From Candidatus Hydrogenedentota bacterium (lineage in GTDB: Bacteria > Hydrogenedentota > Hydrogenedentia > Hydrogenedentales > SLHB01), in contig DAIQLC010000002.1 of the NCBI GenBank assembly GCA_036789645.1, positions 22,398 through 86,397 on the forward strand: a stretch of DNA of 64,000 bases, in the 5' to 3' direction. How positions within the stretch are numbered: the first letter of the stretch is position 1; each line of letters starts with the position of its first letter. A program made the translations under genes and the position numbers. This document shows, piece after piece, positions 1 to 64,000 of the stretch. The notes beneath the pieces were generated by a model. That model did no database searches. It was not told the origin of the DNA and was given only the letters and a program-made list of their open reading frames with translations.

Positions 1-1172
1 GGTTCCTTTTCGAGGACGGGCGGCGCGACCTCCACCACCACCCGTCGCATGGTTTCGCTGGCGCTGTCCGACCGAAACGGCGTGGTGCCGGTGAGAAGTT
101 CATACAGGACGACGCCCAGGGAGTATACGTCAGACCGTTCGTCGATTTTTTCCGGAACCCCCTGGGCCTGTTCGGGCGGCATGTATTCGGGGGTGCCCAT
201 TGCCTGCCCTTCCTTCGTTTCCGGAAGGGGTGTTGGCTTGTCGACAAAGCGCCTGGGTGTATCGCGAATCTGCTGTTCGAGCGGATCCTCGGTCTGGGCT
301 TTGACCTTGGCGAGCCCCCAGTCAAGCACGACGGTCTCGCCGAATTCTCCGATCATCACATTGGAGGGTTTGATGTCGCGATGGAGGACGCCGCGGCTAT
401 GGGCGTATGCGATGGCTTCGCACAGGTCGACGAAATGGGGGAGGAGCGCGAGGCGTTCATCGAGATTGGCGCACGCGCGCAAGGTGCGGGCCAGGGAACG
501 GCCGCGTACCAGTTTCATCGTGTAGTACAGGTTCCCGCTTTCCCGGCGGCCGATTTCGTATACGGGCACGATCGACGGGTGTTCGAGGCCGGCGGTAATC
601 CGGCCTTCCTGCAGGAAACGCGCCGCTACCGCGGCGGTGTATCGCACGGGACTCTGTTCAGGGAGGATCATGCTCGTGTCCGAAGTGGGGAGCAGCTCCT
701 TGAGCGCGATGTCGCGCCCCATCTTGACGTCGTGAGCCAGAAGGATTCGTCCCATGCCTCCGCGTCCATGCTCCGACGTTACGGTGTAGCGCCCGGGGAT
801 CTCATGAATGGGGTCGATCAGCGAGGTCTCCGGGAATTGAAAGGAGGAGTCCCGCATCGGGGTGGTTGTCCGGCCGCTGGGGGCGGGGATGGTGCGCGCC
901 GGGTCGAGAGCCTTCCAGAGAGCCGCCTCGCCCCCGAGCGAGTTCAGCGCGGCGCCCGCGTCGCCCTGGTGCGCCTGCGCGGCGGCGTCGGCCATGCGCC
1001 GAATGAGATCGGCCTCTTCCGGCGACAGCACACCCGCCTTCGTCAGCCTGGCAAGCAGCGAGACGGAACGGTCTTCCGCGGCGCCCTCAAGTGCCTCCAG
1101 AACATGCGCCCGGGATAGATTCTTGAGCTGTGAGGCGAGGAGGGCACACAGGGTGTCCCACATCCCAGCCAT
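1..1172 (-). CDS. Ser/Thr protein kinase, 3'-partial (C-terminus runs off the left edge). N-terminal ~110-aa helical region followed by the kinase domain.
   Basis: Reverse-complement translation gives the N-lobe GRGGMGRILLAHDVKMGRDIALKELLP (Gly-loop and VAIK-like Lys) near 700-780. The catalytic loop HRDIKPSNVMIGEF is at about 340-380. ATG at 1172 (MAGMWDTL). Not in the ORF track because no stop falls inside the window. Confidence 0.85.
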   Translation of the reverse strand, partial: MAGMWDTLCALLASQLKNLSRAHVLEALEGAAEDRSVSLLARLTKAGVLSPEEADLIRRMADAAAQAHQGDAGAALNSLGGEAALWKALDPARTIPAPSGRTTTPMRDSSFQFPETSLIDPIHEIPGRYTVTSEHGRGGMGRILLAHDVKMGRDIALKELLPTSDTSMILPEQSPVRYTAAVAARFLQEGRITAGLEHPSIVPVYEIGRRESGNLYYTMKLVRGRSLARTLRACANLDERLALLPHFVDLCEAIAYAHSRGVLHRDIKPSNVMIGEFGETVVLDWGLAKVKAQTEDPLEQQIRDTPRRFVDKPTPLPETKEGQAMGTPEYMPPEQAQGVPEKIDERSDVYSLGVVLYELLTGTTPFRSDSASETMRRVVVEVAPPVLEKE

Positions 1173-1659
1173 GACCCCTCTCCACATGTGGACCTTATGC
1201 GCCACTGCTAATCTATCCTGCTATCTGCACAAACGCAAGGGAAAAGTGCAGCAGGAACAGCCTTGAGCTTCAGCAGCGATGCCGGCGTCCGTGCTGTTCA
1301 CCACGTGGGCCGGGTCCATATGGGCACGTTATCGCCGCGGACGAACGGCCACATTGTTAAGTGTCTGCGTTTCTTTGGGTTGTGAACTCTGGCGCAGCGG
1401 GCATCCCGGGCTCGGCGGCCCCCCGCGACATGTGTTGCGGTACCGATCACTCTCTTCGTTGTACGCGTTTGCGGGGGATGGCCGGGGACACGGCTCAAAT
1501 CGGAGGGGCTTTGCGACCCCGTATCGTCCCATTGCCGAAAAGCCGGAGCGGTCCTATACTCAAGCTGATCACCCCGGGCGGATACGGCATACACAGCGGG
1601 CGGGTTTCCCATCCGTTCCGGAAGTGGTGGGGGCAACTGTGTCATGAAAGGGTGGTGCG

Positions 1660-2511
1660 ATGAGCAAGCAGAAACGGCTGTATCTGGTCCTGTTGGTCTT
1701 GGTGAGCGTCGTGGGCGTCGAAGCATTCTCGCAGGGCAGGGCGGCGGACCATGACGTGATCAAGCCGTACCCCGGCTCCACGCTGATAGCCGACTACTAT
1801 GTGCACAAGAACCACGAAACAACGGAAATGCCCGTCACGGAGAAGGACACGACCACAAACAAGTCCATTGCGGGAGAGTATTGGGAACTGACGTACGAAA
1901 TCCGGGACGCGAACGGGGATGCGGATCCATCGATCAGCGGCAGCGAGATTGCGGCGAACTACTGTAACGCCGCCCGGGAAAAAGGCGGGACGGTGCTCTA
2001 CAACCAGGATGACGTGGTGACGTTCACGGTTCCCGCGGACGACGGGGGCGTGTACTGGGGGTACCTGGAGGCCTTCACCGGGAAGTATTCGCTCTGGATC
2101 GTGAGAGAGAAGCCGCTGGAAACCAAGCTTCAATTTGGCGCTGAGCAAATGAAGCAGGAACTGGACAAGGCGGGGCGCGTCGCCGTGTATGGCATCAATT
2201 TCGACGTGAATAAGGCGTTTCTGAAAGCCGGTTCCGAGAAGGTCATCGCGGAAATGGTGAAACTGATGCTCCAGAATCCGGAGCTCCGGGTGGAGATTCA
2301 GGGCCATACAGACAGCACGGGGACGGCGGAGCGAAACCTCGAACTGTCGAAAGAGCGCGCCAGCACGGTGAAGAGTTTCATGCTGCTGTACGGCATCGCG
2401 CCCGAACGGCTCGAAACCAGCGGGCACGGGGACACGGCGCCCCTTGAATCGAACGACACCGAGGCCGGACGGGCAAAGAACCGGCGGGTGGAACTCGTGA
2501 AGCGGGGCTGA
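1660..2511 (+). CDS. OmpA-family protein with N-terminal DUF4892-like domain and signal peptide.
   Basis: N-terminal hydrophobic signal (LYLVLLVLVSVVGVEA). C-terminal OmpA-like peptidoglycan-binding motif GHTDSTGTAERNLELSKERA...GRAKNRRVEL. ATG at 1660 preceded by aaagggtgg. Confidence 0.8.
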   Translation: MSKQKRLYLVLLVLVSVVGVEAFSQGRAADHDVIKPYPGSTLIADYYVHKNHETTEMPVTEKDTTTNKSIAGEYWELTYEIRDANGDADPSISGSEIAANYCNAAREKGGTVLYNQDDVVTFTVPADDGGVYWGYLEAFTGKYSLWIVREKPLETKLQFGAEQMKQELDKAGRVAVYGINFDVNKAFLKAGSEKVIAEMVKLMLQNPELRVEIQGHTDSTGTAERNLELSKERASTVKSFMLLYGIAPERLETSGHGDTAPLESNDTEAGRAKNRRVELVKRG

Positions 2512-2704
2512 TTCGCCTCTCGTACGAACTCAGGCCAGTCCTGCGCCCGGGATCGCCGGACGCGCCGTCGTGTTGACTATGGCGGGGGATAAGAAGTAAA
2601 ACACGGGGGTACGTTTTTGTGACGGGTCACGGGGGAGGAACACCGGAAGTGGCCCATCGCACGTGTTCCAGCGTGGCGCCAATACCTGTGGAAGTGAGGT
2701 GGAT

Positions 2705-4009
2705 ATGCATCGAAAGCTTAATCGTCGCACGTTTCTCGGTTATTCAGTGGCTGCGGGGGCTGCGGCCGCCGTGCCCACCATCATCCCCGCATCCGTCTGG
2801 GGCGCGGAAGACGCGCCGCCGCCCAGCGAGACGGTGAGCGTTGCGTTCATCGGCGTGGGCGGCATGGGGCGGCACAACTTGAAGGATTTCCTGCTTCAGA
2901 AAGACTGCCGGGTCGTCGCGGTGTGCGACGTGTACCGTGACCGGCGCGAGGCCACCAAGGCGGTCATTGACGAAGCGTACGGCGACCAGGGGTGCGCGAT
3001 GTACGGCGATTTCCGGGAGGTTCTGGCCCGGGAGGACATCGACGCCGTGGCGATTGCGGTGCAGGACCACTGGCACGCCCTGATCGCGACCGCGGCCGCA
3101 AAGGCCGGCAAGGATATGTATTGCGAGAAACCGCTGGGGGTCTCGTTCGAAGAGAGCCAGACGATTCGTAACACGATCCGCGAGACGAAGCGGGTACTCC
3201 AGACCGGCACGTGGCAGCGCTCGCTCGAGCATTTTCAGCGGGGCTGCACGCTCGCGAGGAACGGGTACCTGGGGAAGATTCATACGCTCGAAGTGGCCGC
3301 GCCGGGGCCGAGCTATGTGCCGAAGTACGACGGCCCGCTTGACCCGCAGCCGGCGCCGGAGGGATTTGACTGGGCCATGTGGCGGGGTCCCGCGCCCGAC
3401 AAACCCTACAATCCGGGGCGTGTCGCGTGGCCCGACTGGTACCTGATCTGGGACTACTGCGTGGGGTTCATCTGCAACTGGGGCGTGCACAATCTCGACC
3501 AGGCCAACTGGGGCTGCCCCGAGGTGGGCACGCAGCCGTTTGAACTGGAATGCCGGGCCGATTACCGCAACAAGGGTTTCACGGACAACGTGAACGGCTG
3601 GGACGCCACGTTTACGTATCCCGGCGGCCTCAAGATGATCTTCAAAGACAGCGACAAGCTGTTGCAGGGTTGCCGCTTCATCGGCGAGGAAGGGTGGGTG
3701 CACGTGTGCCGCCAGGGGATTACGGCGGAGCCCGAATCGCTGCTGACGGTCGAGTTCAAAGAGAGCGATGTGCCCCTGACGGATTCCACGAATCATGCGG
3801 CCAATTTCCTGGCCTGCATGAAGACCCGCAACGACCCCGTGTCGAGCGTCGATTCCGCGCATATCGCGACGTCTCTGGGCATTCTGGCCGACATCGCGGC
3901 GCGCCTGGAACAGAAGGTGGCGTGGGACCCGGCCGCGGAACGGTTTGTGGACAACGATGCGGCGAACGCCATGTTGCACCGCGACATGCACAACGGATGG
4001 GAGTTGTAA
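2705..4009 (+). CDS. Gfo/Idh/MocA family oxidoreductase, TAT-exported (periplasmic NAD(P)-dependent sugar dehydrogenase).
   Basis: Twin-arginine motif NRRTFLGYSVAAGAAAA. Rossmann motif FIGVGGMGRHNL. Family motif MYCEKPLG and DAVAIAVQDHWHA. RBS gaggtgga before the ATG at 2705; the track ORF begins upstream at 2663. Confidence 0.85.
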   Translation: MHRKLNRRTFLGYSVAAGAAAAVPTIIPASVWGAEDAPPPSETVSVAFIGVGGMGRHNLKDFLLQKDCRVVAVCDVYRDRREATKAVIDEAYGDQGCAMYGDFREVLAREDIDAVAIAVQDHWHALIATAAAKAGKDMYCEKPLGVSFEESQTIRNTIRETKRVLQTGTWQRSLEHFQRGCTLARNGYLGKIHTLEVAAPGPSYVPKYDGPLDPQPAPEGFDWAMWRGPAPDKPYNPGRVAWPDWYLIWDYCVGFICNWGVHNLDQANWGCPEVGTQPFELECRADYRNKGFTDNVNGWDATFTYPGGLKMIFKDSDKLLQGCRFIGEEGWVHVCRQGITAEPESLLTVEFKESDVPLTDSTNHAANFLACMKTRNDPVSSVDSAHIATSLGILADIAARLEQKVAWDPAAERFVDNDAANAMLHRDMHNGWEL

Positions 4010-4011
4010 CC

Positions 4012-4896
4012 ATGCGCTTTGCACAGATTTCGGCCCTGGTCACGGGGCTGGCGCTGGTCCTGGGGAGCCCGGGCGCGTCCGGCGCGGAGGCGCCGTTCGG
4101 CTGGCAGGTGGGCCCGACCGCGTGGACCTTTAACCGCTTTACGCTCTTTGAAGCCATCGACAAGACCGCGTCGGTTGAGCTTGGGTACATTGAGGCGTTC
4201 GAAGGACAACGGGTTCGTCCCGATGCGGACCTGAAACTCCATGCCGCGTTGTCCGATGAGGCGATTCAGGCGCTCCGCGCCAAGCTGGACGCGTGCCGGG
4301 TCAAGATGCCGGGGATTTACATTCATACGATTCCCGGAGAGGAAGCGGCCTGCCGCCAGACGTTCGAGTTCGCCCGCAAACTGGGCGTGCAATATATCGT
4401 TTCGGAGCCCGCGCCCGAATCCCTGGATGTGATCGAACGCTGCTGCGATGAATTCGGCATCAACGTGGCCATCCACAACCATCCGGAAGGCAAGTCGCGG
4501 TACTGGAGTCCGGAGGAGGCCCTGAAGGTATGCGAGGGCCGCGGCCCCCGTATTGGCGTGTGCGCGGACACCGGTCACTGGCTGCGTTCGGGACTGGACC
4601 CGAGCGAGTCCGTCCGGAAACTCGGCAAACGCCTGCTGACCCTGCATTTGAAGGATTTGGACCGGGCCGCGCCCGACGGAACCGACCGGCCATGGGGGCA
4701 AGGCTGCGGCGAACTCGACCAGGTGCTGCGGACCATCCGCGAACTTGGGCTCACGCCGGCCCTGTTTGGCATCGAATACGAATCGAATTGGGAGAATAAT
4801 CTGCCGCACGTCGTGGAATGCGCGGCGTGGTTCAAGAAGACGGTAGGCGCCCTCGCCGCCGGGGAAGCGCAACAGGCGGATTCGGGGCAGCAATAA
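4012..4896 (+). CDS. Exported sugar phosphate isomerase/epimerase (xylose-isomerase-like TIM barrel); candidate 3-keto-glycoside eliminase/lyase.
   Basis: ATG at 4012 lies 2 nt after the stop of the upstream dehydrogenase. Signal peptide MRFAQISALVTGLALVLGSPGASGA. AP-endonuclease 2/xylose-isomerase-like barrel signatures (INVAIHNHPE, ADTGHW, LHLKD). The longer track ORF 3550..4896 is an out-of-frame artefact overlapping the previous gene. Confidence 0.8.
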   Translation: MRFAQISALVTGLALVLGSPGASGAEAPFGWQVGPTAWTFNRFTLFEAIDKTASVELGYIEAFEGQRVRPDADLKLHAALSDEAIQALRAKLDACRVKMPGIYIHTIPGEEAACRQTFEFARKLGVQYIVSEPAPESLDVIERCCDEFGINVAIHNHPEGKSRYWSPEEALKVCEGRGPRIGVCADTGHWLRSGLDPSESVRKLGKRLLTLHLKDLDRAAPDGTDRPWGQGCGELDQVLRTIRELGLTPALFGIEYESNWENNLPHVVECAAWFKKTVGALAAGEAQQADSGQQ

Positions 4897-4927
4897 CACG
4901 CCGGTCGCGGCGCGGCACGCGTCCGGA

Positions 4928-7243
4928 TCAGTTCGCGGTGAAGGTGTATAGGCACGCGCCGGCGGGGGGCAGGCTTGCCTCAAGCGGCGCGGCGCCGTCG
5001 AACGGCCCCATTGCCCAAACCCCCTCCTCGTCGATGCGCGCGAGCATGCACGGGGCGGGGAGGGGATAGGTCTCGCGGGGCAGCGCGAGCGAAAGCGTCT
5101 GAGGCTCGTCGGTCACGTTCGCGAGGACGATGGCCACGCTGCCGTCGGCGGCCTGCCATGCACTCGCCATGACGCGCGGACACGCTTTCCGGTACTGTTT
5201 CAGAGCGTCCTGTTGCCCCGCGTAGATGGACAGGCGGGAGATGTCGATTTCCTCCTCGGGGAGTCCCAGGTCTGGCGGGCGCAGCATCGTTCCGTGGAGG
5301 AGATAACCGAGCCCCTGCTGGCGGACCTTCGCCAGACGGGTCAGGTACGCGAGCTCGGCGGGGCGCTCTTCGAAATGAGCGGGGAGGAAATTGGCGATCG
5401 TGGGCTGCTGTCCCCAGACGAACGCGCGGGCATGTTCCAGGCGGAACTGCTGCGAGAATTTCGTGTCGAGCAATTCAAGGGGGTTCTCCGGCGCGAACTC
5501 GGCGGGCCACAGTTCGTCGTAGGGGGGCATGGTGAGCGAAGAATAATTCCCGAAGAAGATGGCGTAGCCGTGATAGACCGCATGGAAGAAGGGGATGGGG
5601 TCCCAGACGCCCGGCTGGGCGTAGCGTTCCATGCTGACCTGGAGGCTGAGCATCAGGTCGAGATACGGCAGCCAGGCCTCCCCGCAGCCTTCGCCCGCGA
5701 GGACGACGTTCGCCTGCCCGGCGGCATCCGGTTGCGCGTCGCAGCGGTTGCGGATGTCCTCCTGCAGGTTGCGGAACCCGTCGATCCAGTACGTACCGCC
5801 CCCGATGGGATGACCGTGGGCCGGGTCGTAGCAGGGCAGGCTGGCGCAGGCCTGATCCATATAGATGGCGCCGACGCCGAGGCCGGTCACGGCCTGTTCC
5901 GCAAGTCCGGCGTAGGTATTGCGCCAGAATGACGTGCCCATGCACATGGCGGCGCAGGGCGCGGGTTTGAACGTGTTGTAGGTTTCGGGATGCACCTTGC
6001 CGTCGGGTCCTTTGACCGCGAATCGCTCGGCGCCTTCCGCGGCCCAGCTTTCCGTGGTCATGCCCCAGAGCCGCTGGTTCATGTAGACCATCGCGTGGAT
6101 CCCGGCTTCCCGGGCAGCATGAACGGCGTCACGAAACGGTTCGGCGCCTTCGCGGGGCGGGAGGTACTCCGGGAATCCGATGTCGTAGGGGCAGCCGTGC
6201 CACCAGTGCCAGAAGACGCTCACGGGCAGTCCGGTCCGCTCCTGAAGCGCGCGGGCCGGGGTGAGCACCTGGCCGGAGCGGCCGCGGTTCCATACCCAGA
6301 GCGCGGTCTCGACGGCCCAGTCTTCCACACGGCCGGTTTTGAGGCGGGCTTCCCGGGCCCAGGGTTGCTGGAGGGCCCAGACGCGGTATCGCTCGGCCGC
6401 CGTGAACCAGTCACCCTCGAAGGTGCCGAGCGCAACCCGGTATGCCGGTTCGTAGCGGTTCTGCCCGGCCGAGCCCCCCTGGGGCAGGTGCACAACCTCG
6501 AGCCCCGCACGGTTTTCGGCGCCTCCAAACACACAGAAGCGCTTCGCGAACGCCGCCGGGTCGTCCGAACTGATGAAGAGGCCCGGGCCGTCTTCTCGAT
6601 ACAGGGCAATGCATTGCAGTGAGAGCACTCCGGGATATTCCCACTCCATGCGGCCGGGCTTTTCAGGGCGGGAAAGAAACCGGCGCGGCTCTTCAGCGAG
6701 CTGTCCCATCCAGATCGGTGCGGCGAGCCGTTCGTTTTCCTGGGGAGCGATCCCCGGAATCCGAGGGAACCGAAGCGAGGCAAGCGGCAGATTGGCCGTG
6801 TTCTCGACCGCAATGCGCCAATGGGCGGTGGAGACATCCGGGTCGAGCGAGACCGTCGCGACCACCTGCAAATCCGGGGCTTCCGCCACGCCGAAATCGC
6901 GCCACGCGAGTTTCAGGGCGCCGTGGTGGTCGTCCAGAAACGCGTACGTGAAGGACTGGGCGCTGCCGGGCGCGATCTGGGTGACGGGGCAGGGCGGCAG
7001 CATGTGGAGAGTCCAGAGGTCGCCCATGGCCGCGGCCTCGACGAAGGCGTGCCCGTTCATTCTGTCGGTGAATTCCGCCAGGCGTCCGGAATCCGGGTCA
7101 AAGGCGACACGGAGCCCGGCGTTTTCCAGTACGGGCAAGGCTTCGGGGAGTGCGGCCCGGGATGGCGCAGCCGCAGCCAGAATCGCGAGGATGAAGAACG
7201 CGGCGCATAGGGTTTTGAACGGTTCAGGCTGGCGATAGGTCAT
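4928..7243 (-). CDS. Uncharacterised secreted glycoside-hydrolase-like protein (~770 aa).
   Basis: ATG at 7243 (MTYRQPEP...) with RBS aaggaga upstream. Signal peptide FFILAILAAAAPSRA. Trp-rich catalytic-looking core (VFWHWWHGCPYD, AIYMDQACA). No family recognisable by eye. Confidence 0.6.
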   Translation of the reverse strand: MTYRQPEPFKTLCAAFFILAILAAAAPSRAALPEALPVLENAGLRVAFDPDSGRLAEFTDRMNGHAFVEAAAMGDLWTLHMLPPCPVTQIAPGSAQSFTYAFLDDHHGALKLAWRDFGVAEAPDLQVVATVSLDPDVSTAHWRIAVENTANLPLASLRFPRIPGIAPQENERLAAPIWMGQLAEEPRRFLSRPEKPGRMEWEYPGVLSLQCIALYREDGPGLFISSDDPAAFAKRFCVFGGAENRAGLEVVHLPQGGSAGQNRYEPAYRVALGTFEGDWFTAAERYRVWALQQPWAREARLKTGRVEDWAVETALWVWNRGRSGQVLTPARALQERTGLPVSVFWHWWHGCPYDIGFPEYLPPREGAEPFRDAVHAAREAGIHAMVYMNQRLWGMTTESWAAEGAERFAVKGPDGKVHPETYNTFKPAPCAAMCMGTSFWRNTYAGLAEQAVTGLGVGAIYMDQACASLPCYDPAHGHPIGGGTYWIDGFRNLQEDIRNRCDAQPDAAGQANVVLAGEGCGEAWLPYLDLMLSLQVSMERYAQPGVWDPIPFFHAVYHGYAIFFGNYSSLTMPPYDELWPAEFAPENPLELLDTKFSQQFRLEHARAFVWGQQPTIANFLPAHFEERPAELAYLTRLAKVRQQGLGYLLHGTMLRPPDLGLPEEEIDISRLSIYAGQQDALKQYRKACPRVMASAWQAADGSVAIVLANVTDEPQTLSLALPRETYPLPAPCMLARIDEEGVWAMGPFDGAAPLEASLPPAGACLYTFTAN

Positions 7244-7437
7244 TCGGGATAGTCTCCTTGACGTTTCGGAAGAGGCAAAGTCGGAGTCTAGCAGATGTCG
7301 GAGGGGTAAGAAAGAGAGCGGCGTCAAGACTGCATCGCTGAGCCAGCGGCGGATTGTGGATCCACTTGCGGGGTCGGGATGGTATCATAAGGAATAGAGA
7401 AAAGGCCCATGGTCATTGGAGGCACAGGAGAATCGGT

Positions 7438-8655
7438 ATGACGAGGCCCCGCGCACGTCTCTTTCTCGCAGCACTGGCAGTCCTCCTGCTGATTCTGCCG
7501 TACTGTGCCACCGCGCCGAAACCGGAGACGGAACGGCCGCCAGAGAAGAAGGCCTTTTCCGGCGCTTCGTCGCGCATCGCGGGGATCCTGCGCGAGATGA
7601 GCGAGGTGCGCAAAGCCCAGCCTCCGGAGGGTGAAGCGAACGCGGATGCGGCGGCCTCCGGCCAGAGTGCCCTCGAACAGCGGTTGAACAAGCGCGCTCA
7701 GATTCTCGCCAAGGCGGTGAGCCGCGAGATGGGGGTGGACTTCGAGACCCGCGTGTACCAGATGTTCGGGGCCCCCGAGCCGATCAAAGACGAGACCGTT
7801 CTGCTGGAGGCCGTCGACGACAAGGGCAATGTTTCGGAAGTGCCGGTGGTGGTGCAAACGCGGCAATTGCGGTCGTTGACGGACCAAGCCGTCGCGGTGA
7901 AAGCGATGCGGCTGGCAGGCGAAGAGCAACTCGCCACGGAATTCTACAAGGAAGTGCCGGAACCCGTGCAGGCGGAGACGGCGAGTGCATTCCGCCGGGT
8001 GTATGAAGAGGTGGACGCACAGGCCATCGCGATGGAAGCGCGGCTGATTGTGATGCTGAAGGGCGGGGAGTGGGCGGCGCCCGAGAGCAAGAAGCCCGTG
8101 GCGAATGCGATCGCGGTGCGCGGACTCGATTTTGAGAAGGGGTTGAAGGAGAACTGGAACAAGACGTACGACGACACCATGTACCTTGTGCTGGAGACGG
8201 CTACGGGCCCGGCGGAAGTGTATGAATACCGCATGACGACGGAGTCGAGCAGCGAGAGCAAGGGCGTGGGCCGCCTGGAATCGAAACAGGTGACGTATGT
8301 GCGCGGCAAGCACCGCGGCACGGATCCCGGCTATCGTCTGCAGGGCAACGCGGCGCCCGGCACGCGGGTCGGGATCAAGGGCGCACAACAAATCACCGGG
8401 GCCAACATCCATTCCGCCTATTCGAAGCGGCCCATAAACAGTGAAACCCCGCTCCAGCCGAACGTGTCGCTGGGGTGCCAGGTGGTGGCGGCGAGCAAAC
8501 AGGATTTCGAGAAGTCGCTGGTCCAGACGCTCGACCAGCGGGGCGTCAAACAGTTCCTCTACACCATCGTGGACGATGCGGAACTCGCCGAGCTCAACAA
8601 GATCCTGGAGAGCCAGGGCGTGAAATCCGTGCTGGCGAGCGCCGTGTCGCGCTGA
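7438..8655 (+). CDS. Hypothetical exported protein with a C-terminal YkuD (L,D-transpeptidase)-like His...Cys motif.
   Basis: ATG at 7438 after ggagaa. Signal peptide LFLAALAVLLLILPYCATA. C-terminal segment ANIHSAYSKRP...SLGCQVV resembles the L,D-transpeptidase catalytic H/C arrangement (weak). Confidence 0.5.
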   Translation: MTRPRARLFLAALAVLLLILPYCATAPKPETERPPEKKAFSGASSRIAGILREMSEVRKAQPPEGEANADAAASGQSALEQRLNKRAQILAKAVSREMGVDFETRVYQMFGAPEPIKDETVLLEAVDDKGNVSEVPVVVQTRQLRSLTDQAVAVKAMRLAGEEQLATEFYKEVPEPVQAETASAFRRVYEEVDAQAIAMEARLIVMLKGGEWAAPESKKPVANAIAVRGLDFEKGLKENWNKTYDDTMYLVLETATGPAEVYEYRMTTESSSESKGVGRLESKQVTYVRGKHRGTDPGYRLQGNAAPGTRVGIKGAQQITGANIHSAYSKRPINSETPLQPNVSLGCQVVAASKQDFEKSLVQTLDQRGVKQFLYTIVDDAELAELNKILESQGVKSVLASAVSR

Positions 8656-8759
8656 TGCGGCGCGCCGGGCTCGCGTGGGCTTCGAAAACACCGTTCGTGT
8701 GGGACTGGCGCTCTTGAGGTCGGTCTCGAGGAGTCTTTCATGCACGCGAGTCTCGCCCG

Positions 8760-10058
8760 CTATTCCCCGGCGGGCGGCATCCCCTGGAGGTTGGCAAAGA
8801 CCACGTTGCGGATGTTCTGTTCACCGGATTCGAAGGTGATGGGCGGTCCCTCGGCGTCATATTTGATGACGTTGGAGACGATGGATTCGGACAGCGAACC
8901 GGCAATGAGCACCGTGTGCTGCGACCGGCTCATGATGTTGCTGATGACGATGCGGCAGGTATCGCCCAGGGGGGTAACGCCGCCCCAGCGCGGATTGCTG
9001 TCGCCGATTTTGATCGCGGCGCGGCCGGGCTTCGCGGAACCCGACGTGTCGATGAGTCCGTCGAGAAGTACGTCGTGTATCCGGAGTCCGCTGGCATTGA
9101 GGAAGCGCACGATATGATGGCCGCCCGCGCAATACCCGCGGATGTTTCGAATGGTGATGTTGCGAATGTCGTCCAGGCCGTCTCCGCGGTTGATGGCGGC
9201 GCTGACCATGGTCGATTCGGTGGAACCGGCGGTGCTGTCGGTCCTGAGAATGTTCGTGAGCGCCAGGAGATCGTCGCCGGTGTATCCGGTGAGGTTTTCG
9301 ATGAGAATGTTGTGGCATCCCTGGCGCAGATCGAGTCCGTCCTGGTTGAGGACGGTTTCCGTCTTGCCGTCAATGGTCCTGTGCCCCGTGGAGGCGAAGT
9401 CGATATCGCGGATTTTTCCGTAGGCGCAGCGCTCGAGTGAAATGGCCCAGGCGTGGGAGTCGACGAGCCGGAGGTTTTCGAGGCTGAACTGCTCGACACA
9501 GGCCATGAGGATGCCGATGTTGCGCCAATCGCCGGTCTGGCTTTCGTTCTGGACGCCGGCGTCGGTGCCGTAGGTGCGTTCGCCGAGGGTCTTTGCGCTG
9601 TCGCCCGTGGCGCGGGGGTGGTCGGCGCCTTCGAGCACCGCGGTGCCAATGCCGCGAATGGACACGTTCGAGATCGGGGCGATTTCCGTGATGCCCAGGC
9701 CGCAGTTCGCGCTGCGGATGATGTTGTCGCGACAGCGATCCGAGAGTTTGATACGGCAGTTCTCGAGATCGAGGGTGGTTCCGCTCTGGACGAGGATCGC
9801 CGAATCGAGCAGCCAGATGTCCCGGGGACCGTCCGCGGCGTGATTGGTTTTCGGGATGACAACGCGCCGGCCGGAGGCGGCTCCGGCCGCGATGGCCTGG
9901 TTGATGCGCTCGGAGTCCGCCCCCTGAAATGCGTTCGGGGTGACGGGCTCGCACGTCGACGATGCGGCATCCTCCGCCACGGCCGGCTGTCCGGCCAGGG
10001 AACAGAGCAGGACCGCCAGAAGGATTGCGGATAGCGGTGTACGGCGTGAAAGTAACAT
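8760..10058 (-). CDS. Right-handed beta-helix glycoside hydrolase, GH28 / pectate-lyase-superfamily-like, secreted.
   Basis: GH28-like motifs NQDGLDL, TGDDLLAL and NITIRNIRG. Signal peptide MLLSRRTPLSAILLAVLLCSLAG. ATG at 10058; an alternative ATG exists at 10085. Confidence 0.75.
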   Translation of the reverse strand: MLLSRRTPLSAILLAVLLCSLAGQPAVAEDAASSTCEPVTPNAFQGADSERINQAIAAGAASGRRVVIPKTNHAADGPRDIWLLDSAILVQSGTTLDLENCRIKLSDRCRDNIIRSANCGLGITEIAPISNVSIRGIGTAVLEGADHPRATGDSAKTLGERTYGTDAGVQNESQTGDWRNIGILMACVEQFSLENLRLVDSHAWAISLERCAYGKIRDIDFASTGHRTIDGKTETVLNQDGLDLRQGCHNILIENLTGYTGDDLLALTNILRTDSTAGSTESTMVSAAINRGDGLDDIRNITIRNIRGYCAGGHHIVRFLNASGLRIHDVLLDGLIDTSGSAKPGRAAIKIGDSNPRWGGVTPLGDTCRIVISNIMSRSQHTVLIAGSLSESIVSNVIKYDAEGPPITFESGEQNIRNVVFANLQGMPPAGE

Positions 10059-10150
10059 GACACAATCCCCGTGGTCAGTGGTCATCCGGCCGCCTCACGG
10101 GCGCTCCGGTTCGTTATCCCTCGGAGTATAGAAGCGCGCGCCGTCCCGCA

Positions 10151-13100
10151 TCAACGCGCGCCCGGCATCGCGTGGGACTCGGGCGGTTGCAGCGTGATGC
10201 GTGCGCGCACCGGGGCCATGAGCGGTCCCGCGCAGCCGAAGGCGACGGCGTGTTCGCCTTCAGGCAGCTCGAAGGTCTCGACCGGCGCGTCGGAGAGCGC
10301 CGGGCCCTCCAGCGGGAGTCCGTACTGCCGCAAGGGTTCGCCGGGCCAGAGGATGACGTATTGGCCCTCGCTGAGGGTTCCCGGGCACTCGATCCGGCGG
10401 CCGTCGATCTCGACCCAGGGATTCGCCAGGGTGCGGGGATCGAGAACCGGCAGGGCCTTGATGTCGTCGATGGCGCAGGACACGGACGTCTGGGCGGGCA
10501 GGCCGTTGTAGTAGAAGTTGATGCGGCGGACCTGCGCATAATCGATGGGATCCGGTTCCGGCCGGGCCAGTTGATGGTACCGCCAACCGGTGTAATTGTT
10601 GGCGATGTAGAAATCGGCGGCCCGGGCGCCGTCGAGCAACTGGAGTTTGAAGCTGCCGCCGTTGCCGTCGCCCCGCAACCAGAACCCAATGGCCCGGTGC
10701 TTCGAGAGGTCGAGCGGCGGTGTAAACGGCTTGCCGATGACGGTCCAGCCGGCGTCGGCGTCCAGGCTGCTTTGGGCCGAATACACGGCGTAGCTGGCGC
10801 CCTCCCGGGAACCGTCCGTGGAGAGTGCGAATTGCTGTGTGACGCCTTCGAGCGTCGAGCCGGCTTCTCCGTGCGCGATTGTGGTCACGCCCGCGGCGGC
10901 GCCGGGGAGATAGGGAGCGAGATCATCGAACGTCTCCAGGGTCACGGCATCGGGGGCGCTCCAGGACGGTCCGGGGGCGGTCCACGGTCCCGGCAGCGCA
11001 TGGATCTGAATGCCCACGCGGGCGGGGCCCACCGGTACGCGAACCCGCCATTGCGCGCTCTCCGGAACGGCCCCGTTTACCTCCTGCCAGGGCGTGTACA
11101 CGACGCGCTGAAACACTTCCTCGCCTTCGCGGCCCAGCAGGCGGTATTCGCGGCGGATATCGAGGAGTTTCGCGCGCTCCTCGGGCGATTTCTCGCCGGC
11201 GAGGGCCGGATCGATGCGCAACCGTTCGCGCATGTCGGCCGGAACGCGTCCCGAGAGGCGGAGCCGCTCATACCGGGAGATACAGTCAAGAATGTCGCCC
11301 GTGAACGGGTGTTTTCGCGCGGCATCGAGCGATACCTGGAACGACATCGACGAGTCGTACCCGATGGTGGCGCCGAGGACGTATTCGTACATGTCGAGGG
11401 TGCAGTTGGGGTCGTACCCGTAATACCAGCCGATGTCGAGCGGCATGGCGTTGCGTTTGAACGCATCCAGCCAGCCCGACCGCTCGTCGAGATAGCCTTT
11501 GAGATCGCCGTGGCCGTCGGCGGACGCGCTGCGGGCGAGAATGTGCCACGAATAATGGCTGAAGCTGCTGGCCTGAAGCAGAATGTCTTTTCGGGCGAGC
11601 TTGTCGAAGAAGGTCTTGTGGAGCTTGGCATTGTAATACCAGTGGTCGCCCTGGAGACGCTCGGAGCCGTCGAAGTAGATCATGTCGATGTCGCACGCAT
11701 TGGCTACACGGGCGAAATGGGTGGAGACCTCGTCGATGAGGGTGGTGTCCATATCGTACATGTGATACCCGTAGGCGCGCCGGATGTGCGTGATGGCCGC
11801 GCCCCGGGCGTGGGGCGCGGGAGCGGTGCCGAGATGGCCGCGCGTACAGCCTGCGAATCCCGTGGGGGCCTCCAGGCTGAGCGTCCGGTAGCGGAGAAGC
11901 TCGTTGTCGATCTGAATCACGGCGCCGTCGCCGGTGTACCCGCCGTCCTCCGCGGGAAAGCCCTCCGGCGGGGCGGGCGTTGGAACAAAGTCCGTCGTGT
12001 CGTCGATGTCGGCGGCGAGCTGGATGGACGGCCCCTTCACCAGCCTCGGATCGGGCACGGGGGTCAGGTAGGGGTCCGGGGGATAGATCGAGGCGCCGAG
12101 CATGTGGAACCCGACGTGAAATCCCGCATCCTTGAGGCGTTGCACGGTGTCGACAAGGGCATCGAGACCGCCGGGAAAACTGTCGGTGTTGACCTCGAAG
12201 TGGCCGGTGGCCCGCGTCCAGGAGTCCTGGAGAATGAGAATCATGTCGAATCCGCCGCGCCGTGCCATGGCGATGACGTCATCGGTCTGGGACGCATCGA
12301 ATCGGGTGATGAAGAGGTACGATCGTTTGATCCAGGGCGAGCGCTTGTTCCAGACGCCGTCGGGATGGGGACTGGGCAGGTTCGCGGCGATTTCGAACCG
12401 CTCCATGGTGTCGAGAAACTCCTGTTGCGAGCAGACGAGGAGGCCGAAGCGCGCGGGGAGGAGCCCGTGCCCGGCGAGGGTCTCGAGGTTGAGGGTCTGG
12501 GTCTTCGCGCACCAGAACAGGGAGTCCGGACGCTCAAAATCTTCGAGCAGGATGGCCTCCTGGTTTCCATCGCGCTCCACAATGGCCTCGATATGATCGA
12601 CCATGCACGACACCGATTCGCCGACGGGCAGACTGTTGTAGTAGATGCTGAGCGTGGCGACGTTGTCGTAGCGCAGGGTGTCGAGAGCAGGCGTGTCGAT
12701 CGTGACCTGCTGCCAGCCCTGGAAGGTGATCGGAATGTAGGTGTCGCGGTAGCCGCCGCGCCCGTCATTGAGCTGGATCTTGATCTGTTGGCCTTTGGCA
12801 TCGCCGTGAACCCAGGCGCGGATGGCGGTGCAGCCGGTGAGGTCGAGGGGCCGGGGGAGGTCATGGCCCACAACGCTCCAGCCGCCCGCCTCGGCGCCGG
12901 CCGTGGCGGTGAACCGGGCCGCCGTGGAGCCGACCCTGGCCTCGTCCGTGGGCAGGAACTCGTGGGAACACCCGGCCTTATCGGCGTCGCTGCGGCCGAT
13001 GACTTGCGTGTAGGCGTGCACGTTGATCTCGGCCGCGGACAGGGCGGCCACATGGGTGGGCGTGCTGGCGGCGTTCAACGTCGACATGATCTCGGCGCCT

Positions 13101-13501
13101 TCGGGCACGGGTAGCGAAAGGAGCTTCAGGCGGGTCGCGCCGGGCGCTTCCAGGCGGGTGACTTCGAATACCAGAAACCCAGCGCCGCGCGTGACGGCCA
13201 TTTCGCAGAGCGCGCCGCCCGGGAAGTGCGCCGTAAGGTGTTCGTTCTGCGCCGTCACGGATTCCGGCAGGAGCAGGCCGCTTTCCGTGTCCAGGCGGAC
13301 GAGCGGCTGGGCGGCAGCGGGCCACGACGCGCCGGGCTCTGCCAGTTCCAGCGTTGCGTAGCCTCTGGCGTCAATCACGAGACGCGCGGTGCCCAGGTCG
13401 AATGTGGCGATCGCCGGTTCTTGCGCCGGAGCGCCCTGATCGAGAAAAAGTGCGAGCATTGCGGTTGCCAGATAAAGAAAGGAGCGCGTTGCCGAAGGCA
13501 T
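10151..13501 (-). CDS. Large secreted multi-domain putative glycoside hydrolase (1116 aa): melibiase-like TIM barrel flanked by two homologous CBM-like beta-sandwich domains.
   Basis: ATG at 13501 with RBS aagggggac. Signal peptide MPSATRSFLYLATAMLALFL. Barrel-like core (GFDMILILQDSW, GFHVGFHMLGASIYPPD). Two internally homologous ~110-aa domains, centred roughly at 12566..12889 and 10454..10789. Confidence 0.75.
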   Translation of the reverse strand: MPSATRSFLYLATAMLALFLDQGAPAQEPAIATFDLGTARLVIDARGYATLELAEPGASWPAAAQPLVRLDTESGLLLPESVTAQNEHLTAHFPGGALCEMAVTRGAGFLVFEVTRLEAPGATRLKLLSLPVPEGAEIMSTLNAASTPTHVAALSAAEINVHAYTQVIGRSDADKAGCSHEFLPTDEARVGSTAARFTATAGAEAGGWSVVGHDLPRPLDLTGCTAIRAWVHGDAKGQQIKIQLNDGRGGYRDTYIPITFQGWQQVTIDTPALDTLRYDNVATLSIYYNSLPVGESVSCMVDHIEAIVERDGNQEAILLEDFERPDSLFWCAKTQTLNLETLAGHGLLPARFGLLVCSQQEFLDTMERFEIAANLPSPHPDGVWNKRSPWIKRSYLFITRFDASQTDDVIAMARRGGFDMILILQDSWTRATGHFEVNTDSFPGGLDALVDTVQRLKDAGFHVGFHMLGASIYPPDPYLTPVPDPRLVKGPSIQLAADIDDTTDFVPTPAPPEGFPAEDGGYTGDGAVIQIDNELLRYRTLSLEAPTGFAGCTRGHLGTAPAPHARGAAITHIRRAYGYHMYDMDTTLIDEVSTHFARVANACDIDMIYFDGSERLQGDHWYYNAKLHKTFFDKLARKDILLQASSFSHYSWHILARSASADGHGDLKGYLDERSGWLDAFKRNAMPLDIGWYYGYDPNCTLDMYEYVLGATIGYDSSMSFQVSLDAARKHPFTGDILDCISRYERLRLSGRVPADMRERLRIDPALAGEKSPEERAKLLDIRREYRLLGREGEEVFQRVVYTPWQEVNGAVPESAQWRVRVPVGPARVGIQIHALPGPWTAPGPSWSAPDAVTLETFDDLAPYLPGAAAGVTTIAHGEAGSTLEGVTQQFALSTDGSREGASYAVYSAQSSLDADAGWTVIGKPFTPPLDLSKHRAIGFWLRGDGNGGSFKLQLLDGARAADFYIANNYTGWRYHQLARPEPDPIDYAQVRRINFYYNGLPAQTSVSCAIDDIKALPVLDPRTLANPWVEIDGRRIECPGTLSEGQYVILWPGEPLRQYGLPLEGPALSDAPVETFELPEGEHAVAFGCAGPLMAPVRARITLQPPESHAMPGAR
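10454..10789 (-). repeat. Intragenic CBM-like domain copy 2 of the 1116-aa protein.
   Basis: DAGWTVIGKPFTPPLDLSKHRAIGFWLRGDGNGGSFKLQLLDG...SVSCAIDDIKA is homologous to copy 1. Confidence 0.6.
12566..12889 (-). repeat. Intragenic CBM-like domain copy 1.
   Basis: AGGWSVVGHDLPRPLDLTGCTAIRAWVHGDAKGQQIKIQLNDG...SVSCMVDHIEA. Confidence 0.6.
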
Positions 13502-13599
13502 TTCAGTCCCCCTTACATGGTTGCCAATTTCCGTGATACGATACGGAATTATCCGCGTAAATAATTGAGGCATAACACGATACGTATCTTGTCAAGAGA

Positions 13600-15924
13600 T
13601 TATTTAAGTATTGTGTCCCCGAAACTCAGGTCGAGGAGCCAGCGGCAGTTGATTACTTTTTCGACGAGATCGAGCGGGAGGTAGAAGTACTGGCACGAGG
13701 GTTCGAACCCGATGCGGGAGTCTTCGCGGGTCAGGGTGAAGAGCTGTCGGGCGAGGTCTATTTCGGATTCGAGGGCCCGGCGGAGTTCGGTCAGGTGCCG
13801 ATCGCGTTGTTCGGGAGCGAGGGCTTCGCCGGAACCGGCGAGGGCGTCGCGCGCCATGACAAAGCGCGCCTGGTTGGCAACCGACTGGAAGTGGATGGCG
13901 GCGGCGCGGGCCAGACGGAGGTCGCCGCCGGCTTCGGCGCGGAGAGGCTCGGGCGTCTTCTGTAATGCGGCTTCGAGTTCGGTGATGCCGGGCTGCCAGC
14001 CCTGTGCGACCTTCTCGAACTGCGCGGCGAACACCTCCGGCGGGTAGGGCCCGCGCCAGCCGTTCAGGTCATCGTAGGGAATGCCCCACATGGTCGCGCT
14101 GTAGCCGGTTGGGGCGGAGAAGAGGGGATTGGCGGGGCCGCATTGAACGGGCGAGGTATACACCACGCTGATGTGAAACGGGTATTCGCGAAACGCGTCG
14201 CTCATGAGGGTCCAGGCCTTGCGCGCGCCGGGCGCGGCATCGGATCCGAACCGTTCGCGGGCAATGTCATCCAGTACGGCATCGGCGCTGGGGGCGGTTG
14301 TCTGGCTCAAGCGGTGCGCGAGCTGGAAATTGGGGGAAGGGAACCCGCCCATGGTCCAGCCGATGAGCATGGCGTCGAGCCGGGCCGCGTCGCGCAGATT
14401 GATGCAGTGTTCGGCGATCAAATCCATGACGGGCAGGTAGGGGACGGTAGCGATTTCGCACGTGTTGTTGAATTGGATTTCCGTGCCGGTTTTCAGGCCG
14501 GTTTCGCGGGCGGTTTTCCAGTGGGCCTGCGAACGCGGGCCGGGACCGACCGCGGAGATCGAGTATTCGCCGACGGTCGATTGGATGCCGCCCCGCTCAA
14601 TGGGCAGATGCCATTCGCTGACGGACATGAGGTAAACGGTCTTGGGGAGGCGGGCGATGATGTCGGGAGCGTCGCCGTGGCCGCGCCAGCCCCAGTCGGA
14701 GATCAGGACGGCGGCGTCCGGATTGCCGCGGTGCACGCCCTCTTCGATGACCTGAACCACCTCGGCGAGAATGTCGCCGTCGGTGCGGTCTTTGCATCGC
14801 TCGCAGGCTGTCCAGGCGCCGTGCGACGCGCAGTTGGTCAGGTTTTCAGACGCCGTGATGGCATAGACCCCGGCCAGTTCCGGCACCTCGCGGAAGATAT
14901 GGGTCAGGGCGCCCCCCATCCAGGCGCGCACGGCGGAGTGGGAGGTGCACAGGGCGGTCAGGTCCCCTTCCTGAACGCCGGCAACCTCGGGATGACTGGC
15001 AAAGAAGGTGGTGGGCATGGCGCGCGGCTCGTTGATGTAGAGGTAGACGCCGATGCCGAAAGTCCTGGCGCGCTGGACCAGTTCCCGGAGGTTGGCGAGC
15101 CGTCTCGCATGGTTTTCGCCGAATTCCGGAAACGCGTCCCCGCCCGGCGCCAGGTCCCTCAACAGGCCTTGCAGCCACACGCCGTTGATGCCGGCCTGCG
15201 ACAAGCGCGCCAGCAATCCGTCGGGGTAGGGATTCAGCTCGGGGGTCAGCAGCGGATCGCCGTAGACGGCCACGTACGAATAGACCAGCCGCCGCGGGTC
15301 GCTCAGCGCGGCCGCCGGGGGCGGCGGCGTGTAGCCGGGGGGCACGTCCTTGATCTGCCGTACAAAATCGAAGCGCGGCTCGGCGGGAAGCGCAATCTCG
15401 TCGCCAAACACCTCGTGAACCACGGCGCGGATCTCCGCGGCTCTGGCGCGTGCGGCGTCATCCGGTTTCTGGTAACGGACGGGTGGACAGGCCGGTTTGA
15501 GGCGGCCGAGCTTGATCCACAAGAAGTCTTCCTCGCGCAGCGTAAATGCCAGGCGCTCGGGAGTCATCTCGACGAGTTGCAGCAGTTGCTCGTAGGGCAG
15601 GAGATGCCAGTTTCTGCGGATAAGGGTGGCGTACCCGCGTTTCTTCAAGTCGGGAGAGACCGCGGGTTCCGCGGGCAGTCCCATCGATACGGCCATCGCC
15701 GTGATGTCCTCGACCGGCGCTCCGAGCACCTCGGCGAGTTTTGCCGGCTCTACGGCGTTCCAGTTGCGCCACACGAAGGCATGCGCGGTATCGGGGAAGT
15801 GGGCGAACGTTACCGGCGGGGGCGCGTCGCCGTGCGGAAGCGCCGCGTCATCCGTCGCGGCCCAGGCCGCACAGCAGAGGAATGTGGTCAACGCACCCAT
15901 GACACAGGAGAAAGGACTGGACAT
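13600..15924 (-). CDS. Uncharacterised secreted glycoside-hydrolase-like protein (774 aa).
   Basis: ATG at 15924 (MSSPFSCVMGALTTFLCCAAWA, signal peptide). No match to the neighbouring large proteins by eye. The antisense 595-aa ORF 14143..15930 was rejected. Confidence 0.7.
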   Translation of the reverse strand: MSSPFSCVMGALTTFLCCAAWAATDDAALPHGDAPPPVTFAHFPDTAHAFVWRNWNAVEPAKLAEVLGAPVEDITAMAVSMGLPAEPAVSPDLKKRGYATLIRRNWHLLPYEQLLQLVEMTPERLAFTLREEDFLWIKLGRLKPACPPVRYQKPDDAARARAAEIRAVVHEVFGDEIALPAEPRFDFVRQIKDVPPGYTPPPPAAALSDPRRLVYSYVAVYGDPLLTPELNPYPDGLLARLSQAGINGVWLQGLLRDLAPGGDAFPEFGENHARRLANLRELVQRARTFGIGVYLYINEPRAMPTTFFASHPEVAGVQEGDLTALCTSHSAVRAWMGGALTHIFREVPELAGVYAITASENLTNCASHGAWTACERCKDRTDGDILAEVVQVIEEGVHRGNPDAAVLISDWGWRGHGDAPDIIARLPKTVYLMSVSEWHLPIERGGIQSTVGEYSISAVGPGPRSQAHWKTARETGLKTGTEIQFNNTCEIATVPYLPVMDLIAEHCINLRDAARLDAMLIGWTMGGFPSPNFQLAHRLSQTTAPSADAVLDDIARERFGSDAAPGARKAWTLMSDAFREYPFHISVVYTSPVQCGPANPLFSAPTGYSATMWGIPYDDLNGWRGPYPPEVFAAQFEKVAQGWQPGITELEAALQKTPEPLRAEAGGDLRLARAAAIHFQSVANQARFVMARDALAGSGEALAPEQRDRHLTELRRALESEIDLARQLFTLTREDSRIGFEPSCQYFYLPLDLVEKVINCRWLLDLSFGDTILK

Positions 15925-16113
15925 GTTTAGAGCATCCTTGCGCCCTGCCGGCCCGGCGTGCGCGGGCACGGCCTGGCGGCGTTCCGGTTGACGACGAGCG
16001 GGCGGCGTTCCCTGTCGCCCGCAGGCAATATGCAGGAACCCGGCGGGACGAATCAATTCCGGCCGCCGGGGACATCCGAAATACTGGAATGCCCCGGTGG
16101 GTGTTCGCGGGCG

Positions 16114-18717
16114 CTACCGCCTCATCAGCCAGGCCTCGGACACGAGGGTGCCCCAGCCGCCGGAATTGCGCCACTGCTCGCGCGACACGCGATCGCCGCG
16201 CGCCACGTCGGCGCCCCGTTCGAACCGGACCACCAGGTCGCCGTCCCGGGTGAGCTCCTGAGGGATGTCCCAGGTGAAGAAATCGCTCATTTTGAAGGGG
16301 AGTTCCACGTTCTCCGCGAGCACGCGGTCGTCCGCATAGATGGTCTGGGCCTTCTGATTCATGCGTCCGGCATACCGCTCCTGATACCAGGGCCGTACGA
16401 AGGTGAATCGAATGCGGTACGCGGCGGCCGGGTCGAGGTTGCGGTAGTGCAGGGTCACGCCCTGGTCTTCGTCCTGGGTGAAGTGCATGGACGCCTGGCT
16501 GGGACGGTTTCCTTCATCGAGCATTTCGTTCAAGTACGGCTGGCCGTGGTCGTACGGGTATCCGAAGACCACATGAGGCGCGTTGTTTCCGGTGCCCAGA
16601 TTGTCGTAAAAGCCGCCTTCGCCGGCATCCTCGTAATTGGTGATCATGGCGAGCATCTCGCGGCGTTCGTCGCCGGACGCGGCGAGGGCGCGTTCAAGCT
16701 GGCGTTTGACCCAGCCCAGCCCGATGTAATCGTGTTCGAGGTTGAACATGCCTTCACTGCGCATGCCAAACCGGGTGTTGCTGATCTCTCCCAGCGCGAA
16801 GGCTTCCTGCCGGAGGGACGCCATGGTCCCGGTTTCGGCAAGGTCGTCGAACCATGCGAGGGCGGTGGTCAGCGCATCGTCCGGCGCCGGCTGCGCGGTG
16901 TCGCGGAGATGGGTCTCGAGCCGCTGCTGCAGCGTTTTCTGCTGGCGCACCCGCTCCTGCGTGTAGCGGTCGACGGCGGCCTTCTGCATGTACATGTGCC
17001 AGACATAATCCTGCTGCCGGCGCCAGGCGGGCATGAGCTCGCCGGCCTGTTTCATGAGGTCGTAGCAGCGTTCCACGCTCTCCTTCCGGTCGATGGGGGT
17101 TCCGGGAATCTCTTCCATCACGTCTTCCAGGAGAAAGAGGGCCTCGGTCATCAACGGAGCGGCTTCAGGACCGAACCATGTGCGGCAATATTCGGCCGTG
17201 ACTTCTTCGGGGGTCTGCCGCGGCGCCCAGAGCAGGCGCTGCCAGAGCCATTGATTGAAATGGTCGTGGTGGCCGCTGCTGTGCGTGACGTCGCCGACGC
17301 CGTAGTGCATAAGATCGTTGAACACGCGGTGGTAGAAGCGGGGCCAGGCGTACCAGGTCTGGCGGGCATAGACTTTTGTGAGCGCCAGATCGGGGCGGCG
17401 TTCGTAGATCTCGTGGCTCCAGTGCGGGGGGAGATCGCCGTTGCGATCCGCCCGGGGGTACATCTGGATATACGCATGCTGCGCGTATTTCCAGTGGGTG
17501 ATCTCGTTGAAGTACACGAGCTGATGCCGCGGAGGCAGTTCGCGCAGGATTTCGCGCGGATACAGGGCGAAGGGGCCATACCCGGGGTAGCGGAACAGGT
17601 CCATGCGGTGGGTCTGCCGGTGCCCGGGCTGCCAGGTGGTCGCGTCGGAGCCTGGACCGTATCCGAAGGCCCACAACCACTCGCGCGGCTCCGACTGGAG
17701 GTAATCGAATATGGCGCGGTCGTCCGCGTCGTCAAATTTCTGGTTTACGATGAAGATGCGCGAGTTGGGGTGGTATTTGCGGACGATTTCCGCCATTTCG
17801 GCCACGGTCTCGATGAAGATCCTGCCATAGGGATCGCACCGGTCGCATTCACAGCCGCCGCCGTCACCGCCCTTGAACCGCACGAGGTCGAAGAAGGGGC
17901 AGGACCGGAACTGTTCTTCACACTGTTCGAGCATGCGTGTCCGCGCCTCGGGAACGGACAAACAGACAAAACCCTCGCGTCCGATGGACTCGGCGGCTTC
18001 CCAGGCCTTGGGAACGGCGCTGTGGGCGATGTTGGCATCGCCGTCCGTCAGCGTCATCAGACCGTAGGACACGATAAAGTCGTACATGGGTCCGGGAGCG
18101 GTCTCAAACGTGTTGGCGCCGGCCAGCGCGTAATTCAGGATAACGCGCTGGGTCTCTTCGGGGGTCCACGGGCGGTTTTTCCCCAGGCTGAGTGCGGTGC
18201 CGCTCTGGCCATACTGCGTGCCGCGGATTTCGAAAGCGGGCGCGGTCCGCACGTGAAGCGCGTCGGGTATGCGGATCGCCCCGTCATCAAAGGTTGCCTG
18301 GCGGAGAATCTCGCCGGCGGCGTAGAGACAGCCGCGATCGTCAATGCCCGCGGCCAGCAGTGTGCCGCCCGGGCCCGATGGAAGCAAGTGGAGTACAAAC
18401 CCCTCCGGTCCCGGGGCGAGGGACGTCAATGGAGGGATGCCCTCAGCCTCCATGGCGTCGCGCAAGGCCGCATGGTGCTCAGGGCGGCCCAGAAGGATGG
18501 TGAGCGTGGCGGTGCCGGAGGCTGCGGTGTTCCCGATCTGCACGGGCGCCATGCCCGGCTCGGCCAGGCGTTCCTGAAGCAGGCGCGCGACGCGCTGCTC
18601 GACGGGGCCGGCCGTCTCCCCCGTCTGGATGGCCACGTCGCGGTACGCCGCGCCCCAGGCGACCGAACCGATAAGAAGACCAACAGCGATGATGGGAATA
18701 ATCCGGCAGCATCTCAT
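16114..18717 (-). CDS. Uncharacterised secreted glycoside-hydrolase-like protein (867 aa).
   Basis: ATG at 18717 (MRCCRIIPIIAVGLLIGSVAWGAAY, signal peptide); alternative ATG at 18747. Motifs CECDRCDPYG and HDHFNQWLWQRLLW; family not recognised. Confidence 0.7.
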   Translation of the reverse strand: MRCCRIIPIIAVGLLIGSVAWGAAYRDVAIQTGETAGPVEQRVARLLQERLAEPGMAPVQIGNTAASGTATLTILLGRPEHHAALRDAMEAEGIPPLTSLAPGPEGFVLHLLPSGPGGTLLAAGIDDRGCLYAAGEILRQATFDDGAIRIPDALHVRTAPAFEIRGTQYGQSGTALSLGKNRPWTPEETQRVILNYALAGANTFETAPGPMYDFIVSYGLMTLTDGDANIAHSAVPKAWEAAESIGREGFVCLSVPEARTRMLEQCEEQFRSCPFFDLVRFKGGDGGGCECDRCDPYGRIFIETVAEMAEIVRKYHPNSRIFIVNQKFDDADDRAIFDYLQSEPREWLWAFGYGPGSDATTWQPGHRQTHRMDLFRYPGYGPFALYPREILRELPPRHQLVYFNEITHWKYAQHAYIQMYPRADRNGDLPPHWSHEIYERRPDLALTKVYARQTWYAWPRFYHRVFNDLMHYGVGDVTHSSGHHDHFNQWLWQRLLWAPRQTPEEVTAEYCRTWFGPEAAPLMTEALFLLEDVMEEIPGTPIDRKESVERCYDLMKQAGELMPAWRRQQDYVWHMYMQKAAVDRYTQERVRQQKTLQQRLETHLRDTAQPAPDDALTTALAWFDDLAETGTMASLRQEAFALGEISNTRFGMRSEGMFNLEHDYIGLGWVKRQLERALAASGDERREMLAMITNYEDAGEGGFYDNLGTGNNAPHVVFGYPYDHGQPYLNEMLDEGNRPSQASMHFTQDEDQGVTLHYRNLDPAAAYRIRFTFVRPWYQERYAGRMNQKAQTIYADDRVLAENVELPFKMSDFFTWDIPQELTRDGDLVVRFERGADVARGDRVSREQWRNSGGWGTLVSEAWLMRR

Positions 18718-18841
18718 GCGAATCACACTCCCGTGTTTTCCCGGCATTCAGACGTGCCGGATAGCCGAATGGAACCGCCCAACGTGGTGAAGAGGAGAGA
18801 CTCGCGAGGGGAGTCGCACCTCAGACAACCATATCACAATC

Positions 18842-18886
18842 GGGGACACGCAGTCGCGCCGATGACGGCGGCCCCTGCGTGTCCCC
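18842..18886 (-). terminator. Stem-loop with 12-bp perfect arms (ggggacacgcag ... ctgcgtgtcccc) downstream of the minus-strand efflux operon.
   Basis: Perfect inverted repeat with a 21-nt loop, 23 nt after the stop of the 18909..19103 gene; a weakly U-rich tail follows on the minus strand. Confidence 0.4.
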
Positions 18887-18908
18887 GAGTTCGAACGGTC
18901 TCTGTGGG

Positions 18909-19103
18909 TTATTCCTTGGTAGGCTTATTGCATACGTCACAGATCTTGATCTTGGACACGATGTCAAACAGCCACATCGGCGCCCAGAGGCCAAGCGTGA
19001 AAATGGTCAGCCACATGTGCTGCCGGTGGTTGACCTCGTCGTAGTGGTACGTGACCGGCTTGCCGCAGTGGCAGCATGGGACAGTGGGAGTCTGGGTCGT
19101 CAT
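18909..19103 (-). CDS. Small LITAF-like zinc-ribbon membrane protein (64 aa).
   Basis: ATG at 19103 with strong RBS gagaaaggaaacgaac. CxxC knuckle (PCCHCGK), then a hydrophobic segment MWLTIFTLGLWAPMWLF, then a second CxxC (KICDVCNK). This is the split zinc-ribbon architecture of the LITAF/SIMPLE-like domain. Confidence 0.6.
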   Translation of the reverse strand: MTTQTPTVPCCHCGKPVTYHYDEVNHRQHMWLTIFTLGLWAPMWLFDIVSKIKICDVCNKPTKE

Positions 19104-19215
19104 GTTCGTTTCCTTTCTCAAGCCTGACGGACCGGCATTTGCGGTGAATGCCCCGGGCGCGGTCAATCAGGGAACCGAATTCAGTGAATACACGGCTGCG
19201 TCGAGAAAGGGGGGA

Positions 19216-19587
19216 TCACACCTGAAGCTGGCGTTTGAGAAGCAATACGGCGCGGGAACCCCAGGCGGCCGGGGCGCGCATTGCCGGCCGGGGCGCGGAG
19301 GGCGCCGCCGAGGGCAGGTCGAACGTGAAGGCGGCAACCCCGGGCGGGCCGCCGCACTCCAGCGGGAGGCGCAGCCCCTTCCAGGTGCTGGCCGGGCCGG
19401 ACTGGACCACGGCAATCCAGCTGGAATGATCGGTTTCGAGGGTGGTCTGCTGTGGTGAGCCGGGGAGCGTGGGCGGCGCCTCGAGGAAGCAAACCGGAAC
19501 GCACGCCATGGTCAGCACGACCACTGCGGCTGCTGTCCGCTGCAACGGGGTCCGGAGGGTTCCAGAGTATGGAGCAACATTGCGCAT
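19216..19587 (-). CDS. Possible small exported protein or lipoprotein (weak).
   Basis: ORF between the permease and the LITAF-like gene on the same strand. Hydrophobic N-terminus AAAVVVLTMAC. No RBS, Pro/Ala-rich. Confidence 0.25.
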   Translation of the reverse strand: MRNVAPYSGTLRTPLQRTAAAVVVLTMACVPVCFLEAPPTLPGSPQQTTLETDHSSWIAVVQSGPASTWKGLRLPLECGGPPGVAAFTFDLPSAAPSAPRPAMRAPAAWGSRAVLLLKRQLQV

Positions 19588-19784
19588 AGGACCAATTATA
19601 GCGGGAATCAGGCGCATCGGCAACGAACGCACTTGGCCCGATTCGGCGGGCACGGACGTTGGGGGCGGGGGCGCCGCCGGAGCCGGCCTGCACGTCGCGG
19701 CAGGCAGAAGGTCCGCGAGGGTCCGCTGGACGGCGTGGGGGACGCCCTTGGAGAGGGCGGGCTGATTCGGGCGGGAGGCGCGGG

Positions 19785-21053
19785 CTATTCGTGGCGCAGG
19801 GCCTCTATCGGGTCAAGGTTTGCCGCGCGGACGGCCGGGTAGATGCCGAAGACGATGCCGACAGCCATGCTGATGCCCACGGAGAGGACCAGGCTGTCGG
19901 GTGTGACAACGGTGGGCATGCCGGAGAAACGGGTCACCAGCCAGGGAATCGAAACGCCGATGCCGATGCCGATAAATCCCCCGAGGGTCGACAGCACCAC
20001 GGTTTCAATCAGGAACTGTACCACGATCTGTTTGCGTTTGGCGCCGATGGCGCGCCGCACGCCGATTTCGCGGGTGCGCTCCGTGACCGAGGCGAGCATG
20101 ATATTCATGATGCCGATGCCCCCCACCAGGAGGCTGATGCCGGCAATGGAGCCGAGCACGATGTTGAAATTGCGCTTGGTGGCTTCCGCCTGGCGCAGCA
20201 AGGCCAGCGGGACGCTGACCCGGTAGTCGGTTTTCTTGTGAAAGCGTTCGAGCATGCGCGTGATGCCCGCGGCCGTGGGTTCGACTTCTTCGTCGCTGCG
20301 GATCTGGACGATAAGCTGGTGCAGTTCGACGCGAGCCATTTCGCGCGACCCGCTTGTCCGGCGGATGATCATGTCGCCAAAGCACGACCGGGCCACGTTG
20401 AGCGGAATGTAGGCATCGACTTCCTGGTCGGGCGTTTGAATCGTTCCGCCCTGCTCGGCTTCGCTCTGGACAATGCCGACGACCTCAAAGTATTCGCTTC
20501 CGATGCGCAACTGCGCTCCGATGGCGCGTTCGGTGGCGAGCAGCCTGCGCGCTCCGTACTCGGTGAGTACGACGACGTGGGCGTGGGTGTCGACATCTCG
20601 CTGAAAAATGCCCCGTCCTGCGATGAACGACCGCTGGACGAGATCAAACCAGGCGGGGGTGGTCCCTACGACGCGCAGTTCGAGGGCGCGTTCGTAAAGG
20701 CGGCCCTCTTTCCGGACCTCTTTGACGGGCGCAGTGCGCTGGACCGCGGGAAAGGTCTCGATGATGCGCTGCTCGTCATCGTACAGGAGACCGTACATGC
20801 TCATATGGCTTTGGACGTTGGCGACGGCTTCGTCTTCGACGGGTTTGATGGTGGAGATGAGAATATTGGTGCTGCCGAGTTTGCGGATCTGTTCGAGGGC
20901 TTCTTTGCTGGCGCCCTCGCCGATAGACAGCATGGCAATGACGCTCGATACGCCGAATACGATGCCGAGCATGGTCAGCAGCGAACGGAGTTTGTGCAGC
21001 ATAAGCGACTTGATGCCGAGGTGGATGTTTCGCGCTAGGTTGAAGATCTGCAT
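19785..21053 (-). CDS. ABC transporter permease, MacB/FtsX family.
   Basis: N-terminal TM helix, large periplasmic domain, C-terminal FtsX-like 3-TM bundle (GGIGIMNIMLASVTERTREIGVRRAIGA). ATG at 21053 overlaps the upstream stop (TGATG); a GTG at 21056 is also possible. Confidence 0.85.
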   Translation of the reverse strand: MQIFNLARNIHLGIKSLMLHKLRSLLTMLGIVFGVSSVIAMLSIGEGASKEALEQIRKLGSTNILISTIKPVEDEAVANVQSHMSMYGLLYDDEQRIIETFPAVQRTAPVKEVRKEGRLYERALELRVVGTTPAWFDLVQRSFIAGRGIFQRDVDTHAHVVVLTEYGARRLLATERAIGAQLRIGSEYFEVVGIVQSEAEQGGTIQTPDQEVDAYIPLNVARSCFGDMIIRRTSGSREMARVELHQLIVQIRSDEEVEPTAAGITRMLERFHKKTDYRVSVPLALLRQAEATKRNFNIVLGSIAGISLLVGGIGIMNIMLASVTERTREIGVRRAIGAKRKQIVVQFLIETVVLSTLGGFIGIGIGVSIPWLVTRFSGMPTVVTPDSLVLSVGISMAVGIVFGIYPAVRAANLDPIEALRHE

Positions 21054-21769
21054 CACGCGTCATCCTCGATGCGTTCGATGTGGCCGTCGAGCATGTGGAT
21101 CCGGCGTTTTGCATGCAGCGCGATGCTGGGTTCGTGGGTCACCATGATGATGGTCTTGCCCTGCCGGTTCAGGTCGCACAGGAGCGCCATGATCTGATCC
21201 CCCGTAGACGTGTCGAGGTTGCCGGTCGGCTCGTCCGCGAGGATGATTTTGGGGTCGTTGGCGAGCGCGCGCGCAATGGCCACGCGCTGCTGTTGCCCAC
21301 CGGACAATTCGGTCGGGCGGTGACGCAGCCGTTGCGAGAGACCGACGGTTTCGGCCAGTTCGGCGGCGTGTGCCGCGCTTTTTTCCGTACTCCACCCCAG
21401 GTAAAACAGCGGCAGGGCGATGTTCTCGAGCACGGTCAACTGAGGGATGAGGTTGAAGCTCTGGAACACGAACCCGAGATGCTTGAGACGGATGTCGCTC
21501 AGGCGGTCGTCGTCCAGTTTGCTGACGTCCTCGCCCGCGATCATATAACAACCCGAGGAAGGGCGGTCGAGGCATCCGAGGAGGTTGAGCATCGTGCTTT
21601 TGCCCGAGCCGCTCGGGCCCATCACGGCGCAGAAGGCGCCGGGGGCAAACGCGAGGGAGACATTATCCACGGCATGCACTTCCTGCTCGCCGACCGTGTA
21701 GGTCTTGCTAACGTGCTCGAGGCGGATAACGTCCGTGCCGGCGTCGGGCTGGGTAGGAATGGGTGTCAC
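21053..21769 (-). CDS. ABC transporter ATP-binding protein (MacB/LolD-type).
   Basis: Walker [10 protein letters not shown], signature [15 protein letters not shown], Walker [15 protein letters not shown] start overlapping the adaptor gene stop (GTGA). Confidence 0.9.
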
Positions 21770-23571
21770 GGGTTCTCAGGCGCCCCCTCGGCGGGCCGTC
21801 CGCCGCCGCGCCGGCCCCTGCGCTGCATGAACTGTTCCCGTTCCTCGGGAGACATGTTCTGCAAGCGTTCCTCCATTTCCTTGCGCATCTTCTCGCGCTC
21901 CTCCGGCGAGGCATTGCGGAAGCGGTCGCGCATGGTATCCGCATCGGTGCTTTCGGCAGCGGCCGGCGCCTGTTCCGGTTCCGGTTTCGGCGCGGGCGCC
22001 GTTTCGGCCGCGGGTTCGGCGCTGGCCGGCGCAGCCGGTTCCGTGATTTCGGCGGGGAACTCGTCCAGCGGCCCTTCGCCGTTTTCGTGCTTGTCAATGG
22101 CGAGCGGCGGGTTCAGCAGGACGGATTCCCCTTGCTCAAGCCCACTCAGGATGTGCACCATGCGGTTGTTGTCGAGGCCGAGTTCCACATCGCGCGGGGC
22201 GACGCTGTTGCCTTTTGCCACATAGACGGTGGGCGTGCCCGCTACGCGGACGACAGCTTGTACGGGGATATACAGGGCGTCGCTGTAGCGTTCGACGATG
22301 ATCTCGGCGAGGCACGACACGCCGGTGCGGAGGCCGTCCGGGTCGCCCTCGATCACGATGTCGGTGTTGTAGACCTTGAGGTCGGGGTTGAGCCAGACGC
22401 TCTGGGCGTCGGGCAGCGGGGCTACCGAGGCAATCCGGCCCTGGTAGGTCTTGTCGGGCGCCGTTTCGGTGGTGATCCGGACGGGCAGCCCGGGCTTAAT
22501 CTTGGTGAGACTGGCTTCGTGTACGTCGACTTCAGCCATGAAGGATGAACCGGTCGGCAGGTAGATGAGTTCCTGCCGTTCACGCACGACCTGCCCTTCT
22601 TCGAGCGGTTCGGTGCTGCCGCGCCAACTCCCGCGGACCGACGTTGCGTAAACGACCAGCCCATCCGCCGGGGCGTAGATCTTCGTCTTTTCAATTTGCG
22701 TGACGATCTTGTCCAGCTTGTCTTTCTGGCGGAGGTACTCGGATTCTTTGGCTTTCAGGTCGGCTTCGGACTGCACGACATCGGCCGCGGCCTTGCGTTC
22801 CGTGCGTTCCAGGGCCATGCCCGCCTGGCGGACATCGCTTTCCAGCTGCGCCATGGTCCGCTTGTAGGTGAAATCTGTCAGGAGACGTTTCTGGTCTTCG
22901 GCCAGTTCGAGATCGAGCTTGGCTTTGACGAGATCCTGGCGGTCGGCTTCGAGTTCGATGGGCGTGATGAAGTCTTCCTTGGCGAGTTTCTCGGAGCCCG
23001 CGAGCTGTTCTTCAGCACGCGCGGCCGCGCCCTTGGCCAGGGTGATCCGCGCCTCGGCTTCCTTCAGCTGTTTGGGGAACTCGCCGTCGACGAAGTTCTT
23101 GAGGTCTTCTTCCGCGAATTGCAGGGTGAGTTTGGCCTTATCGACGTCGCTGGCGGCCTGGTTTTTCGCGACTTCGAGCTGTTCCCGCGCGCTGATGTAG
23201 GAGGCCTCGGCATTTTGAACGCGGATCTCCTGGTCCACGCGGAGATCCACGAGGCTGCTGGCGTCCAGTTCAATGAGCAGCTCGCCTTTCTTGACGTTCT
23301 TGCCCTCCTCGACAATCGAGAGGATCTGGGTCTGGCCCTCGACCTCGCATTTGATCACTTCCTGTTCCCGCGCCTTGATCGTGCCGGAAACGTTGATGCT
23401 GATCGTCAGAGGGCCTCGCTGAACCTCAAAAATGGCGCGCTCGGTTGTCGTGGTGCTGGTGTCGGTGGTTCGGGCCAGGACGCCATTAAGAACGACAAGC
23501 GAAAAGACCACAAATGCGAGCGCGCCACCAGCGGCCGCCCACCGAGTCCGGTTCATGTGGGGGAGCTTCAT
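21766..23571 (-). CDS. Efflux periplasmic adaptor (membrane fusion protein, HlyD/MacA family) with a Pro/Ala/Glu-rich C-terminal extension.
   Basis: N-terminal anchor WAAAGGALAFVVFSLVVL, a long coiled-coil hairpin, and a beta-barrel/lipoyl region (KIYAPADGLVVY). The C-terminal ~110 aa is low-complexity (PAPKPEPEQAPAAAE...EEREKMRKEMEE). Confidence 0.85.
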   Translation of the reverse strand: MKLPHMNRTRWAAAGGALAFVVFSLVVLNGVLARTTDTSTTTTERAIFEVQRGPLTISINVSGTIKAREQEVIKCEVEGQTQILSIVEEGKNVKKGELLIELDASSLVDLRVDQEIRVQNAEASYISAREQLEVAKNQAASDVDKAKLTLQFAEEDLKNFVDGEFPKQLKEAEARITLAKGAAARAEEQLAGSEKLAKEDFITPIELEADRQDLVKAKLDLELAEDQKRLLTDFTYKRTMAQLESDVRQAGMALERTERKAAADVVQSEADLKAKESEYLRQKDKLDKIVTQIEKTKIYAPADGLVVYATSVRGSWRGSTEPLEEGQVVRERQELIYLPTGSSFMAEVDVHEASLTKIKPGLPVRITTETAPDKTYQGRIASVAPLPDAQSVWLNPDLKVYNTDIVIEGDPDGLRTGVSCLAEIIVERYSDALYIPVQAVVRVAGTPTVYVAKGNSVAPRDVELGLDNNRMVHILSGLEQGESVLLNPPLAIDKHENGEGPLDEFPAEITEPAAPASAEPAAETAPAPKPEPEQAPAAAESTDADTMRDRFRNASPEEREKMRKEMEERLQNMSPEEREQFMQRRGRRGGGRPAEGAPENP

Positions 23572-23692
23572 ATCACCTCTCGATTAACGTGTAGCGTGCA
23601 CCGCGCCTCGGGCGTTGCCGCGACGGCATGCCGCGAGTTCGCGGCCCTTGCGCGCAGCCGAAGCAGGCCGTCGTGCTGCCCGATTCAGCGGG

Positions 23693-24433
23693 CTATTCTT
23701 CCCGGCGGGCGCCCTGGCCACCCCCGCCGGCTTGGCGGCCGCGGAACGTGGTGGCCTGTTTCCAGGTTTCAAGCTGTTCATTGGACAGGATTTGCGCCAG
23801 ATCGGTGTCAAGTTTGGTCTTGAGGGCCGTCATTTTTTCGCGCAGCGCGGCGAAATCCTGCTGTTCGCCAGCGCCCGGAGTCCACAATTTGGCCTGCTCC
23901 AGGCTGTAGGCAAAGACGAGATCAAAGGCCTTGGCCTGTTTGTCTTCCAGTTTGAAGCCCGCCAGCACGTGAACCATCCGGTCGAGGGAATTGTTGAATC
24001 CACCGAGCTGGTCCACCGCCTTCTTGGCCTGCTCTTCGGTCAGGAAGGCGGCCAGGGCGGCGGCAAACTTGTCGCGCTCGGACTTGCGGATCTCCTCAAA
24101 GGCCGTGCGGATTGCACCGCGCGCGCCTTCGCGGTCACCGCCTTCCGCCCGCATTTCTTCGCGCTTCTTGTTGACGGCTTCGCCGTACGCGGTCTGGGCG
24201 TCGGTATAGGCTTTCACGAGTTTTCCGGTGGCTTCCTCGGCAAGCTCCAGCTTGCCCGCCACGTGTTTGGCCTCGAGGGTCCAGGCCGCTTTCAGCTGTT
24301 CGGGGGTCATGCGCGCGGCCCGGCCGGGGCCTTGCGCGTGGGCTGTCGCTGTCGCGAACAGGAAGACAACCAACAGAATACCGGCCAACGAAGCAATACC
24401 ACGTCCTGCGGCAGCAAGATTCCGCTTTCTCAT
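23693..24433 (-). CDS. Spy/CpxP/ZraP-family periplasmic protein (LTxxQ motif).
   Basis: Signal peptide, then an all-helical sequence with MTPEQLKAAW and LTEEQAKKA repeats. First gene of the minus-strand efflux operon. Confidence 0.7.
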   Translation of the reverse strand: MRKRNLAAAGRGIASLAGILLVVFLFATATAHAQGPGRAARMTPEQLKAAWTLEAKHVAGKLELAEEATGKLVKAYTDAQTAYGEAVNKKREEMRAEGGDREGARGAIRTAFEEIRKSERDKFAAALAAFLTEEQAKKAVDQLGGFNNSLDRMVHVLAGFKLEDKQAKAFDLVFAYSLEQAKLWTPGAGEQQDFAALREKMTALKTKLDTDLAQILSNEQLETWKQATTFRGRQAGGGGQGARREE

Positions 24434-25231
24434 CGTCGTGACCCTTTCTTTCCGGCGCCGCGCACCCCTCGCGCATGCCGTTGCATGTATTCGCCAATGA
24501 CCCGATACTCGACGTGGGGGGAGGCCGAACTGCCTGGGGAGAATACTCCACCTCCCGTACCCTACTCTGCAGCACTTTTCACAGGGGCTAATGATGCCTC
24601 ATACGGGCGGGTCAGGTCAACGCCGAGGCCCAATGGCACGTCAGAAAAAGGGCACCCGCGGGGGGTGACTGACCGAGGTGCGTCCATGGCAGGTTGTAAT
24701 GCACTGTATATACAAGGGTTAGCTCCTCCGTGCCACTTCGATTTGTTGCCGTGTGCCATGCGTGCGGCCTGTGGGCAGGAGGCTCCTCATTTTACAGTCC
24801 AGGCCCGCGTGGGGGCGTCCAGCTGGGATTTCGTGCGTGGTGAATTGTTGACCCGGCAGCGCGTTCCGCCGCATGCCGTGCCCTCCGGCTGAACCACGGT
24901 GATGCAGTTCTTTCTCAGAATCATCCTCCCAAAGCCCCCGGATCATCTGCGAGCGTGCTACAATATGAGTGCGGTCTGGTTTATGTGACTCAACTGAATT
25001 CCGAATGGTGGTGATCCGTGCGTCCGACAAGCCTTCCGACGAGGGGTTCTCCAGTAGCATAGTAATCTATCGCCAACCTTTTCAGACCGCGTGCTGACGT
25101 GTCCGGCAGATGCGAAAGGCATAAAGAGGCGGCGTGAGGGCGGGCTGCGTGTGCCAGTGTGCACAAAAGAATCTCTCGCCAGAACGACGGGTCGGAACTC
25201 GCGTCTCCCCCAAAACCAAGGAGAGTGTGTC

Positions 25232-25522
25232 ATGGAGTCGATAGTGCCGTTGATTATCCAGTTGGTGAGTGGCGCCGTGGGCGGGAACATTGCGGGTTCG
25301 CTGATGAAGAACTCGTCTTTGGGCGTCGCCCTGAACTCGATTGCCGGGATTGTCGGGGGCGGTGTTGGCGGACAGATACTCCAGGCCCTGCTGGGGGCGG
25401 GCGCCAGCGGTGGCGGCATGGATATCGGCAGCATCATCAGCAGTATTGCCGGCGGTGGTGTCGGCGGCGGGCTCTTGATGGCGATCATCGGCATTATCAA
25501 GAAGGCAGCCGCTCAGAAGTAA
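25232..25522 (+). CDS. GlsB/YeaQ/YmgE family stress-response membrane protein (transglycosylase-associated protein family).
   Basis: ATG at 25232 after caaggagag. Gly-rich amphipathic TM repeats (AVGGNIAGSLM, GIVGGGVGGQIL, GGGVGGGLLMAIIGII). Confidence 0.75.
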   Translation: MESIVPLIIQLVSGAVGGNIAGSLMKNSSLGVALNSIAGIVGGGVGGQILQALLGAGASGGGMDIGSIISSIAGGGVGGGLLMAIIGIIKKAAAQK

Positions 25523-25699
25523 CGTCGTGTCCGGCAGGAGCAGGGTGCTGGCAGGTGTCAGCGCGCCATGATTCCCGTTGTTGAGCCGGTATCCGGTTTC
25601 GGTTGTAGTGCGGCCGACGGCGCGTTTCGTGCGAATCGGTCGCATCTGCACTTATGGCAGGCCGGTCTTTGATCTGTGGGTAAACGAAAGGAGAACAAG

Positions 25700-26392
25700 A
25701 TGAGACGGTATGGCGCGGAATTCATCGGGACGTTCTGGCTGGTGCTTGGGGGGTGCGGCAGCGCCGTGCTGGCGGCGGCGTTTCCCGATGTGGGGATTGG
25801 GCTGCTTGGGGTTTCGCTGGCGTTCGGGTTGACCGTGTTGACCATGGCGTTTGCGATCGGTCACATTTCCGGGTGCCACCTCAACCCGGCGGTTTCCGTG
25901 GGGCTGTGGGCAGGCGGGCGTTTTCCGGCCCGGGACCTGCTGCCGTATATTGTGGCGCAGGTGCTGGGCGGCATCGCCGCCGGCGGTGTCCTGTATGTCA
26001 TCGCCAGCGGGGCGGCGGGTTTTCAGACGTCCGCCGGTTTTGCCTCCAACGGCTACGGCGCGCATTCCCCCGGCGGGTACAGCCTGGTGTCCGCCCTGGT
26101 CTGCGAGGTGGTCATGACGATGATGTTCCTGATCGTGATTCTGGGCGCTACCGACAAGCGCGCGCCGCAAGGGCTGGCGCCGGTGGCGATTGGGTTCTGT
26201 CTGACGCTCATCCACCTGATCAGCATCCCCGTTACCAACACGTCGGTGAATCCCGCGCGCAGCACGGGCGTTGCCGTCTATGTGGGCGACTGGGCGCTGG
26301 CGCAGCTCTGGCTTTTCTGGGTTGCGCCCATTGTTGGCGCCGTGCTCGGCGCCGTAATCTACCGTTTCATCAGCGCCGAAGAAGAGGCGTAG
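25700..26392 (+). CDS. aqpZ: Aquaporin Z.
   Basis: Near-collinear with E. coli AqpZ ([18 protein letters not shown]..., [21 protein letters not shown]; both NPA boxes present). RBS aaaggagaac before the ATG at 25700. Confidence 0.9.
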
Positions 26393-26735
26393 TCTACAAC
26401 GCATCGATACGGGCATGGGCCGCACGGGAGGGCGGAACCCCGCCTGCGGGGGCGGCCATGCCGGGACCCCCCCAACCCTATCGCCCTGCGTGAACTCTGT
26501 CTTTCCGGACGGGTACGGCGCCGGATGTCCGCGGGCAGTGCACCGGGGACTACGCCGGTTAGCGCGCAGGGTGGCAGCGGAACGGACGATAGGGATATGA
26601 TGCGCACGTGGCGCCGCCCCCGGACCGTTGTGTGCTCTGCCGTCTCGAAGTGAGCCGGCCGGCAAACCCGCGAGGTTCCGCGTCCGGGCGCATCGCGAGA
26701 CGGATCTGGCCGGAATGTCACGGAGGAGGTATTGG

Positions 26736-28220
26736 ATGGACAGGATTCTCGTCGGCAAGGGCGACCAGCAGGTGAACCTGCTGGCGAAGTATGGCAACCG
26801 GCACGGGCTGATCGCGGGCGCCACCGGCACGGGCAAGACCATCTCGCTGATGGTGCTGGCCGAAGGTTTTTCCCGGCTGGGCGTGCCGGTCTTCATTGCG
26901 GATGTAAAAAGCGACGTCGCCGGGCTGGCGATGGCGGGAGTGGCCAACGAAAAGCTCCAGCAACGCGTGGCGCAAATCGGCATCGAGGACTATGCCAGCG
27001 AGGCGAGTCCGGTGGTGTTCTGGGACGTCTTTGGCACGAGCGGACACCGGGTGCGTACGACGGTCAGCGAGATCGGCCCGAGCCTGCTGGCCCGGATTCT
27101 CGAACTCAACGACACCCAGACGGGCACGCTGGAGATCGCGTTCAAACTGGCCGATGACCAGGGCCTGCTCCTGCTCGACCTGGACGATCTGCGCGCGCTG
27201 CTCACGTTCGTTGCGGAAGAACGCAAGGAGATCTCGAAAGTGTACGGGCTGGTGAGTTCGCCGTCGGTGGCCGCCATTCAGCGGGCGCTGCTGGGATTGG
27301 AGCGGGAAGGCGGGGGATCGCTTTTTGGCGAACCTGCGCTGGAACTCACCGACCTGATGCGCACCGATCTCAGCGGCCGGGGCATCATCAATATCCTGTC
27401 GTCGGACCAGCTCGTTTTGAAGCCGAGGCTCTACTCCAGCCTGCTTCTGTGGCTGCTGTCGGAGCTGTTCGAGAACCTTCCCGAAGTGGGCGACCTCGAC
27501 AAGCCCAAACTGGCGTTCTTTTTTGATGAAGCGCATCTGCTGTTTGACGACGCGCCGGCGGTGTTGCGGCAGCGGGTGGAACAGGTTGTCCGCATCATCC
27601 GGTCCAAAGGCGTGGGCGTCTATTTCTGCTCGCAATTCCCCGACGACGTGCCGAACGAGATCCTCGGACAGCTTGGAAACCGGATTCAGCATGCGCTGCG
27701 TGCGTACACGCCCCGTGACCAGAAAGCGGTAAAGACCGCCGCCGAAACCTTCGTCGCCAACCCGAAGCTGGACGTGGCCGGGGTGATTTCACAGCTCGGG
27801 GTGGGCGAAGCGCTGGTTTCCACCTTGCAGGAGAAGGGCGTGCCGATGCCGGTCGAGCGCACGCTGATCTGCCCGCCGCGCTGCCGGATGGGGGCAATCA
27901 CCCCGGAAGAACGGGCCGCCGTCATCGCGCGCAGTCCCGTTGGCGCGCGGTACGACACGCCGGTGAACCGCGAATCGGCGTACGAGATCCTGGGCCGGCG
28001 GACTTCGGAGAAAGCGGAGGAATCCCGTCCTCCGGAAGCGGAGGCCGAAAAGGCCGCCGAACGCGGCGGCATGATCAAAGACCTGCTCTGGGGCACCAAA
28101 CGCCGCCAGGGCATGGTGGAGACGTTCGCCAAACAGGCCGCCCGTACCGTCGGGAGCAAGGTCGGGCAAACCATATTGCGCGGCGTGCTGGGGGGGATCC
28201 TGGGCGGCTCGCGGCGGTAA
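26736..28220 (+). CDS. HerA-like helicase / DUF853 family ATPase (YjgR-like).
   Basis: Walker A GATGTGKT, Walker-B-like LAFFFDEAHLLF, Gly-rich C-terminal tail. RBS ggaggagg before the ATG at 26736. Confidence 0.8.
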   Translation: MDRILVGKGDQQVNLLAKYGNRHGLIAGATGTGKTISLMVLAEGFSRLGVPVFIADVKSDVAGLAMAGVANEKLQQRVAQIGIEDYASEASPVVFWDVFGTSGHRVRTTVSEIGPSLLARILELNDTQTGTLEIAFKLADDQGLLLLDLDDLRALLTFVAEERKEISKVYGLVSSPSVAAIQRALLGLEREGGGSLFGEPALELTDLMRTDLSGRGIINILSSDQLVLKPRLYSSLLLWLLSELFENLPEVGDLDKPKLAFFFDEAHLLFDDAPAVLRQRVEQVVRIIRSKGVGVYFCSQFPDDVPNEILGQLGNRIQHALRAYTPRDQKAVKTAAETFVANPKLDVAGVISQLGVGEALVSTLQEKGVPMPVERTLICPPRCRMGAITPEERAAVIARSPVGARYDTPVNRESAYEILGRRTSEKAEESRPPEAEAEKAAERGGMIKDLLWGTKRRQGMVETFAKQAARTVGSKVGQTILRGVLGGILGGSRR

Positions 28221-28333
28221 GACGGCGCCCGGAGAAAACGGGACGAGCCGTGTTCTTCCTGCCTGCGGGGACCTGAGTTCCCGCGTGACCGGAGTTCGTC
28301 AGGCCTGGCGCATCGCGCGCCTGTCCGGAGAAT

Positions 28334-29686
28334 TCACGCCGCCGGATGCTTCCAGGGGCTTCGATAGGGGCGCAGGAGCAGTTTCGTGGCTTCCGGGTCA
28401 CCGGAGATTTCCCGCTTCACCGGGTCGTACACAAGGGTCCTGCCCGTCTTCATGGCGAGGTTGGCGAGGATGCAGCTTGCCGAGGAAATGTATCCTTCCT
28501 CGATGTCGGCGACCGGCCGTGCGGCGGTTTCGATGGCGGTCACGAAATCGAGCATATGACGCCGGGTCGCGGGGGCGGCCTGCAGTTCGATGCCCTCTTC
28601 GGTCAGATCCTCGGGGTACTGTTCGCGTTCGAACACGGCGTCTTTGTGGATGGGTTCTCCCTTGCCGCGGGGGATGAAATCGTAGCTGTTGATGCTGCCT
28701 TTGAGCGTGCCCTTGTCGCCGTAGAGAATGAATCCCCAGGGGTATGCCGGGTCGGGTGCGTCGCCCCAGGAGCGGTGCTGCCATACCACGGTAAGATCGT
28801 CGTAGGTGAACGTTGCAGCCTGAGTGTCGCTCGTGGTGGCCGCCGATCCCTTCTGCATGTAGATGCCGCCGGAAGACGCAATGCTCCTGGGCCAGCCGAG
28901 TCCAAGCATCCACCGGACGGCGTCGAACATATGGACGCCCATGTCGCCGACGATCCCGTTGCTGTATTCCATGAACGCGCGCCACCAGCCCCGATGCGGC
29001 AGGTGGTCGTAGGGGCGCAGGGGCGCGGGGCCGGTCCACATGTCGTAATCCAGAAACTCGGGCACCGGAATAGGCTCGGGGGCCTCATTGGCGCGCATGT
29101 GGTAGTAGCAGCACATGTCGACATAGGCGACCTTCCCCAGCAGGCCCGCGTCGACGATGTTTTTCTTGGCCTCAATGAGATGGGGGGTGCTTCGGCGCTG
29201 CATGCCGACCTGGACGACGCGGTTATGCCGCCGCGCGGCGTCCAGCATGGCCTCGCTTTCGCGCACGTCGACGGACGTGGGTTTCTGGACGTAGACATGG
29301 GCGCCGGCTTCGACGGCGGCGATCATGGTGAGGGCATGCCAGTGGTCCGGGGTGCCGATGAGCACGATGTCGAGGTCTTTTTCGGCGAGCATCTCTCGGT
29401 AATCGCGGTAGGTGCGCGGCGTCTTCCCCGATTTCTGGCGCTGGCTGATCAGATCCGCGGCGCCCTGGAGCATCTGGGCATCGACGTCGCAGATGGAAAT
29501 GACTTCGACGGGCGCCACCTGCATCAGTCGAAAGAGGTCGCTCTTGCCATACCAGCCCGACCCGATCAGGCCGGCGCGCCACGTCTTCTGGCTGACGACA
29601 TCCACGGCATCGGCGCCCAGCGCCGACAACGCCGCCGAAGCGGCGGCGGCCTGGAGAAATCCCCGGCGATTCATCGTGAAGCTCAT
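28334..29686 (-). CDS. Gfo/Idh/MocA family oxidoreductase, TAT-exported (second copy in the window).
   Basis: TAT motif NRRGFLQAAAASAA, Rossmann GLIGSGWYG, IGTPDHWHA, VYVQKP. Start at the ATG at 29686 (RBS gaggga 5 nt upstream); alternative ATGs at 29692 and 29674. Antisense 505-aa ORF rejected. Confidence 0.85.
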   Translation of the reverse strand: MSFTMNRRGFLQAAAASAALSALGADAVDVVSQKTWRAGLIGSGWYGKSDLFRLMQVAPVEVISICDVDAQMLQGAADLISQRQKSGKTPRTYRDYREMLAEKDLDIVLIGTPDHWHALTMIAAVEAGAHVYVQKPTSVDVRESEAMLDAARRHNRVVQVGMQRRSTPHLIEAKKNIVDAGLLGKVAYVDMCCYYHMRANEAPEPIPVPEFLDYDMWTGPAPLRPYDHLPHRGWWRAFMEYSNGIVGDMGVHMFDAVRWMLGLGWPRSIASSGGIYMQKGSAATTSDTQAATFTYDDLTVVWQHRSWGDAPDPAYPWGFILYGDKGTLKGSINSYDFIPRGKGEPIHKDAVFEREQYPEDLTEEGIELQAAPATRRHMLDFVTAIETAARPVADIEEGYISSASCILANLAMKTGRTLVYDPVKREISGDPEATKLLLRPYRSPWKHPAA

Positions 29687-29859
29687 GTCCATCCCTCGTG
29701 CATCGTGGTTGCTTTTCCAAACATGGTCAACGACCGGCTGTTGCGCGCGGCGGAAGCGGGACACGGCGTTTCGGCCGCCTCCCGGTCTTCCTGGACATTT
29801 GGCCAGAATGGCGGGACGAACGTCAACCTTTCGGAGCCGCGACCGCGGCAGCGGACATG

Positions 29860-31005
29860 CTAGAGGTTGGCCAGGGCCTGACGGATGTCCTTGGTCAGGA
29901 CGTCCGGCGGTTCGATGCCGACGGAGAGTCGGACCGTGTTGGGGCGCACTCCGAACACCGAGCGGCGTTCCTCCGGGAGATAGAGCATGGTGGTCAGATG
30001 GGGGATGCAGATCAGCGACTCCGTCGAGCCCAGGCTCACGGCGTGATAGATGCGCTTGAGCGAGCAGATGAACTTCTTGGCGTCTTCCTGGTCGTGCCCG
30101 ACGTCGAACGACATCATGCCGCCGAAACCGCGGTGCATCTGGCGCGCGGCGATTTCGTGGCCGGGGTGCGAGGGAAGGCCCGGATAGAACAGGCGGGAGA
30201 TCTTGGGGTGTCCCTCGAGGTGTTGGGCGATGGTCATGGCGTTGCTGGCCATTTTTTCGGCCCGCAATTCGAAGGTTTTCAGGCCGCGTTCCAGCAGGGA
30301 GGCCGAATAGGCGTCGAGGGTGGTTCCAATTGCCTGGCGGGTGAACCAGAGGTTGTTGTAGTGTTCTTTAGACGCGGCGATCGCGCCCGCCATGAGATCG
30401 TTGTGGCCGCCCAGCCCCTTGGTCGCGCTGTGAATGACGAGGTCGGCGCCGAGTTCGAGCGGGCGCGTGTGGTAGGGTGTCGCAAACGTGTTGTCGACGC
30501 ATACCAGGATGTCTTCCCGGCCGGCGGCTTTCCGGATGCCGGCGATATCGACCACTTTGCACAGGGGATTGCTCGGCGTTTCGAGCAGGATCATCTTTGT
30601 CTCGGGACGGATATGGGCCTTGACGCCCGCGCTGTCGTCGGCGTCGAGCCACGTGATGTTGATGCCCATCCGCTCGAGAATCAGCGACACCTTGTAATGC
30701 GCGCCGTAAATGTCATGAAACAGGATCACATGGTCGCCGGCGCTCAGGTAGGTCAGGTAGACGAGGGTGCAGGCCGCCATGCCCGAAGTGCAGACGATGC
30801 AGTCCTCCGCGTTTTCCATCGCGGCGAGGAGCTGTTCGACTTTCCGGACGGTGGGATTGTCGTCGCGGTGATAGGTGTACCCGTCCATTTCGCCGTCGGT
30901 GATCTGGCGCAACACTTCAAAAGACGCGTATTCATAATTCACGGCATTGACGATGGGCGTGACCATCGGCCTGTTGCCATAGGGAGTCAAGGGATCCGGG
31001 CACAT
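29860..31005 (-). CDS. PLP-dependent transsulfuration enzyme (cystathionine gamma-synthase / beta-lyase / methionine gamma-lyase family).
   Basis: SATKGLGGHNDLMAG (PLP-Lys) and the fold-type I Cys/Met-metabolism pattern. RBS aaggag 9 nt before the ATG at 31005. Antisense 511-aa ORF rejected. Confidence 0.85.
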   Translation of the reverse strand: MCPDPLTPYGNRPMVTPIVNAVNYEYASFEVLRQITDGEMDGYTYHRDDNPTVRKVEQLLAAMENAEDCIVCTSGMAACTLVYLTYLSAGDHVILFHDIYGAHYKVSLILERMGINITWLDADDSAGVKAHIRPETKMILLETPSNPLCKVVDIAGIRKAAGREDILVCVDNTFATPYHTRPLELGADLVIHSATKGLGGHNDLMAGAIAASKEHYNNLWFTRQAIGTTLDAYSASLLERGLKTFELRAEKMASNAMTIAQHLEGHPKISRLFYPGLPSHPGHEIAARQMHRGFGGMMSFDVGHDQEDAKKFICSLKRIYHAVSLGSTESLICIPHLTTMLYLPEERRSVFGVRPNTVRLSVGIEPPDVLTKDIRQALANL

Positions 31006-31316
31006 TGCAACTACTCCTTGGTAGATAGTTTCTGGCGTTGCCGCGGCCCTGAGCGGAAATCCGCGGACTACGCCACCTGGGGCGCGTTTCCCCGCACGGG
31101 ATCCCGTGAAGGAGGGTTCATCCTGAACACCGTCGGGAAATACCAGTGGTCCTGCGCAGCTTGCGTGGCGACGGGCAACTTCGCGCGGGCGGCGTCACCC
31201 TGTCCCCCGAATTGGGAAACGACCCAGCCTTGAACGCGATTATGCGCTGGCCGAAGGCGCCGCCGCAAGTCGGATGCAGCGCGCCGGGGAGCGGCCGGCT
31301 TCCGTGCAGGCAACGA

Positions 31317-32258
31317 CTATCTCGCTGGATTCTCCTGGGTGCCGGAGGCCGCGTTGCCGGACGCGACCGTTTTCGGGAAGAAGAGGTCCACGGCGCGGTG
31401 CATGGTGTACATGCGATACTGCTGGCCGTCGTGCACCAGAATGCCGCTCGAGTGGTCCGGCGCAATGATGGGGTTTCCGGCATACTTCTCCCAGTGAACC
31501 AGGTCGGGCGATGCCGCGACGCACATGGTCCAGCGGTCCCGCCCATTTTCCGGGCACGTGGCGTGGTAGTAGGCGTAGTAGCGGCCGTTGTGTTTCACAA
31601 TCTGGTTGAGCGCGATCATGGTGACATCGTACGGTTCCGGACCGGGCCGGAGCACGGGTTCGTCCTGGATGTTGGTCCACACGCGCAGGTCTTTCGAGGT
31701 GGCCACCCACACGGCTTCGTCATTGCGCTCGTAGAAGAGGTACCAGGTTCCGTCTTCATACAACGCCGCGGGCGTGCCGAAGGGGCCCGGTTCGAGCGGT
31801 TCGCCGTTCACTTTGCGGATGTCGATGACCCCCTGGCGGGTCCAATGCAGGCGATCGGCGGAGGTCAGCAGGTGGGCCTGGTCGTCCTTGCCTTCAGCGA
31901 ACATGTAGTACGTCGGGCCGAGTTTCACGACCATCATGTCTTCCACCCAGTGCTCGGAATAGATGGGGTTTCCGGGATGGCGGGTCCACGAAATGCCGTC
32001 GGGGGAGGTCGCGTATCCCAGTTTCATGGTCTGGGCATCCCCGGGCTGGTAGCCGGTGTACCAGAGGTGATAGGCGCCGTCTTCTCGGAGAATCCAGCCG
32101 CGCTCACGGATGGCGGCGTCCCAGCATTCCGGGCCGCCGGGCTGAAACACGGGGTTGTTCTGATAGGGGATAAACTCCGTGATTTCAGGGGGAAACGGTT
32201 GGACCGCGTTTCCGGCGAGCAGGGATGCGAGGAAAACCGGAATGCTCAGATAAGGCAT
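31317..32258 (-). CDS. Secreted five-bladed beta-propeller glycosidase/phosphorylase (GH43 / GH130-like).
   Basis: Signal peptide MPYLSIPVFLASLLAGNA. Propeller-type motifs NPVFQPG, WYTGY, LGYATSPDGISWTRHPGNPI. RBS ggaggag before the ATG at 32258. Confidence 0.7.
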   Translation of the reverse strand: MPYLSIPVFLASLLAGNAVQPFPPEITEFIPYQNNPVFQPGGPECWDAAIRERGWILREDGAYHLWYTGYQPGDAQTMKLGYATSPDGISWTRHPGNPIYSEHWVEDMMVVKLGPTYYMFAEGKDDQAHLLTSADRLHWTRQGVIDIRKVNGEPLEPGPFGTPAALYEDGTWYLFYERNDEAVWVATSKDLRVWTNIQDEPVLRPGPEPYDVTMIALNQIVKHNGRYYAYYHATCPENGRDRWTMCVAASPDLVHWEKYAGNPIIAPDHSSGILVHDGQQYRMYTMHRAVDLFFPKTVASGNAASGTQENPAR

Positions 32259-32415
32259 GATACGAACTCCTCCGCCTGCCGGATCCGCACAGGGTCATCC
32301 GGCGTTAGTGCGCGATTGCGTGGTTGTCTTGCGCCGCAGGCATGGCCAGCGCGGCGATTATGGCCCGGCCCGTGAAGGCGTTGCAACACGGGGCGGCGGG
32401 CTCAGGGTTCCCGGT

Positions 32416-35184
32416 TTATGGCTGCGCAACGGCGTCGGGCGCATTCCAGGCCCGGGCAACGGCGGTGAAGTGCGTCTCGGTCTGGCCTTCGGGGATGCGA
32501 ATGCGCAGACGGACTTTCCGGCGTTCGCCCGGCTCGAGCCAGAATCCGGCATCGTCGGCCACGTAGCGGAGATTCCCCGGAACATGAATGCGAGTCATGA
32601 CCGCCGGCCGGGCGCCGGTATTGCACACCTCCGCTTCGAGGGTAGCCCGCCGGTCCGATTCCCGCTCCGAGCGCAACAGCGCCACCGAAAGCTGCGTGTC
32701 GAAGGCGGCCACCTGCGGCCGCATCCAGGGGCCGTCGGTGAGCATCAGGCCGGGCGCCGGTTTCTCCCGGTACGCGGCCCGGAATGCCGCATCCTCCAGC
32801 TGGGGCGGACACCGGAAGGTGTACACATTTCGGGCGACCACGGAGTCTGACGCGTCTGTCAATTCCAGCACGACAAAGAAGAAGGCCCTCGCCGCATCGT
32901 CCGGAACCTCGAACGCCAGCTCCGGCCCGGGCGCCGCCTCGGTCAACGAGCCGGCGTCGCCCATCGATGTTGCCTCAATCGGCAGAGCCTTCCAATCGCG
33001 GCGCGTTGTCAGGTCGCTGCCCACGAGGCGGGCATGTACGCGCAGGCCGCCGTCGAGCGGGCGGTCCGTCAGCACATGCACCGGCATCGTGACCGGTTCC
33101 CCCGCGACGTAGTTGAGGTGCGGGGGCTGCAGACAGGGCCATGGACTGGAATACGCCCGTTTCACCTCGTAGTAAACCTGGGAGGGCTGGCCAAAACCGT
33201 CGACGATCTGAATGGCCACGACGGGCCAGGGGCGTTTCCAGACCCAGAAGAGCAGCCCCCCGTTCGTGGGATAGGCGTGGCGGGCCGCCTCGGCGGAGAT
33301 CTTGTAGAATTCGCCCGCCCCCGCGGCAACGGCCTCGGTGAAGCGTTCGAGATCCGCCTGGGCGAGATTGTCGAATGCGGATCCTCGCGACAACATCTGG
33401 GGCAGGCGGCTGGGCAGGAATTCCACCCAGTGATAGGTGATGTCGGGAAACTGTTCCGCCATGAGTTTCTCGTCCATTTTCAGTAGGACCGGCCCCATGG
33501 GGGTTTTCAGCTCCGCCTCCCGGACAATTTCGGTGTACGTCTGATACGACGGCATCCCGTGGCTGCCCCATTCGCTGACGAACGGCGCGCTGTTGAGGTC
33601 GCTGCGCCAGCCCCACGAAGCATCCCATTGGGGGTATCCATGGATGTCGCCCTCGTCGGGCGAGGCCGCCATGAAGGGGCGGGTGCCATCCAGGATTCGC
33701 GTGTATCTGCGGCAGAGGCCCACCAGGTCCGCGTTCGCCTCGTGGTCGGGAGGAAACTCGTTCCCCCCGCACCAGAACGCGAGCGACGGATGGTTGCGGA
33801 GCCGGAAAATGGCCCATTGAACCGTGTTCTTCCACACTTCGCGATTCACCCCGGCCGCGCGCCATCCGCAGGTGAGCGGAAAGTCCTGCCAGACCAGGAT
33901 GCCGAACCGGTCGCAGTACTCGTAGAAGATGTCCGGTTCGATGATGCCGCCGCCCCAGACCCGGATCATCTGGATGCCCGCGTCGCGCGCCATGGAAAGC
34001 GCCCATTCGTACTGCTCGGGACGCACATCCGCCAGGGCATCGATGGGCATCCAGTTCATCCCTTTAACAAAGAACGGACGGTTGTTGATGTGAAACACCC
34101 AGCCGTTGTCCGCGTACTCGTGGCGGACCGGCATCCGTTGTTTCCGTTCGATGGTGCGGATGCCGAAGCGCACGACAAGACGGTCAAGCACGGTTTCGCC
34201 CCGTCGCAGGAGCAGCTCTGCCTGGTACATCGGCTGTCCGCCCATGCCCACCGGCCACCACAGCCGCGGATGGGGAACGTCGAGGTCGAGCTCGACCAGA
34301 TTCAGGCCCGGGCGGGGCGTCACGGATACCGTGTGCGTAGCCACGCCGGCCGGGGCCCCGTCCGCGGACACACTGACCGTCACGTCGCACGCGGCCTCGC
34401 CCTCGCGCACGGTGAGGAGCTCGACCGTGGCGCGTATGCGGGCCGCGTCGTCCCCGAGCCCGGTCGTGCGGACAAACGGCCGTTCAAGGCACGGAAAATC
34501 GTTTGAGAGCAGCCGGAGGGGTTGCCACAGCCCGACGGTGTTCATGTCGTAGGCGCCCAGCTTCCAGCCCGACCACAACTCGGACTTAACGAGGGACGCC
34601 GGGGCCGCGCCGCCTTCTTTTCCAAGCTTGTAGCCGGCGCAGTCCACGCGCACGACGATTTCGTTCTTTTCACCGAACCGGAGGTTGTGCACGATAAACC
34701 GGGTGTTGCCGAACGCGCCCTCGCCTCGACCGAGATAGATGCCGTTCAGCCAATAGTGGCCGTAGTAGTCCGTACCTTCCGCGCACAGGCGGATGTGCTC
34801 GGCGCGAAAGTCCGGTGGAACGTGAAAGCGTTTCCGGTACCACCAGGACTTGTCCTCGACCCAGCGCATTGCCGCGGCGTTCTGGCCTGCGTAGGGGTGC
34901 GGCGCTTTGCCCGCGCGGTACAGCGCCCAGTGCGCCTCGGCGGGCAGCTCCGCCTCAAACCAGTCAAGCGCATCCAGTCCCTCAGGCAGGGTGGTTGCGG
35001 CGTCCGGATCCGTCCAGGCGACGTTCCATACGCCGTCGAGGACAATCTGGTTCTCCCGCGGCCAGGGATAGCGCCACTCTGTCGCGAGTCCGGGCGTGTC
35101 CTCGCCGGCGGCCGCCAGAAATCCGAAGTGCAGCGCCAGCGCCAACAGTCCGATGCGCACCATGAGTCCTCGATTCATCGCCAT
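32416..35184 (-). CDS. Glycoside hydrolase family 2 (beta-mannosidase / beta-galactosidase-like), secreted.
   Basis: GH2 sugar-binding, Ig-like and TIM-barrel order. Catalytic-region motif WCGGNEFPPD. Signal peptide MAMNRGLMVRIGLLALALHFGFLAAAG. RBS ggaggag before the ATG at 35184. Confidence 0.85.
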   Translation of the reverse strand: MAMNRGLMVRIGLLALALHFGFLAAAGEDTPGLATEWRYPWPRENQIVLDGVWNVAWTDPDAATTLPEGLDALDWFEAELPAEAHWALYRAGKAPHPYAGQNAAAMRWVEDKSWWYRKRFHVPPDFRAEHIRLCAEGTDYYGHYWLNGIYLGRGEGAFGNTRFIVHNLRFGEKNEIVVRVDCAGYKLGKEGGAAPASLVKSELWSGWKLGAYDMNTVGLWQPLRLLSNDFPCLERPFVRTTGLGDDAARIRATVELLTVREGEAACDVTVSVSADGAPAGVATHTVSVTPRPGLNLVELDLDVPHPRLWWPVGMGGQPMYQAELLLRRGETVLDRLVVRFGIRTIERKQRMPVRHEYADNGWVFHINNRPFFVKGMNWMPIDALADVRPEQYEWALSMARDAGIQMIRVWGGGIIEPDIFYEYCDRFGILVWQDFPLTCGWRAAGVNREVWKNTVQWAIFRLRNHPSLAFWCGGNEFPPDHEANADLVGLCRRYTRILDGTRPFMAASPDEGDIHGYPQWDASWGWRSDLNSAPFVSEWGSHGMPSYQTYTEIVREAELKTPMGPVLLKMDEKLMAEQFPDITYHWVEFLPSRLPQMLSRGSAFDNLAQADLERFTEAVAAGAGEFYKISAEAARHAYPTNGGLLFWVWKRPWPVVAIQIVDGFGQPSQVYYEVKRAYSSPWPCLQPPHLNYVAGEPVTMPVHVLTDRPLDGGLRVHARLVGSDLTTRRDWKALPIEATSMGDAGSLTEAAPGPELAFEVPDDAARAFFFVVLELTDASDSVVARNVYTFRCPPQLEDAAFRAAYREKPAPGLMLTDGPWMRPQVAAFDTQLSVALLRSERESDRRATLEAEVCNTGARPAVMTRIHVPGNLRYVADDAGFWLEPGERRKVRLRIRIPEGQTETHFTAVARAWNAPDAVAQP

Positions 35185-35288
35185 GCCCTCCTCCAACTCT
35201 GTGAGCCCGATGGTATCGAAGGGCAGTTCGTGAAACAACCGCCCGCCTGGCGCGCGTGATCCCACGCCGGACGGCCCCGCAGGGGACT

Positions 35289-35308
35289 TCGATGCGTTGC
35301 CGCATCGA
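35289..35308. promoter_or_regulatory. Palindrome tcgatgcg-ttgc-cgcatcga in the divergent intergenic region between the GH2 gene and the DUF1080 gene.
   Basis: 8-bp perfect arms with a 4-nt spacer. Location and symmetry are consistent with a dimeric regulator operator. Confidence 0.25.
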
Positions 35309-35433
35309 TTTGGGCAGGCGGGACTTTGTTTGAAGCCGGAAGGATTCGGGGTTATGCTGCCTGGCGGCGAAGTTCCCGGAGAGCATTACTGCCGGGCATC
35401 GGACAACCAAATGTGCCACAGGAGAGACTGCTC

Positions 35434-36102
35434 ATGAAACGCATGGTCGTGCTTGCGATGGTTTCAGGTTGGGTTGTAGTCGGATGTCTGGCAAACGCGA
35501 ATGCGGGGCAGGCGGCGGACACGGTCGCCGGTCCGGCCGTTCCACTGTTCAACGGGAAGGATTTGGATGGCTGGCACATGTATTTGAAGGATCCGGACGT
35601 TGACCCGAAGACCGTGTGGGACGTTCGCGACGGCGCGATCTGGTGCAAAGGCGAGCCGTTCGGGTACCTGCGCACGAAACAGGAATACGGTAATTTTAAG
35701 CTCGTCGTGGAGTGGCGGTGGCCCGGCGAGCCCGCCAACAGCGGCGTGCTCGTGCGCATCAGCGGGGAAGACAAGGTCTGGCCGTTGAGCATGGAAGCGC
35801 AGTTGAAACATGAACAGGCCGGGGACGTCGTCGGAATGGGCTGTGATTTCAACGAGAACACGCGTCCTGCCGGCGAGTTTTTCCGGGTCGCATCCCGACA
35901 GAACCCCAGCAGCGAGAAGAAACCGGGCGAATGGAACACTTACGAGATCACCTGCAAAGGCGACACGCTTGAACTGCGTGTGAACGGCCAGCTTCAGAAC
36001 AAGGCGACCGGCATGCAGGTTCCCGCGAAGGGGTACATCGGCCTGCAGAGCGAAGGCGGGCCCATCATGTTCCGGAACATCAAGCTGACGCTGCTTCCCT
36101 GA
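35434..36102 (+). CDS. DUF1080 / 3-keto-disaccharide hydrolase family protein (LamG-like jelly roll), secreted.
   Basis: Signal peptide MKRMVVLAMVSGWVVVGCLANANA. Family pattern NGKDLDGW...GAIWCKG...GYLRTKQEYGNFKLVVEWR...NSGVLVR...GYIGLQSEGGPIMFRNIKL. RBS aggagag. Confidence 0.8.
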   Translation: MKRMVVLAMVSGWVVVGCLANANAGQAADTVAGPAVPLFNGKDLDGWHMYLKDPDVDPKTVWDVRDGAIWCKGEPFGYLRTKQEYGNFKLVVEWRWPGEPANSGVLVRISGEDKVWPLSMEAQLKHEQAGDVVGMGCDFNENTRPAGEFFRVASRQNPSSEKKPGEWNTYEITCKGDTLELRVNGQLQNKATGMQVPAKGYIGLQSEGGPIMFRNIKLTLLP

Positions 36103-36129
36103 TGTCCGCGCAGGCCAGATGCCGCCCGG

Positions 36130-37425
36130 TCAGCGTTCCGCCTCTTCCATGGCGAGCGCGGTCCATTCCCATAATCGCTGGGGATGATAGCGCACGGTGG
36201 AGACGTCTTTCATAATGAGTTCGACGTGGCATTGCCCCCCGGCCGCGTCGAGAAAGGCGCGGATGTTCTTTCTCGCCTGAACGGGATCCCATTGGGTTTC
36301 GGCGAGAATGGCGGGATTGGGCTTGTGGCTTATGACGTAGTCCCTGCCGATTTCGTTGACGGCCCGCTCCGGGTTGCACCAGGGGCTGACGGAGATCTTG
36401 CGGAGGTTGGGGATGCGCCGGAGCATGTCGATCTTCCCGTCGAGCGGTTCGCAGCAACCATAGTAGGTCAGGCCCCAGCGTGTGAGCCAGCGCAGGTCGT
36501 GCTCGACAGCAAATGCCCAGTGCATGTCCGGCGAGACGTCGGAGAAGATCTGGGCGTTCGAACAGCCCCACATGTTGTGCGGCTTCACGTGTTCCGGCTC
36601 GAAGCGGGGCCCTGGCAAGGCGCTCACATACCCGTATCCTCCTGAGCCGACGCGGGTATTGTTGCAGTCCAGGGAAAGCAGGTTCTGCTCGACGAACTGA
36701 TCCAGCTCGGCCATCCAGGCGTCGACCATGCGGTCGACGGCCGCGTGCACCATATCCGGGCGCGCAATGATGTCGAGCATGGCTTCCTGAACCCCCCACC
36801 ATCGGATGAGGTAGTCCCACGGCGTGAACCAGATGTGGGTTTGTCCGGATTTCCTGACGGGCATGATGCCATCATAAACCTCGCACATGGCCTGATAACG
36901 GATTTCGGTGGCCTTTTCGTCATGGGTGACGACAGGCATGCGGATCTTCTGGATGTCTTCGGGTTCCTTGATGAGGATCTTGAAATGGCGCGAGCAGATG
37001 TCGCTCGTCTCGTCCATTTTGATGGTGTCCACATCTTCGATGATGCCGAAATCGGTGCTGTGAATGGCCAGAGGGCACGTCAAGAATCCGTCGACGATCA
37101 TGTCGCCGGGAAGGTGGCGCCATTGGTAGAGGAGCCGCCGGAGACCGCGTTCCTGGTCCTGCGCCCAGGGATGCCGCGTGCGCAGTGTAAGCTCGTCGCC
37201 GACGTTCATCTCGTTCCAGCAGATCTCGTTGACCCACACCATGGGGCGGGCGCTGTCGAGGTCATTCAATCGGCGCCAGAGCGCCGCCTTTTCCTCGTGC
37301 ACGGGGAGGGCGGCGATCTCCGCGACCTCGCCCGCCAGAGCGCGCAGGACGGCCTTGTCCCGGGCGGGCAGGCGGATTTCCTCGACGACCGCGGGCGGTT
37401 CATAGTGGCTTGGATCGTGCAGCAT
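36130..37425 (-). CDS. Hypothetical cytoplasmic enzyme, possibly uroporphyrinogen-decarboxylase-like (URO-D/MtaA-type) barrel; last gene of the ABC operon.
   Basis: RBS agggag before the ATG at 37425. No signal peptide. The assignment rests on overall resemblance to URO-D-family proteins (uncertain). Confidence 0.5.
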   Translation of the reverse strand: MLHDPSHYEPPAVVEEIRLPARDKAVLRALAGEVAEIAALPVHEEKAALWRRLNDLDSARPMVWVNEICWNEMNVGDELTLRTRHPWAQDQERGLRRLLYQWRHLPGDMIVDGFLTCPLAIHSTDFGIIEDVDTIKMDETSDICSRHFKILIKEPEDIQKIRMPVVTHDEKATEIRYQAMCEVYDGIMPVRKSGQTHIWFTPWDYLIRWWGVQEAMLDIIARPDMVHAAVDRMVDAWMAELDQFVEQNLLSLDCNNTRVGSGGYGYVSALPGPRFEPEHVKPHNMWGCSNAQIFSDVSPDMHWAFAVEHDLRWLTRWGLTYYGCCEPLDGKIDMLRRIPNLRKISVSPWCNPERAVNEIGRDYVISHKPNPAILAETQWDPVQARKNIRAFLDAAGGQCHVELIMKDVSTVRYHPQRLWEWTALAMEEAER

Positions 37426-37482
37426 GTCCTGGCTCCCTGGCGCGGAGTGCGGGTTACACCCAGCGACCGCGTCTGTCCTCGA

Positions 37483-39798
37483 TTACCATTGTGCGGGCAT
37501 GAACCCGTCGACATTCTCCCGGGTGATGATGTGTTTGGGCAGATAGGTCACGGGGGGAATCGGCTCTCCCTGAAACCACCGTGCGGCGGTATGCACCGCG
37601 AGCGCGCCGTCTCCCTCGGCCGACTGGCAGGTGAGCGCGAGGGTTTCTCCGGCCTTTACCGAGTCCATGCCGGTTTTGCTGTTTCCCGCCGCGACGATGA
37701 CGAGGTCGGTTCGTCCCGCTTTCTTCACCGCTTCCAGTGTTCCAGTCAGCTCGAATCCGTCATCCGCCAGGATGAGTCCCTTCAATTCATCTCCGAACTT
37801 GGTGATCCAGGCCGACACCAGTTGCAGGGATGCATCGGCTTCGAGGTTGGCCGTGTCCATGGCCAGCAGTTTCATACCGGGCGCGTATTCGCGGAGTTCG
37901 GTGATGGGCGCGTAGGTGCGGGAGAAGAAACACGAACTGCCGGGCATGTGCCGCACGATGGCGTAGCCGCCGCTCCTGCCCAGCGCGTCGGCAAAGGACC
38001 GGGCGAGCATGCGGAACTGGCCCCAGTCGTCGGGACCGGTCCACGCCAGGCAATACCTCATGGCCTCGTCGCAGGGGATGGTGTTGGAGGTAACGCACGG
38101 GATGCCGGCGCCGTGGATTCTGCGGAGGAGCGGGGTGCAGGCCGTGGCGTCCACCGGAGCGAAGATGATCATGTCCGGATGCTCGTTGATGGCCTGATCT
38201 GTTTGCTGCGCCTGGAGATCGACGTTCCAGTTGCTGTTGAACACCTTGGTCTGCATCCCGTACGCCTCGGCGATCACATGAAACCCGCGCACGTAGGCGG
38301 TCCAGTAAGGGTGATCGCCCGCTTTGAGCAGGATGACGCGCTTGCCGGCGGGGCCGTCTCCCGGCGATACGGGCATCGGCGCCTTTTCGACCCGCCATCC
38401 CGCGAATTCAATGTCCCACCAGTGGCCTCGCTCGGTCTCGGGCAGGCGTTTCGGGTCCTCCGGGCGCTCCGGTATCACGATGGGCGCGTCCGCGGGAGGA
38501 AAGAGATACGGCTGCCCGTCGGTTCCGCGAAGCGCGAAGACGTCGTGCCGGTGCGCGGCATCAGGCACGCCCCGGTAAACGGTTGTGGCGCCGTCCGGGG
38601 CAATAAGCTGTACGGGAAGCGACGCGAACTTGAAGTACATGGCCGTGATCGCCGCAATGGCCACGAGCGCGGTGAGCGTCAGGCAAACCAGCGGGAAACG
38701 GTCCCTGCTCTGCATATCCGACTCTCCTTCATCGGTTTCCGGCGATCCGGCGCTGCTGAATACGGTACCTTCGCGGACCTCGTTGAGCAAATCAGGCCGT
38801 TGTCCTTTGAGGAGTTCGTGCCGGTGGATGGCATAGGCCTCATACAGGACGACGAGGGCGAGAATCAGGCCATTCACGAAAATCTGCACTTCGAACCCCC
38901 ATCCGTAACATCCGATGCCGTTGAAGAGGGTTGTCAGCATCAGCACGGCGAAATAGCTCTTGAGGACGCTGCCTTTGCCGCCGGTCATGAGGGTGCCGCC
39001 GATGATCACGGCGGCCAGGACGGTCATGAGGGTGCGGGTGCCGAGGACGGCGGCCGCGGTCATCGAACTGAGGCTTGCCGCGAACAGGGCGCCGCCCGCC
39101 GCCGCCGTGAGGCTGCACAGGCAGAAGCCGGTGATGAGGTAGCGGTCGCGGTGGAGCCCGGCGAGCCACGCGGCGTCGGGATTGGCGCCCACCAGAAAGA
39201 AGACCCGGCCCCAGCGGGTGCGGTTGAGGAACACGGAACCGAGGGCCGCCAGCGCGATGGGAATGAGGGCGAGCGGGGGCAGGAACAGAACGAGCGGCGC
39301 CGCGAGCCAGTCCGCAAACCGGAAATCGTCGATGGATTTCGAGCCGCCGTCGCTGTACAGGTGCATCAGCCCCATGACGATGGTCATCGTGCCGAGGGTG
39401 ACGATAAACGAGTTGATGCGGGCCTTGACGACCAGCAGGCCGTTAAACAGCCCCGTCAGCAGACCCGCGCCAAGCGCGATCGCGAACGCGCCTGCCCAGC
39501 CACACGACGGCTGCAGGCCGATCGTAAGCATGCCGGAGAGCATGACCACCGCGCCGATGGACAGATCGAGCTGGCCGAGGATCAGAATGATCGTGAACCC
39601 GAGCGCCACCGTCGCGTTGAGGCTGGCCCCTTTCAGGATGGTGGATACGTTGTGAAGGGAGAGAAAATTCGGCGCGAAGGCGCTGAGGTATGCGAAAAGC
39701 GCGGCCAGCATCAGGAGCGCGCGATGTTCGTTCACGAATCGCGGGACGTTCCGGAGCGCATTTCCGGAAACCCTGCCTGTGCGGTCCGGGTTACGCAT
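37483..39798 (-). CDS. Fusion protein: ABC sugar permease (RbsC/AraH-like, N-terminal ~330 aa) + extra TM helix + C-terminal periplasmic sugar-binding (RbsB/LacI-type PBP) domain.
   Basis: N-terminal permease core homologous to the adjacent permease (SIGAVVMLSGMLT..., TLMTGGKGSV). Then FPLVCLTLTALVAIAAITAMYF. Then a type-I periplasmic-binding-protein-like domain (KRVILLKAGDHPYW...IIFAPVD...IPCVTSN). The ATG at 39798 overlaps the upstream stop by 8 nt. Confidence 0.75.
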   Translation of the reverse strand: MRNPDRTGRVSGNALRNVPRFVNEHRALLMLAALFAYLSAFAPNFLSLHNVSTILKGASLNATVALGFTIILILGQLDLSIGAVVMLSGMLTIGLQPSCGWAGAFAIALGAGLLTGLFNGLLVVKARINSFIVTLGTMTIVMGLMHLYSDGGSKSIDDFRFADWLAAPLVLFLPPLALIPIALAALGSVFLNRTRWGRVFFLVGANPDAAWLAGLHRDRYLITGFCLCSLTAAAGGALFAASLSSMTAAAVLGTRTLMTVLAAVIIGGTLMTGGKGSVLKSYFAVLMLTTLFNGIGCYGWGFEVQIFVNGLILALVVLYEAYAIHRHELLKGQRPDLLNEVREGTVFSSAGSPETDEGESDMQSRDRFPLVCLTLTALVAIAAITAMYFKFASLPVQLIAPDGATTVYRGVPDAAHRHDVFALRGTDGQPYLFPPADAPIVIPERPEDPKRLPETERGHWWDIEFAGWRVEKAPMPVSPGDGPAGKRVILLKAGDHPYWTAYVRGFHVIAEAYGMQTKVFNSNWNVDLQAQQTDQAINEHPDMIIFAPVDATACTPLLRRIHGAGIPCVTSNTIPCDEAMRYCLAWTGPDDWGQFRMLARSFADALGRSGGYAIVRHMPGSSCFFSRTYAPITELREYAPGMKLLAMDTANLEADASLQLVSAWITKFGDELKGLILADDGFELTGTLEAVKKAGRTDLVIVAAGNSKTGMDSVKAGETLALTCQSAEGDGALAVHTAARWFQGEPIPPVTYLPKHIITRENVDGFMPAQW

Positions 39799-40786
39799 AG
39801 TCTTTGCCCCGGGCGCGAAGCTGGTACTGCTGGAAGCCGACGACCCCGATGAACACCAGGCCGGTCACAATGTTCTGGCGAAACGCCGTGATCCCCAGGA
39901 ACGTCAGGATGTTGGTCAACAGGCCGATGACCAGCACGCCTCCGAAGACTCCCGGGATATGGCCGCGCCCGCCGCTGAGCATGACGCCCCCAATCACCAC
40001 CGCCGTGACCGCCTTGAAGTCGTATCCCTGGCCCAGATAGAAAACGCCGAGCTTGTTCATGGAGGTGAGGAAAATCCCGGCCACGGACGCGGCGAACGCG
40101 GCGGCCAGGAAGTTGAAGAACACCACCCGGGAAACCCGGATGCCGGAACTTCTGGCCGCCGCGCGGGACGACCCGGCAAGCCGGCTCTCGCGTCCGAACC
40201 GTGTCCTGGTCATGACGAAATGCGCGACCGCGAAGAGCGCAATCATGACGAGGACGATGAGAGGAACCGGTCCGGCGCGCATCCGGAACATCCCAATGAA
40301 GGCAGCGCCGGGCGTGCCCGGTTCGATTTCCGGATAGAGCTGATTGTTGCTCCAGGTGAACCGCATGAAGCCTTCCATGAAAAAGGCCACGGCGAGGGTC
40401 CAGAGGATGGGGTTGGCGTTCAGCTTGCCGACGACGAGCCCGTTCATGGCGCCGATGGCCAGGCCCGCGAGCATGCCCAGCAGGAGCGCGGGAACGAGAC
40501 CCAGAGACAGCGACGCCACCGCGATGATGCCCGAGAAAGCCATCGTCGCGGGAAGTGAAAGGTCAGCCATATTGCCCGAGTAGGTGACGAACGCCATGCC
40601 GCAGGCCACAATCCCCAGGAGGGCCACGCCGCTCAGGATGCTCAGCAGGTTTTCCGCGGTCAGAAAGTCGGGGGATACAAGTGCGCCCGCGACAAGCAGG
40701 GCCGCGGCGACGGCGTAGATGCCCGCGGTCTCCAGAACGGCCCGGGCGGCGCTGCGCGGCGAAGGCAAAGTGGTCTGGGCGTTCAC
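39791..40786 (-). CDS. ABC sugar transporter permease (RbsC/branched-chain type).
   Basis: Ten-TM BPD pattern (GVFGGVLVIGLLTNIL). GTG start overlapping the ATPase stop (GTGA). Confidence 0.85.
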   Translation of the reverse strand: MNAQTTLPSPRSAARAVLETAGIYAVAAALLVAGALVSPDFLTAENLLSILSGVALLGIVACGMAFVTYSGNMADLSLPATMAFSGIIAVASLSLGLVPALLLGMLAGLAIGAMNGLVVGKLNANPILWTLAVAFFMEGFMRFTWSNNQLYPEIEPGTPGAAFIGMFRMRAGPVPLIVLVMIALFAVAHFVMTRTRFGRESRLAGSSRAAARSSGIRVSRVVFFNFLAAAFAASVAGIFLTSMNKLGVFYLGQGYDFKAVTAVVIGGVMLSGGRGHIPGVFGGVLVIGLLTNILTFLGITAFRQNIVTGLVFIGVVGFQQYQLRARGKDYA

Positions 40787-42375
40787 GAGTGTTCGCCCTC
40801 CTGGCCGGAAGCCGTGGTGCGGACGGCGCCGCGCCCGGCATTCGAGGCGGCGGCATCGGGAGCGCGAAACGCATAGTGGCCGTTCGCGGCGAGCAGGACG
40901 GCCTCCTCAGATAGCTCCTCCCGCTCCATTTCGCCGATCAACCGGCCCTGGCGCATGACGAGCACGCGATCCGACATGCCAACGAGTTCCGGCAGGTCGG
41001 AACTGATCAGCAGGACGGCCGTGCCCTGCCCGGTGAGCGTCATGATGGCCTCGTGGATTTGGCGCTTCGCCGTCACGTCGACGCCGCGGGTGGGTTCGTC
41101 CAGGAGCAGCACGTGCGGTTTCGTGGCAAGCCATTTTGCCAGGAGGACCTTCTGCTGATTGCCTCCGGACAGCGTGCCCGTATCGGCCTCGAGCGACGGG
41201 GCCACAATGTGGAGCGCGGTGAAGAGACGGTGCGCCACCGCCGAGTCCTTGTCCGGACGGCAGACGCCCAGGGTGGCATGGCGGGCCGTGAGTGCGGCGA
41301 CCAGGTTCTGGCTGACGGGCAGGCGCAGGAACAGGCCGTCGGCCTTCCGGTCCTCGGTCAGATAGACGAGCCCTTTCGACACCGATCGGGCGTAATCCCC
41401 CGGTTCAATGATCCCATCGTGAAGCGACACCGTCCCATAATGGACGGGGTCGAGCCCGCAGAGAGACCGGGCCAGTTCGGTGCGGCCCGAACCCGACAGG
41501 CCGGCCAGTCCAAGCGTTTCGCCCCGTCGCAGCGCAAACGACACGTCGTGAAAGTAGCCGTAGCGCGTCAGACGCACGGCGCGCAGGACCGTGTCGCCAA
41601 TCTCGGGATGACGGGCGGCGTAGAATTCGTCGATCGTCTGTCCGGCCATCATCTGGACAAGTTTCCGGGGCGTCGCCTCCTCAATGGAAAGCGTTCCCGT
41701 GTTTCGCCCGTCGCGGAGCACGGTGACGCGATCGGCAATCTCGAAGACTTCGGGCAGGTGGTGGGAAATGTAAATGATGGCAAGTCCGCGCCGCTTCAGA
41801 TCACGAATGATGTCAAAAAGCCGCGCCGTTTCCTCGCGCGACAAGGACGACGTGGGCTCATCGAGGACGAGAATGCACGGTTTGTTGCTCAGCACCTTGG
41901 CAATCTCGACCAGTTGAGCCTCATGCGGGCTGATTTCCCCGACGGCCTGTCGCGGGTCCAGCGCCAGGCCTACATACTCGAGCCAGCGGCGTGCCTCGTC
42001 GAACAGGGCCTTGCGCTGGATGAGACCCCACCGGTTCGCGGGGAGACGTCCCGCGAGCACGTTTTCGGCAATGGAGAGAGGCCGGGCGAGGCTGAGTTCC
42101 TGATGGACCATGCCCACGCCGTGTTCTTTGGCCTCGGATGGCGAGTGCAGCGTCACGGTCTGCCCTCCGATGCGAATGAGGCCGCTGTAATCGTTGAAGG
42201 CGCCGGACAGGATTTTCATGAGGGTGGATTTGCCGGCGCCGTTTTCGCCCATCAGGGCGTGCACCTCGCCCGCGTTGACATCGAGGTCGACGCGGTCGAC
42301 TGCCAGCGTGCCCGGATACCGTTTTGAAACGGCTTCCATGACCAGCGCCTGGCCGATAGTGCCGCCGTATGACAT
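40783..42375 (-). CDS. Sugar ABC transporter ATP-binding protein with two fused NBDs (RbsA/MglA/XylG type).
   Basis: Walker A GENGAGKST and a second NBD with LSGGNQQKVLLAKWL. Start taken at the ATG at 42375 (MSYGG...); the track ORF begins at an upstream TTG at 42411. Confidence 0.85.
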   Translation of the reverse strand: MSYGGTIGQALVMEAVSKRYPGTLAVDRVDLDVNAGEVHALMGENGAGKSTLMKILSGAFNDYSGLIRIGGQTVTLHSPSEAKEHGVGMVHQELSLARPLSIAENVLAGRLPANRWGLIQRKALFDEARRWLEYVGLALDPRQAVGEISPHEAQLVEIAKVLSNKPCILVLDEPTSSLSREETARLFDIIRDLKRRGLAIIYISHHLPEVFEIADRVTVLRDGRNTGTLSIEEATPRKLVQMMAGQTIDEFYAARHPEIGDTVLRAVRLTRYGYFHDVSFALRRGETLGLAGLSGSGRTELARSLCGLDPVHYGTVSLHDGIIEPGDYARSVSKGLVYLTEDRKADGLFLRLPVSQNLVAALTARHATLGVCRPDKDSAVAHRLFTALHIVAPSLEADTGTLSGGNQQKVLLAKWLATKPHVLLLDEPTRGVDVTAKRQIHEAIMTLTGQGTAVLLISSDLPELVGMSDRVLVMRQGRLIGEMEREELSEEAVLLAANGHYAFRAPDAAASNAGRGAVRTTASGQEGEHS

Positions 42376-42511
42376 TGGCGGGTGATGTCCCCCAACGTTA
42401 GCCAATGGCAAACCATTAGCGCCAAGCCGTGGGCGGGAGCCGGTACGAGACTACATGCTGCGTCATGGCCGGGGCGTTTTTCAAGCGGGTGCGCGCCGCG
42501 GCGGCGGCAGG

Positions 42512-44671
42512 TTATTCGCCGAGGAATCCGTGGGCCCGGGCCATGTAGTACGCGAGGAGGTACGGGACGCCTTCGCGGAGGCGCGTGCCGTCGCCGCTGT
42601 AGGTGAGCGCCCAGGGGTCGAGGTCCCAGTAGATCTCGTGGCGTTCGTCGATGGGGAAGACCTGGCCGTCGTGGCGCCCCCCCCTGCCGGTGGGCTGACC
42701 GGTTTCGTCCAGGATGGGCGCCATATCGATGCGGTGGGCGTTGGACATGGGCCAGTCCACCAGGTCAAGCGGATAGCGTCTCAGCGTGTCGATGGCGTCG
42801 TCGAAGCAGTGCTTTTGCGGCGTGAGGTCCACGGTACCCCACTGGTCGGTGCGGGTCTTGCCGAGGCAACACGCGGCATAGATGAGATTCGTGAACGGAT
42901 TGCGCTCGCGTTTTTCGTGCTGCCAGTGGTTCATGATCGCGAAATGGTACATGCTAAGCAGTTTGGGATCGGTCTCATAGCGAATCAGGTGGTAGTAATT
43001 CATGAAGGCCATGTTGTCGTCGGGCTGGTGGCCCACAAAACCCGGTCCGGACAGATACCCGGGCTGGGTCATGCCGTTCATGCCGTAGCCGTGTTCGAGG
43101 GCGAGTTCGAGGTAGACGTCGCGGTATCTCGGGTCGCCCGTGATGTGGTGGGCAATGGAGAGGTAGGTCAGAATGCTGAACGAGTTCAGGCCGCGTTCCG
43201 CGCACCAGGCCTCGTTCCTGTTCAGGTCGTCGGGGGAAAAACGGCCCCAGCGGGTCGGCTGGCCGTCGTGGTCCACGAGGTTGTAGCCGTGGTCCAGGAT
43301 GTGGTCGATGATGCGCCGGACGGCCTGGCGCACTTCGTCGCGTTCCGATTCGGTCTGGCAGACCCGGTCGAAGTAGATGGCAAACCCGAAGAAATGGCCG
43401 TCAAGCTCGTCGGAACTCGAATCGTTCTTCCAATACCATTCGCCCGACGCATCGACGGGCCAGCGGGGTTGAATGATCTTCCAGAGGGCGTCGCGTTCCC
43501 GGCGGCGGAGGTCGTAGGCCCGGTCGAACTGGGGGTTGGGGTCCGGTTCTGACGTGGGCAGTACGGCCCGTGCGATAAACCCTTTCGGCGCAGGGTGGGC
43601 GCCGCCTTCGGTGACCTCGCTCAGAAAGGCGAGGGCGTGAAACGCATTGACGGCGTCGTGCTTCAATGTCTCGCTGCGGGTCACGGCATACCCGAGGCTC
43701 ACCGCGCCGAGATAGAGTCCCGTGAAATGCCCATCGTTGTCGGTAAACACCGGCACGGCGCTGCGTTTGTCGCCCGGCGAGGCGAGCCGGGCGGGATTTA
43801 CGTAACCCAAACGGGTGCGGCGGTGGTACTTCTCAATTTCGTCGATGAAAAACACCGCCTTGCCGGAGAACGTCATCGGTTCGAACGCGATGCACGACAC
43901 GCCCTGCGCCGTCGCGAACCAGGCGTTGCCCTCGGGGTCGATGGCAATGTCGCGGACGTGGTTGTCGAGGAGCCAGCGCCGTCCCTGCCGGAACGCCCAG
44001 TGGCCGTCGCGGTAATGGATCGCCCCGTTGGTGGTGCCGAACCAGACGCCCCTGGGACCGGCGGCCATGCAGGTGAAGTCGTTGTACGGCAAACCGTCCG
44101 CGCCGGTAAAGAGTTTCCAGTCCGTGTCGGTGATGCGGCACCCGACCCCCTGCGGCGCCGCAAACCACAGGTGTCCGGAGTCGTCGTAGGCGACGCTGCG
44201 CACGTCGACCGGGGCCCAGCGCACGGTGCCCTCACGGGGGAGAGCCCGTTCCCATTGGGCAGCCTTTTCGAGATACAGGCCCGTGTCGCAGGCCACGGCC
44301 CATTCGCCCTGGTTTTGGGCTACGGCGCGAATCTCAGGTTCGGCGCCCGCGACGTTCCGCAAACGCGCGCGCTGTTCATGGACAAGCGTTGGCTTGGCAA
44401 AGATCTCCGAAGAGACCTGCGGTTCCACGCGCCACTGTCCTGCCTGAAAGATCGCCCATCCCCCTGCGGTTTCCGCGACGATCCGGCCGCCGGCATCCCG
44501 TGCCACCCGTAGCACGTTGTTGTCAGGCAAGCCCTCCTGCGTCGTGTAGGCCCGGTGGACGTCCTGCTCGAACATCTCCGCGGCGAACGGCAGCTCGTAT
44601 CCCGCTTCCTGACTGTGCGCTATGGCGCAGGCCAGACTCAGCCCTATCCCGGCAAACACGGTCGCGCGCAT
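42512..44671 (-). CDS. Hypothetical secreted protein: N-terminal beta-propeller (two-component-regulator-propeller-like) repeats + C-terminal (alpha/alpha)6-barrel-like glycosidase-type domain.
   Basis: ATG at 44671 with RBS caggaggg. Signal peptide MRATVFAGIGLSLACAIAHSQEAG. Repeats GLPDNNVLRVARDAGGRI, GVWFGTTNGAIHYRDGHW and GNAWFATAQGVSCI. The C-terminus is helical-repeat rich with conserved acidic residues. Confidence 0.65.
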   Translation of the reverse strand: MRATVFAGIGLSLACAIAHSQEAGYELPFAAEMFEQDVHRAYTTQEGLPDNNVLRVARDAGGRIVAETAGGWAIFQAGQWRVEPQVSSEIFAKPTLVHEQRARLRNVAGAEPEIRAVAQNQGEWAVACDTGLYLEKAAQWERALPREGTVRWAPVDVRSVAYDDSGHLWFAAPQGVGCRITDTDWKLFTGADGLPYNDFTCMAAGPRGVWFGTTNGAIHYRDGHWAFRQGRRWLLDNHVRDIAIDPEGNAWFATAQGVSCIAFEPMTFSGKAVFFIDEIEKYHRRTRLGYVNPARLASPGDKRSAVPVFTDNDGHFTGLYLGAVSLGYAVTRSETLKHDAVNAFHALAFLSEVTEGGAHPAPKGFIARAVLPTSEPDPNPQFDRAYDLRRRERDALWKIIQPRWPVDASGEWYWKNDSSSDELDGHFFGFAIYFDRVCQTESERDEVRQAVRRIIDHILDHGYNLVDHDGQPTRWGRFSPDDLNRNEAWCAERGLNSFSILTYLSIAHHITGDPRYRDVYLELALEHGYGMNGMTQPGYLSGPGFVGHQPDDNMAFMNYYHLIRYETDPKLLSMYHFAIMNHWQHEKRERNPFTNLIYAACCLGKTRTDQWGTVDLTPQKHCFDDAIDTLRRYPLDLVDWPMSNAHRIDMAPILDETGQPTGRGGRHDGQVFPIDERHEIYWDLDPWALTYSGDGTRLREGVPYLLAYYMARAHGFLGE

Positions 44672-44972
44672 GGGGCCCTCCTGCGGGGCAGGCCGCCCTG
44701 GGGCCGTGCACCGCGCGTTGTATCCCGCCCTTTCTTCACAAACGCGGGCATCATGATACCTCACTCCGTGCGGCGGAACCATCGGCGCCGGGAAACTTGT
44801 GATGATGCGCGGATTCTGCTCCAATGGCCCCGTTAGCGGTACGTAATCGGGCCGGCACGGGGCGCCTGGACGAACGGGGACACGCGCGGATTCACGTGCG
44901 GGCCGGAGTGGCACGGCTCCGTGCGCTCCCCCGCCCGCCGGAATAGCGGGTTCCATTCGGGAAGGTGAGGAT

Positions 44973-47900
44973 ATGACGTTTTTGCTTTTGTCTGTAAGCT
45001 GTTCGCTTCATCTCCTGGCGGCCGCTCCCGCCCAGGTGACGGCGCAGGACTTCGCGCGGGAAATTGAACGTGCGCTGCCGGTGGAGGAACGGTATGCCTG
45101 CCACGCGTGGCTCTCGGAGGCGCCTGTGCATGTGCCAGGGCGGAACCCGGACACCCGCATTTCGGCGGGAGAAATGGCGTTCGCGGAAGATGGGTGGCGG
45201 CTCGTCTATGACCAGCGGAGCGGGGCGGTGCTTCAGACGGCGGTGCTGGATTTTCAGGATTATCTGAAGGTCTCCATGGGCGTTGACTTGGCGGTCGAGG
45301 GCCGGGACTCGCTCGAGGGCTGGGAGAACCTGCCCCGCTGCATCGTCGTGGGAACGCGCGACCAGTTGCCGGGGTGTGGCGCGGCGTTGACGGGACCCAA
45401 GGACTACGAACTCACGGCCACCCCCGAACGGGTGACGGTGTGCGGGTACGACGAACGGGGCGCCATGTTCGGGCTCTACAACCTGGAGGCCCGGATGAAT
45501 CTCCGCGAGGGACCGTTCCTGCCCGCGGATCTGAGTGTGGTGCGGCACAGCCTGTACAATGCGCGCCTGGTCCATTCCTGGATGGGGTGGATGGAATTCC
45601 CGGACACCCTGCTGTCGCGTCTGGCCCACGACGGGTTCGACGCGATCTACGCCTCCGCGTTGGCGAACCCGAACGGCGACCGCACCACCGCGGAGACGTC
45701 GACCGATTTTTACGCACGAATCCTGTTCCGGATGCGGCATCAGGATCCGGCCCGGATGCGGGACCTCATCGACCGGGCGTCGCGATACGGCATCAAGGTG
45801 TATGCGCCTGTCATCTACCAGTATATGGGGACGCCGGAGAGCGAGGAGGGTCTTCGAAACCTCGTGCGGGAGATCCTGGCGCAGTTTCCCGATATTCAGG
45901 GATACGTGCTGCTCACGGAAGGCTTCTGGTACAAGCAGTGGGGCGGAGGGCATGGCGCGAGCGAAGCGTACATGCACGACTGGGCCCAGAACTGGAGTCG
46001 GGCCGTGGGCATCGTGGCGGAGGAGTGCCACCGGGTGAATCCCGCGATTGAGATTCTTCCGTGGGAGTACAACATCGACTTCCGGCCGCAAAACGCCCCC
46101 ATGAAGCGCTACTTCATCCAGCAGCTTCCGCAGGACACGATTCCCCTGGTTACATGGGAGAACGGGAAGAGCTTCGAGATCGACGGATTCCAGGGCCATC
46201 TGCGGGACTATGCGATCAGCCAGGTGGGGCCCGCGGAGGTCACGCAGGCGCAGATCGAAGAGGCGCGCCGGCGGGGCATGAACGTCTACACCAACGGCGA
46301 CACGTTCGTATGCGGCGCTCAGTTGCAGACCGTGCCGTACCACCCGTTCCCCTATCAATGGTACGAACGGTACAAGGCGATGCAGGAACACGGCGTGAAC
46401 GGAACACTCGAAAGCTGGTCCACCGGATACTCGCCGAGTTTCATGACCGAGCTGCGGGCGTGGTACTGCTGGAGCGGCGCTCCGCCCCTCGATGAACTGC
46501 TCCGGGCCATCGCGGCGCGCAATTTCGGGGCCGGGAGCGAAGAAACGGTCCTGAGCGCCTGGGACCGGTTCAGCCAGGCCATCCGGCTGGTGCCGGATAC
46601 CGGTCCCACGATGGGAACCAGCCATGCGATCGGCAATCCGCTGTTTTTTCAGGAACCGCCGGCCCGCACGACCAGATTCACACGGTCGTGGACGGATGAG
46701 GGCACGTGGATGGGCTACCTGGGCGGCGAGATCAATCCCTGGTGGCCGTTCACCGTATCGCGTCTGGTGTTCTGCCCGGATTTCACGAACCAGTCGAACC
46801 GGGCCGAATCCTATGCCCGCAGTGTCTCGGGGATTGAAAGCAGGCCGGACGAACGGTTTCTGCCCGTATTTCTCAAATACCTGCAGGCAGCGGCCGACAA
46901 ACTGGAAGACGGGTTGACGCTCTACCGGGCCGCCGCGCTGGCCAGTCCCGAGGCCAAACGGGACGGCGCGCTGCGCGAAGTCGTTGTCGTCGAGCAGATC
47001 CAGCGGATGCTCCTGAGCAACCGGGCGATCCTCGAATTCGAAGACCTTCGCCTGCAACTGGCCGCGGAACAGGATTCGGGAAACGCCGGCGCCATCCTGG
47101 ACCGGATGGAGACCATCCTTCGCGAGGAAATCGCCCGAACCGAGCTGTCGCTGCTTGCCGCCGCACGGGATTCACGCCTGGGCTTCCAGTCGGAATGCGA
47201 CTACGTCTACACGCCCTACTCGCTTCAGGAAAAGCTGGAGCTCCTCCGCGAGACGCTTGATGTACAGTTGCCGGCGCGGCGCGGACTGGCCGTCGCGACC
47301 GGGAGCGCGGTTGACGTGCCCGACGACGACTTTTCGCGGGAAGTGGCCCGGGTGCTTCCTCCGGAGGAATCCTACGCGTATCACAACAGGCTGTCGCAGG
47401 ATCCCGTACATGTGCCGCGGCGGAATCCCGAGGCCAGCGCGAACCCCGATGAACTGGCGTTGCCCGACCAGGGCTGGACACTGGTGTGGCGCCAGCGCGG
47501 CGGGGCCGTGCTTCAGAACGCGGTCCAGGACTTTCAGGATTATCTCAAGACCTCGATGGGCGTGGAGGTCAATGTCGAGGGCCGGGATTCGCTCGACGGT
47601 TGGCAGGGGCTGACCGGGTGCATCGTTGCGGGTACGCGCGACCAGTTGCCGGATTGTGGGGCGGCGCTGACGGGTCCCAAGGACTACGCGATCACCGCGG
47701 CGCCCGGGCGGGTGGTGGTGTGCGGGTACGACGAGCGGGGGGTGATGTTCGGGCTGTACAACCTGGAGGCCCGGATGAACCTGCGCGAAGGACCGTTCCT
47801 TCCCGCGAATCTGAATACGGTGCGGCACAGCCTGTATGACATGCGGATGATCGAGTCCTGGATGGGCTGGATGGAATGGCCGGACACGCTGCTCTCCCAC

Positions 47901-49628
47901 CTGGCGCACGATGGGTTCGACGGGATTTTTGCGTCGTGTTACGCCAACCCGAACGGGGATCGCACCACCGCCGAGACCTCGACCGACTTCTACGCCCGCC
48001 TGCTCTACCGGGTGCGCCGGCAGGATCCGGCCCGGATGCGGGATCTGGTCGACCGGGCTTCCCGCTTCGGCATCAAGGTGTATGCGCCAATCATCTACCA
48101 GTCCCTGGGCACGCCCGAGAGCGACGAGGGGCTGCGCACGCTCGTGCGCGACATTCTGGCCGAGTTTCCGGACATTCAGGGGTACATCCTGCTGACGGAA
48201 GGCTTCTGGTACCGGAGGTGGGGCGGTCTGCACGGCGCGGACGAGGAGCACGTGAAGGATTGGGCGCGGAACTGGGCGCGGGCGGTGGCCATCGTGACGG
48301 AGGAGTGCCACCGGGTCAATCCCGCGCTCGAGATACTCCCGTGGGAATACAACATCGATTTCCGGCCGGGAAACGTCGCGATGAAACGCTATTTCATCCA
48401 GCAACTACCGGCCGGGAGCATTCCCCTGCTGACCTGGGAAAACGGGAAGAGCTTTGAGCTCGACGGCATGAAGGGGCATCTGCGCGATTATTCGCTGAAC
48501 CAGATCGGGCCCGCCGAGGTGACCGAGGCCCAGATTGCCGAAGCGCGCGCGCGCAACATGAAGGTCTACAGCAAAGCCGACACGTTCGCCGCATGGCAGT
48601 TTGGCACCAGCCCGTACCTCCCGTTTCCGTATCAATGGTACGAGCGCTACAAAGCGCTCGAAGCGCATGGCGTCAACGGAACGCTGGAGAGCCACAGCAG
48701 CGGCTATACGCCGAACATGATGACCGGCCTGCGGGCATGGTATTGCTGGACGGACGCGCCGCCGTTCGAGGCGCTGCTTGGCGCCGTGGCCGCGCGCACA
48801 TTCGGAGACGCCCAGAAGGACCTGGTGTTGCAGGCCTGGGACCACTTCAGCCAGGCGATCCGTCTCGTGCCCGATACCGGCCCGAATATGGGTACCAACA
48901 ACGCCGTCGGGAATCCCCTGTTTTTCCGGGAGCCGCCCCTGCGAACCACGACGTTTACGCATTCCTGGACGGACCACCAGAAATGGATGGGATACTTCGG
49001 CGCGGAGGTCAATCCGTACTGGCCGTTTACGGTATCGCGGATGGTGTTCTACCCCGATTTCACGAACCGGGTGAACAACGCCGAACTCTATGCGCGAAGC
49101 GCCACCGGCGTGGAGGTTGGACGAGAAACGAAGGTCCTCCCGGTATTCCTCGACTACCTGCGGCGGGCGGCGGACGAAATGGAACTTGGGCTGAGATTGT
49201 ATCGGGAGGCGGCGCTCGCTAGCCCCGAGCCCAGGCGGCGGGAGGCCGTGCGCGAAGTGGTGGTCGCCGAGCAACTGCAACGGATGATGCTAAGCGATGG
49301 CGCCGTGCTTGAGTTCGAGGATCTCCGCCTGCAGCAGGCCGCGGAACCCGACCCCGGGAAGGCGGAGGCGATACTGGACCGGATGGAGACGATCCTGCAG
49401 GAGGAAATCGCCCGGACGGAACGAGCGCTGCTCGCCGCATCACGGGATTCGCGTCTCGGATTCCAGTTCGAGCAGGATTACGTGTACACGCCGTATTCGC
49501 TGCGCGAGAAGCTCGAGCACCTGCGCGAGACGGCCGAGACCCACTTGCCGGAACGCCGGCGCGAGCTCAGCGCCGCGCGTCAGCTGGTTCCGGAAGCAGT
49601 GACAACCGATTCGGGGCAGGGCAGGTGA
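44973..49628 (+). CDS. Giant (1551 aa) secreted protein: in-frame tandem duplication of a ~760-aa uncharacterised glycoside-hydrolase-like module (DUF4838 / GH20-N-like architecture is a guess).
   Basis: ATG at 44973 with RBS gaaggtgagg. Signal peptide MTFLLLSVSCSLHLLAAAPAQVTA. The two halves align over their whole length, for example GIKVYAPVIYQYMGTPESEEGLRNLVREILAQFPDIQGYVLLTEGFWYKQWGG against GIKVYAPIIYQSLGTPESDEGLRTLVRDILAEFPDIQGYILLTEGFWYRRWGG. The same nucleotide string cgcgaccagttgcc occurs at 45357 and 47637 (offset 2280 nt = 760 codons). Confidence 0.8.
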   Translation: MTFLLLSVSCSLHLLAAAPAQVTAQDFAREIERALPVEERYACHAWLSEAPVHVPGRNPDTRISAGEMAFAEDGWRLVYDQRSGAVLQTAVLDFQDYLKVSMGVDLAVEGRDSLEGWENLPRCIVVGTRDQLPGCGAALTGPKDYELTATPERVTVCGYDERGAMFGLYNLEARMNLREGPFLPADLSVVRHSLYNARLVHSWMGWMEFPDTLLSRLAHDGFDAIYASALANPNGDRTTAETSTDFYARILFRMRHQDPARMRDLIDRASRYGIKVYAPVIYQYMGTPESEEGLRNLVREILAQFPDIQGYVLLTEGFWYKQWGGGHGASEAYMHDWAQNWSRAVGIVAEECHRVNPAIEILPWEYNIDFRPQNAPMKRYFIQQLPQDTIPLVTWENGKSFEIDGFQGHLRDYAISQVGPAEVTQAQIEEARRRGMNVYTNGDTFVCGAQLQTVPYHPFPYQWYERYKAMQEHGVNGTLESWSTGYSPSFMTELRAWYCWSGAPPLDELLRAIAARNFGAGSEETVLSAWDRFSQAIRLVPDTGPTMGTSHAIGNPLFFQEPPARTTRFTRSWTDEGTWMGYLGGEINPWWPFTVSRLVFCPDFTNQSNRAESYARSVSGIESRPDERFLPVFLKYLQAAADKLEDGLTLYRAAALASPEAKRDGALREVVVVEQIQRMLLSNRAILEFEDLRLQLAAEQDSGNAGAILDRMETILREEIARTELSLLAAARDSRLGFQSECDYVYTPYSLQEKLELLRETLDVQLPARRGLAVATGSAVDVPDDDFSREVARVLPPEESYAYHNRLSQDPVHVPRRNPEASANPDELALPDQGWTLVWRQRGGAVLQNAVQDFQDYLKTSMGVEVNVEGRDSLDGWQGLTGCIVAGTRDQLPDCGAALTGPKDYAITAAPGRVVVCGYDERGVMFGLYNLEARMNLREGPFLPANLNTVRHSLYDMRMIESWMGWMEWPDTLLSHLAHDGFDGIFASCYANPNGDRTTAETSTDFYARLLYRVRRQDPARMRDLVDRASRFGIKVYAPIIYQSLGTPESDEGLRTLVRDILAEFPDIQGYILLTEGFWYRRWGGLHGADEEHVKDWARNWARAVAIVTEECHRVNPALEILPWEYNIDFRPGNVAMKRYFIQQLPAGSIPLLTWENGKSFELDGMKGHLRDYSLNQIGPAEVTEAQIAEARARNMKVYSKADTFAAWQFGTSPYLPFPYQWYERYKALEAHGVNGTLESHSSGYTPNMMTGLRAWYCWTDAPPFEALLGAVAARTFGDAQKDLVLQAWDHFSQAIRLVPDTGPNMGTNNAVGNPLFFREPPLRTTTFTHSWTDHQKWMGYFGAEVNPYWPFTVSRMVFYPDFTNRVNNAELYARSATGVEVGRETKVLPVFLDYLRRAADEMELGLRLYREAALASPEPRRREAVREVVVAEQLQRMMLSDGAVLEFEDLRLQQAAEPDPGKAEAILDRMETILQEEIARTERALLAASRDSRLGFQFEQDYVYTPYSLREKLEHLRETAETHLPERRRELSAARQLVPEAVTTDSGQGR
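45040..47300 (+). repeat. Tandem duplication unit 1 (coding).
   Basis: By-eye alignment to unit 2 gives roughly 80-85% nucleotide identity in the stretches compared. Confidence 0.8.
47340..49625 (+). repeat. Tandem duplication unit 2 (coding); lacks its own signal peptide.
   Basis: Follows unit 1 after a short linker (LAVATGSAVDVPDDDFS); same frame, no intervening stop. Confidence 0.8.
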
Positions 49629-49703
49629 AAACCGGACCGGCCGGGGCGCATACTGGAGGGGGGACAACCATGGCTTCCCGCCAAGGAAGAGGAGGACCTG
49701 AAG

Positions 49704-50852
49704 ATGGAACGCCGCGAATTTCTTCAATGCACGCATCTCTGTGGGGCGGGACTCCTGGGGCTCAGCAGCATCGCAGCCGCCCAGACGGGTTCTCAGGAAA
49801 AGGGAGACGCGACCATGCAGACGCCACTCGTAATCCGGCCGTATCAGTTGCTCTGTACGATCTGCTCCCTGGGGGCGGAGGGGGGAAGCGGCGTCCCGCA
49901 GTATGAACGGTGCCGGGCCATCCGGGACGCGATCTGGAAGAACCCGGACGTCCCCGTGACGCTTTCGTGCAGCGCGGGAGCGCTGTTTTCCTACCAGGAG
50001 TCGGGCACGGAGGAAGACACCCCGGAAAGCGAGGAGTTCAACCGCAAACGCGACCTGGATGTGCTCCAGATTCTCAGCCTGCCGCCAGGCATCACGCTGC
50101 CCGCGAGAGCCCTGTTCAAAACCCTGGTCATGGGGGTTTCGACGGCATCGGGCCTCTGCGCGTATCACACGGTGACGGGGAAGGCCTGGGAAGGCTGCCC
50201 GCTGGCGTATAGCGGCAACTACGAGCGCGGCCACGAAAAGGGGATCGAAGCCCTCATCCCGCCCAGGTCCGAGGACGAGATGGCGGCGGAGAAGAAAAAG
50301 TCGCTTGAAGCGCTGTATGCGGCCGATGAGGTCACCGTGCGGCCGCACATTCTCGCATGCGCGGTATGCCAGTACGGGGAAGGTCTCCGCCCGCCGTTCA
50401 AGGAAGACAACCTCCCCGAACTGATTGACGTGATGCTCCACCAGAAACCCGACATCAAGGTCAAACTGGTGCGCGGGGCGGACTGGATGATGTGCGCACC
50501 GTGTCCTGGCCGCATTCCGGAACTCAACGCGTGTTCGCACGTTTGGGGCTGCGGGGAACTGGACAGCCAGAAACGCGACCTGGACCTGCTCCAGAAGCTT
50601 GGGCTCGAGTTCGGAAGCACGATGCGGGCCCGGGATTTCTATCGCCTGCTCTTTGAGCGCATGACGACCACCCACGGCATCCCCGACACGTGCATCAAAT
50701 ATAACGCGATGCCGTCGGTCTGGTGGGACGAGTGCGCGGGGCACCTGTACCAGGGCAACCCCCGTGCGAAATACGAAAAGGGCAAGCGGGAACTGATGGA
50801 AAAACTCCAGATTGCGCGCGGCGGCGCAGGGCCGTCCACCACACCGGGTTGA
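49704..50852 (+). CDS. TAT-exported Cys-rich protein made of two homologous DUF1284-like modules (function unknown).
   Basis: RBS ggaggacctgaag before the ATG at 49704. TAT motif ERREFLQ. Module 1 (RPYQLLCTIC ... KRDLDVLQILSL ... GCPLAY) parallels module 2 (RPHILACAVC ... CAPCPG ... KRDLDLLQKLGL ... ECAGHLY). It lies 75 nt downstream of the giant duplicated gene on the same strand. Confidence 0.7.
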   Translation: MERREFLQCTHLCGAGLLGLSSIAAAQTGSQEKGDATMQTPLVIRPYQLLCTICSLGAEGGSGVPQYERCRAIRDAIWKNPDVPVTLSCSAGALFSYQESGTEEDTPESEEFNRKRDLDVLQILSLPPGITLPARALFKTLVMGVSTASGLCAYHTVTGKAWEGCPLAYSGNYERGHEKGIEALIPPRSEDEMAAEKKKSLEALYAADEVTVRPHILACAVCQYGEGLRPPFKEDNLPELIDVMLHQKPDIKVKLVRGADWMMCAPCPGRIPELNACSHVWGCGELDSQKRDLDLLQKLGLEFGSTMRARDFYRLLFERMTTTHGIPDTCIKYNAMPSVWWDECAGHLYQGNPRAKYEKGKRELMEKLQIARGGAGPSTTPG

Positions 50853-50904
50853 TGGAAGCACGGCCCGCGTGCGCGCCGCGTGGGCGTACGCGGGCCGTTT
50901 CTGT

Positions 50905-53415
50905 TCATTTCTTTTTTGCGTACCGCACGATGAGGCTCGCGGGCATCTGCGCGAGTACGGCCTCGATGCCATCTTTGGCGAGTGATTCTCCGGTGCGTTC
51001 TTCGAGCGTGACCGTTCCGTCCTCCGCGAGGTATTCCAGCGCGTAGACGGCGCTGGGGGCGAGGGCGCTGAGCCGCACGGCGAAGTGCGTGTAGGGCGAC
51101 TGGCTGCGCCGGAAGAAATAGACCGCGCCTTCGCCCAGGTCGGGCCGGTCAAGCTGGAACGCGCACCAGTGGCCTGCGCCGTTCATGCCGAGCGTCATGG
51201 GGTAGATGTCGCCGTACCAGTATTCTGAGAGCGCCCTGGCTTCTTCGACGAAGCGACGCCCCTGTTCGGCGGGGAACGAGGGGTTGCGGTAGTCCCACTG
51301 GCAGATGAGACCCGCGGTGGCGGCCGCGCGCATGGCATAGGGCTCGGGCTGCCACGCGGTTGCCGTGTGTGCGGGCAGGTAATAGCTGATCCCGATGGAG
51401 TGGCCGGGGTTCCAGTCCGCGTTGCCGGGGAAACAATTGGTGTCGCTGCGCCAGAGCGGGATGGAGCGCGTGCAGGTTTCGAGATCGATGCGGCGTCCGC
51501 CGCTGGAGCAGTTGTCGATGATTAGCCCCGGATGGCGTGCGAGCAACTCGTCCCACATGGCATACAACCCCTCGATATACCGGATTTCCGTGAGGCCTTC
51601 CCGGCCGGGAGAGTCATTTTTGCGCCAGTATTCGAGGGGGTCCATGTTGAAGTCGTTGCGGTAGATGTCGAGCCCGTATTCCTCGATCCGGGCGGAGAGG
51701 GTGTCGGTCAGCCAGCGGCGCGCTTCGGGGAGATCGAGGCGGTAGAGGCCGCCTTGTTCGCCGCCGTGAACGAAGTCGGGGTGTTCCGAGGCGATCTGCG
51801 TGTCGGGTGCTACCCGTTCCGGCTCAAACCAGAGCAGAAACCGGATGCCGTTCTTGTGGCAGAGGTCCCCCACGGGCCGGAGGCCATTGGGAAACAGTGC
51901 CGGGTCCGCGAACCAACTTCCGACGCCGGTCGGGAAGCCTTTGGGGAACCAGGCCGCGTCGAGCCAGTGGGTGTCGAACCCGAGCGCGGCGGCGTTCTGT
52001 GCGGCGTCGAGCTGGCCGGCTTCGGTGGCCCATTCGGGGTCTTTGCGGTAATACCGGTCGAAGCACTGGAGCGCAACGGGCGGCACGACGGGCTGTCCGT
52101 CGATTTTGGGCAGGTATTCGGCGAGCAGAAGGCGGCGGAACCGGTTGTGGGCCGTCGCCGCGTCGGCAGTATTGACGAGCAGGAGGATGCGCGGCGTGCG
52201 GATCTTCTCCCCGGGATGCAGGGCGAGGCGCGTGCGCTCCATGCCGGCGCGCAGGCGCAGGTGTTCCGGGTCTTCCCGCACGGCGGAAAGGGCCCACTGA
52301 CCCGACCAGCCGATCGCGCCGACCACTGTGTTGTTGCCAAATCGCAGGTCGAAAAAGGGGAAGGCGCCGTTTGACGAGCGCCCGCCCTGCGGCGCAAGCG
52401 CGAAGGAGTTGCCGGGCTCGAGCTTTACGGTGGCGTTCTCGAAACTGGCTTCGCTGAACACGTCGCCGCGATTGTGGCCGAATTCAACCGGAAGCGCGGC
52501 CGTGCCGGTGTGCATGGTCAGGTCCAGGGCCTGGATGTCTTCGATGAGCGGGGTGTCGGCCGTGCCGCCGTTTTCAAACGAAAGCACCCAGTCCACCGCG
52601 GGATGCGCCTGGTAAACCTTGATTTCGGCGGTAACGCACAAGCGCGTGGCGGGGTCGGTCCACCGGGCGGTGCAGAGCCGGTACGTGCCGCAATCTCTGG
52701 ACGAAGCCGCGCGCTCCCAGTCCGCGAGGAAATCGCGGGAATTCCTGTCGGCATATCGAAAAGAGAAGGGGGCCTGGCCGGGCGCCATCGGCGGACGGTG
52801 GTGGCCGTCATCGAGCCAGACGGCCGTGCCATCGGCCAGGATGTAGCGGGCGTCGGCCCAGTCCGCCTGATCATGGGCGGGGCCGTCGGCGGTCGTGTCG
52901 GTCTTGAGCGTCAGGGATTGCGCGCCGGCCGGCAGGTCGACGGTTACGTGGTACGGCGCATCGCCGCCGTGCAGGACAGGCGTCTGCATGGCTGCGGCGC
53001 CGTCGACGTCAACGATGAAGACCGCGCTGCCCCGTTGTCCGCCCGTGTCGGGGTTGTTGTCGATGCCGGCGAAGGCTTCAAAGCGGACCGCACCCTCGGG
53101 GAGCGTGGCCGCGATCTCGCTGTTGGCGTGCGTGCCCAAACCGCGCTCGAAACCCCGGTCGCCGATACGCAGGGGGGTGTCGACGCAGGACATGCGAAAA
53201 TGCAGCTCGCTGAAGTCCTGCCGTTTGAGTTGGAGTTCGACAGGCGCCGCCGTGGATGAGTCCAGGGCGGGGTCGCCGAACACGTCCGCGGCCCATGCCG
53301 CAACGGCGGCACGTTCATCCGGACCCGCCGAGACGGCCTCGGCCCGCGCGGCGCTCTGGGCAAACAGAAAAGCACACAGAACCAGAACGTAGACGGCAAT
53401 CGACGAATCTCTCAT
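50905..53415 (-). CDS. Glycoside hydrolase family 36 alpha-galactosidase-like enzyme with N-terminal NPCBM carbohydrate-binding domain, secreted.
   Basis: ATG at 53415 with RBS caggag. Signal peptide MRDSSIAVYVLVLCAFLFAQSAARA. NPCBM-like segment LRIGDRGFERGLGTHANSEIAATLPEGAVRFEAFAGIDNN. GH36 barrel motifs YGLDIYRNDFN and DNCSSGGRRIDLE. The track ORF extends upstream to 54513 only because no stop intervenes. Confidence 0.8.
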   Translation of the reverse strand: MRDSSIAVYVLVLCAFLFAQSAARAEAVSAGPDERAAVAAWAADVFGDPALDSSTAAPVELQLKRQDFSELHFRMSCVDTPLRIGDRGFERGLGTHANSEIAATLPEGAVRFEAFAGIDNNPDTGGQRGSAVFIVDVDGAAAMQTPVLHGGDAPYHVTVDLPAGAQSLTLKTDTTADGPAHDQADWADARYILADGTAVWLDDGHHRPPMAPGQAPFSFRYADRNSRDFLADWERAASSRDCGTYRLCTARWTDPATRLCVTAEIKVYQAHPAVDWVLSFENGGTADTPLIEDIQALDLTMHTGTAALPVEFGHNRGDVFSEASFENATVKLEPGNSFALAPQGGRSSNGAFPFFDLRFGNNTVVGAIGWSGQWALSAVREDPEHLRLRAGMERTRLALHPGEKIRTPRILLLVNTADAATAHNRFRRLLLAEYLPKIDGQPVVPPVALQCFDRYYRKDPEWATEAGQLDAAQNAAALGFDTHWLDAAWFPKGFPTGVGSWFADPALFPNGLRPVGDLCHKNGIRFLLWFEPERVAPDTQIASEHPDFVHGGEQGGLYRLDLPEARRWLTDTLSARIEEYGLDIYRNDFNMDPLEYWRKNDSPGREGLTEIRYIEGLYAMWDELLARHPGLIIDNCSSGGRRIDLETCTRSIPLWRSDTNCFPGNADWNPGHSIGISYYLPAHTATAWQPEPYAMRAAATAGLICQWDYRNPSFPAEQGRRFVEEARALSEYWYGDIYPMTLGMNGAGHWCAFQLDRPDLGEGAVYFFRRSQSPYTHFAVRLSALAPSAVYALEYLAEDGTVTLEERTGESLAKDGIEAVLAQMPASLIVRYAKKK

Positions 53416-53515
53416 GGGACGGTACTCCTGTTGACCGGGTTCTCGCCCTTTCGCGAGGTACGGACGGAAAAGCAAACACCGGCATGCCTGGTCCCGCGGC
53501 TGCGCCACCAATTTC

Positions 53516-53548
53516 TTGACGCCTTTCACGGACACTTGATAGTATAAT
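53516..53548 (+). promoter_or_regulatory. Promoter-like hexamers (TTGACG ... TATAAT) in the divergent region upstream of the V-type ATPase operon.
   Basis: Perfect TATAAT at 53543-53548 in an AT-rich patch. The nearest -35-like TTGACG is 21 nt upstream, so spacing is non-canonical. Confidence 0.25.
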
Positions 53549-53714
53549 ATCCGTTCTGTATCTAAAACGAGGGAGTCTGTCCGTAGCGCCCATCCTCCAG
53601 GACGATGCCACCCTGATTCCGTCAGGGAACGTGGCGAGAGCCCGTGGCACGTCCCGGAATGAATGGGGTGATACGACACCCGCCTTCCTGAATCATACCG
53701 GCGCAGGATACAAC

Positions 53715-54029
53715 GTGAAAACGCAAATCGAACAGATCCTTCAGGCGGAACAGGACGCCAAGGCCCGGGTAGCCGCGGCCGAGCAGAAAGCTCGGGAAAT
53801 CGCCGCCGCGGCTGCCGCGGAGGCGGCCCGCACCGCCGCCGGATTCCGGGACGCCGCCAAGGCGCAAGTCCAGGAACTGCTTCAACATACGCGTGAGGAG
53901 GCGGAGCGGGAAAAGAGGCTGCTGATTGAACACGCCCGTGCCGAAGCCGCGGAAATTGCCGGGCGCGAATGGACCGGGGGGACGTCCCGGATAGACGAGG
54001 CCGTCCGGTCCCTTGCCGGACTCCCCTGA
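53715..54029 (+). CDS. V/A-type ATP synthase peripheral-stalk subunit (G/H-like), ~104 aa coiled coil.
   Basis: Ala/Glu/Arg/Lys-rich heptad sequence KTQIEQILQAEQDAKARVAAAEQKAREIAAAAAAEA, typical of V-ATPase G/H or b-like subunits. GTG start at 53715; alternative GTG at 53631. Its stop overlaps the next gene start (TGATG). Confidence 0.5.
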   Translation: MKTQIEQILQAEQDAKARVAAAEQKAREIAAAAAAEAARTAAGFRDAAKAQVQELLQHTREEAEREKRLLIEHARAEAAEIAGREWTGGTSRIDEAVRSLAGLP

Positions 54030-55069
54030 TGCGCGCTCTCGCCCGATATTCTGAGGCGAATGCCATCATTCGCGCGAGCCTCTCCAGCCTGCTCACCAGG
54101 GGCCAACTGGATGAGATCCTGCGCGCGGGCGCCTTCTCGGATTCGTGGAATGCACTAAAGTCGACCGCGTACGCGGCATGGCTGCCCGAGATTGCGGCCC
54201 CGGCGCCGCTTCCCGTGGAGCGGGCCCTGAAGGATGCGACGGCATTGCGGTTCAAACGGGCCATCCGTTCGTTGAAGGGCAAGGCGGGGGAGGTGGGCGC
54301 CCTGCTGCTGTCCCGGTGGGAGCTGGACGACCTCCACGATGCGCTCCGGGCGTGGCACGCTAAAGACGCGGCGTATACTCCTCCGGTTTCCGGCGTTTCG
54401 CTGGGAACCGCCGTGCCGTTCCGCGACATCGCGCGTGCCGAAACGCTGGAGGCGGTGGGCGCTCTGCTCAGCAAGACGCCGTATGCGAAGCCTGTCCTCG
54501 AGACCGCGCGCATTTACCGGGAGACCCGCAGCCTGTTCCATCTGGAGATTGCCCTGGAGAAGGGGCACTATCGCCGGCTGATCGCCGCGATTCAGGACCT
54601 GGGCGGACACGATGCCGGCCACGGGCTGCGATTGATTGCGGCCGAGATCGACCTGGTGAATCTGTCATGGCTCTCGCGGTGTGCGTCGTATTACGAGGCC
54701 CCGGCAGCGCTCTTGCGCGAGGCCATGATCCCGAACGTGTCCGCCCTCGCGAGCACACTCGAAAAGACGGGGTTTTCGGCGGAAGAGGTCGCTGAGGTGT
54801 CGCTCCAGTACGTGTCGGAACTGGCGGGGGACCAGGGGGGCAAGGCGCCCGGGCTGGAACGGATTGCGCTGCTCGAATCGTTCGTGATTGAGGCGGCGGT
54901 TGACGCGGCGCGGCGCGAACTTGCGGGATTCCCGTTCTGCATCGCTTGTGTGATTGCCTTCTATTTCCTGATACGTACGGAATTGCGCAATCTGAGGGGT
55001 ATTTTCGCGGGACGTGCCGCCGGGTTTTCGCCCGATGAGCTGTCCGGCAGGCTTTGTGGAATCAGGTGA
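54029..55069 (+). CDS. V/A-type ATP synthase subunit C (V0 d-subunit homologue).
   Basis: All-helical ~346-aa protein in the canonical position before subunit I. Overlapping start. Family resemblance only. Confidence 0.7.
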   Translation: MRALARYSEANAIIRASLSSLLTRGQLDEILRAGAFSDSWNALKSTAYAAWLPEIAAPAPLPVERALKDATALRFKRAIRSLKGKAGEVGALLLSRWELDDLHDALRAWHAKDAAYTPPVSGVSLGTAVPFRDIARAETLEAVGALLSKTPYAKPVLETARIYRETRSLFHLEIALEKGHYRRLIAAIQDLGGHDAGHGLRLIAAEIDLVNLSWLSRCASYYEAPAALLREAMIPNVSALASTLEKTGFSAEEVAEVSLQYVSELAGDQGGKAPGLERIALLESFVIEAAVDAARRELAGFPFCIACVIAFYFLIRTELRNLRGIFAGRAAGFSPDELSGRLCGIR

Positions 55070-55072
55070 GCT

Positions 55073-57061
55073 GTGAAACTGGTCGCGGAAAAGATGTGCC
55101 GGTTCACCGCCGTCATCCTGCGTGACGACATGCCGGGCGTTCTGGAAACGGTTGCACGCGCGGGCGTGCTGCACCTGACCAGCGTCGAGGAAACCGAGGC
55201 CTGGGCCGCGGCGCTCGCCGATATCGACGTCAAGCGCCTCACCCGGGAGTGTGTCGAGCGCAAGGCGAAGCTGGAGGGCCTGTTCGGCGAAAAGCTGAGC
55301 GCGGAAGGTTCGCCCTTGCCCGCCGGTTTTGCCGAGGTGTCGGGCACGAGCCTGGCCGAGGTGGACGCGGTCATCGCAAATGCGGAAGCCGCCATCACGC
55401 CGCTTTCGGAATCGGGCATCCGGCTTGCCGACCGGCTTTCCCGGCTGGAGTCGACGCTGTCGGGCCTTGATGCGCTGGTTCCGTCGAATCTCCCCCTGGC
55501 CCGGCTGTTGCGTTCTTCGATGCTGTACACGGCGGTCGGCGTGCTGCCCCAGGAGCAGTTCCCGCGACTCGAAATGCTGCTGAAAGACGTTCCTTCGGTG
55601 GTGTTGCCATACCGCCGCATCGCGCGCGAAGTCCACGTGGTGTGTCTGGTGCTGCAGAAACACAAGGACACCCTCGGCCGGGCCCTGCACGATACGGGTT
55701 TTGTCGAGGCGCCGGTTCCGCGGGATGCCGCCGAGGTTACGCAGGAGGCCCGGGGCGAATTGCTCGATGAAGTGCGGTCTGTCGAGGCGCAGCTTGCCGA
55801 AAACCAGACCGCGCTGGCGGCTGCCCGGGAAACGGCCTGGCCTGCCGCCGCCATGGCCCTGCAGCGACTGAACGCCGGTCTGCTGATCCTGCGGATGCAG
55901 GATTTGTGTAAAGTCACCGACCGCACGTGTGCCTTTGCCGGCTGGGTCCCTCAGGATCGGACCGGGGCCCTGATTGACGCCATCCACGAACAAAGCCGCG
56001 GCCGCGCCATCGTCGAGGTGGCCGAAGCCGAATCGCTCGAGCCGGTCCAGGAGGGCAAGGTCGACGTCCCCGTGCTGTTCAACCGCCCGAAGTTTCTGCA
56101 GCCGTTTGCGCTGCTCACGGAGGGCTTCGACATCCCTTCCTACACGATGATCGACCCGACGATCTTCGTGGCGGTCTCGTTTCTGCTGATGTTCGGCATG
56201 ATGTTCGGCGATGTGGGTCACGGTCTGGTGCTGTGTGGTCTGGGGGCGCTGCTGATCTGGAAGTCGCCCCAGTACCGGGATATCGGCAAACTCGCCGTCT
56301 ATTGCGGCATGGCTTCGGCCGTCTTCGGGCTCTTGTACGGCAGCGTCTTCGGCCTGGAACACCTCCTGCCGGCCCTGTGGACCAAGCCGCTGGAGGGGAT
56401 CAACGACCTGTTTGCCTTCGCCATCGGGTTTGGGATCCTGTTTGTCAGCCTGGGCATCGTGCTGAACGTCCTCAATGCGATCCGCGCGCACGCGTTCTGG
56501 GAAACCCTGTTTGACGGCGCAGGCCCCCTGGTCGGGATCATCTACTGGTCGGGCATCGGTCTGGTCGTGAAGTCGTTTCTTTCCTCATCGCGGATGCCTC
56601 ATTCGGCGTGGCTGGTGGCGCCGATGGCGCTTGCCCTGACCGGGTTCCTGTTGAAAGGGCCCCTGCTCCGGTTGCTCGGCAAGCAGGAACGGGCGTTCCC
56701 GGAAGGCGTCATTACCTACGTGATGGAATCCGCCGTGGAGGTCATGGAGGTATTCATGGGGTACCTGGCCAACACGGTGTCCTTCATCCGCGTGGCGGCA
56801 TTCGGCCTGGCGCATGCCGGGCTGTTCGTGGCCGTATTCAGTCTGGCTGACATTGTGAGCGGGGCGCCGGGCGGCCGCTTCCTGTCGCTGGGCGTGATCC
56901 TCGCCGGCAACGTGCTCATCATCGTGCTCGAGGGCGTCGTGGTCACGATCCAGGCGTTGCGGCTTGAGTACTACGAGTTCTTTGGGAAGTTCTTCAACCG
57001 GAGTGGGCAGAAATACGCGCCCGTCGGAGTGTCGTCACCTCCGGCGGATGCGGCAAACTGA
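55073..57061 (+). CDS. V/A-type ATP synthase subunit I (a-subunit).
   Basis: Soluble coiled-coil N-terminal half followed by a multi-TM C-terminal half with the conserved Arg-containing helix (IQALRLEYYEFFGKFF). GTG start at 55073. Confidence 0.85.
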   Translation: MKLVAEKMCRFTAVILRDDMPGVLETVARAGVLHLTSVEETEAWAAALADIDVKRLTRECVERKAKLEGLFGEKLSAEGSPLPAGFAEVSGTSLAEVDAVIANAEAAITPLSESGIRLADRLSRLESTLSGLDALVPSNLPLARLLRSSMLYTAVGVLPQEQFPRLEMLLKDVPSVVLPYRRIAREVHVVCLVLQKHKDTLGRALHDTGFVEAPVPRDAAEVTQEARGELLDEVRSVEAQLAENQTALAAARETAWPAAAMALQRLNAGLLILRMQDLCKVTDRTCAFAGWVPQDRTGALIDAIHEQSRGRAIVEVAEAESLEPVQEGKVDVPVLFNRPKFLQPFALLTEGFDIPSYTMIDPTIFVAVSFLLMFGMMFGDVGHGLVLCGLGALLIWKSPQYRDIGKLAVYCGMASAVFGLLYGSVFGLEHLLPALWTKPLEGINDLFAFAIGFGILFVSLGIVLNVLNAIRAHAFWETLFDGAGPLVGIIYWSGIGLVVKSFLSSSRMPHSAWLVAPMALALTGFLLKGPLLRLLGKQERAFPEGVITYVMESAVEVMEVFMGYLANTVSFIRVAAFGLAHAGLFVAVFSLADIVSGAPGGRFLSLGVILAGNVLIIVLEGVVVTIQALRLEYYEFFGKFFNRSGQKYAPVGVSSPPADAAN

Positions 57062-57073
57062 AAGGTATCACCG

Positions 57074-57430
57074 ATGTACAAGGGAATCCAGTCTCAGAAA
57101 CGGGCAATCCGGGCATTGACCCTGGCGGGCATTGCGGTGCTTGCGGCGTCGCTCTGGAGTTCGGGGGCCTGGGCGCAGACCGGGGAAGCCGGACTGGCCC
57201 CCGCTCCCGATTCGCAGAACGCGGGTTGGGCTTATCTGGCCGCGGCGTTGAGCGTCGGGCTGGGGTGCGTCGGCGCGGGCATTGCGGTCGCCTACGTGGG
57301 CAGCGCCGCCGTCGGCGCCGTGGCCGAAAAGCCGCAACTCGCCGCCCGCACGCTGATCTTCGTCGGGCTCGCGGAAGGCATCGCGATTTACGGCCTGATC
57401 ATCGGCATTATGGTGCTGGGCAAGGTGTGA
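57074..57430 (+). CDS. V/A-type ATP synthase proteolipid subunit K/c: single 2-TM hairpin with a ~45-aa N-terminal signal-peptide-like extension.
   Basis: Mature part AGWAYLAAALSVGLGCVGAGIAVAYVGSAAVGAV...LIFVGLAEGIAIYGLIIGIMVL carries the ion-binding Glu in helix 2. N-terminal extension IRALTLAGIAVLAASLWSSGAWA|QT looks like a cleavable signal peptide. Confidence 0.75.
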   Translation: MYKGIQSQKRAIRALTLAGIAVLAASLWSSGAWAQTGEAGLAPAPDSQNAGWAYLAAALSVGLGCVGAGIAVAYVGSAAVGAVAEKPQLAARTLIFVGLAEGIAIYGLIIGIMVLGKV

Positions 57431-57431
57431 C

Positions 57432-57737
57432 ATGGTGCCGTTTATCATAGGAGACGGCCAGACCGTGCTCGGATTTCGCCTGGTGGGCGTCGAGGGCCGG
57501 GTGGCCAGCGGTCGTGACGACGCGCTGGCGGCGTTGAATGAGGCGCTCGACAACCGCGAGATCGGGCTCATCGTGATTCCTGAGCGGCTCGCGGCGGAGA
57601 TCCGCGACGAAATCGACGCGCGGCTTGCCGATGCCGGGTTCCCCCTGATCCTCGAAGTGGCCGATGCCGCCGGACCGATGCCCGGCCGGCCCGGTATCGA
57701 GGACATTGTCCGCAAGGCGGTGGGAGTCAGTCTATGA
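57432..57737 (+). CDS. V/A-type ATP synthase subunit F.
   Basis: ~100-aa protein, MVPFIIGDGQTVLGFRLVGVEG...GLIVIPERLAAEIRDEI, typical of subunit F. Confidence 0.75.
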   Translation: MVPFIIGDGQTVLGFRLVGVEGRVASGRDDALAALNEALDNREIGLIVIPERLAAEIRDEIDARLADAGFPLILEVADAAGPMPGRPGIEDIVRKAVGVSL

Positions 57738-58384
57738 GCGGCGATGCCCTGGACGCCGGAGGCCTTCAGATTGTCGAGAGCATCCTGTCGGATGCCGATG
57801 CGCAGGCCTCCCGCATTATCGACAGCGCCGAGAACGCGGCCCGGGCTGCGCGGGAAAAGGCACGCATCGAAGGAGAGCGCGGACGCGACGAGAGTCTGGT
57901 AAAGGCCCGGGAGCGCTGCGCGAAACTCCGCGCCCAGGAGCTCGCCACCGCGCGGATTGAGGCCAAACGGCTCCTGCTTGCGGCGAGAGAAGACGTCGCG
58001 GAACGCGTGCTCGGGCAGATCGAAGAGCGGCTGGAGGCCGTGCGGCGGTCCCCGGAGACGTACGCGCGGTCGCTGCGGAACCTTGCCGTGGAAGCCGTTG
58101 CGGCCATCGGCCGGCCCGAGGTGGTCTTGCGGATCAGCCAGACGGACGCCGCGCTTGTGAGCGGCGCCTTCGCCAGCCAGGTCGCGTCGGACGGCCGGGC
58201 TGCTGCCGCGGGCGTCTCCAGCGTGACGCTGCAACTGGACGCGCGTGATTGGGGCGGCGGCTGCATCGCCCAATCGCCCGACGGGCGCGTCGTCTATGAC
58301 AATACGTACCGGACGAGGATGCAACGCAAACGACGGGAGCTTCGTGCGATGATCGTCAGGGATGTGATGGACAGCCATGGCTGA
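57734..58384 (+). CDS. V/A-type ATP synthase subunit E.
   Basis: Long N-terminal coiled coil (IIDSAENAARAAREKARIEGE...) plus a C-terminal globular domain. Overlapping starts and stops with its neighbours. Confidence 0.75.
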   Translation: MSGDALDAGGLQIVESILSDADAQASRIIDSAENAARAAREKARIEGERGRDESLVKARERCAKLRAQELATARIEAKRLLLAAREDVAERVLGQIEERLEAVRRSPETYARSLRNLAVEAVAAIGRPEVVLRISQTDAALVSGAFASQVASDGRAAAAGVSSVTLQLDARDWGGGCIAQSPDGRVVYDNTYRTRMQRKRRELRAMIVRDVMDSHG

Positions 58385-60146
58385 ACGCATTATCGGAACG
58401 GTGAGACGGGTGGTCGGCCCCGTGGTTGAGGCCGGCAACGTCACCGGAGTGGAGATGCTCGAACTCGTCTTCGTGGGCGACGAGCGTCTTGTGGGCGAGA
58501 TCGTGCGGATCCGCGGCGATGTGGCCTGGATCCAGGTCTACGAGGACACCACAGGCCTTCGCCCCGGGGCGCCCGTCATTGGCCAGGGGGAGCCGCTGTC
58601 GGTGGAGTTGGGACCGGGCCTGCTGGGAAGCATCTACGACGGCGTTCAGCGTCCGCTCGACGTGCTGCGGATGCAGATGGGCGATTTCGTGTCCCGGGGC
58701 GTTCATGCGCCCGCCCTGTCGCGCGAGAAACGCTGGCATTTCCGCCCATGCGTGACGCCTCCGTGCCGCGTCCAGGGCGGGGCCGTTCTCGGGGTGGTGC
58801 AGGAGACGGAAGTGATCGAGCACCGGATCCTGACGCCCCCGTGGGTGGAGGGCGAACTGGTGCGGGTCGCCCCGGACGGCGACTATGGCATTGAGGATAC
58901 CGTGGCGACGGTGAGCACGCCGGGCGGCGACGTCGACCTCCGGTTTTTCCATAAATGGCCCGTTCGCAAGGGCCGTCCGTATGCCAAACGCCTGGCCTGC
59001 GCCGGCCCGTTGATTACCGGGCAGCGTGTGCTCGATACCCTGTTCCCCGTGGCGCGAGGCGGGGTGGTGGTGGTCCCCGGCGGGTTCGGCACGGGCAAGA
59101 CGATGGTGCAGCACGCCATCGCGAAATGGTGCGATGCCGATCTCGTGGTCTACATCGGCTGCGGCGAGCGCGGAAACGAAATGACCGGCGTGCTCACCGA
59201 GTTCCCCGAGCTGATCGATCCGCGCACGGGCAAATCGCTGATGGAACGCACCCTGCTCATCGCCAACACCTCGAACATGCCGGTTGCGGCGCGCGAGGCC
59301 AGCATCTACACGGGAATCACCATCGCCGAGTATTACCGCGACATGGGCTACAACGTCGCCATCATGGCCGATTCAACGTCGCGCTGGGCGGAGGCCCTGC
59401 GGGAATTGTCCGGCCGGATGGAGGAAATGCCCGCCGACGAGGGGTTCCCGGCCTATCTTCCGACGCGCCTCGCCGAATTCTACGAGCGTGCCGGCCTCGT
59501 CACCACACTGGGCGGGCACGAGGGAAGCATCACCACGATCGGGGCCGTGTCGCCGCCCGGCGGCGATTTCTCCGAGCCCGTCACGCAACATACCAAACGC
59601 TTTGTGCGGGCGTTCTGGGCGCTCGACAAGCAACTGGCCAATGCGCGGCACTATCCCGCCATCAGCTGGCTCGAGAGCTACAGCGAGTACATCGACGACG
59701 TGGCCCCCTGGTGGGACGAAAAGACCAATGAAAGCTGGCGGGAACTGCGTTCCGACATCATGGCCATCATGCAGAAAGAGGCCCGGCTCGAACACGTCGT
59801 CAAACTGGTCGGGGCCGATGTCCTTCCCGACAGCCAGCGGCTCATTCTCGAAGTGGCCGCCATGTTCAAGAACGCCTTTCTGCAACAGAACGCCTTCGAC
59901 AAGGTCGACGCCTTCTGCGTTGCGGAAAAACAGTACGTGATGCTGAACATCATCGTGACCTTCTACACCCTGGCCGCGGAGGCCATCCAGAAGGGCGTCA
60001 CCCTGGCCTCCCTGAAGAGGATGGACGTCGTGCGCGATATCATGCAGATGAAGTACGAATGCCCCAACGACGAGCTGAACCGGCTCGATACCTTGTTGAA
60101 GGAGCTCGAGGAATCGATTCATGAACTCACAAGCATCTACGGCTGA
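58377..60146 (+). CDS. V/A-type ATP synthase catalytic subunit A.
   Basis: P-loop GGFGTGKT, conserved GERGNE and the non-homologous insertion region typical of A subunits. 589 aa. Confidence 0.95.
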
Positions 60147-61536
60147 AACCTCCCATCGCCGGCTGCTCGATGACCGCGAGTATGTGGGGCTTGACGAGGT
60201 GTCCGGGCCGATCGTGGGCGTAAGCGGCATTCACAACGTCGGCTACAACGAACTGGCCGAGATCGTTGACCGCCACGGCACTACCCGTCTCGGGATGACG
60301 CTCGAGGTATCGGAAGGCGCCGCCGTGATCCAGGTTTTCGAAGGCACCTCGGGGCTCAAGCTGGGCGATACGCGCGTGCGGTTCCGCGGCCATCCGCTCA
60401 CCCTGGCGGTTTCGGAGGAGATGCTGGGCCGGGCCTTCGACGGGCTGGGCCGGCCGTTCGATGGCGGCCCGGAGCCCATCGGCGAAGAACGCGACGTCAA
60501 CGGCCTGCCCGTGAATCCGACCGCGCGCGACTATCCCCGCAAATTCATCCAGACCGGCATTTCGGCGATTGACGGCATGAACACGCTGGTGCGCGGGCAG
60601 AAGCTGCCGGTGTTTTCCGGGAGCGGTCTGCCGCACCGCCAGCTTGTCGCCCAGATTACGCGCCAGGCCCGCATCGTCGGAGAAGACATTCCGTTCGCCG
60701 TGGTATTCGCGGGCATGGGAATCAAGCACGACGAGGCCCGGTTCTACCTCAAGAACTTCGAGGAATCGGGCGCGATGGAGCGCGTGGTCGCGTTCCTCAG
60801 CCTCGCGGACGCGCCCTCCGTGGAACGCCTCATGACGCCGCGGACGGCGCTCACCGCCGCCGAATACCTGGCGTTCGACCTGGGCATGCACGTGCTGGTG
60901 ATCCTCACCGACATGACCAACTATTGCGAGGCGTTGCGGGAGATTTCCACGCAACGGCAGGAGATCCCGAGCCGCAAAGGCTATCCGGGCTATCTTTACA
61001 GCGACCTGGCCAGCATCTACGAGCGCGCGGGCATGCTCCGGGGCAAACCGGGTTCGATCACCCAGATCCCCGTCGTGACCATGCCCAACGACGACATCTC
61101 GCACCCGATACCCGATCTCTCCGGGTTCATCACCGAAGGCCAGATCGTGCTGGACCGCGATCTCGACCAGCGGGGCATCTACCCCCCGATTGCGGGGCTT
61201 CCCTCGCTTTCCCGCCTCATGAAAGACGGCATCGGCGAAGGCATGACGCGCGCGGATCACGCGCATCTCGCCAGCCAGCTTTTCGCCTCCTACGCGCACG
61301 TGAAGGACATCCGATCGCTCGCGTCCGTCATCGGTGAAGAGGAACTGACGGCTCTGGACCGAAGCTACATGGAATTCGGCGAGATATTCGAGCAGCAGTT
61401 TCTGTCGCAGGGGCCTGAGGAAGACCGCTCGATCGAACAGACCCTGGACCTCGGCTGGAAAATCCTGCAGTCCCTGCCGCGTGAGGAACTTCACCGGATC
61501 ACGGAAGAGGAAATCAGGAAGTATTACGGAAGGTAA
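60121..61536 (+). CDS. V/A-type ATP synthase subunit B.
   Basis: Collinear with V/A-type B subunits (degenerate P-loop region [27 protein letters not shown]). Overlaps the A subunit gene by 26 nt. Confidence 0.95.
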
Positions 61537-61537
61537 T

Positions 61538-62167
61538 ATGGCCGGGAAGCACATCGCACCAACGCGGACCAACCTGCTGCGCCTGAAAGGCGAACTCGCC
61601 TTTGCGCGCTCGGGCTACGAATTGCTCGAGCAGAAGCGCGAGATCCTGATCCTCGAGCTCAAGCGCTTCATCGCCCGCGCCATCGAGGCGGAACGAAAGG
61701 CTGACCAGGCGCTGGCCGCGGCCTTCGACGCCCTGCGGGAGGCGCAGTTTGCCACCGGCGTGTCCGGTGTCGTCTCGGCCAGCCGCGCCGTGAACATCGA
61801 ATCGGGTCTCACGCTCCGCGAACGCCGCGTCATGGGGGTGCCGCTGCCCGCCGTGGAACTCCGCATGAACGACAATCCGCCGTATTACGGCCCCAGCGGC
61901 ACGTCCGTATGGACCGACGAGGCCGTTCTCCGGTTCAAAGAGGCGCTCGCGTCGCTTGCGGCCCTGGCGGAATGCCGCATCTCCGTCATGCGTCTCGCGC
62001 AGGAGATTCAGAAGACCATTCGCCGTGTTAACGCACTCGAACGCATCTTCATCCCCGACTATGAAGACAGCCTGCATCACGTGGAGGGTGCGCTCGAAGA
62101 GGCCGACCGGGAAGCGTTCTTTGTGCTCAAGCTGGTCAAGGACCGCCTGGAAGCCGAGGAGAAATAG
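61538..62167 (+). CDS. V/A-type ATP synthase subunit D (central stalk).
   Basis: PTRTNLLRLKGELAFARSGYELLEQKREIL... is the hallmark subunit D coiled coil. The ATG at 61538 follows the B-subunit stop after 1 nt. Confidence 0.9.
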   Translation: MAGKHIAPTRTNLLRLKGELAFARSGYELLEQKREILILELKRFIARAIEAERKADQALAAAFDALREAQFATGVSGVVSASRAVNIESGLTLRERRVMGVPLPAVELRMNDNPPYYGPSGTSVWTDEAVLRFKEALASLAALAECRISVMRLAQEIQKTIRRVNALERIFIPDYEDSLHHVEGALEEADREAFFVLKLVKDRLEAEEK

Positions 62168-62170
62168 CGT

Positions 62171-62662
62171 ATGCCCGCGTTCCCCAACTTCGGAAAGACC
62201 CTCGTGTACGTCGAGACCAACGAACGCGGTCTGGAGGCCGCCCGCTATGCCATCGCCTTTGCAAAGCGAAGCGGCGGCGAGCTTCATGCCGTTGCCGTTA
62301 TAAACGAGCGAATTCTGGAGGAGCTTACGAGGGCCCGCGTGTTTCTGAAAGAGGAAGGGATCGACCTGAAGCGCGACCTCGAAGAAGACGGCCGGCGGTA
62401 TCTTGCGCTCATGGAACGGCTCGCCCGGGAAAAAGGGGTGGCGGTCACCACCGAACTCCTTCGCGGCGTCGTTCACCGGGAAGTGCTCGACAAGGCCCGG
62501 GACATCAACGCCAGCCTGATCATCCTGGGCGAAATCGAGGAATCCCTGAGCCGGAAAGACATCACCTTCAACGAATCCGAACGGATTGTCTGCGACGCGC
62601 GGTGTCCGGTCCTGATTGTCAAGGGCAGGCGGCTGGTGAAGGATTTCTTTGATTCGGCATGA
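62171..62662 (+). CDS. Universal stress protein (UspA family).
   Basis: Usp fold pattern (LVYVETNERG...LHAVAVI...IILGEIEE...CPVLIVK). Starts 3 nt after the subunit D stop, so it is probably co-transcribed with the ATPase genes. Confidence 0.8.
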   Translation: MPAFPNFGKTLVYVETNERGLEAARYAIAFAKRSGGELHAVAVINERILEELTRARVFLKEEGIDLKRDLEEDGRRYLALMERLAREKGVAVTTELLRGVVHREVLDKARDINASLIILGEIEESLSRKDITFNESERIVCDARCPVLIVKGRRLVKDFFDSA

Positions 62663-62834
62663 TCGGGCCGCGGAATCGGTTTGACGGTATCCGCGCACTT
62701 CGTGTTGATTCTTGAACTCGAAACATCCGCGCGGATCACGAAGTCTAATACTTGGTATTTCAGTGAATGGCGCGGGCGGCGCCTGCAGGGAGCCCTTCCA
62801 GCGACCGTGCAGCAGCCCGCGTGGAGGTACAACG

Positions 62835-63299
62835 ATGGTATTGCAGGAATTGCTCAAGGCGAACACGATCCGGACCGATATCGGCCAGCTCGATAAATGG
62901 ACCGCGATTGAACGTCTTGCTGACCTTATTGTCGACAGCGGAAAGGCCACGGATCGCGCCGCCCTGCTCGACGCGATCCTGAACCGGGAGAAACAGGGGA
63001 GCACCGGCCTCGGGAACGGCATTGCCATCCCGCATGCCCGCACCGACGGGGTTCGTGACGTGGCCGTCGCGCTGGGCGTATCGGCGTCCGGCATGGATTT
63101 CGATTCGGCCGACGGAAAACCCTGCCACCTCATCTTCCTGATCGCCGCGCCGCTCCACGAATCCACCCGATATCTCGAGGCGCTCGCTGCCGTGGCCTCG
63201 CTTGGAGAGCGGGCGAGTCTGGTCGCGCAATTGAAGTCCGTCCGCTCCGTGGATGACGCCCTCGCGTTCTTCAAGTCGTACCGCAAACAGAGCGAATAA
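62835..63299 (+). CDS. PTS EIIA, fructose/mannitol/nitrogen-regulatory (PtsN-like) type, stand-alone.
   Basis: Phosphorylatable His motif GNGIAIPHAR. ~154 aa. RBS ggaggt before the ATG at 62835. Confidence 0.8.
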   Translation: MVLQELLKANTIRTDIGQLDKWTAIERLADLIVDSGKATDRAALLDAILNREKQGSTGLGNGIAIPHARTDGVRDVAVALGVSASGMDFDSADGKPCHLIFLIAAPLHESTRYLEALAAVASLGERASLVAQLKSVRSVDDALAFFKSYRKQSE

Positions 63300-63510
63300 C
63301 GCACGCCGGGATCCCGAACAGCCGCGTCCCTCTCCCGGAAACTGCGCCTCCACTGGTCATGCAGGGGGCAAGCGCTGGCTGTTCTGTCCTCGCCGTCTGA
63401 CGCCGGCCTGGCAGGGGACGGGAGCCGCGAAAACCGCGCGGCTGGGTCCGTATCCGGTTCAGGGGCAATGGGTTCGGACTCGATTCATCGGCTGAACTGC
63501 CGTATCGCTA

Positions 63511-63554
63511 TTGACAACCGAGGCGGGATCTGGTAGGTTTCGGACACGTGTCCG
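63511..63554 (+). promoter_or_regulatory. Sigma70-like promoter (TTGACA-17-TAGGTT, with TG at -15/-14) immediately followed by a perfect 14-bp palindrome cggacacgtgtccg (operator-like), upstream of the partial NPCBM-GH gene.
   Basis: TTGACA at 63511-63516, TGgTAGGTT at 63531-63539, palindrome at 63541-63554. Extra half-site-like repeats tccggacg follow at 63550-63575. Confidence 0.35.
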
Positions 63555-63659
63555 GACGCGGGTGCGGATTCCGGACGAGCGTGCGCTGAGGGGCGATGGC
63601 GGGCACGGCCGGAGCGCCGAAACGGGCCCGCCCGAGCTTGCAGTCAGGGGGATCGTGCA

Positions 63660-64000
63660 ATGACGGGACTTCTCTTGGTCACACTTGCGGCACACATGGC
63701 GACATCGGCCGTGCCGAATGCCCTGGAACTGGACGAAGCGCGCCGGTGGGCGGCGGCACGGTTCGAGGGGAAGGCGGAAGCCGCCGCGTTGCGCACGGGC
63801 ATCCAAGTGGTGGCGAACAACGACCCGGTCCAGATGAACGCCCGCGGGGGGCGTCCGCTGCGGATCGCGGACATGGAGTACAGCCGGGGGCTGTACTGTC
63901 ACGCCGTGAGCCGCGTCGTGGTGTATCTTGCCCAACCGGGGAAGCGGTTTGAGGCAGTCGTGGGGGTGGACTCGAATGAGCAGACCAGCGGCGGCCGGGG
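63660..64000 (+). CDS. 5' part of a second NPCBM-domain glycoside hydrolase (3'-truncated by the window edge).
   Basis: ATG at 63660 with RBS cagggggatcgtgca. Hydrophobic N-terminus MTGLLLVTLAAHMATSA. LRIADMEYSRGLYCHAVSRVVVYLAQPGKRFEAVVGVDSNEQ parallels the NPCBM segment of the GH36 protein at 50905..53415. Absent from the ORF track because no stop lies inside the window. Confidence 0.55.
   Translation, partial: MTGLLLVTLAAHMATSAVPNALELDEARRWAAARFEGKAEAAALRTGIQVVANNDPVQMNARGGRPLRIADMEYSRGLYCHAVSRVVVYLAQPGKRFEAVVGVDSNEQTSGGR

Follow-up and report, generated by a model that had tools for sequence, protein, structure and literature searches.

We propose, as on balance the probable reading, that two adjacent genes of a Candidatus Hydrogenedentota bacterium, here called A and B, constitute a two-gene operon for the periplasmic, non-hydrolytic cleavage of glycosides. 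The pathway of oxidation followed by elimination is itself already published (2023-2024), from gut bacteria, and as the mechanism is in print the conceptual advance is limited; what is new here is that the second enzyme comes from an uncharacterized family. Both genes lie in a stretch of 64,000 nucleotides of contig DAIQLC010000002.1, hereafter the window, to which all positions refer (Table 1).

Gene organization and export signals

The preliminary description had recognized A as the gene of a TAT-exported Gfo/Idh/MocA oxidoreductase, and this was borne out: its product matches the Pfam models GFO_IDH_MocA (PF01408, 65 bits) and GFO_IDH_MocA_C2 (PF19051, 81 bits), and it passes the NCBIfam TAT-signal model TIGR01409 (18.1 against a cut-off of 16.7), with Pfam TAT_signal at 22.5 bits, slightly below its gathering cut-off of 22.7. 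Among 25 relatives of A, R7 and R8 of the twin-arginine motif do not vary and F10 and L11 scarcely do, and the AlphaFold model (pLDDT 82.7 overall) drops below 50 for residues 1-39. The barrel gene does begin, as had been claimed, just two nucleotides ('cc') after A ends. Its product matches the AP_endonuc_2/xylose-isomerase-like TIM barrel model (PF01261, 68 bits), in agreement with the sugar-isomerase fold assigned to it earlier. The N-terminus of B (MRFAQISALVTGLALVLGSPGASGA, then EAP) is Sec-like, without a lipobox, and suggests that this protein, too, is exported, as had been supposed; residues 1-23 are the sole low-confidence part (below 50) of its AlphaFold model (pLDDT 92), and direct inspection of B homologues revealed similar N-termini. 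A crude hydrophobic-run test flags 32 of 80 homologues and is uninformative as a proxy for signal peptides.

The same genes, of 434 and 294 amino acids, are called in the public annotation of six near-identical contigs. A consensus scan detected no terminator-like site between A and B, its single site being a hairpin beyond B, and no promoter-like site ahead of A, where the consensus may not suit the host phylum. The GGAG element for B lies inside A, which suggests that translation of the two genes may be coupled.

Table 1. Sequence features of the A-B unit and of other genes in the window
Feature	Position	Strand	Remarks
Shine-Dalgarno-like run GAGGTGG (GTGAGGTG) ahead of gene A	2694..2701	+	Sequence reading; putative function
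Gene A, Gfo/Idh/MocA oxidoreductase, twin-arginine-exported, 434 aa	2705..4009	+	Start ATG 2705, stop TAA 4007-4009; candidate glycoside dehydrogenase with bound NAD
Twin-arginine signal peptide of A, about residues 1-34; N-R-R-T-F-L-G = residues 6-12	2705..2806	+	TIGR01409, Pfam TAT_signal, conservation
Rossmann GxGxxG motif of A, G50-V-G-G-M-G55	2852..2869	+	Codons checked
Acidic D75 of A	2927-2929	+	Codon checked
K142 of A, E-K-P motif, the family's catalytic lysine	3128..3130	+	Aligned with EKP of AL3 and YcjS
N258-W-G-V-H262 of A	3476..3490	+	HMMER alignment to 8tdf
GGAG Shine-Dalgarno for gene B, within the 3' end of A	4000..4003	+	Sequence reading; 8 nt before ATG
Gene B, xylose-isomerase-like TIM barrel, 294 aa, predicted exported	4012..4896	+	Start ATG 4012, stop TAA 4894-4896; candidate metal-dependent 3-keto-glycoside 1,2-lyase
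Predicted Sec signal peptide of B, about residues 1-25	4012..4086	+	Hydrophobic N-terminus, then A-S-G-A
H155-N-H157 of B	4474..4482	+	Aligns with AtOGE His132/His134 and AL1 His178/His180
D186-T-G-H-W190 of B	4567..4581	+	Aligns with AL1 Asp211 (metal) and Trp214 (substrate), AtOGE Asp163
H212-L-K214 of B, H-x-K-D motif	4645..4653	+	Aligns with metal ligands AL1 His237 and AtOGE His189
E255-Y-E257 of B	4774..4782	+	One of the two aligns with AL1 Glu272 and AtOGE Glu233
G+C-rich hairpin, possible terminator, in the 31-nt gap between convergent B and DUF6259 genes	4897..4914	-	Pattern match
DUF6259 gene, convergent with B	4928..7327	-	
Second Gfo gene, MSFTMNRRGFLQ...	28334..29686	-	
DUF1080 gene	35434..36102		PF06439, 144 bits

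Gene A and the glycoside 3-dehydrogenases

Among characterized relatives, A is nearest to the glycoside 3-dehydrogenase AL3/BT2158, both by sequence and by full-length fold. Its best NCBIfam match is the BT_2158_fam glycoside 3-dehydrogenase model (NF058561) at 138 bits, followed by IolG at 74; the former score is far below the curated cut-off of 750 and comes from the N-terminal half alone, with residues 6-267 of A aligned to positions 1-251 of 487. The best PDB matches are the AL3 entries 8tdf and 8tdh, 8tdf scoring 80 bits against 54 for DgpA, the next in rank. A Foldseek search with the A model returned 8tdf_A as the top match, aligned full length over 473 columns with a TM of 0.73/0.70, and other Gfo enzymes reached a query-normalized TM of at most 0.61. 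The fold that A and AL3 have in common extends through the large PF19051 C-terminal domain.

The AL3-type set of a twin-arginine signal, the GxGxxG motif, the EKP lysine, and the counterpart of the catalytic histidine of the C-terminal domain, His262, is present in A. I49, G50, G52, G55, and D75 are invariant in the 25 relatives, as are K142, P143, and H262, with N258 nearly so. In Rossmann folds an acidic residue at a D75-like position goes with a preference for NAD, and D75 hence suggests that NAD rather than NADP is the likely cofactor of A. Gln166 and His262 of A align with Gln161 and His252 of AL3, the latter being the ligand of OH-3 in that enzyme, whose glucoside-binding residues are Arg192, Trp195, Asp248, and Tyr349 (Nasseri et al., bioRxiv 10.1101/2024.03.25.586180). 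The first three of these binding residues are absent from A, which in the HMMER alignment to 8tdf reads Gly-Pro-Ser-Tyr against Arg192-Pro-Ile-Trp195 and Asn258 against Asp248. Neither A nor B attains any curated family cut-off, and neither, as judged from these comparisons, is an orthologue of a characterized enzyme.

The putative active site of gene B

The family of B is uncharacterized and known solely from three orphan structures, the Parabacteroides distasonis structural-genomics proteins 3P6L (BDI_1903), 4KW2 (BDI_1873), and 3LMZ, which are also the closest solved relatives of B. Literature searches on 3P6L, BDI_1903, 4KW2, and 3LMZ found no functional study of this family, nor did one on Art22 find any functional study. 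Searches of NCBIfam at E-values up to 10 with B and two fused homologues produced no lyase-specific model, and only weak matches to IolE, UlaE, and CbiR; the best for B is IolE (TIGR04379), at 27.8 bits over 80 residues against a cut-off of 290. Fold searches place B no nearer to lyases than to epimerases or IolE.

At the level of aligned residues, B keeps the active site of known 3-keto-glycoside lyases and not the Glu-type site of the epimerases. The lyase-type His/Asp/His site, a second histidine two residues on, and a last-strand glutamate are all present in the alignment, where H155, H157, D186, H212, and E255/E257 are family-invariant and match published lyase residues. H155-N-H157 is invariant in 30 B homologues; in AtOGE, His132 is a metal ligand and His134 the base (PMC10628242). 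E255 and E257 are likewise both invariant in the 30 homologues, with MAFFT placing E255 on the second glutamate of AL1, and AL1 Glu272 is the proposed base above C2 (Nasseri et al.). All AL1 active-site residues within the aligned stretch (His178, His180, Asp211, Trp214, His237, and Glu272) are kept in B, with His103 of AL1 lying outside that stretch; AL1, BT1, and AtOGE were compared as fragments rebuilt from HMMER alignments.

Profile comparisons point in the same direction. The characterized protein best matched by the B-family profile is Iso2 of the P2B11 glucuronide cluster (hhalign probability 92.6%, E 4.7e-7), the similarity covering only about 73 core columns. The E-value is 2.4e-4 against AtOGE (8bvk) and 0.13 against AL1 (8tcs, identical to 8tcd over the stretch aligned). 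With Iso2 as query, 4kw2 was recovered at 6e-5, and 3lmz and 3p6l were also detected directly.

These data bear on a different assignment, in which keto-glycosides are still the substrates of the pair but B would, like AtHYD, hydrate glycals or would, like YcjR, epimerize or isomerize keto sugars; another protein would then be responsible for cleavage, and A and B would remodel or recycle sugars. The fold searches are indifferent to the choice between lyase and epimerase. B has, however, a histidine rather than a glutamate at the first metal-ligand position, and carries the His-x-His, Asp..Trp, and His-x-Lys-Asp elements of the lyase group, whereas YcjR has the glutamate of LEPLN at the position of His155 and HIAD in place of H-x-K-D. 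Moreover, the hhalign probability is 0.18% for YcjR as opposed to the value noted above for Iso2 of the lyase cluster. On this comparison with YcjR we regard the assignment as unlikely, though still deserving of some weight. B likewise does not show an epimerase-type Glu-Asp-His-Glu site, having His155 at the first-ligand position and no profile similarity to YcjR.

Conserved linkage and domain fusions

A genome scan for B homologues yielded 80 loci, 67 of which could be assessed for neighbors. At 33 of these 67, all from other species, the B homologue is immediately preceded by a Gfo gene on its own strand, and these loci span Hydrogenedentota, Verrucomicrobiota, Planctomycetota, and Bacteroidota. 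Against a generous baseline of 4%, this recurrence has P ~3e-28 if the loci are treated as independent, an assumption that holds only in part. The recurrent Gfo-then-barrel order indicates that the adjacency of A and B is not due to chance. With looser bounds on adjacency there are 37 loci with an upstream Gfo gene, 33 of which code for a twin-arginine motif. The spacing in orthologous A-B pairs is between -4 and about 16 nucleotides, and the barrels most like B have A-like neighbors scoring 286-962 bits. About half of the B homologues are without an adjacent Gfo gene.

This linkage also bears on the idea that A suffices alone, as a GH109-type NAD-dependent glycosidase or a GFOR-like periplasmic redox enzyme, with B a mere neighbor. 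GH109 and GFOR are, like A, Tat-exported Gfo enzymes with a bound cofactor, both are represented among the PDB matches of A (6t2b, 37 bits, and 1h6a, 31 bits), and some close homologues of A have no barrel gene after them. Yet AL3 clearly outscores both GH109 and GFOR, and the 2-nt spacing, the gene order conserved across phyla, and the tracking of B-like barrels by A-like Gfo proteins argue for a shared function; we accord this idea the least credence of all those considered here.

When clustered at 50% identity, the B family (E <= 1e-30) comes to at least 262 clusters. Homologues at 40-46% identity to B carry fusions to DUF1080, to ThuA, or to both, as in the ThuA-DUF1080-TIM protein P0279; DUF1080 is fused to the B homologue at 22 of the 80 loci by phmmer, and at more by Pfam. 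No direct Gfo-TIM fusion occurs among 10 multidomain representatives. DUF1080 and ThuA are both components of 3-keto-sugar pathways, and in BT2/AL2 DUF1080 is the 3-keto-alpha-glucoside lyase and glycal hydratase.

Given such partners, it is improbable that the substrates are free cyclitols or monosaccharides and that no glycosidic bond is cleaved, with the pair serving as a periplasmic version of IolG and IolE or oxidizing and then dehydrating a sugar. Inositol catabolism is cytoplasmic, whereas A and B bear sequence signals for export. Although IolE and IolG do appear among the NCBIfam matches, their scores fall a very long way short of the cut-offs (27.8 vs 290 and 74 vs 355, respectively), there are no other iol genes in the window, and the DUF1080 and ThuA fusions, together with the Tat-Gfo partners, favor 3-keto-glycoside pathways.

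The preliminary description had additionally cited a second Gfo gene and a DUF1080 gene of the window. Both exist, but as support they are weak: they lie 24 kb and 31 kb, respectively, from A and B, in separate transcription units with unrelated neighbors, and the DUF1080 protein is only distantly related to the characterized BT2/AL2 (27-30 bits). Being unlinked to A and B, they add little. No third component (a ceramidase-like domain, another barrel, or another DUF1080) was found in the window. The central claim, that A and B are an oxidize-then-eliminate pair, thus stands in part: it gains from the kinship of A with AL3, the lyase residues of B, the conserved unit, and the fusions, and loses from the missed cut-offs, the AL3 residues lost from A, and the neutral fold searches.

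Proposed mechanism and comparison with known systems

From the observed gene structure, export signals, family relations, conserved residues, linkage, and fusions, we put forward a scheme in which the chemical steps, the oxidized position, the metal, and the substrate are conjectural. A would fold round NAD in the cytoplasm and then be exported by Tat in the folded state. In the periplasm, it would oxidize a ring hydroxyl of the glycoside, most likely at C3, to a ketone. B, exported by Sec, would coordinate a divalent metal (by analogy, Mn2+ or Co2+) via His155, Asp186, and His212; once the metal had polarized the newly formed ketone, His157 or Glu255/Glu257 would take the acidified C2 proton, and the aglycone or neighboring sugar would depart by 1,2-elimination. 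The resulting 2-hydroxy-3-keto-glycal could be hydrated either by B or by the product of a DUF1080-type gene at another locus, and the NADH on A would reduce the 3-keto sugar back to the sugar, such that the net outcome would be a redox-neutral hydrolysis.

The oxidation-elimination-hydration pathway of Alistipes AL1-AL4 and Bacteroides thetaiotaomicron BT2156-BT2159 (8TCD, 8TCS, 8TCT, 8TDA, 8TDF, 8TDH; Nasseri et al.) likewise combines two exported enzymes: AL3, a Gfo dehydrogenase that carries bound NAD and leaves the cell interior by Tat, and AL1/BT1, a TIM-barrel lyase that depends on a metal and is exported by Sec. The differences are that A and AL3 share about 20% identity, that B belongs to a different barrel family, and that the host of the known pathway is one of the gut Bacteroidales rather than of the Hydrogenedentota. 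Further, the two-gene operon is without a DUF1080, reductase, second Gfo, transporter, or regulator gene; the BT2156-2160-type set of TIM lyase, DUF1080, two Gfo genes, and regulator together was not encountered, with only A and B adjacent. AtOGE of Agrobacterium tumefaciens (8BVK; with AtHYD and a Gfo reductase; PMC10628242) is a Mn2+-dependent TIM-barrel beta-eliminase of a size like that of B, and its His132, His134, Asp163, and His189 all fall on the corresponding residues of B with one unchanging offset.

The P2B11 cluster of a Gram-positive gut bacterium (Oxido1, Oxido2, Iso1, and Iso2; Nasseri et al.) combines, like A and B, Gfo proteins with TIM barrels and no DUF1080. Unlike A and B, its Iso and Oxido proteins have no evident signal peptide in the printed sequences, as read by eye, and its substrates are glucuronides. 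The C-glycoside deglycosidases DgpA with DgpB/C and CarB/C are not known to be exported. The lyase of these systems (PMC8563793) is a heteromer that includes an additional beta subunit, whereas no partner-subunit gene accompanies B, and it differs from B in possessing residues for aromatic aglycones. In the E. coli YcjQ/YcjR/YcjS system for guloside-to-glucoside conversion, the gene for a Gfo glucoside 3-dehydrogenase (YcjS) adjoins that for a TIM barrel acting on 3-keto-glycosides (YcjR), as in the A-B unit; YcjR is, however, an epimerase with the Glu-type site and no profile similarity to B, and neither YcjR nor YcjS has, on reading their sequences, a signal-like N-terminal segment of the kind seen in A and B.

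Implications

More tentatively, and with rather less confidence than we place in the operon itself, we raise the possibility that the 3P6L-like barrels are a separate, unrecognized family of 3-keto-glycoside lyases. Along with Tat-exported Gfo dehydrogenases, DUF1080, ThuA, and a neutral-ceramidase-like domain, they would then be modules of a periplasmic toolkit that cleaves glycosides oxidatively. Such a toolkit would have undergone great expansion in Planctomycetota, Verrucomicrobiota, and Hydrogenedentota and would be directed at glycans beyond the reach of ordinary glycoside hydrolases. Were this so, a number of the largest protein families that lack an assigned function in these three phyla would be explained. 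If the reading of A and B is correct, a function would be provided for three orphan crystal structures and a family of at least 262 clusters. The oxidative pathway of gut Bacteroidales would then reach into environmental phyla whose members break down complex polysaccharides, and there would be a testable reason for the abundance of Tat-exported Gfo, barrel, DUF1080, and ThuA genes in these organisms. Surveys of carbohydrate enzymes that count classical hydrolases and lyases alone would, in that event, overlook oxidative capacity.

Gene structure

Genes A (a twin-arginine, or Tat, Gfo/Idh/MocA oxidoreductase) and B (a xylose-isomerase-like TIM barrel) lie where the preliminary description had put them, and the public annotation of six near-identical contigs predicts the same two products. 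Both frames have a third-position G+C of 0.77-0.81, as in the real genes of the window; this signal is lacking in the long antisense ORFs over them (2744..4024 (-), 3793..4983 (-) and similar ones), an expected artefact of 63-65% G+C DNA. Two bases, cc, form the intergenic gap; the terminator scan found no terminator-like site between A and B and a single hairpin beyond B, in the 31 nt that separate it from the convergent gene.

Features of the window, with coordinates and strand
Feature	Coordinates	Strand	Remarks
Gene A	ATG 2705 to TAA 4007-4009	+	434 aa; GTGAGGTGGAT ahead of start
GGAG	4000-4003	+	within A, 8 nt ahead of the start codon of B
Gene B	ATG 4012 to TAA 4894-4896	+	294 aa
DUF6259 gene	4928..7327	-	799 aa
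Second Gfo gene	28334..29686	-	
DUF1080 gene	35434..36102	+	222 aa, short form
Permease/sugar-binding ORF	37483..39798	-	BPD_transp_2 and Peripla_BP_4 domains
V/A-type ATPase operon	53969..63299	+	subunits C/AC39, I, A, B; right end of window

Gene A resembles a glucoside 3-dehydrogenase

Pfam recognizes GFO_IDH_MocA and GFO_IDH_MocA_C2 (PF19051) in A. Its N-terminus, MHRKLNRRTFLGY, scores above the cut-off of the NCBIfam Tat model and 0.2 bits under that of the Pfam one, and R7 and R8 do not vary among 25 relatives, which bears out the Tat signal read earlier. Of the curated models, NCBIfam BT_2158_fam ('glycoside 3-dehydrogenase') fits best, with 138 bits where the cut-off is 750 and over the N-terminal half of A only; IolG follows among the NCBIfam models at 74 bits. 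That A and B work on free cyclitols or sugars, as an IolG/IolE-like pair, is quite improbable. By sequence, the solved structure that A matches best is that of the Alistipes glucoside 3-dehydrogenase AL3 (8tdf/8tdh; 80 bits), with DgpA next (54 bits). The AlphaFold model of A (pLDDT 82.7) matches AL3 over its whole length (TM 0.73/0.70 over 473 columns), and no other Gfo enzyme exceeds a query-normalised TM of 0.61; on these grounds A falls into one structural subclass with AL3, Tat-exported and with a large PF19051 C-terminal domain.

A keeps the GxGxxG motif, Asp75, the EKP lysine (K142), Gln166 (AL3 Gln161) and His262 (AL3 His252), the last being the OH-3 binder of AL3 (Nasseri et al., bioRxiv 10.1101/2024.03.25.586180). 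Three AL3 sugar ligands are missing, Arg192, Trp195 and Asp248 aligning with Gly, Tyr and Asn; since these are not kept, A is a distant relative of AL3, not an orthologue, and its sugar specificity probably differs.

Gene B has a lyase-like active site

Pfam assigns B to the xylose-isomerase-like TIM barrels. Its hydrophobic, Sec-like N-terminus, ending A-S-G-A, is the sole disordered segment of the AlphaFold model (pLDDT 92), and B is predicted to be exported. At 50% identity, its moderately large family comprises 262 clusters with E <= 1e-30 and 1049 with E <= 1e-10. The active site tells more. Invariant in 30 homologues are H155, N156, H157, P158, D186, H189, W190, R192, H212, K214, D225, W228, E255, Y256 and E257, and in the HMMER alignment H155, H157, D186 and H212 fall on His132, His134, Asp163 and His189 of the Agrobacterium tumefaciens beta-eliminase AtOGE. 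There His132 is a metal residue, His134 the catalytic base (the H134A variant is dead), and the H189A variant has <0.1% activity left (PMC10628242). For comparison with the lyases AL1 (Alistipes) and BT1 (Bacteroides thetaiotaomicron), fragments of both were reconstructed from HMMER output: the AL1 motifs YHNH, ELDVYW, LHIKD and VEVE, which hold its published active-site residues His178, His180, Asp211, Trp214, His237 and Glu272 (Nasseri et al.), have the B counterparts IHNH, ADTGHW, LHLKD and IEYE. P2B11-Iso2, a characterised component of a glucuronide-cleaving cluster (Nasseri et al.), matches the B-family profile with an hhalign probability of 92.6%; it detects BT1, AtOGE and AL1 at 1e-13 to 1e-15, and also B-family structures (4kw2 at 6e-5).

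B might instead be a hydratase or epimerase inside the same pathway. The E. coli 3-keto-guloside 4-epimerase YcjR, however, has a Glu-type site (LEPLN, HIAD) and shows no similarity to the B-family profile (0.18%), and we consider this alternative unlikely; fold ranking of B did not favour lyases. Given the aligned lyase residues, the Iso2 match and the YcjR mismatch, B looks like a lyase by its catalytic residues, yet a separate lineage by sequence (B profile against AL1, 8tcs: E 0.13).

Linkage and domain fusions

When a single genome of each species was scanned, 80 loci encoding B homologues were returned, and upstream Gfo genes were counted in the 67 whose upstream sequence reaches 1.5 kb or more. 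In 33 of these, a same-strand Gfo gene ends within 400 nt of the barrel (P ~3e-28 against a generous 4% neighbour chance, an order of magnitude only, the loci not being fully independent). About half of the 67 barrels stand without an adjacent Gfo gene, a weak point of the pairing. That A works alone, as a GH109-like enzyme, is very improbable. Slightly looser adjacency bounds give 37 loci with an upstream Gfo gene, carrying an RRxF[LIV]-type motif in 33 and truncated in the rest, and orthologous pairs have stop-to-start spacings of -4 to about 16 nt. The barrel and Gfo families diversify together, because the barrels nearest B, which share 52-85% identity with it and come from Hydrogenedentota, Verrucomicrobiota and Planctomycetaceae, sit beside A-like genes (286-962 bits), and remoter ones are paired with Gfo genes of another subgroup.

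Domain fusions point the same way. phmmer detects a fused DUF1080 in 22 of the 80 barrels, and Pfam in more, with two DUF1080 copies in one (L036); B-family representatives include ThuA-TIM, DUF1080-TIM and ThuA-DUF1080-TIM architectures, commonly with HEAT repeats. No Gfo-TIM fusion was found among ten proteins scanned. ThuA acts with the Gfo enzyme ThuB, making 3-ketotrehalose. The DUF1080 proteins AL2/BT2 combine 3-keto-alpha-glucoside lyase and glycal hydratase activities (Nasseri et al.).

Large multidomain representatives (P0279, P0250, P0251, P0264, P0247, P0282, P0337) join ThuA, DUF1080 and HEAT repeats to a B-type barrel, one with a Fibrobacter 'Fib_succ_major' domain. In several loci of Phycisphaerae, Sedimentisphaerales and Pirellulales (L055, L064, L079, L085, L036, L044, L073, L076, L081, L086), a barrel gene, with or without a fused DUF1080, is preceded by 3-5 tandem Tat-signal Gfo paralogues spaced ~1.4 kb apart and often followed by one more Gfo gene, which suggests a dehydrogenase battery served by one lyase module. 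The nearest B homologues outside Hydrogenedentota (Verrucomicrobiota and Planctomycetaceae loci L014:5902-8055, L016, L020, L018:6007-9039) are fused to a ~430-aa domain resembling neutral ceramidase (PF04734, ~30 bits, below cut-off), sometimes followed by Laminin_G_3; stand-alone ceramidase-like genes adjoin A-like Gfo genes (L087:6405-8564, L089:3462-4970). This domain, absent from the window, may be a further undescribed component of the barrel/Gfo clusters.

Proposed mechanism and precedents

The proposal that A and B oxidise and then eliminate is favoured by the proximity of A to AL3, the lyase-type residues of B, the linkage and the fusions; against it, neither protein reaches a curated family threshold. 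We posit that A would leave the cytoplasm folded, with NAD bound, and B would be exported by Sec and metallated outside. A would oxidise the glycoside, most likely at C3; the metal of B would hold the keto group while B takes H2 and the leaving group is expelled; and, after hydration, the NADH of A would reduce the 3-keto sugar, a net hydrolysis without a free cofactor pool. The chemistry would be that described by Nasseri et al., carried over to another family of barrels, the observed facts being those at gene level.

The oxidative-cleavage concept itself is known from AtOGE (PMC10628242) and the AL/BT and P2B11 systems (Nasseri et al.), and C-glycoside deglycosidases also precede it (PMC8563793). 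3-Ketoglycoside routes were inferred genetically (Price et al., PMC9007349), likewise in a functional-genetics study of B. thetaiotaomicron as recounted in Nasseri et al.; since BT2157 is the DUF1080 protein (Price et al., PMC9007349), BT1 would be BT2156. The novelty lies in the barrel lineage, in a minimal core of two genes, in the phylum, and in the fusion web tying lineage to pathway; a large orphan family thereby gains an annotation that is useful and testable but would not surprise a specialist.

Genomic context

The second Gfo gene and the DUF1080 gene of the preliminary description are genuine; they do not lend the oxidative route the support that had been suggested, because they lie among unrelated genes on other transcription units. 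The DUF1080 gene has a GH2 gene on one side and the end of the sugar ABC operon on the other, both running in the opposite direction to it, and its product is distant from the characterised BT2/AL2 (27-30 bits) and nearer the orphan structures 3S5Q and 3IMM.

Ordinary chromosomal DNA makes up the window. An OmpA-family gene adjoins A upstream and the convergent DUF6259 gene adjoins B downstream; elsewhere there are several glycosidase-like genes (GH28-like, GH2, GH43/32-like, GH20b- and CBM11-containing), a MacB-type ABC efflux system, a sugar ABC importer, an aquaporin and the V/A-type ATPase operon. The permease/sugar-binding ORF, which precedes a second permease and ATPase, would be an unusual fusion if real. 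The nearest named relatives of both proteins are from Candidatus Hydrogenedentota genomes (67-85% identity), and a protein identical to B occurs in 371 indexed blocks of the public assembly collection. The DUF6259 protein (370 bits) has faint GH30 C-terminal and apionate-lactonase-like matches, and in L007 and L008, the two closest loci, its gene is again convergent to that of B. L008 (CAZFOG010000055.1), labelled 'uncultured Nitrospiraceae', has the OmpA - A - B - DUF6259 order of the Hydrogenedentota loci at 74-82% identity, and its label may reflect mis-binning.

Follow-up and report, generated by a model that had tools for sequence, protein, structure and literature searches.

The analyzed window, a 64,000-nt stretch of DNA from a Candidatus Hydrogenedentota bacterium, is rich in glycosidase genes. 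One of its genes is a complete coding sequence for 1116 amino acids plus a stop codon on the reverse strand (10151..13501; all features of this gene given below are on this strand). The mechanical open reading frame reaches further upstream, to the first ATG at 13573 (10151..13573, reverse strand; 1140 aa). A start at ATG 13501 is supported by a Shine-Dalgarno-like AAGGGGGA (13507..13514) lying 5 nt upstream, by L006 and L007, the two closest relatives, in which this ribosome-binding site, the ATG and the CC after it are all retained, and by four homologues (P0003, P0004, P0005 and P0008) that are also 1116 aa long. A scan for promoters and terminators returned nothing beyond chance, and a direct repeat of CGTATCGT that precedes the gene was set aside, since the closest relative does not conserve it. 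By inspection, the N-terminus, MPSATRSFLYLATAMLALFLDQGAPA followed by QEP, is organized n-h-c like a Sec-type (SPI) signal peptide and includes an A-x-A cleavage site, with neither a lipobox nor a twin-arginine motif. The signal peptide covers aa 1–26 (13424..13501), with cleavage predicted between APA and QEP, and AlphaFold2 modeled this region as a low-confidence helix (aa 6–23; pLDDT ~50). Both observations agree with an earlier reading of the sequence alone (hereafter, the sequence-only reading), which had called the protein secreted.

The AlphaFold2 model of the whole protein (pLDDT 88.2, pTM 0.79) has seven parts. The signal peptide is followed by an all-beta N-terminal sandwich ('Nt'; aa 28–172, 12986..13420; pLDDT mostly 83–96) that is common to most superfamily members, a first CBM11/CIA30-like beta-jelly-roll (aa 175–322, 12536..12979), and a (beta/alpha)8 barrel (aa 330–782, 11156..12514), which is the core of the superfamily and the putative catalytic domain. 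Beyond the barrel are a small beta-sandwich (aa 783–845, 10967..11155), a second, CBM11-like jelly-roll (aa 850–1020, 10442..10954) assigned from Pfam CBM_11, repeat homology and Foldseek, and a C-terminal beta-sandwich (aa 1022–1112, 10166..10438). The limits of the last and of the small sandwich were taken from AlphaFold2 and the family architectures. Between strand b3 and helix a3, the barrel contains a beta-rich insertion of 117 aa (aa 470–586, 11744..12094) that holds the invariant residues E534, R554 and H564 and a near-invariant C552. The sequence-only reading had placed a barrel between two repeat copies; the confident model has a real (beta/alpha)8 fold there, and all four peptides that the reading had quoted were located (AGGWSVVGHDL... 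from aa 205, DAGWTVIGKPF... from aa 916, ILILQDSW at aa 421–428, and GFHVGFHMLGAS at aa 460–471). The three other beta-sandwiches and the barrel insertion go beyond what was described at that time.

The two jelly-rolls had been taken as homologous, and their similarity is indeed far beyond chance. BLASTP aligned them with 50 of 133 residues identical (38%; E = 5e-27), the family HMM of each copy finds the other (E = 3e-34 and 5e-33), and both are kept in 38 homologues. A C-terminal motif is shared as proposed, in the form SVSC-x-[VI]-D (SVSCMVD and SVSCAID) and not as SVSC-x-D. Pfam CBM_11 matched the whole protein at E = 1.3e-6 (29.0 bits; cut-off 27), a score driven by copy 2. Against CIA30 (PF08547), copy 1 reached 21.6 bits, below the 24-bit gathering threshold. 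Among 19 domain sequences, 10 matched CBM_11 at E ≤ 0.01, and others matched FlaA or CIA30 (the latter in 4 of the 19 at the same threshold). Structurally, the module is closest to CBM11: copy 2 matched 1v0a (the Clostridium thermocellum Lic26A-Cel5E module) and 6r3m in Foldseek at TM 0.63–0.65, and the jelly-roll is superimposable on CtCBM11. Copy 1 alone scored only 17.7 bits against CBM_11 (gathering threshold 27), and a profile search of the PDB with the repeat module did not retrieve CBM11. The turret protein of Haloferax tailed virus 1, an archaeal virus particle protein (8qpg, 'prokaryotic polysaccharide deacetylase'), has only the jelly-roll module in common with the window protein. 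No paralogue of the core or the repeat was found elsewhere in the window. The number of CBM-like modules varies across family architectures (0, 1, 2 or more), as expected of an accessory module, so we regard them as accessory. They may bind glycan chains and so keep the enzyme attached to a polymeric substrate, although their relatives CIA30 and FlaA are not known to be lectins. A single CBM11-like module was probably duplicated into the N-terminal half within the clade of the window protein.

The barrel belongs to a large family. Clustering at 50% identity yielded at least 2114 representatives of the core (775 at E ≤ 1e-30), found mostly in Hydrogenedentota, Planctomycetota and Verrucomicrobiota, phyla of glycan-degrading specialists in sediments, mats, digesters and freshwater. 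For over 100 homologues, the source names are 'hypothetical protein' or 'CIA30 family protein', and the latter annotation is misleading for these barrel proteins. No Pfam or NCBIfam model matched aa 320–845 even at E ≤ 1 (including Melibiase, Melibiase_2 and Glyco_hydro_36), eight distant relatives likewise had no match, and a phmmer search of the PDB with the protein was empty at E ≤ 10. The inability of the sequence-only reading to name the family corresponds to a protein family outside Pfam, NCBIfam and the PDB. The same reading had held that the protein would be an ordinary CAZyme if its repeats matched a known CBM family and its barrel a characterized glycoside hydrolase (GH) family; the repeats are CBM11-like, and the barrel lies outside the characterized families in the libraries searched. 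The literature on GH101/GH129, clan GH-D, the GHL families of Naumoff and Hydrogenedentes CAZymes likewise contained no described family with these features.

Profile comparisons linked the barrel to clan GH-D, here grouped as GH27, GH31 and GH36; GH101 and GH129 are its structural cousins. A profile of 20 diverse core sequences (A2) retrieved 33 PDB sequences at E ≤ 10; GH36 and GH27 account for 23 of them, and the best match is a GH36 galactosaminidase from Flavonifractor plautii (E = 4.6e-4). The significant part of this signal spans strands 2–3 only, which counts against the relationship, and another family profile (A1) gave just a sub-threshold GH36 match (E = 0.29). With hhalign, the core aligned to human alpha-Gal A (template sequence verified against 1r46) at 70.6% probability, rising to 89.8% (E = 1.8e-6) when the insertion was manually deleted. 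Taken by itself, the C-terminal half of the barrel was not significant against GLA (E = 0.034), and the window's own Melibiase-domain protein (50905..54513) aligned at 24% probability over strands 2–3 only.

The barrel has the (beta/alpha)8 structural similarity expected for GH27/GH36, and like the F. plautii GalNase (9awt/8x1b), G. stearothermophilus AgaA, T. maritima GalA and human alpha-Gal A, it lies between N- and C-terminal beta-sandwiches. A further likeness is the strand 2–3 segment ...W...G.(Y/W)..n...FP.G...l...iH..Glk.G.h; an Asp ending strand 4 in the context I-D-x-(L/I)-x-(F/Y)-D-G and an Arg/Asp pair around strand 6 may be two more. However, identity to these enzymes is 8–14%, the window protein has no Melibiase or GH36 HMM match, the Lys of the K-x-D motif is replaced by Tyr, DD-x-W is not conserved, the Arg-to-Asp spacing is x4 instead of x3, and the conserved 117-aa insertion after strand 3 and the two CBM11-like modules set it apart.

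Foldseek ranked GH101 and GH129 highest (E = 3e-14 to 6e-11). EngBF and SpGH101 (GH101) and ZgGH129 share with the window protein a long multi-domain layout with beta-sandwiches around the barrel, but the global TM is only ~0.25, identity is 8–9%, there is no sequence-level signal, and their Asp/Glu catalytic pair contrasts with a Gln at the strand-5 position in the window clade. No GH101 or GH129 HMM matched the protein, and the resemblance is limited to the level of the fold. For GH31 (E. coli/Klebsiella YicI, FjDex31A and Agd31B), the fold matches include Agd31B, but the core-profile search of the PDB gave GH27/36 and not GH31. The Glyco_hydro_31 HMM did not match either, and M-I-Y-F-D-G-S-E agrees with the GH31 signature [GFY]-[LIVMF]-W-x-D-M-[NSA]-E at four of its seven specified positions, short of a GH31 assignment.

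Residue conservation was profiled across 122 distant representatives with 26–60% identity. E534, R554 and D611 are invariant (122/122), H564 and W692 are present in 121, W652 in 119, and Y395, H466, Y609, R657 and D662 in 118. D611 (11669..11671; codon checked) closes strand b4 within the sequence DIDMIYFDGSE and is the candidate catalytic nucleophile. Only after the insertion had been taken out by hand did hhalign pair this motif with GVDLLKFDGCY of human alpha-Gal A, and D611 thus matches D170 of that enzyme. The Lys position of K-x-D is occupied by Y609. D662 (11516..11518), which AlphaFold2 places in the loop that follows strand b6, comes after R657 and is the candidate general acid/base, and the pair may be equivalent to the R-x3-D motif of GH27. 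Against D662, hhalign put D672 on D231 of GLA, with low confidence. E534 (11900..11902), in the insertion domain, is the alternative candidate for this role. The galactose-binding motif DD-x-W after strand 2 is not conserved; the window protein has QDSW there, and across the superfamily the Trp alone is kept (W428, 105/122), Q425 and D426 being variable.

Putative glycosidases (DUF6259, DUF4838 and GH28-like) surround the gene in the window and also its close relatives. These neighbors, together with an 818-aa protein, recur only in relatives of at least 75% identity and are thus poor clues to function. When the neighbors at 74 loci were clustered de novo, weak recurrences alone emerged (GFO oxidoreductase, n = 16; sulfatase, n = 11; GH123, n = 6). 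Two of these, the sulfatases and GFO oxidoreductases, are in any case plentiful throughout these phyla, and the absence of a context conserved across the family counts against a reading from context. GH123 was found near family members in three phyla. A Verrucomicrobial operon contains GH123, a DUF4962/heparinase-II/III-like gene, the homologue, an F5/8C-propeller protein and a GFO oxidoreductase, with divergent sulfatases and esterases; a Hydrogenedentota locus (L001) has GH20 and GH123 nearby; and one distant member is flanked by a sugar transporter and a CE4 deacetylase.

Given these patterns, we consider it fairly probable that the product of the gene is a Sec-exported glycoside hydrolase in seven parts, that it belongs to a large uncharacterized family forming a remote branch of the alpha-galactosidase superfamily, and that its mechanism is retaining. 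The reaction would be a double displacement at a glycoside with an axial (alpha-D or beta-L) linkage: D611, where barrel strand 4 ends on its C-terminal side, would attack the anomeric carbon, and D662, partnered by R657, would serve as general acid/base, or alternatively E534. The insertion is predicted to lie over the catalytic face and to supply E534, R554 and H564 as substrate contacts; comparable inserts over this face are domain B in GH13 and insert 1 in GH31. A polymeric glycan is a plausible target, in view of the modular CBM-like domains and of the lyase-like, sulfatase and GH123 neighbors in other phyla. Our best guess for the substrate, from those contexts and the nearest solved relatives, is a complex, possibly sulfated polysaccharide containing HexNAc or HexN. 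In this picture, the domains, the fold, the homology of the repeats, the size of the family and its pattern of conservation are demonstrated; catalysis, the roles of single residues, binding of carbohydrate and the substrate are inferred.

An alternative that keeps the fold and the nucleophile D611 assigns the acid/base to a Glu, as in GH13, GH101 and GH129, either E534 or a strand-5 Glu replaced by Gln (Q643) in this clade. E534 is more strictly conserved than D662 (122 versus 118 of 122), the Foldseek leaders GH101 and GH129 use an Asp/Glu catalytic pair, and a Glu does occur at the strand-5 position in 23 of the 122 representatives, 32 residues past D611, a spacing similar to that in GH101. 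However, this position is a Gln in 86 of them and invariantly in the window clade, which excludes a catalytic role for it throughout the family. Variation also affects D689, the strand-7 Asp of the GH13 triad (Asp in 63, Glu in 32, Gln in 19), and with both positions varying, a GH13-type triad was ruled out. The sequence-level matches, too, are to GH27/GH36 and not to GH13 or GH101, and we regard a Glu acid/base as unlikely. It is less likely still that the protein trims or releases the cell's own exopolysaccharide (EPS), like PslG, PelA, Sph3 and Ega3, instead of degrading foreign glycans. One distant member (P0236) closes a gene cluster for EPS biosynthesis that also includes a GT4, a flippase, epimerases, two sulfotransferases and an acetyltransferase, and another (P0233) overlaps a MatE/flippase-like gene. 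However, the window gene and its close relatives have putative glycosidases and not glycosyltransferases as neighbors, and the surroundings in Verrucomicrobia and Hydrogenedentota are of a catabolic kind (GH123, GH20, sulfatases and transporters).

Two other readings retain the scaffold and give up hydrolysis. A transglycosylase or alpha-glycan lyase would have precedents in GH31, which includes both and is represented among the fold matches by Agd31B, and Y-F-D-G-S-E partially resembles the GH31 motif W-x-D-M-[NSA]-E. Nothing specific favors such a reaction over hydrolysis, by far the commonest in these clans, and we judge it very improbable. A catalytically dead binding or structural protein on a glycosidase fold would be in keeping with the lack of a family HMM match, the absence of the classical GH27/36 sugar-binding motifs, and the non-enzymatic nature of the repeat relatives CIA30 and FlaA. 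However, carboxylates, Arg, His and Trp at the barrel strand ends are strictly invariant over the 122 representatives despite their divergence, the signature of a maintained active site, and a dead protein is hardly to be expected.

As judged against Pfam, NCBIfam and the PDB, the protein is a good candidate for a new GH family. A bolder version, which we put forward tentatively and think rather doubtful, is that it is the founding member of a new GH family, itself a new branch of clan GH-D, whose active site is completed by the invariant Glu/Arg/His triad of the inserted domain, and whose substrates are alpha-linked amino-sugar or sulfated exopolysaccharides (e.g., Pel-like, galactosaminogalactan-like, or the sulfated EPS of microbial mats). 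To our knowledge, activity on such polymers has so far been assigned to very few families. Assigning an activity would annotate thousands of genes together and probably add one more GH family to CAZy. It could also fill a gap in how complex polysaccharides, possibly sulfated or with amino sugars, are turned over. The discovery is nevertheless incremental, as finds like this are regularly made, and involves no new biological principle. A homologue is present in the cultured Aquisphaera insulae JC669, and this, with the named catalytic candidates (D611, D662 and E534), makes the question directly testable.

The best explanation for the 1116-aa secreted protein encoded on the minus strand at 10151..13501 is that it is a retaining glycosidase, clan GH-D-like, which belongs to a large and so far uncharacterised family and carries duplicated CBM11-like modules; the sequence-only reading is upheld as a whole in both its observation and its interpretation. 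The gene lies in the single long ORF of the region (10151..13573, minus strand), whose GC3 of 0.82 matches that of genuine genes of the window (64% GC). The proposed start, ATG 13501, is backed by a Shine-Dalgarno sequence (AAGGGGGA) 5 nt upstream, by the RBS, ATG and next CC being kept in both closest relatives, and by several homologues of exactly 1116 aa. A 100%-identical protein in public assemblies (P0001; Logan, a cluster of 110 member sequences) was called from an upstream ATG to give 1140 aa, and its start annotation is probably off by 24 codons. On inspection, the N-terminus has the look of a Sec signal peptide cleaved between APA and Q, consistent with the suggested secretion.

An AlphaFold2 model that drew on 38 homologues was confident (pLDDT 88.2, pTM 0.79). 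It places a signal peptide (aa 1-26) and an N-terminal beta-sandwich (aa 28-172) ahead of a first jelly-roll (copy 1, aa 175-322), followed by a predicted eight-stranded (beta/alpha) barrel (aa 330-782), as had been expected between the repeats; every peptide quoted for the protein was also found in it. A beta-rich insertion of 117 residues (aa 470-586) breaks the barrel after strand 3, and the barrel is followed by a small beta-sandwich (aa 783-845), a second jelly-roll (copy 2, aa 850-1020) and a C-terminal beta-sandwich (aa 1022-1112).

The family could not be named by eye, and the databases do not name it either: aa 320-845 had no match in Pfam or NCBIfam even at E ≤ 1, the cores of eight divergent family members had none in Pfam, and phmmer of the protein against the PDB was empty. 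A Foldseek search with the model retrieved GH101 endo-alpha-GalNAc-ases (3e-14), the GH36 A-antigen galactosaminidase FpGalNase (5e-13) and GH129 (6e-11); it is clear that this comparison of a predicted structure settles the kind of fold and not the family. The family profile found 2114 proteins at E ≤ 1e-3 (775 at E ≤ 1e-30) among 1.84 billion cluster representatives, with a common core at profile positions ~325-755. A profile of 20 diverse cores (that of the window and 19 relatives at 26-39% identity) matched 33 PDB sequences at E ≤ 10, 23 of them GH36/GH27 enzymes; the best was FpGalNase (E 4.6e-4), in an alignment spanning the strand 2-3 segment. We conclude that this is probably a new GH family, newness being judged against Pfam, NCBIfam and the PDB rather than CAZy/dbCAN.

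The nucleophile of human alpha-galactosidase A (GLA), a GH27 enzyme, is D170. With hhalign, GLA (template sequence checked against 1r46) matched at 70.6% probability, rising to 89.8% (E 1.8e-6) when the insertion was deleted, and the alignment then extends through strand 4. D611 is the predicted positional equivalent of D170 because DIDMIYFDGSE pairs there with GVDLLKFDGCY of GLA. Enzyme class and nucleophile are assigned with moderate confidence. Clan GH-D carries its Arg and acid/base Asp in the strand 6 region, and the model puts R657 and D662 within strand 6 and immediately beyond it, so that D611/D662 is the preferred candidate catalytic pair; R657 and D662, like Y395, H466 and Y609, are each kept in 118 of 122 representatives. 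The main alternative assigns the acid/base role to E534, a residue of the barrel insertion, as are R554 and H564; E534 and R554 are invariant, as is D611, and H564 and W692 are each kept in 121/122 (W652 in 119/122). A GH13-like triad is unlikely, since the strand-5 (Q86/E23) and strand-7 (D63/E32/Q19) positions vary.

The two flanking domains are homologous, as claimed: the copies share 38% identity across 133 residues (E 5e-27), and the family HMM of either finds the other (E ~1e-33). Their shared end motif stands, with the trivial correction that it reads SVSC-x-[VI]-D, not SVSC-x-D. Pfam CBM_11 scored 29.0 bits on copy 2, just above the cut-off of 27, and CIA30 fell under its cut-off on copy 1; 19 isolated domain sequences gave 10 CBM_11, 4 FlaA and 4 CIA30 matches at E ≤ 0.01, and the repeat profile found FlaA sheath proteins alone in the PDB, all sub-threshold. 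The repeats are therefore CBM11-like jelly-rolls of the chain-binding type B group, with marginal family membership and putative binding. The commonest superfamily layout (about 900-960 aa) has an N-terminal domain, the core, one jelly-roll and a C-terminal domain; the clade of the window has an additional copy inserted ahead of the barrel, and other clades lack the jelly-roll or carry tandem copies at the C-terminus. Because its number and place differ among clades, the jelly-roll acts like an accessory module.

Homologues at ≥47% identity occur in Hydrogenedentota, Planctomycetota (among them Aquisphaera insulae, which is in culture), Verrucomicrobiota, Armatimonadota and Sumerlaeota; the closest, in Ca. 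Hydrogenedentes UBA2224 (88%), is syntenic. Unbiased clustering of neighbours at 74 loci gave GFO/IDH/MocA oxidoreductases in 16, sulfatases in 11 and GH123 in 6 (three phyla). In Verrucomicrobiota MAGs (loci L055-L060, about 4800..18900 in locus coordinates), an apparent operon runs GH123, DUF4962 with a heparinase II/III C-domain, the homologue, a 1270-1490-aa propeller protein (F5/8C plus FG-GAP/lambda-carrageenase-like) and a GFO/IDH/MocA oxidoreductase, with sulfatases and BD-FAE esterases divergent upstream. The arrangement resembles a locus dedicated to a polysaccharide that is both sulfated and acetylated. GH20, GH123 and sialate-lyase-like genes lie near the homologue at one Hydrogenedentota locus, and a distant member adjoins a CE4 deacetylase and a sugar transporter. 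Another, P0236 (931 aa), ends a sulfated-EPS biosynthesis cluster (L086, 48..12796) with two sulfotransferases, GT4, a flippase, methyltransferases and a hexapeptide acetyltransferase. In published MAG analyses, MAG 71 from microbial mats (Hydrogenedentota or Sumerlaeota) is described as equipped for sulfated polysaccharide degradation (PMC10866078). Given that the nearest solved relatives are alpha-GalN/GalNAc-ases, these contexts suggest as substrate a polymer that contains HexNAc or HexN and may be sulfated; any one specific substrate is far less probable than the enzyme class.

In the window, the gene is part of a series of putative glycosidase genes read in the same direction, and its neighbours here recur in close relatives only. 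Directly upstream, an 818-aa protein (13600..16056, minus strand; signal-peptide-like start at an internal Met) matched nothing in Pfam or NCBIfam, nor any PDB sequence at E ≤ 1. Directly downstream, a 441-aa protein (8760..10085, minus strand) is weakly GH28-like, its GH28, beta-helix and alpha-D-galacturonidase similarities being sub-threshold throughout. Both adjacencies are kept in close relatives (L004/L006 and L007), and at L009 a partial match to the 818-aa protein lies upstream of the homologue at the contig end. Flanking this cluster are two uncharacterised putative glycosidases, a DUF6259 protein (4928..7327, minus strand; E 1e-110, GH30C-like tail) and, counted within the co-directional series, a protein of 877 aa that DUF4838 matches in part (16114..18747, minus strand). 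In the AT-rich leader of the gene, beside a TTGACA box, the direct repeat CGTATCGT is found at two sites separated by 39 nt (13537..13545 and 13576..13584), with three copies in the window versus 0.4 expected by chance; the 88%-identical relative keeps the box but not the repeat.

Large CAZyme-like genes are unusually dense in the window, which also encodes a GH43/32-like gene (31317..32258), a GH2 (32416..35265), a 1551-aa protein for which Pfam gives a GH20 domain-2 fragment and nothing else (44973..49628, plus strand) and a 1202-aa NPCBM plus Melibiase protein of GH-D type (50905..54513, minus strand). Two stretches, 23572..25675 (2.1 kb) and 35266..36129 (0.86 kb), hold no high-GC3 ORF of ≥80 aa in the gene map. 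A 771-aa fusion of an ABC sugar-permease domain (BPD_transp_2) and a periplasmic binding-protein domain (Peripla_BP_4) at 37483..39798 (minus strand) adjoins a second permease and a double ABC ATPase, and a V/A-type ATPase operon with I, E, A, B and D subunits lies at 55073..62167 (plus strand).

Follow-up and report, generated by a model that had tools for sequence, protein, structure and literature searches.

Can a bacterial protein of 64 residues carry the split zinc ribbon and membrane anchor known from the LITAF domain? The question is raised by a short gene in the window, the 64,000-nucleotide stretch of DNA analysed here, whose product (MTTQTPTVPCCHCGKPVTYHYDEVNHRQHMWLTIFTLGLWAPMWLFDIVSKIKICDVCNKPTKE, hereafter the window protein) holds a hydrophobic segment between two CxxC pairs. 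Published work describes LITAF-type anchors as a domain of eukaryotes, found in monotopic membrane proteins that zinc stabilises, and ties LITAF to Charcot-Marie-Tooth 1C and to endosomal traffic (PMC5095921, PMC5142333, PMC8353527). An initial annotation of the window had read the protein as a bacterial version of this domain, encoded by a gene with a strong ribosome-binding site and a terminator. The peptide strings that it quoted match the translation exactly.

The 64-codon gene and its surroundings

The open reading frame (ORF) runs on the minus strand from an ATG at 19103..19101 to a TAA stop at 18911..18909 (Table 1). In a DNA alignment of four related loci its ribosome-binding site, start and stop are all conserved; GAAAGG and the ATG are invariant, and farther upstream the sequences diverge and carry a 44-nt indel. 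We therefore take this start to be the real one, rather than the TTG start that would give an 85-aa product, and the ribosome-binding site of the initial annotation is confirmed. The NCBI annotation of related MAGs likewise includes forms of 64 aa. Candidatus Hydrogenedentes MAGs come closest among the genomes (95% identity to UBA2224), and a scan of GTDB genomes with the single protein found only two Hydrogenedentes MAGs.

Table 1. Positions in the window of the 64-aa gene, the parts of its product and the neighbouring features
Feature	Position	Strand	Basis
CDS of 64-aa protein, stop included	18909..19103	minus	ORF translation, purifying selection, homologues
Shine-Dalgarno GAAAGGAA (AAAGGA), 7 nt 5' of ATG	19110..19117	minus	GAAAGG invariant in 4 loci
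Putative zinc knuckle 1, C10-C-H-C13	19065..19076	minus	C10, C13 invariant (55- and 42-sequence alignments)
Helix-start motif (N/S)HxxH, N25-H26-R-Q-H29-M30, presumed membrane interface	19014..19031	minus	H26 conservation
Hydrophobic segment M30-V49 (20 residues)	18957..19016	minus	G38, W40, W44 conservation
Putative zinc knuckle 2, C55-D-V-C58	18930..18941	minus	C55, C58 invariant (55- and 42-sequence alignments)
GC-rich hairpin 3' of stop, probable terminator without T-run	18840..18888	minus	dG -50.6 kcal/mol, z -5.9 against shuffles
Conserved 123-aa ORF missed by gene callers, directly upstream of 64-aa gene	19216..19587	minus	Conserved in 4 loci
Sigma-70-like promoter, TTGCCG - 17 nt - TATAAT	19595..19623	minus	Scan, 10/12 matches
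MacB/FtsX permease gene	19785-21056		
ABC ATPase gene	21053-21769		
Membrane-fusion protein gene	21766-23571		

Long spurious ORFs abound on both strands of the region, as would suit a chance ORF in GC-rich DNA. However, when the gene was compared with an 89%-identical relative, 31 of the 38 base changes fell in third codon positions, and the changed codons comprised 26 synonymous and 7 non-synonymous ones, with similar results for other pairs. This third-position bias and the excess of synonymous changes show that the ORF is a gene under purifying selection. Together with the conserved ribosome-binding site, start and stop and with dozens of homologues that share invariant residues, they refute the chance reading, to which we assign a vanishingly small probability.

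The ORF directly upstream, 112 nt from the 64-aa gene, codes for 123 residues with an R-rich N-terminus, a hydrophobic anchor and the C-terminal sequence LLKRQLQV. It is kept in loci L001, L005, L009 and L010 at 40-50% identity with invariant blocks, and a Pfam scan of it gave no match. A 119-aa ORF upstream of P0025, a relative of the window protein, was tried as a homologue of the 123-aa ORF and rejected on a negative hhalign comparison. The promoter's -10 box ends 7 nt short of the ATG that opens the 123-aa ORF, and TATAAT or TATACT stands at the same distance in all five loci compared, which suggests a leaderless mRNA starting at this ORF. Given the promoter, the 112-nt gap and the strong hairpin that follows the 64-aa gene, a two-gene transcript seems likely, with the 123-aa ORF probably as its first cistron. 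The hairpin consists of a 14-bp GC-rich stem and an inner stem; across the four loci it is conserved, with 4 compensated pairs. Thus the terminator of the initial annotation stands as a strong, conserved hairpin after the stop, but one that lacks a canonical T-run and at which a scan for consensus terminators found nothing. An Rfam search of positions 17500-21000 yielded no RNA family.

Upstream of both genes lies a MacAB-type locus, and within the Hydrogenedentes the 64-aa gene always follows such a locus, the genomes compared being close relatives. Both Hydrogenedentes lineages (89% and 77% identical proteins) place it after the fusion protein, the ATPase and the permease while their downstream genes differ, an arrangement that would fit an accessory subunit of the adjoining efflux pump, as AcrZ is for AcrB, acting with the 123-aa anchored protein. 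We regard this role as improbable, since the lineages compared are closely related, the 123-aa/64-aa pair is served by a conserved promoter of its own, 200 nt past the permease gene, and distant homologues occur in unrelated or prophage contexts without a transporter. A gene-neighbourhood comparison found no shared gene context among distant relatives. In one relative a sigma-70 fusion gene lies downstream, which prompted us to consider an anti-sigma (ZAS) role; this was rejected, as the window protein has no HxxxCxxC and that neighbour is absent from the window.

The conserved module and its bacterial and phage relatives

An exhaustive phmmer search of 1.84 billion representatives returned 63 matches at E<=0.001, of which 4 were repeats or artefacts and were set aside. 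Both CxxC pairs are kept in 55 of the 59 genuine matches; of the other four, two are without the second pair, one has neither, and one is truncated at its N-terminus. The four cysteines on whose conservation the initial annotation had staked its reading are thus conserved in nearly all homologues. A word-indexed search retrieved close Hydrogenedentes relatives only, whereas a profile search brought in 105 database proteins, almost all of them nameless or 'hypothetical protein'. The JGI names 'ABC-type Fe3+ transport system permease subunit' and 'RNA polymerase subunit RPC12' are evident automatic mis-annotations and were discarded. Scans of the window protein against Pfam and NCBIfam gave noise-level zinc-finger matches only, PDB chain sequences, searched with the protein alone as well as with the family profile, yielded only generic zinc-ribbon or rubredoxin noise, and Foldseek with the window-protein model against BFVD and PDB returned nothing meaningful.

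The 55- and 42-member alignments show no variation at C10, C13, C55, C58 and W44; H26, G38 and W40 are either invariant too or conserved at 90% or more, and T36 is conserved at about 90%. Within the hydrophobic segment the conserved residues are T36, G38, W40, P42 and W44, around a proposed hairpin turn at L37-G38-L39-W40; C11, in the first knuckle, shows no conservation outside the Hydrogenedentes. The family consensus reads CxxC-x11-(N/S)HxLHLLL(S/T)xxTxGxWxPxW-x9-14-CxxCG, and the window protein's version of the (N/S)HxLH...(S/T)xxTxGxWxxxW motif is NHRQHMWLTIFTLGLWAPMW. Spacing is nearly fixed: in 89 of 93 full-layout members 11 residues separate knuckle 1 from the (N/S)H motif, and in the 93 members the last Trp is followed by 9-14 residues before knuckle 2. 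Within the family, the window protein falls in a short sub-branch whose members end in CDxC-x6/7; H20, N25, P42 and D56 are invariant there as well. Its uncharged core comprises only 18 residues (H29-F46), the family mode being 21-24. In the AlphaFold model the turn of a predicted beta-hairpin (E7-9/E16-18) holds C10 and C13, while C55 and C58 lie between short predicted strands (E52-53 and E61-62). The CxxC - hydrophobic segment - CxxC layout that had been claimed for the protein is therefore present, conserved and near-constant in spacing. Since only 9 residues precede the module (MTTQTPTVP) and 6 follow it, the module would itself be the function of the protein.

The profile search also retrieved Cys-less proteins that share the hydrophobic motif, with the pattern ...G(W/Y)R(V/I)ESQ..xAVLVxGKPVNHVLHLLLSxFTLGLWxPVWxxxAxxGGEKRxxVxVDExG.... 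When the CxxC branch was compared with this branch, hhalign aligned them at 99.2% (E 9.5e-20), with residues 17-51 of the window protein on residues 38-72 of P0143. In this sister family (PF26438 precomputed on several members; phrog_17545, phrog_34413) the hydrophobic motif and the strand preceding it are homologous to those of the window protein, NHVLH is likewise invariant, and beta-strands stand before and after the hydrophobic insert. The sister family differs in having no Cys and no zinc, its flanks being modelled as a helix and a four-stranded sheet rather than a zinc ribbon. In the AlphaFold model of P0143 the motif forms a predicted helix-turn-helix hairpin (helices 47-57 and 62-71, with a break at LGLW) flanked by the four strands.

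Phage proteins join the family as well. The window protein matches phage family phrog_2697 at E 6.5e-6 over residues 8-49, and its relatives match five PHROGs. While tblastn with the window protein against phage genomes gave no match, tblastn with the relative P0078 detected mycobacteriophage L5 gp35, Che12 gp38 and about 30 similar phage genes, annotated as hypothetical or 'membrane protein'. The families phrog_2697 and phrog_36892 include L5 gp35 and Che12 gp38 as well as hypothetical proteins from Vibrio phage Ceto and Rhizobium phage RHph_TM3_3_14B. Most of the mycobacteriophage members have the helix motif only, whereas the Ceto and Rhizobium phage proteins are complete two-knuckle forms, their alignment to P0078 taking in both of its knuckles. 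A further relative, P0074, is located in a Mu-like prophage. DUF4234 (PF14018, threshold 25.3 bits) did not match the window protein. Sub-threshold matches were seen in 15 of 55 relatives, aligning the TxGxW...W helix to profile positions 4-25 with a best score of 19.8 bits; DUF4234 has no zinc ribbon, unlike the window protein family.

The window protein thus belongs to a large family of bacterial and phage membrane proteins. Because of the 99.2% alignment to the Cys-less branch and the phage matches, we conclude at the level of sequence that it is one branch of a broad bacterial and phage superfamily that is defined by the hydrophobic motif. The scaffold around the hairpin motif is either a Cys4 ribbon or a zinc-free sheet.

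Relation to the LITAF domain

The initial annotation held that the protein follows the logic of the LITAF domain and named the Pfam LITAF-like profile as a check. That check was negative: PF10601 (zf-LITAF-like, gathering threshold 23.8 bits) did not match the window protein at E<=10, nor did it match its closest relatives, P0002 and P0003, and no PF10601 match is precomputed for any of the 105 database relatives. When all 55 aligned relatives were scanned, however, PF10601 was the Pfam family with the largest number of matching members (26 of 55 at E<0.1); in those members that were scanned individually, the matches span profile positions ~3-68 of 70 and take in both knuckles and the insert. 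P0056 (28.9 bits), P0029 (27.4 bits) and P0044 (26.5 bits) passed the threshold, P0019 reached 23.6 bits, and P0006, P0007, P0014, P0020 and P0047 scored 18-21 bits. The three members that passed match the window protein at E 5e-4 to 3e-5 in the 1.8-billion-sequence search. Membership of the window protein in PF10601 would accordingly be marginal, and transitive only.

As controls, P0056, P0029 and P0044 were shuffled within segments, with Cys positions fixed and the polar/hydrophobic composition kept. Three of the 10 shuffled sequences still matched PF10601, at 9.6, 15.0 and 17.2 bits and none above threshold, so layout and composition alone are worth up to ~17 bits. The matches of 18-21 bits could thus be not clearly more than layout. 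The three best natives score 10-12 bits over their shuffled controls, and this is residue-specific PF10601 signal. In hhalign the family profile aligned to human LITAF, a query 99% identical to a PF10601-annotated database protein, with a probability of 0.7%. Against a vertebrate LITAF profile it reached 1.9% with one knuckle aligned, a weak negative because that profile is shallow, the LITAF search having given mostly near-identical mammalian sequences and 5 usable ones.

In layout the two systems are much alike. Both place an N-terminal CxxC, a hydrophobic insert of ~20 residues and a C-terminal CxxC within ~60-70 residues, with the knuckles at beta-hairpin turns, and the hydrophobic region of ~22 residues between the LITAF knuckles has its counterpart in M30-V49 (20 residues). 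LITAF binds ~1 Zn per protein, has both termini in the cytosol and loses membrane binding when its Cys are mutated (PMC5095921, PMC5142333, PMC8353527); monotopic topology has been shown experimentally for LITAF and CDIP1 (PMC5095921, PMC5142333). Two cytoplasmic ends and a zinc site clamping a non-spanning anchor would be further points of likeness, which for the window protein we infer (PMC5095921, PMC5142333 for LITAF). The differences are in the details. The His of LITAF's HxCPxC, two residues before knuckle 2 (HYCPNC in human LITAF; PMC5095921), is absent from K53-I54-C55-D-V-C58, as are the CPxC prolines, and across the family no conserved His or Pro occupies the HxCPxC positions. The window protein has two plus two short predicted strands where LITAF has three plus two; its hydrophobic motif is NHxxH...TxGxWxPxW, as against a Cys/Gly-rich anchor in LITAF; and, unlike LITAF, it is a stand-alone bacterial protein of 64 residues without the proline-rich N-terminal region (PPxY, PSAP / P(S/T)AP) of LITAF and CDIP1.

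What had been called LITAF domain logic therefore stands as architecture, which is solidly present and conserved, but is not borne out by a PF10601 match of the window protein or by the vertebrate-LITAF comparison. Could the protein still be a true divergent homologue of the eukaryotic LITAF/SIMPLE domain, its family being a prokaryotic and phage reservoir of that domain? The near full-length alignments of P0056, P0029 and P0044 above the gathering score, the relatedness of these three to the window protein, the rank of PF10601 as the most frequent Pfam match among the 55 members and the margin over shuffled controls all point that way, yet they have to be set against the missing matches of the window protein, P0002 and P0003, the 1.9% obtained with the shallow vertebrate profile, the want of any precomputed annotation, a hydrophobic motif unlike the LITAF anchor, the missing His before knuckle 2 and the existence of the hairpin motif without any zinc ribbon. 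Weighing these points, we consider common ancestry with LITAF a serious possibility, though a somewhat doubtful one. It concerns the origin of the protein and is compatible with a zinc-clamped anchor as its mechanism.

Membrane topology and possible role

The initial annotation also proposed that the hydrophobic segment dips into the membrane. AlphaFold2 of the window protein (42 sequences) gave pLDDT 77 and pTM 0.34, with 2 of 5 models above pLDDT 70, and predicted one continuous straight helix over residues 26-49, in which the knuckles would be ~35 A apart. This straight helix counts against a hairpin, the model itself being weak. It would suit a bitopic protein with a single transmembrane (TM) helix at 26-49, a cytoplasmic N-terminus and a periplasmic C-terminus. 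In such a protein the N-terminal CxxC might bind metal between two protomers or have another role, the C-terminal CxxC might form a periplasmic disulfide, and the stripe of H, T and W residues might be a face that serves oligomerisation or lines a pore. Among the relatives, uncharged cores of 21-24 residues are common, a length sufficient to cross a membrane. Moreover, H26, H29, T33, T36, W40 and W44 share one face if the helix is continuous, and this i, i+3/4 stripe of conserved residues suits a TM helix-helix interface as well as it does a hairpin.

A single-span protein normally has one side that is poor in K/R. Here the two flanks are equally K/R-rich (N side 0.147 K/R per residue, C side 0.185), and at least two K/R stand on both sides in 71 of 93 members. 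A soluble double-zinc-ribbon domain of the same type is fused N-terminally in P0048, P0087, P0092 and P0105 and C-terminally in P0079, P0081, P0083, P0094, P0096 and P0101, in each case with no intervening hydrophobic segment. Members with a second hydrophobic helix (P0067, P0069, P0063) have a strongly basic linker between knuckle 2 and that helix, RPARDNRTKRNKAIR in P0067. P0035 carries two complete modules in tandem, which on the single-span reading would require opposite orientations. The core of the window protein has 18 uncharged residues, with an invariant Gly and a frequent Pro in mid-segment, and the homologous segment of the Cys-less sister family was modelled as a helix that is interrupted and has strands on either side. 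Finally, a single span leaves the co-conservation of the four Cys and their spacing unexplained. Taken as a whole, the single-span reading appears unlikely to us, although it keeps appreciable weight.

A Cys4 zinc site needs a reducing compartment. For this reason, and because of the K/R flanks, the fusions at either end, the basic linker, the tandem module and the 18-residue core, we lean towards a topology in which both knuckles would be cytoplasmic and the insert re-entrant. The membrane-dipping anchor of the initial annotation is in this respect favoured by the flank charges, the fusions, the tandem module and the hairpin model of the sister family, and opposed by the straight helix predicted for the window protein itself.

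We propose, with moderate confidence, that the protein is a zinc-clamped, non-spanning membrane anchor, LITAF-like in architecture; by analogy it is probably LITAF-like in mechanism too. Zinc binding, same-side topology and hairpin shape are the inferred elements of this proposal. As a minimal integral membrane protein, it would sit on the inner membrane's cytoplasmic face and would not cross that membrane. Each knuckle (C10/C13, C55/C58) would occupy the tip of a short beta-hairpin, and the two would jointly bind one zinc ion as a Cys4 zinc ribbon; this ribbon would clamp both ends of a hydrophobic segment of 17-21 residues (M30-V49). The segment would form a helix, a turn at L37-G38-L39-W40 and a second helix that together dip into the inner leaflet, with the N25-H26-x-x-H29 motif at the lipid-water interface. 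In evolution, the hairpin of the bacterial and phage superfamily would in this branch have been inserted into a zinc ribbon.

As to its role in the cell, the LITAF domain requires its Cys for membrane integration, self-associates and shrinks proteoliposomes (PMC5095921, PMC8353527), in which LITAF supports high curvature (PMC5095921, PMC5142333, PMC8353527). By analogy with the isolated LITAF domain, we speculate that the window protein most likely acts within one leaflet, as an inserted wedge or scaffold that the zinc clamp would keep at shallow depth and by which membrane curvature or lipid packing would be sensed or supported. Docking on another membrane protein by way of the conserved H/T/W stripe is an alternative; both roles are speculative. 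On a bolder view, which we think quite unlikely, the NHxLH...TxGxW...W hairpin would be an ancient, self-inserting bacterial and phage module mounted on varied cytoplasmic scaffolds, and its zinc-ribbon form would be ancestral to eukaryotic LITAF. If this were true, the stand-alone 64-aa version would offer a simple system in which to test directly a minimal unit for sensing curvature or lipids, or an oligomeric conduit lined with His and Trp.

New here is that a widespread hairpin motif, found also zinc-free and in phages, has a minimal bacterial form mounted on a zinc ribbon. Its practical value is modest pending a phenotype or a partner. A 64-residue bacterial version with dozens of natural variants (zinc-free, tandem, domain-fused) would be a simple model for the retention of a short hydrophobic hairpin in one leaflet by a zinc clamp, and it offers a structural hypothesis for sizeable families of 'hypothetical' or 'membrane' proteins, including the mycobacteriophage L5 gp35-like proteins and several PHROGs.

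The conserved ORF ahead of the 64-aa gene

The gene for the 64-aa protein is preceded by a 123-aa ORF with a hydrophobic anchor and an R-rich N-terminus. This ORF had no match in Pfam and was left uncalled by gene callers on related contigs. Four loci of related genomes (L001, L005, L009 and L010) keep it at 40–50% identity. In all five loci, counting the window, the -10 box ends exactly 7 nt ahead of the ATG of the 123-aa ORF, which suggests that its transcript is leaderless. The 64-aa gene is probably carried on the same transcript.

A small ORF of ~119 aa also lies 118 nt ahead of the gene for the distant homologue P0025, in locus L011. Its product is signal-anchored and Ala/Gly/Pro-rich, with a basic, Q/L-rich C-terminus. 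Since hhalign comparison of this ORF with the 123-aa ORF of the window was negative, the presence of a small anchored ORF before both P0025 and the 64-aa gene may be a coincidence.

Features of the window, of related loci and of phage genomes
Feature	Source	Position	Strand	Description
Two large genes	window	13600..18747	-	877-aa and 818-aa products; downstream of 64-aa gene
123-aa ORF	window	19216..19587	-	MRNVAPYSG...LLKRQLQV; conserved in related loci
Promoter of 123-aa ORF	window	19595..19623	-	sigma-70-like; -10 box TATAAT or TATACT across the five loci
Counterpart promoter	L001	~5495-5518		
Counterpart promoter	L005	~5536-5559		
Counterpart promoter	L009	~7496-7519		
MacAB-type tripartite efflux locus	window	19785..23571	-	HlyD-family membrane-fusion protein, ABC ATPase, MacB_PCD/FtsX permease
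~119-aa ORF	L011	4523..4882	+	upstream of P0025
P0025	L011	5001..5219		distant relative of 64-aa protein, 32% identity
Phage example	Fromanvirus L5, NC_001335.1	26341-26439		L5 gp35-like, helix motif
Phage example	Vibrio phage Ceto, NC_042094.1	57467-57619		two-knuckle form

Neighbouring genes

The MacAB-type locus is found upstream of the small-gene pair (123-aa ORF and 64-aa gene) in both Hydrogenedentes lineages examined. Downstream, the 877-aa protein gave a weak match to DUF4838 and the 818-aa protein had no match in Pfam. In the genome whose homologue is 77% identical, the place of these two large genes is taken by a gene for a sigma-70 fusion protein, among others.

Phage and Cys-less relatives

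The helix motif of the 64-aa protein is borne by mycobacteriophage L5 gp35-like proteins, annotated as 'membrane/hypothetical', and the full form with both CxxC knuckles is encoded by Vibrio phage Ceto and Rhizobium phage RHph_TM3_3_14B. Proteins P0112-P0161 form a sister family that has the hydrophobic motif in common with the 64-aa protein and lacks the Cys residues. The AlphaFold model for this family has a helix at the N-terminus and a sheet of four strands, with a helix-turn-helix hairpin as an insert, and several members carry a precomputed match to PF26438. Some are fused to DUF2510. Four phmmer matches (P0008, P0024, P0043 and P0060) were not counted in the family because these long, repetitive proteins (e.g. 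...VSYTHLDVYKRQ... repeats) look like assembly or translation artefacts and match only in the Trp-rich helix.

The module within larger proteins

In the relatives P0077 and P0065, a second hydrophobic helix comes after the module of two knuckles and hydrophobic segment; beyond this helix, P0077 has a metallo-beta-lactamase-fold domain (PF12706/PF00753) and P0065 a similar tail. Other members have different, presumably extracytoplasmic domains after the module. Because a second helix and further domains come after it, the module can serve as a presumably cytoplasmic N-terminal anchor of larger proteins.

Follow-up and report, generated by a model that had tools for sequence, protein, structure and literature searches.

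Two long-separated sister modules with a predicted glycosidase-like fold, joined in a conserved gene fusion in Hydrogenedentota

How did a single bacterial reading frame come to encode the same large module twice, and what might such a protein do? The question is raised by an open reading frame of 1551 aa plus stop (44973..49628, forward strand) in the 64,000-nucleotide stretch of a Candidatus Hydrogenedentota contig that was analysed here, referred to below as the window. An earlier note, made from this DNA by itself, had described the frame as an in-frame tandem duplication of one enzyme module. Sequence comparisons indicate that the gene joins two sister enzymes of ancient divergence, designated A and B, in a fusion that has been conserved.

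Two complete modules in one reading frame

The ATG at 44973 opens the 1551-aa frame, and its assignment as the start is supported by a Shine-Dalgarno-like GGAAGGTGAGG (44960..44970, forward strand), read from the sequence 2 nt upstream. That one reading frame holds two full-length modules, as the earlier note had it, is borne out by the single 1551-codon frame and by gapped self-alignment, in which residues 12-448 pair with 772-1208 and residues 450-763 with 1209-1522. Both exact copies of the 14-mer CGCGACCAGTTGCC, reported at 45357 and 47637, were found; no chance matches are expected (0). A nucleotide offset of exactly 2280 bp had also been claimed. It holds up to about position 46316 and is 2277 beyond, the lack of uniformity being due to a one-codon indel, the only one in 751 aligned codons. 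Over these codons the halves share 70.8% amino-acid and 73.5% nucleotide identity, somewhat lower than the 75-80% and 80-85% estimated before; without the N-terminal 80 residues the values are 73.5% and 75.1%.

Could the two copies represent a collapsed or near-identical repeat? Only 54.5% of third codon positions are identical between the halves, exact in-register runs do not exceed 23 nt, and the most similar 90-nt window reaches 90% identity. Together with the overall nucleotide identity, these values argue against such a repeat, and the earlier statement that no assembly collapse had occurred stands. Nor have the halves been homogenised by gene conversion or concerted evolution: N-versus-C identity is 0.709 within genomes and 0.701 between genomes, and a high-identity tract was looked for and not found.

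All features of the frame lie on the forward strand. A hydrophobic N-terminal leader, MTFLLLSVSCSLHLLAAAPAQV (44973..45038), read from the sequence, is presumed to be a Sec signal peptide with an AxA-type site; orthologues carry equivalent leaders, that of L009 with a basic n-region. Module A begins with a GH20b-like alpha/beta domain (aa 23-187, 45039..45533), delineated by a sub-threshold PF02838 match, the secondary structure of the model and fold matches. It continues into a (beta/alpha)8 barrel (aa 192-502, 45546..46478), placed by the AlphaFold2 model and by invariant columns, with E316, E365, E396, D412 and E480 as invariant residues. The divergent active-face loops (aa 414-457, 46212..46343) are marked by clade-discriminating positions and by the sole indel. 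The C-terminal region and helical bundle (aa 503-770, 46479..47282) were defined from the model and from the C-termini of unfused A-type proteins; compared with the latter, module A ends in the retained tail ...LRETLDVQLPARR.

An inter-module linker, GLAVATGSAVDVPD (aa 771-784, 47283..47324), was delimited by alignment of six fused orthologues. An in-frame GTG lies within it, with GGGAG ahead, and could in principle start module B alone; the corresponding Val is missing in the L005, L006, L007 and L009 orthologues. Module B follows without a leader. Its N-terminal GH20b-like alpha/beta domain (aa 785-947, 47325..47813) again shows a sub-threshold PF02838 match, its (beta/alpha)8 barrel (aa 952-1261, 47826..48755) was placed by alignment with module A and carries the invariant residues E1076, E1125, E1156, D1172 and E1239, and its C-terminal region, with a helical bundle and a variable tail of about 29 aa, extends over 48756..49625 according to alignments. 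A leader had been noted on the first copy only, which agrees with the start of the second copy after a 14-residue non-hydrophobic linker.

Both halves retain all of the approximately 150 family-invariant columns, the acids at the barrel ends included. By sequence, two complete modules that both bear the family-invariant residues are thus present in one frame, the arrangement expected of a multi-catalytic protein with modules of one family. Decay of one half into a pseudo-enzyme was ruled out, all invariant residues being kept and dN/dS being about 0.1 in both.

Origin of the fused gene

Did one gene double in place, or were two genes joined? Neighbour-joining trees with 100 bootstraps were built for two data sets of 120-222 homologues. 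The halves are sisters in 0/100 bootstraps, and the smallest split that unites them comprises at least 118 of 224 sequences. Closest to each half are single-module proteins of about 790 aa, of clade A or clade B: the first half is 79% identical to P0049, and the second is 79-80% identical to P0001 and P0056. Separate A-type and B-type genes are found in Planctomycetota, Kiritimatiellia, Verrucomicrobiota, Bacteroidota and other Hydrogenedentota. The tandem duplication proposed at first is contradicted by these trees and by the closer relationship of each half to single-module proteins than to its partner. Since the halves are not sisters and free A and B genes exist elsewhere, the event in this lineage was a fusion of pre-existing paralogues. 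The A/B duplication itself is, as judged from the sequences, far older than the fusion in this lineage.

Sixteen sites discriminate clade A from clade B, and nine of them fall within aa 414-457 (binomial p = 7e-8). The only indel between the modules lies in the same segment, where the changes include Trp (B-type or majority) versus Ala (A-type). At 13/16 discriminating sites the B-type residue is the family majority. A/B divergence is therefore concentrated on what is, by sequence and model, the predicted active face.

Some observations could be read in favour of duplication in situ, in which one ancestral gene doubled head-to-tail in frame and diverged to about 71%. The halves are collinear over their full length with one indel, and pS between them (0.54) is not above that of the more distant fused orthologues (0.59-0.71), as might be expected if they had split more recently. 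However, a low pS is expected of two genes under the GC3 and codon bias of one genome. The halves are non-sister in 100/100 bootstraps with two data sets, each is 8-9 percentage points less identical to its partner than to single-module proteins encoded by other organisms, and free A and B genes are known from several phyla. Nor does B derive from A, because B-type residues match the majority at 13/16 sites. Duplication in situ is strongly disfavoured, and we regard it as very unlikely.

The fusion is conserved. An uninterrupted frame in which B follows A is found in 8 distinct genes, which come from independent assemblies of Hydrogenedentota type; it is present in L004, L005, L006/L093, L007, L009/L094, L088/L089 and L090. 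The fused genes are 71-91% identical, one of them lies on a 1.16-Mb contig, and A precedes B without exception. Both modules are under purifying selection (dN/dS 0.07-0.16), while values of 0.15-0.73 over aa 764-784 indicate constraint that is relaxed relative to the modules. The linker has the same 14-aa length in 6/6 aligned fused orthologues, at a sequence identity of 90% to L004 and of 24-57% to orthologues beyond this closest relative; the fixed length argues for a defined inter-module geometry. Unfused B-type proteins bear a leader of 35-40 residues that is absent from module B of the fusion, and the A tail is retained up to QLPARR at the junction. From its sequence, the junction looks like that of an adapted fusion.

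Might two neighbouring genes only appear joined, through a stop lost by sequencing or assembly error or through a chimeric join? The window apparently stems from a metagenome-derived genome, and two contigs that are 99-100% identical (L101 and L142, 1.1-1.7x coverage according to their names) apparently stop short of the junction. Such an error would nevertheless have to recur in eight distinct fused genes from independent assemblies, in the same frame and with the same linker length. The absence of about 35-40 residues of the B leader and of part of the A tail is beyond any single-base error, a nucleotide identity of 73.5% between the halves is too divergent for repeat collapse, and dN/dS indicates selection across the whole frame. 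The probability of an artefact is close to negligible.

Did the fusion of A and B occur only once? The clade formed by the N-terminal halves of all fused genes is not cleanly monophyletic: bootstrap support is 18% with L009 included and 93% for the five closest fused genes. Single-module genes nest inside this clade, so that a single fusion followed by fission and repeated fusion are both possible.

Fold and family of the modules

The AlphaFold2 model (pLDDT 84, pTM 0.88), which includes the module A barrel, shows a GH20b-like domain at the N-terminus, followed by a TIM barrel and then a helical bundle. This confident model bears out the layout of N-domain, TIM barrel and C-terminal helices suggested before, with an N-domain of alpha/beta type. 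The further suggestion that the N-domain is GH20-N-like is supported by sub-threshold PF02838 (GH20b) matches in both halves, with 18.2 bits (E 0.0045) for A and 18.9 bits (E 0.0027) for B at a gathering score of 26.1, and by fold matches to GH20, GH67, GH84, GH115 and GH138. Domains of the GH20b type are present in GH84 and GH67 too (PMC4449183). For the module, the nearest folds are GH115, GH67, GH20, GH138 and GH84, at 10-15% identity; GH115, GH67 and GH138 uronidases are the best matches, and the top Foldseek match is 6hzg (GH138; E 1.6e-17, TM 0.52, 10% identity).

Does the module belong to one of these families? In both halves no above-threshold match was obtained in Pfam (searched at E<=1), NCBIfam or PDB sequences, and PDB sequence searches returned noise only, whether one sequence or a 90-sequence profile served as the query. 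The GH20 catalytic domain PF00728 matches neither half at E<=1, PF02838 being the sole Pfam listing. Also absent from both halves is the GH20 motif H-x-G-G-D-E, with its catalytic Asp-Glu pair after barrel strand 4 (PMC10570127); the stretch that follows predicted strand 4 is LLTEGFW in both (T-E), and it is invariant in the family. The GH67 models PF03648, PF07488 and PF07477 do not match the module, there is no sequence-level match to a GH115 Pfam model or to solved GH115 chains, and the solved GH138 protein, a BT0997-type alpha-galacturonidase, gives no PDB sequence match. GH84 is defined by an Asp-Asp catalytic pair. No D-D follows strand 4 here, and GH84 O-GlcNAcase gives no Pfam or PDB sequence match. 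By DSSP element count E480 falls after the 8th predicted strand, and a clan GH-A-style '4/7' assignment is therefore unjustified.

A DUF4838 layout had been offered as a possibility. It finds no support: PF16126 is unmatched in both halves at E<=1, unlike in the DUF4838 enzymes of CAZy GH163 and GH185, and in hhalign against P0224, a protein that combines a family-like module with a true DUF4838 module, the family profile aligns to the former only. An upstream gene of about 760 aa at Bacteroidota loci was likewise rejected as a distant paralogue (hhalign probability <1%).

The family counts more than 700 close homologues, and the wider superfamily about 1,270 cluster representatives. Its conservation across phyla is unusually high for a secreted protein of this kind: columns are on average 69% identical, and clustering at 50% identity leaves the core family in 1-2 clusters. 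No characterised member was found, and literature searches on DUF1284, Hydrogenedentes glycosidases, new GH67/115/138-like families and tandem-paralogue glycoside hydrolase (GH) fusions yielded no description of the family. It could conceivably correspond to a CAZy family that was created recently and is represented neither in Pfam nor in the PDB. In kind the architecture is nothing new, as tandem catalytic modules of one family and fusions of interacting paralogues are both familiar. The value of the locus lies in a large and highly conserved family that has a confident GH-like fold and no Pfam, NCBIfam or PDB coverage.

Proposed function and genomic context

What would a protein with two such modules do? 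We consider it fairly probable that it is a secreted glycosidase-like enzyme with two active sites, assembled from old A and B paralogues, and probably a covalent A-B pseudo-heterodimer. In a Hydrogenedentota ancestor, a B-type gene would have been joined in frame onto the 3' end of an A-type gene. The fusion would have deleted the A stop codon with the last few residues of the A tail, as well as the B start codon with the signal peptide of 35-40 residues, leaving a short linker. Exported through the single leader of A, the chain would comprise two complete and, by sequence, catalytically competent modules, A (aa 23-770) and B (aa 785-1551). These may fold onto each other as a pseudo-heterodimer whose two active sites have differing substrate-binding loops and would act on two related linkages of one conserved glycoconjugate substrate. 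Candidate catalytic carboxylates are E316, E480 and D412 in A, and E1076, E1239 and D1172 in B. The putative label 'hydrolase' is taken from the fold class only, at 10-15% identity. The fusion suggests that the A and B enzyme types work together. A pseudo-dimeric pair of active sites with two specificities, as put forward in the earlier note, stays a viable reading and is to some degree supported indirectly.

The related GH20 family offers precedents: StrH has tandem catalytic domains, HexA is a heterodimer, and there is a case in which an active-site element is contributed by the dimer partner (PMC4449183). As in Streptococcus pneumoniae StrH, two similar but non-identical catalytic modules of one family are arranged head-to-tail in one exported chain (PMC4449183). 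The modules of StrH are, however, bare GH20 barrels without GH20b ('model B') and true members of GH20, whereas each module here is a three-domain unit of about 750 aa from an unnamed family and comes from one of two clades that parted long ago and whose members are encoded by free genes as well. In human beta-hexosaminidase A (HexA) the chains are paralogues, and the two active sites differ in specificity. Its alpha and beta chains belong to the same family, have a GH20b-barrel-helix layout and form a heterodimer (PMC4449183), which a covalent A-B pseudo-heterodimer would resemble. In contrast to the fusion, HexA subunits are separate chains, and the GH20 catalytic D-E pair is missing from the family described here.

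The fusion could also be real and yet carry independent catalytic units without an interface, co-delivered and possibly redundant in specificity. Multi-catalytic GHs are common, and truncated forms with one domain each were used to crystallise the two GH20 domains of StrH (PMC4449183). In most genomes, members of the family stand singly at separate loci. B-type modules are fused to unrelated domains as well (GDPD in P0003, AP_endonuc_2 in P0060), and family-like modules are fused with DUF4838 modules in P0180 and P0224. The majority of loci carry one family member only, and an obligate A-B complex becomes less likely for that reason; unfused A-B adjacency is uncommon and its order variable (B-A-DUF1284 in L001, A-x-(B-like gene) in L025). 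Against independent units stand the constant A-then-B order and the 14-aa linker, invariant in length down to 24% linker identity, whereas flexible tethers usually vary. GH67 and GH115 enzymes are often dimers, which also counts against independent units. The related GH20 enzymes are often dimers too (PMC4449183). On balance, independent units appear rather unlikely.

Downstream of the fused gene lies a potential partner (49704..50852, forward strand), encoding a 382-aa DUF1284 protein. It is cysteine-rich, with 11 invariant Cys, an internal two-fold repeat and a twin-arginine leader (MERREFLQ...) that predicts TAT export, and its fold has no solved relative. DUF1284 genes adjoin A-type and fused genes, never B-type genes. 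Within the preferred reading, the fused enzyme would act alongside this protein. As a speculative and on the whole unlikely extension, the fusion may act as a 'Rosetta stone': A and B would normally form a heteromeric pair with differently shaped sites, part of a periplasmic system with the DUF1284 protein that acts on a widespread conserved glycoconjugate. If true, this would define a new CAZy-type family and a pathway common to Hydrogenedentota, PVC bacteria, Acidobacteriota and Bacteroidota. Testable hypotheses on which proteins cooperate follow from the conservation of the A-B fusion and from the DUF1284 neighbour specific to the A type, and for expression and structural studies the fused gene provides both modules naturally in a single chain. 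Should a substrate be found, the modules would probably be the founders of a glycoside hydrolase family not described before, of interest for the turnover of carbon in anaerobic digesters and sediments.

Could the GH-like scaffold serve a different chemistry? A reaction of, for example, the lyase, phosphorylase, transferase or amidase type, directed at a small glycoconjugate or metabolite that is conserved, seems quite improbable to us; the Cys-rich DUF1284 protein might then be coupled to it as a cofactor protein. In favour of such chemistry, a cross-phylum mean column identity of 69% is more than a secreted GH would usually show, the D-E motif typical of GH20 is missing, and the neighbour linked to the A type is TAT-exported and has 11 invariant Cys. 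At 12 loci family members have ceramidase-like genes as neighbours, and a fusion to GDPD is found in one member. At Bacteroidota loci the family stands beside M24/creatinase-like, creatininase-family, DUF6786 and MFS genes, an operon context that hints at a substrate other than plain polysaccharide. Glycosidase activity, in turn, is favoured by the strong fold neighbours, all of them glycoside hydrolases, and by invariant carboxylates at the barrel strand ends, as in GHs. It is favoured also by PVC and Hydrogenedentota loci, where the surrounding genes are mostly GHs, and by a genomic context related to carbohydrates: the window encodes GH2, an NPCBM-melibiase protein and a sugar ABC transporter, and GH31, GH43, GH95, GH38 and GH2 genes lie near relatives.

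The fused reading frame and the origin of its halves

Do the two halves of the 1551-aa protein stem from a local duplication, or were two long-separated genes joined? The ORF at 44973..49628 (+) runs through 1551 codons in one uninterrupted frame, and its ATG sits 2 nt 3' of GGAAGGTGAGG. In a local self-alignment of the protein, aa 12-448 correspond to 772-1208 and aa 450-763 to 1209-1522, the sole gap being 1 residue long; both halves are thus matched near full length, and the earlier note correctly described two copies in a single ORF. The 14-mer it had placed at 45357 and 47637 is found there and at no other site (chance expectation, 0 matches). The nucleotide offset, given as exactly 2280, holds over the initial ~1.3 kb and then shifts to 2277. 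Over 751 aligned codons the halves share 70.8% protein and 73.5% DNA identity, slightly less than the 75-80% and 80-85% first estimated. Identity at codon positions 1, 2 and 3 is 82%, 84% and 54.5%, no exact in-register match is longer than 23 nt, and gene conversion between the halves has left no sign.

A homologue search with half 2 as query returned 731 homologues; among the matches listed, nearly all are ~790-aa single-module 'hypothetical proteins' of 68-80% identity, and their sources are Hydrogenedentota, Kiritimatiellae, Lentisphaerae, Planctomycetota and Acidobacteriota. These relatives form two clades, A and B, with half 1 (module A, aa 23-770) in the former and half 2 (module B, aa 785-1551) in the latter. 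The database proteins closest to half 1 are P0049 (79%) and P0041, and those closest to half 2 are P0056, P0001 and P0003 (79-80%); over the same columns the halves are 71.5% identical to each other. None of 100 bootstraps of a neighbour-joining tree with 122 sequences made the halves sisters. With the halves of six fused orthologues included, in a tree of 224 sequences, the smallest split to contain both half sets always comprised at least 118 tips. The in-frame tandem duplication originally proposed is therefore not borne out, each half being nearer to single-module proteins than to the other. Judged by these sequences, the event is a conserved fusion of two old paralogues in an unnamed GH-like family, not a local duplication.

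Genes of the two types also occur unfused in other genomes. A Planctomycetales contig has the order B (P0005), A (P0073), DUF1284; on a Kiritimatiellia contig an A gene is followed by an unrelated gene and then by a second family gene slightly nearer B than A. In one Hydrogenedentota MAG the A gene P0050 stands alone, no further family member having been found near it; the B-clade protein P0015 bears the same locus-tag prefix. At locus L001:2858-12337 (Planctomycetales, CAYUQT010000057), four successive ~770-795-aa genes without a Pfam domain precede DUF1284: the first is a distant relative (22% identity), the second gave no family match with either half in a locus-wide blastp (E<=1e-10), and the third and fourth are B-type and A-type.

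At 16 positions one residue is fixed in clade A and another in clade B. Since B carries the family-majority residue at 13 of them, A is the derived type; its changes from the majority include Trp to Ala, Lys to Asn and Leu to His. Nine of the 16, together with the sole indel, fall within aa 414-457 (binomial p 7e-8), which takes in helix 6 and strand 7, the loop that follows the strand-6 hairpin and the one leading from strand 7 to helix 7. This clustering fits distinct substrate subsites in two active sites, but does not prove them.

Conservation of the fusion and its junction

Fused loci were sought in one genome per species, with matches spanning ~4.6 kb as candidates. Stop-to-stop analysis yielded five with a single continuous frame: L004 (Hydrogenedentes UBA2224, 91%), L005 (83%; on a 1.16-Mb contig that, judging by the isolate name, stems from long-read assembly), L006 (83%), L007 (79%) and L009 (76%). 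A metagenome scan, which also returned duplicates of L006 and L009, added L088/L089 (82%) and the 5'-truncated L090 (71%), for 8 distinct fused genes in total, with A before B in every one. Between orthologues, dN/dS is 0.07-0.16 per module and 0.15-0.73 in the linker. Linker length is constant across six aligned orthologues, and linker identity runs from 90% with the nearest relative (L004) down to 24% in the farthest.

Unfused A proteins stop 10-20 residues past 'LRETL..QLP.RR', one having a longer tail, and unfused B proteins, the GDPD-fused P0003 excepted, have a 35-40-residue leader ahead of 'VTT.xFAREVERVLP'. The fused protein retains the A tail through QLPARR, followed by 14 residues and then B without its leader; measured against the unfused B proteins, the second copy thus lacks a leader, as had been noted. 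This junction (lost B leader, trimmed A tail) and its presence in many assemblies rule out a sequencing error, and the nucleotide divergence of the halves (73.5% identity) excludes repeat collapse, so that the earlier rejection of an assembly collapse stands.

The N-halves of the five closest fused genes form a clade with 93% bootstrap; once L009 is added, six single-module proteins nest within the fused N-half clade. This pattern is compatible with one fusion and later fission, or with repeated fusion. In metagenome ERZ1026792, two short contigs (L101 and L142; coverage 1.1-1.7x per their names) match the fused gene at 99-100% identity, so the same organism is present there; the matched stretches apparently stop short of the junction.

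Fold, candidate catalytic residues and probable module pairing

The module has no match in NCBIfam, nor among PDB sequences, even with a 90-sequence profile. Pfam gives a sub-threshold GH20b (PF02838) match in each half and nothing else, in keeping with the GH20-N-like option raised previously; the DUF4838 layout raised beside it fails, as that domain, the catalytic domain of GH163 and GH185 (PMC10570127), does not match the family. Sequence criteria likewise place the module outside GH20, GH67, GH84, GH115, GH138 and GH163/185, and the GH20 D-E pair is absent from the family. The family alignment has a mean column identity of 69% and ~150 invariant columns, and the core family makes up only 1-2 clusters at 50% identity; the wider superfamily counts 1,266 cluster representatives at E<=1e-3, and six scanned ~700-aa relatives have no Pfam model either. 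In two long proteins (P0180 and P0224, 1500-1600 aa) a family-like module shares the chain with a DUF4838 module. P0003 joins an N-terminal GDPD (glycerophosphodiesterase) domain to a B-type module, and in P0060 the module is fused to AP_endonuc_2.

For module A, AlphaFold2 (pLDDT 84, pTM 0.88) predicts an alpha/beta domain at the N-terminus, a beta/alpha barrel of eight strands and, C-terminally, a long bundle of helices; this is the three-part layout anticipated by the earlier note, which had a beta-sandwich as its first part. The model's top Foldseek matches in the PDB are GH138, GH67, GH84 and GH115 (E 1e-17 to 1e-13, TM ~0.5, 10-14% identity); for the predicted fold, such scores indicate a structural class shared with these enzymes, not a shared family. 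D412 is an invariant carboxylate, as are the residues after predicted strands 4 (E316), 5 (E365), 6 (E396) and 8 (E480); their module B counterparts are E1076, E1125, E1156, E1239 and D1172, and all are kept in 6/6 fused orthologues. We infer that E316, E480 and D412 are the best catalytic candidates, because the distant, 29%-identical P0224 keeps D412, E480 and the strand-4 Glu (one position off) while lacking E365 and the WENGK motif.

On the best-supported reading, the gene product would be secreted and carry two active sites, formed by paralogous modules in one chain, most likely as a covalent A-B pseudo-heterodimer. As the linker is short and of fixed length and the order always A then B, the aligned orthologues would favour a defined A-B packing over a flexible tether. 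The closest analogues belong to the related GH20 family: StrH, with tandem GH20 domains, and the heterodimer HexA. In dimeric GH20 enzymes the partner is able to contribute part of the active site (PMC4449183). The paralogue fusion is a fresh variant on this known theme; its interest lies in an uncharacterised, unusually conserved family and in the clues to partnership that the fusion provides.

Gene neighbourhoods

The DUF1284 gene (49704..50852, +) lies 79 nt downstream of the fused ORF. Across all fetched loci, DUF1284 occurs <=1.5 kb downstream of 4/6 informative fused genes, 5/21 A genes and 0/49 B genes (A vs B, Fisher p 0.0017). It follows A but not B genes, so in the fused lineage the B module separates A from its usual partner. 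The DUF1284 protein, with 717 unnamed homologues, has a twin-arginine leader, 11 invariant cysteines and an internal two-fold repeat.

Convergent with the DUF1284 gene is a 1202-aa NPCBM and Melibiase (GH27/36-like) protein (50905-54513, -), which matches the beta-L-arabinopyranosidase model of NCBIfam weakly and far below threshold. The divergent neighbour of the fused ORF (42512-44671, -) encodes a ~720-aa Reg_prop protein (two-component regulator propeller repeats) with a signal-peptide-like start (MRATVFAGIGLSLACAIAHS) and a C-terminal part lacking Pfam or NCBIfam annotation; such a protein adjoins the fused gene in L004, L005 and L006 too. A sugar ABC transporter and a GH2 are also encoded near the fused ORF. 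Gene contexts point towards the catabolism of glycans or glycoconjugates, without naming a substrate.

In Bacteroidota (loci L049, L051, L052, L053, L060 and ~10 others, e.g. L053:9857-16500) the genes form a conserved cluster in the order 760-aa protein of no assigned function, family gene, M24/creatinase-like, creatininase-family amidohydrolase, DUF6786 and MFS transporter; further recurrent neighbours are ceramidase-like, GHL6 and TAT-type GFO/IDH/MocA genes. No description of this cluster was found in the literature searched. Its gene content suggests that the substrate is a glycoconjugate or a small molecule. Ceramidase-like genes (neutral/alkaline, PF04734 N-terminal domain) adjoin family members in 12 loci from Kiritimatiellae, Acidobacteriota, Verrucomicrobiota and Bacteroidota (including L020/L081:12428-13783), directly downstream in several. 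In the window none of the Bacteroidota cluster genes, nor of their recurrent neighbours, adjoins the fused gene. More distant are GFO/IDH/MocA matches at 2717-4006 and 28343-29572 and, far from the fused gene, a 1140-aa ORF (10151-13573, -) related to the Bacteroidota 760-aa protein, with 24% identity over 10190-12466.
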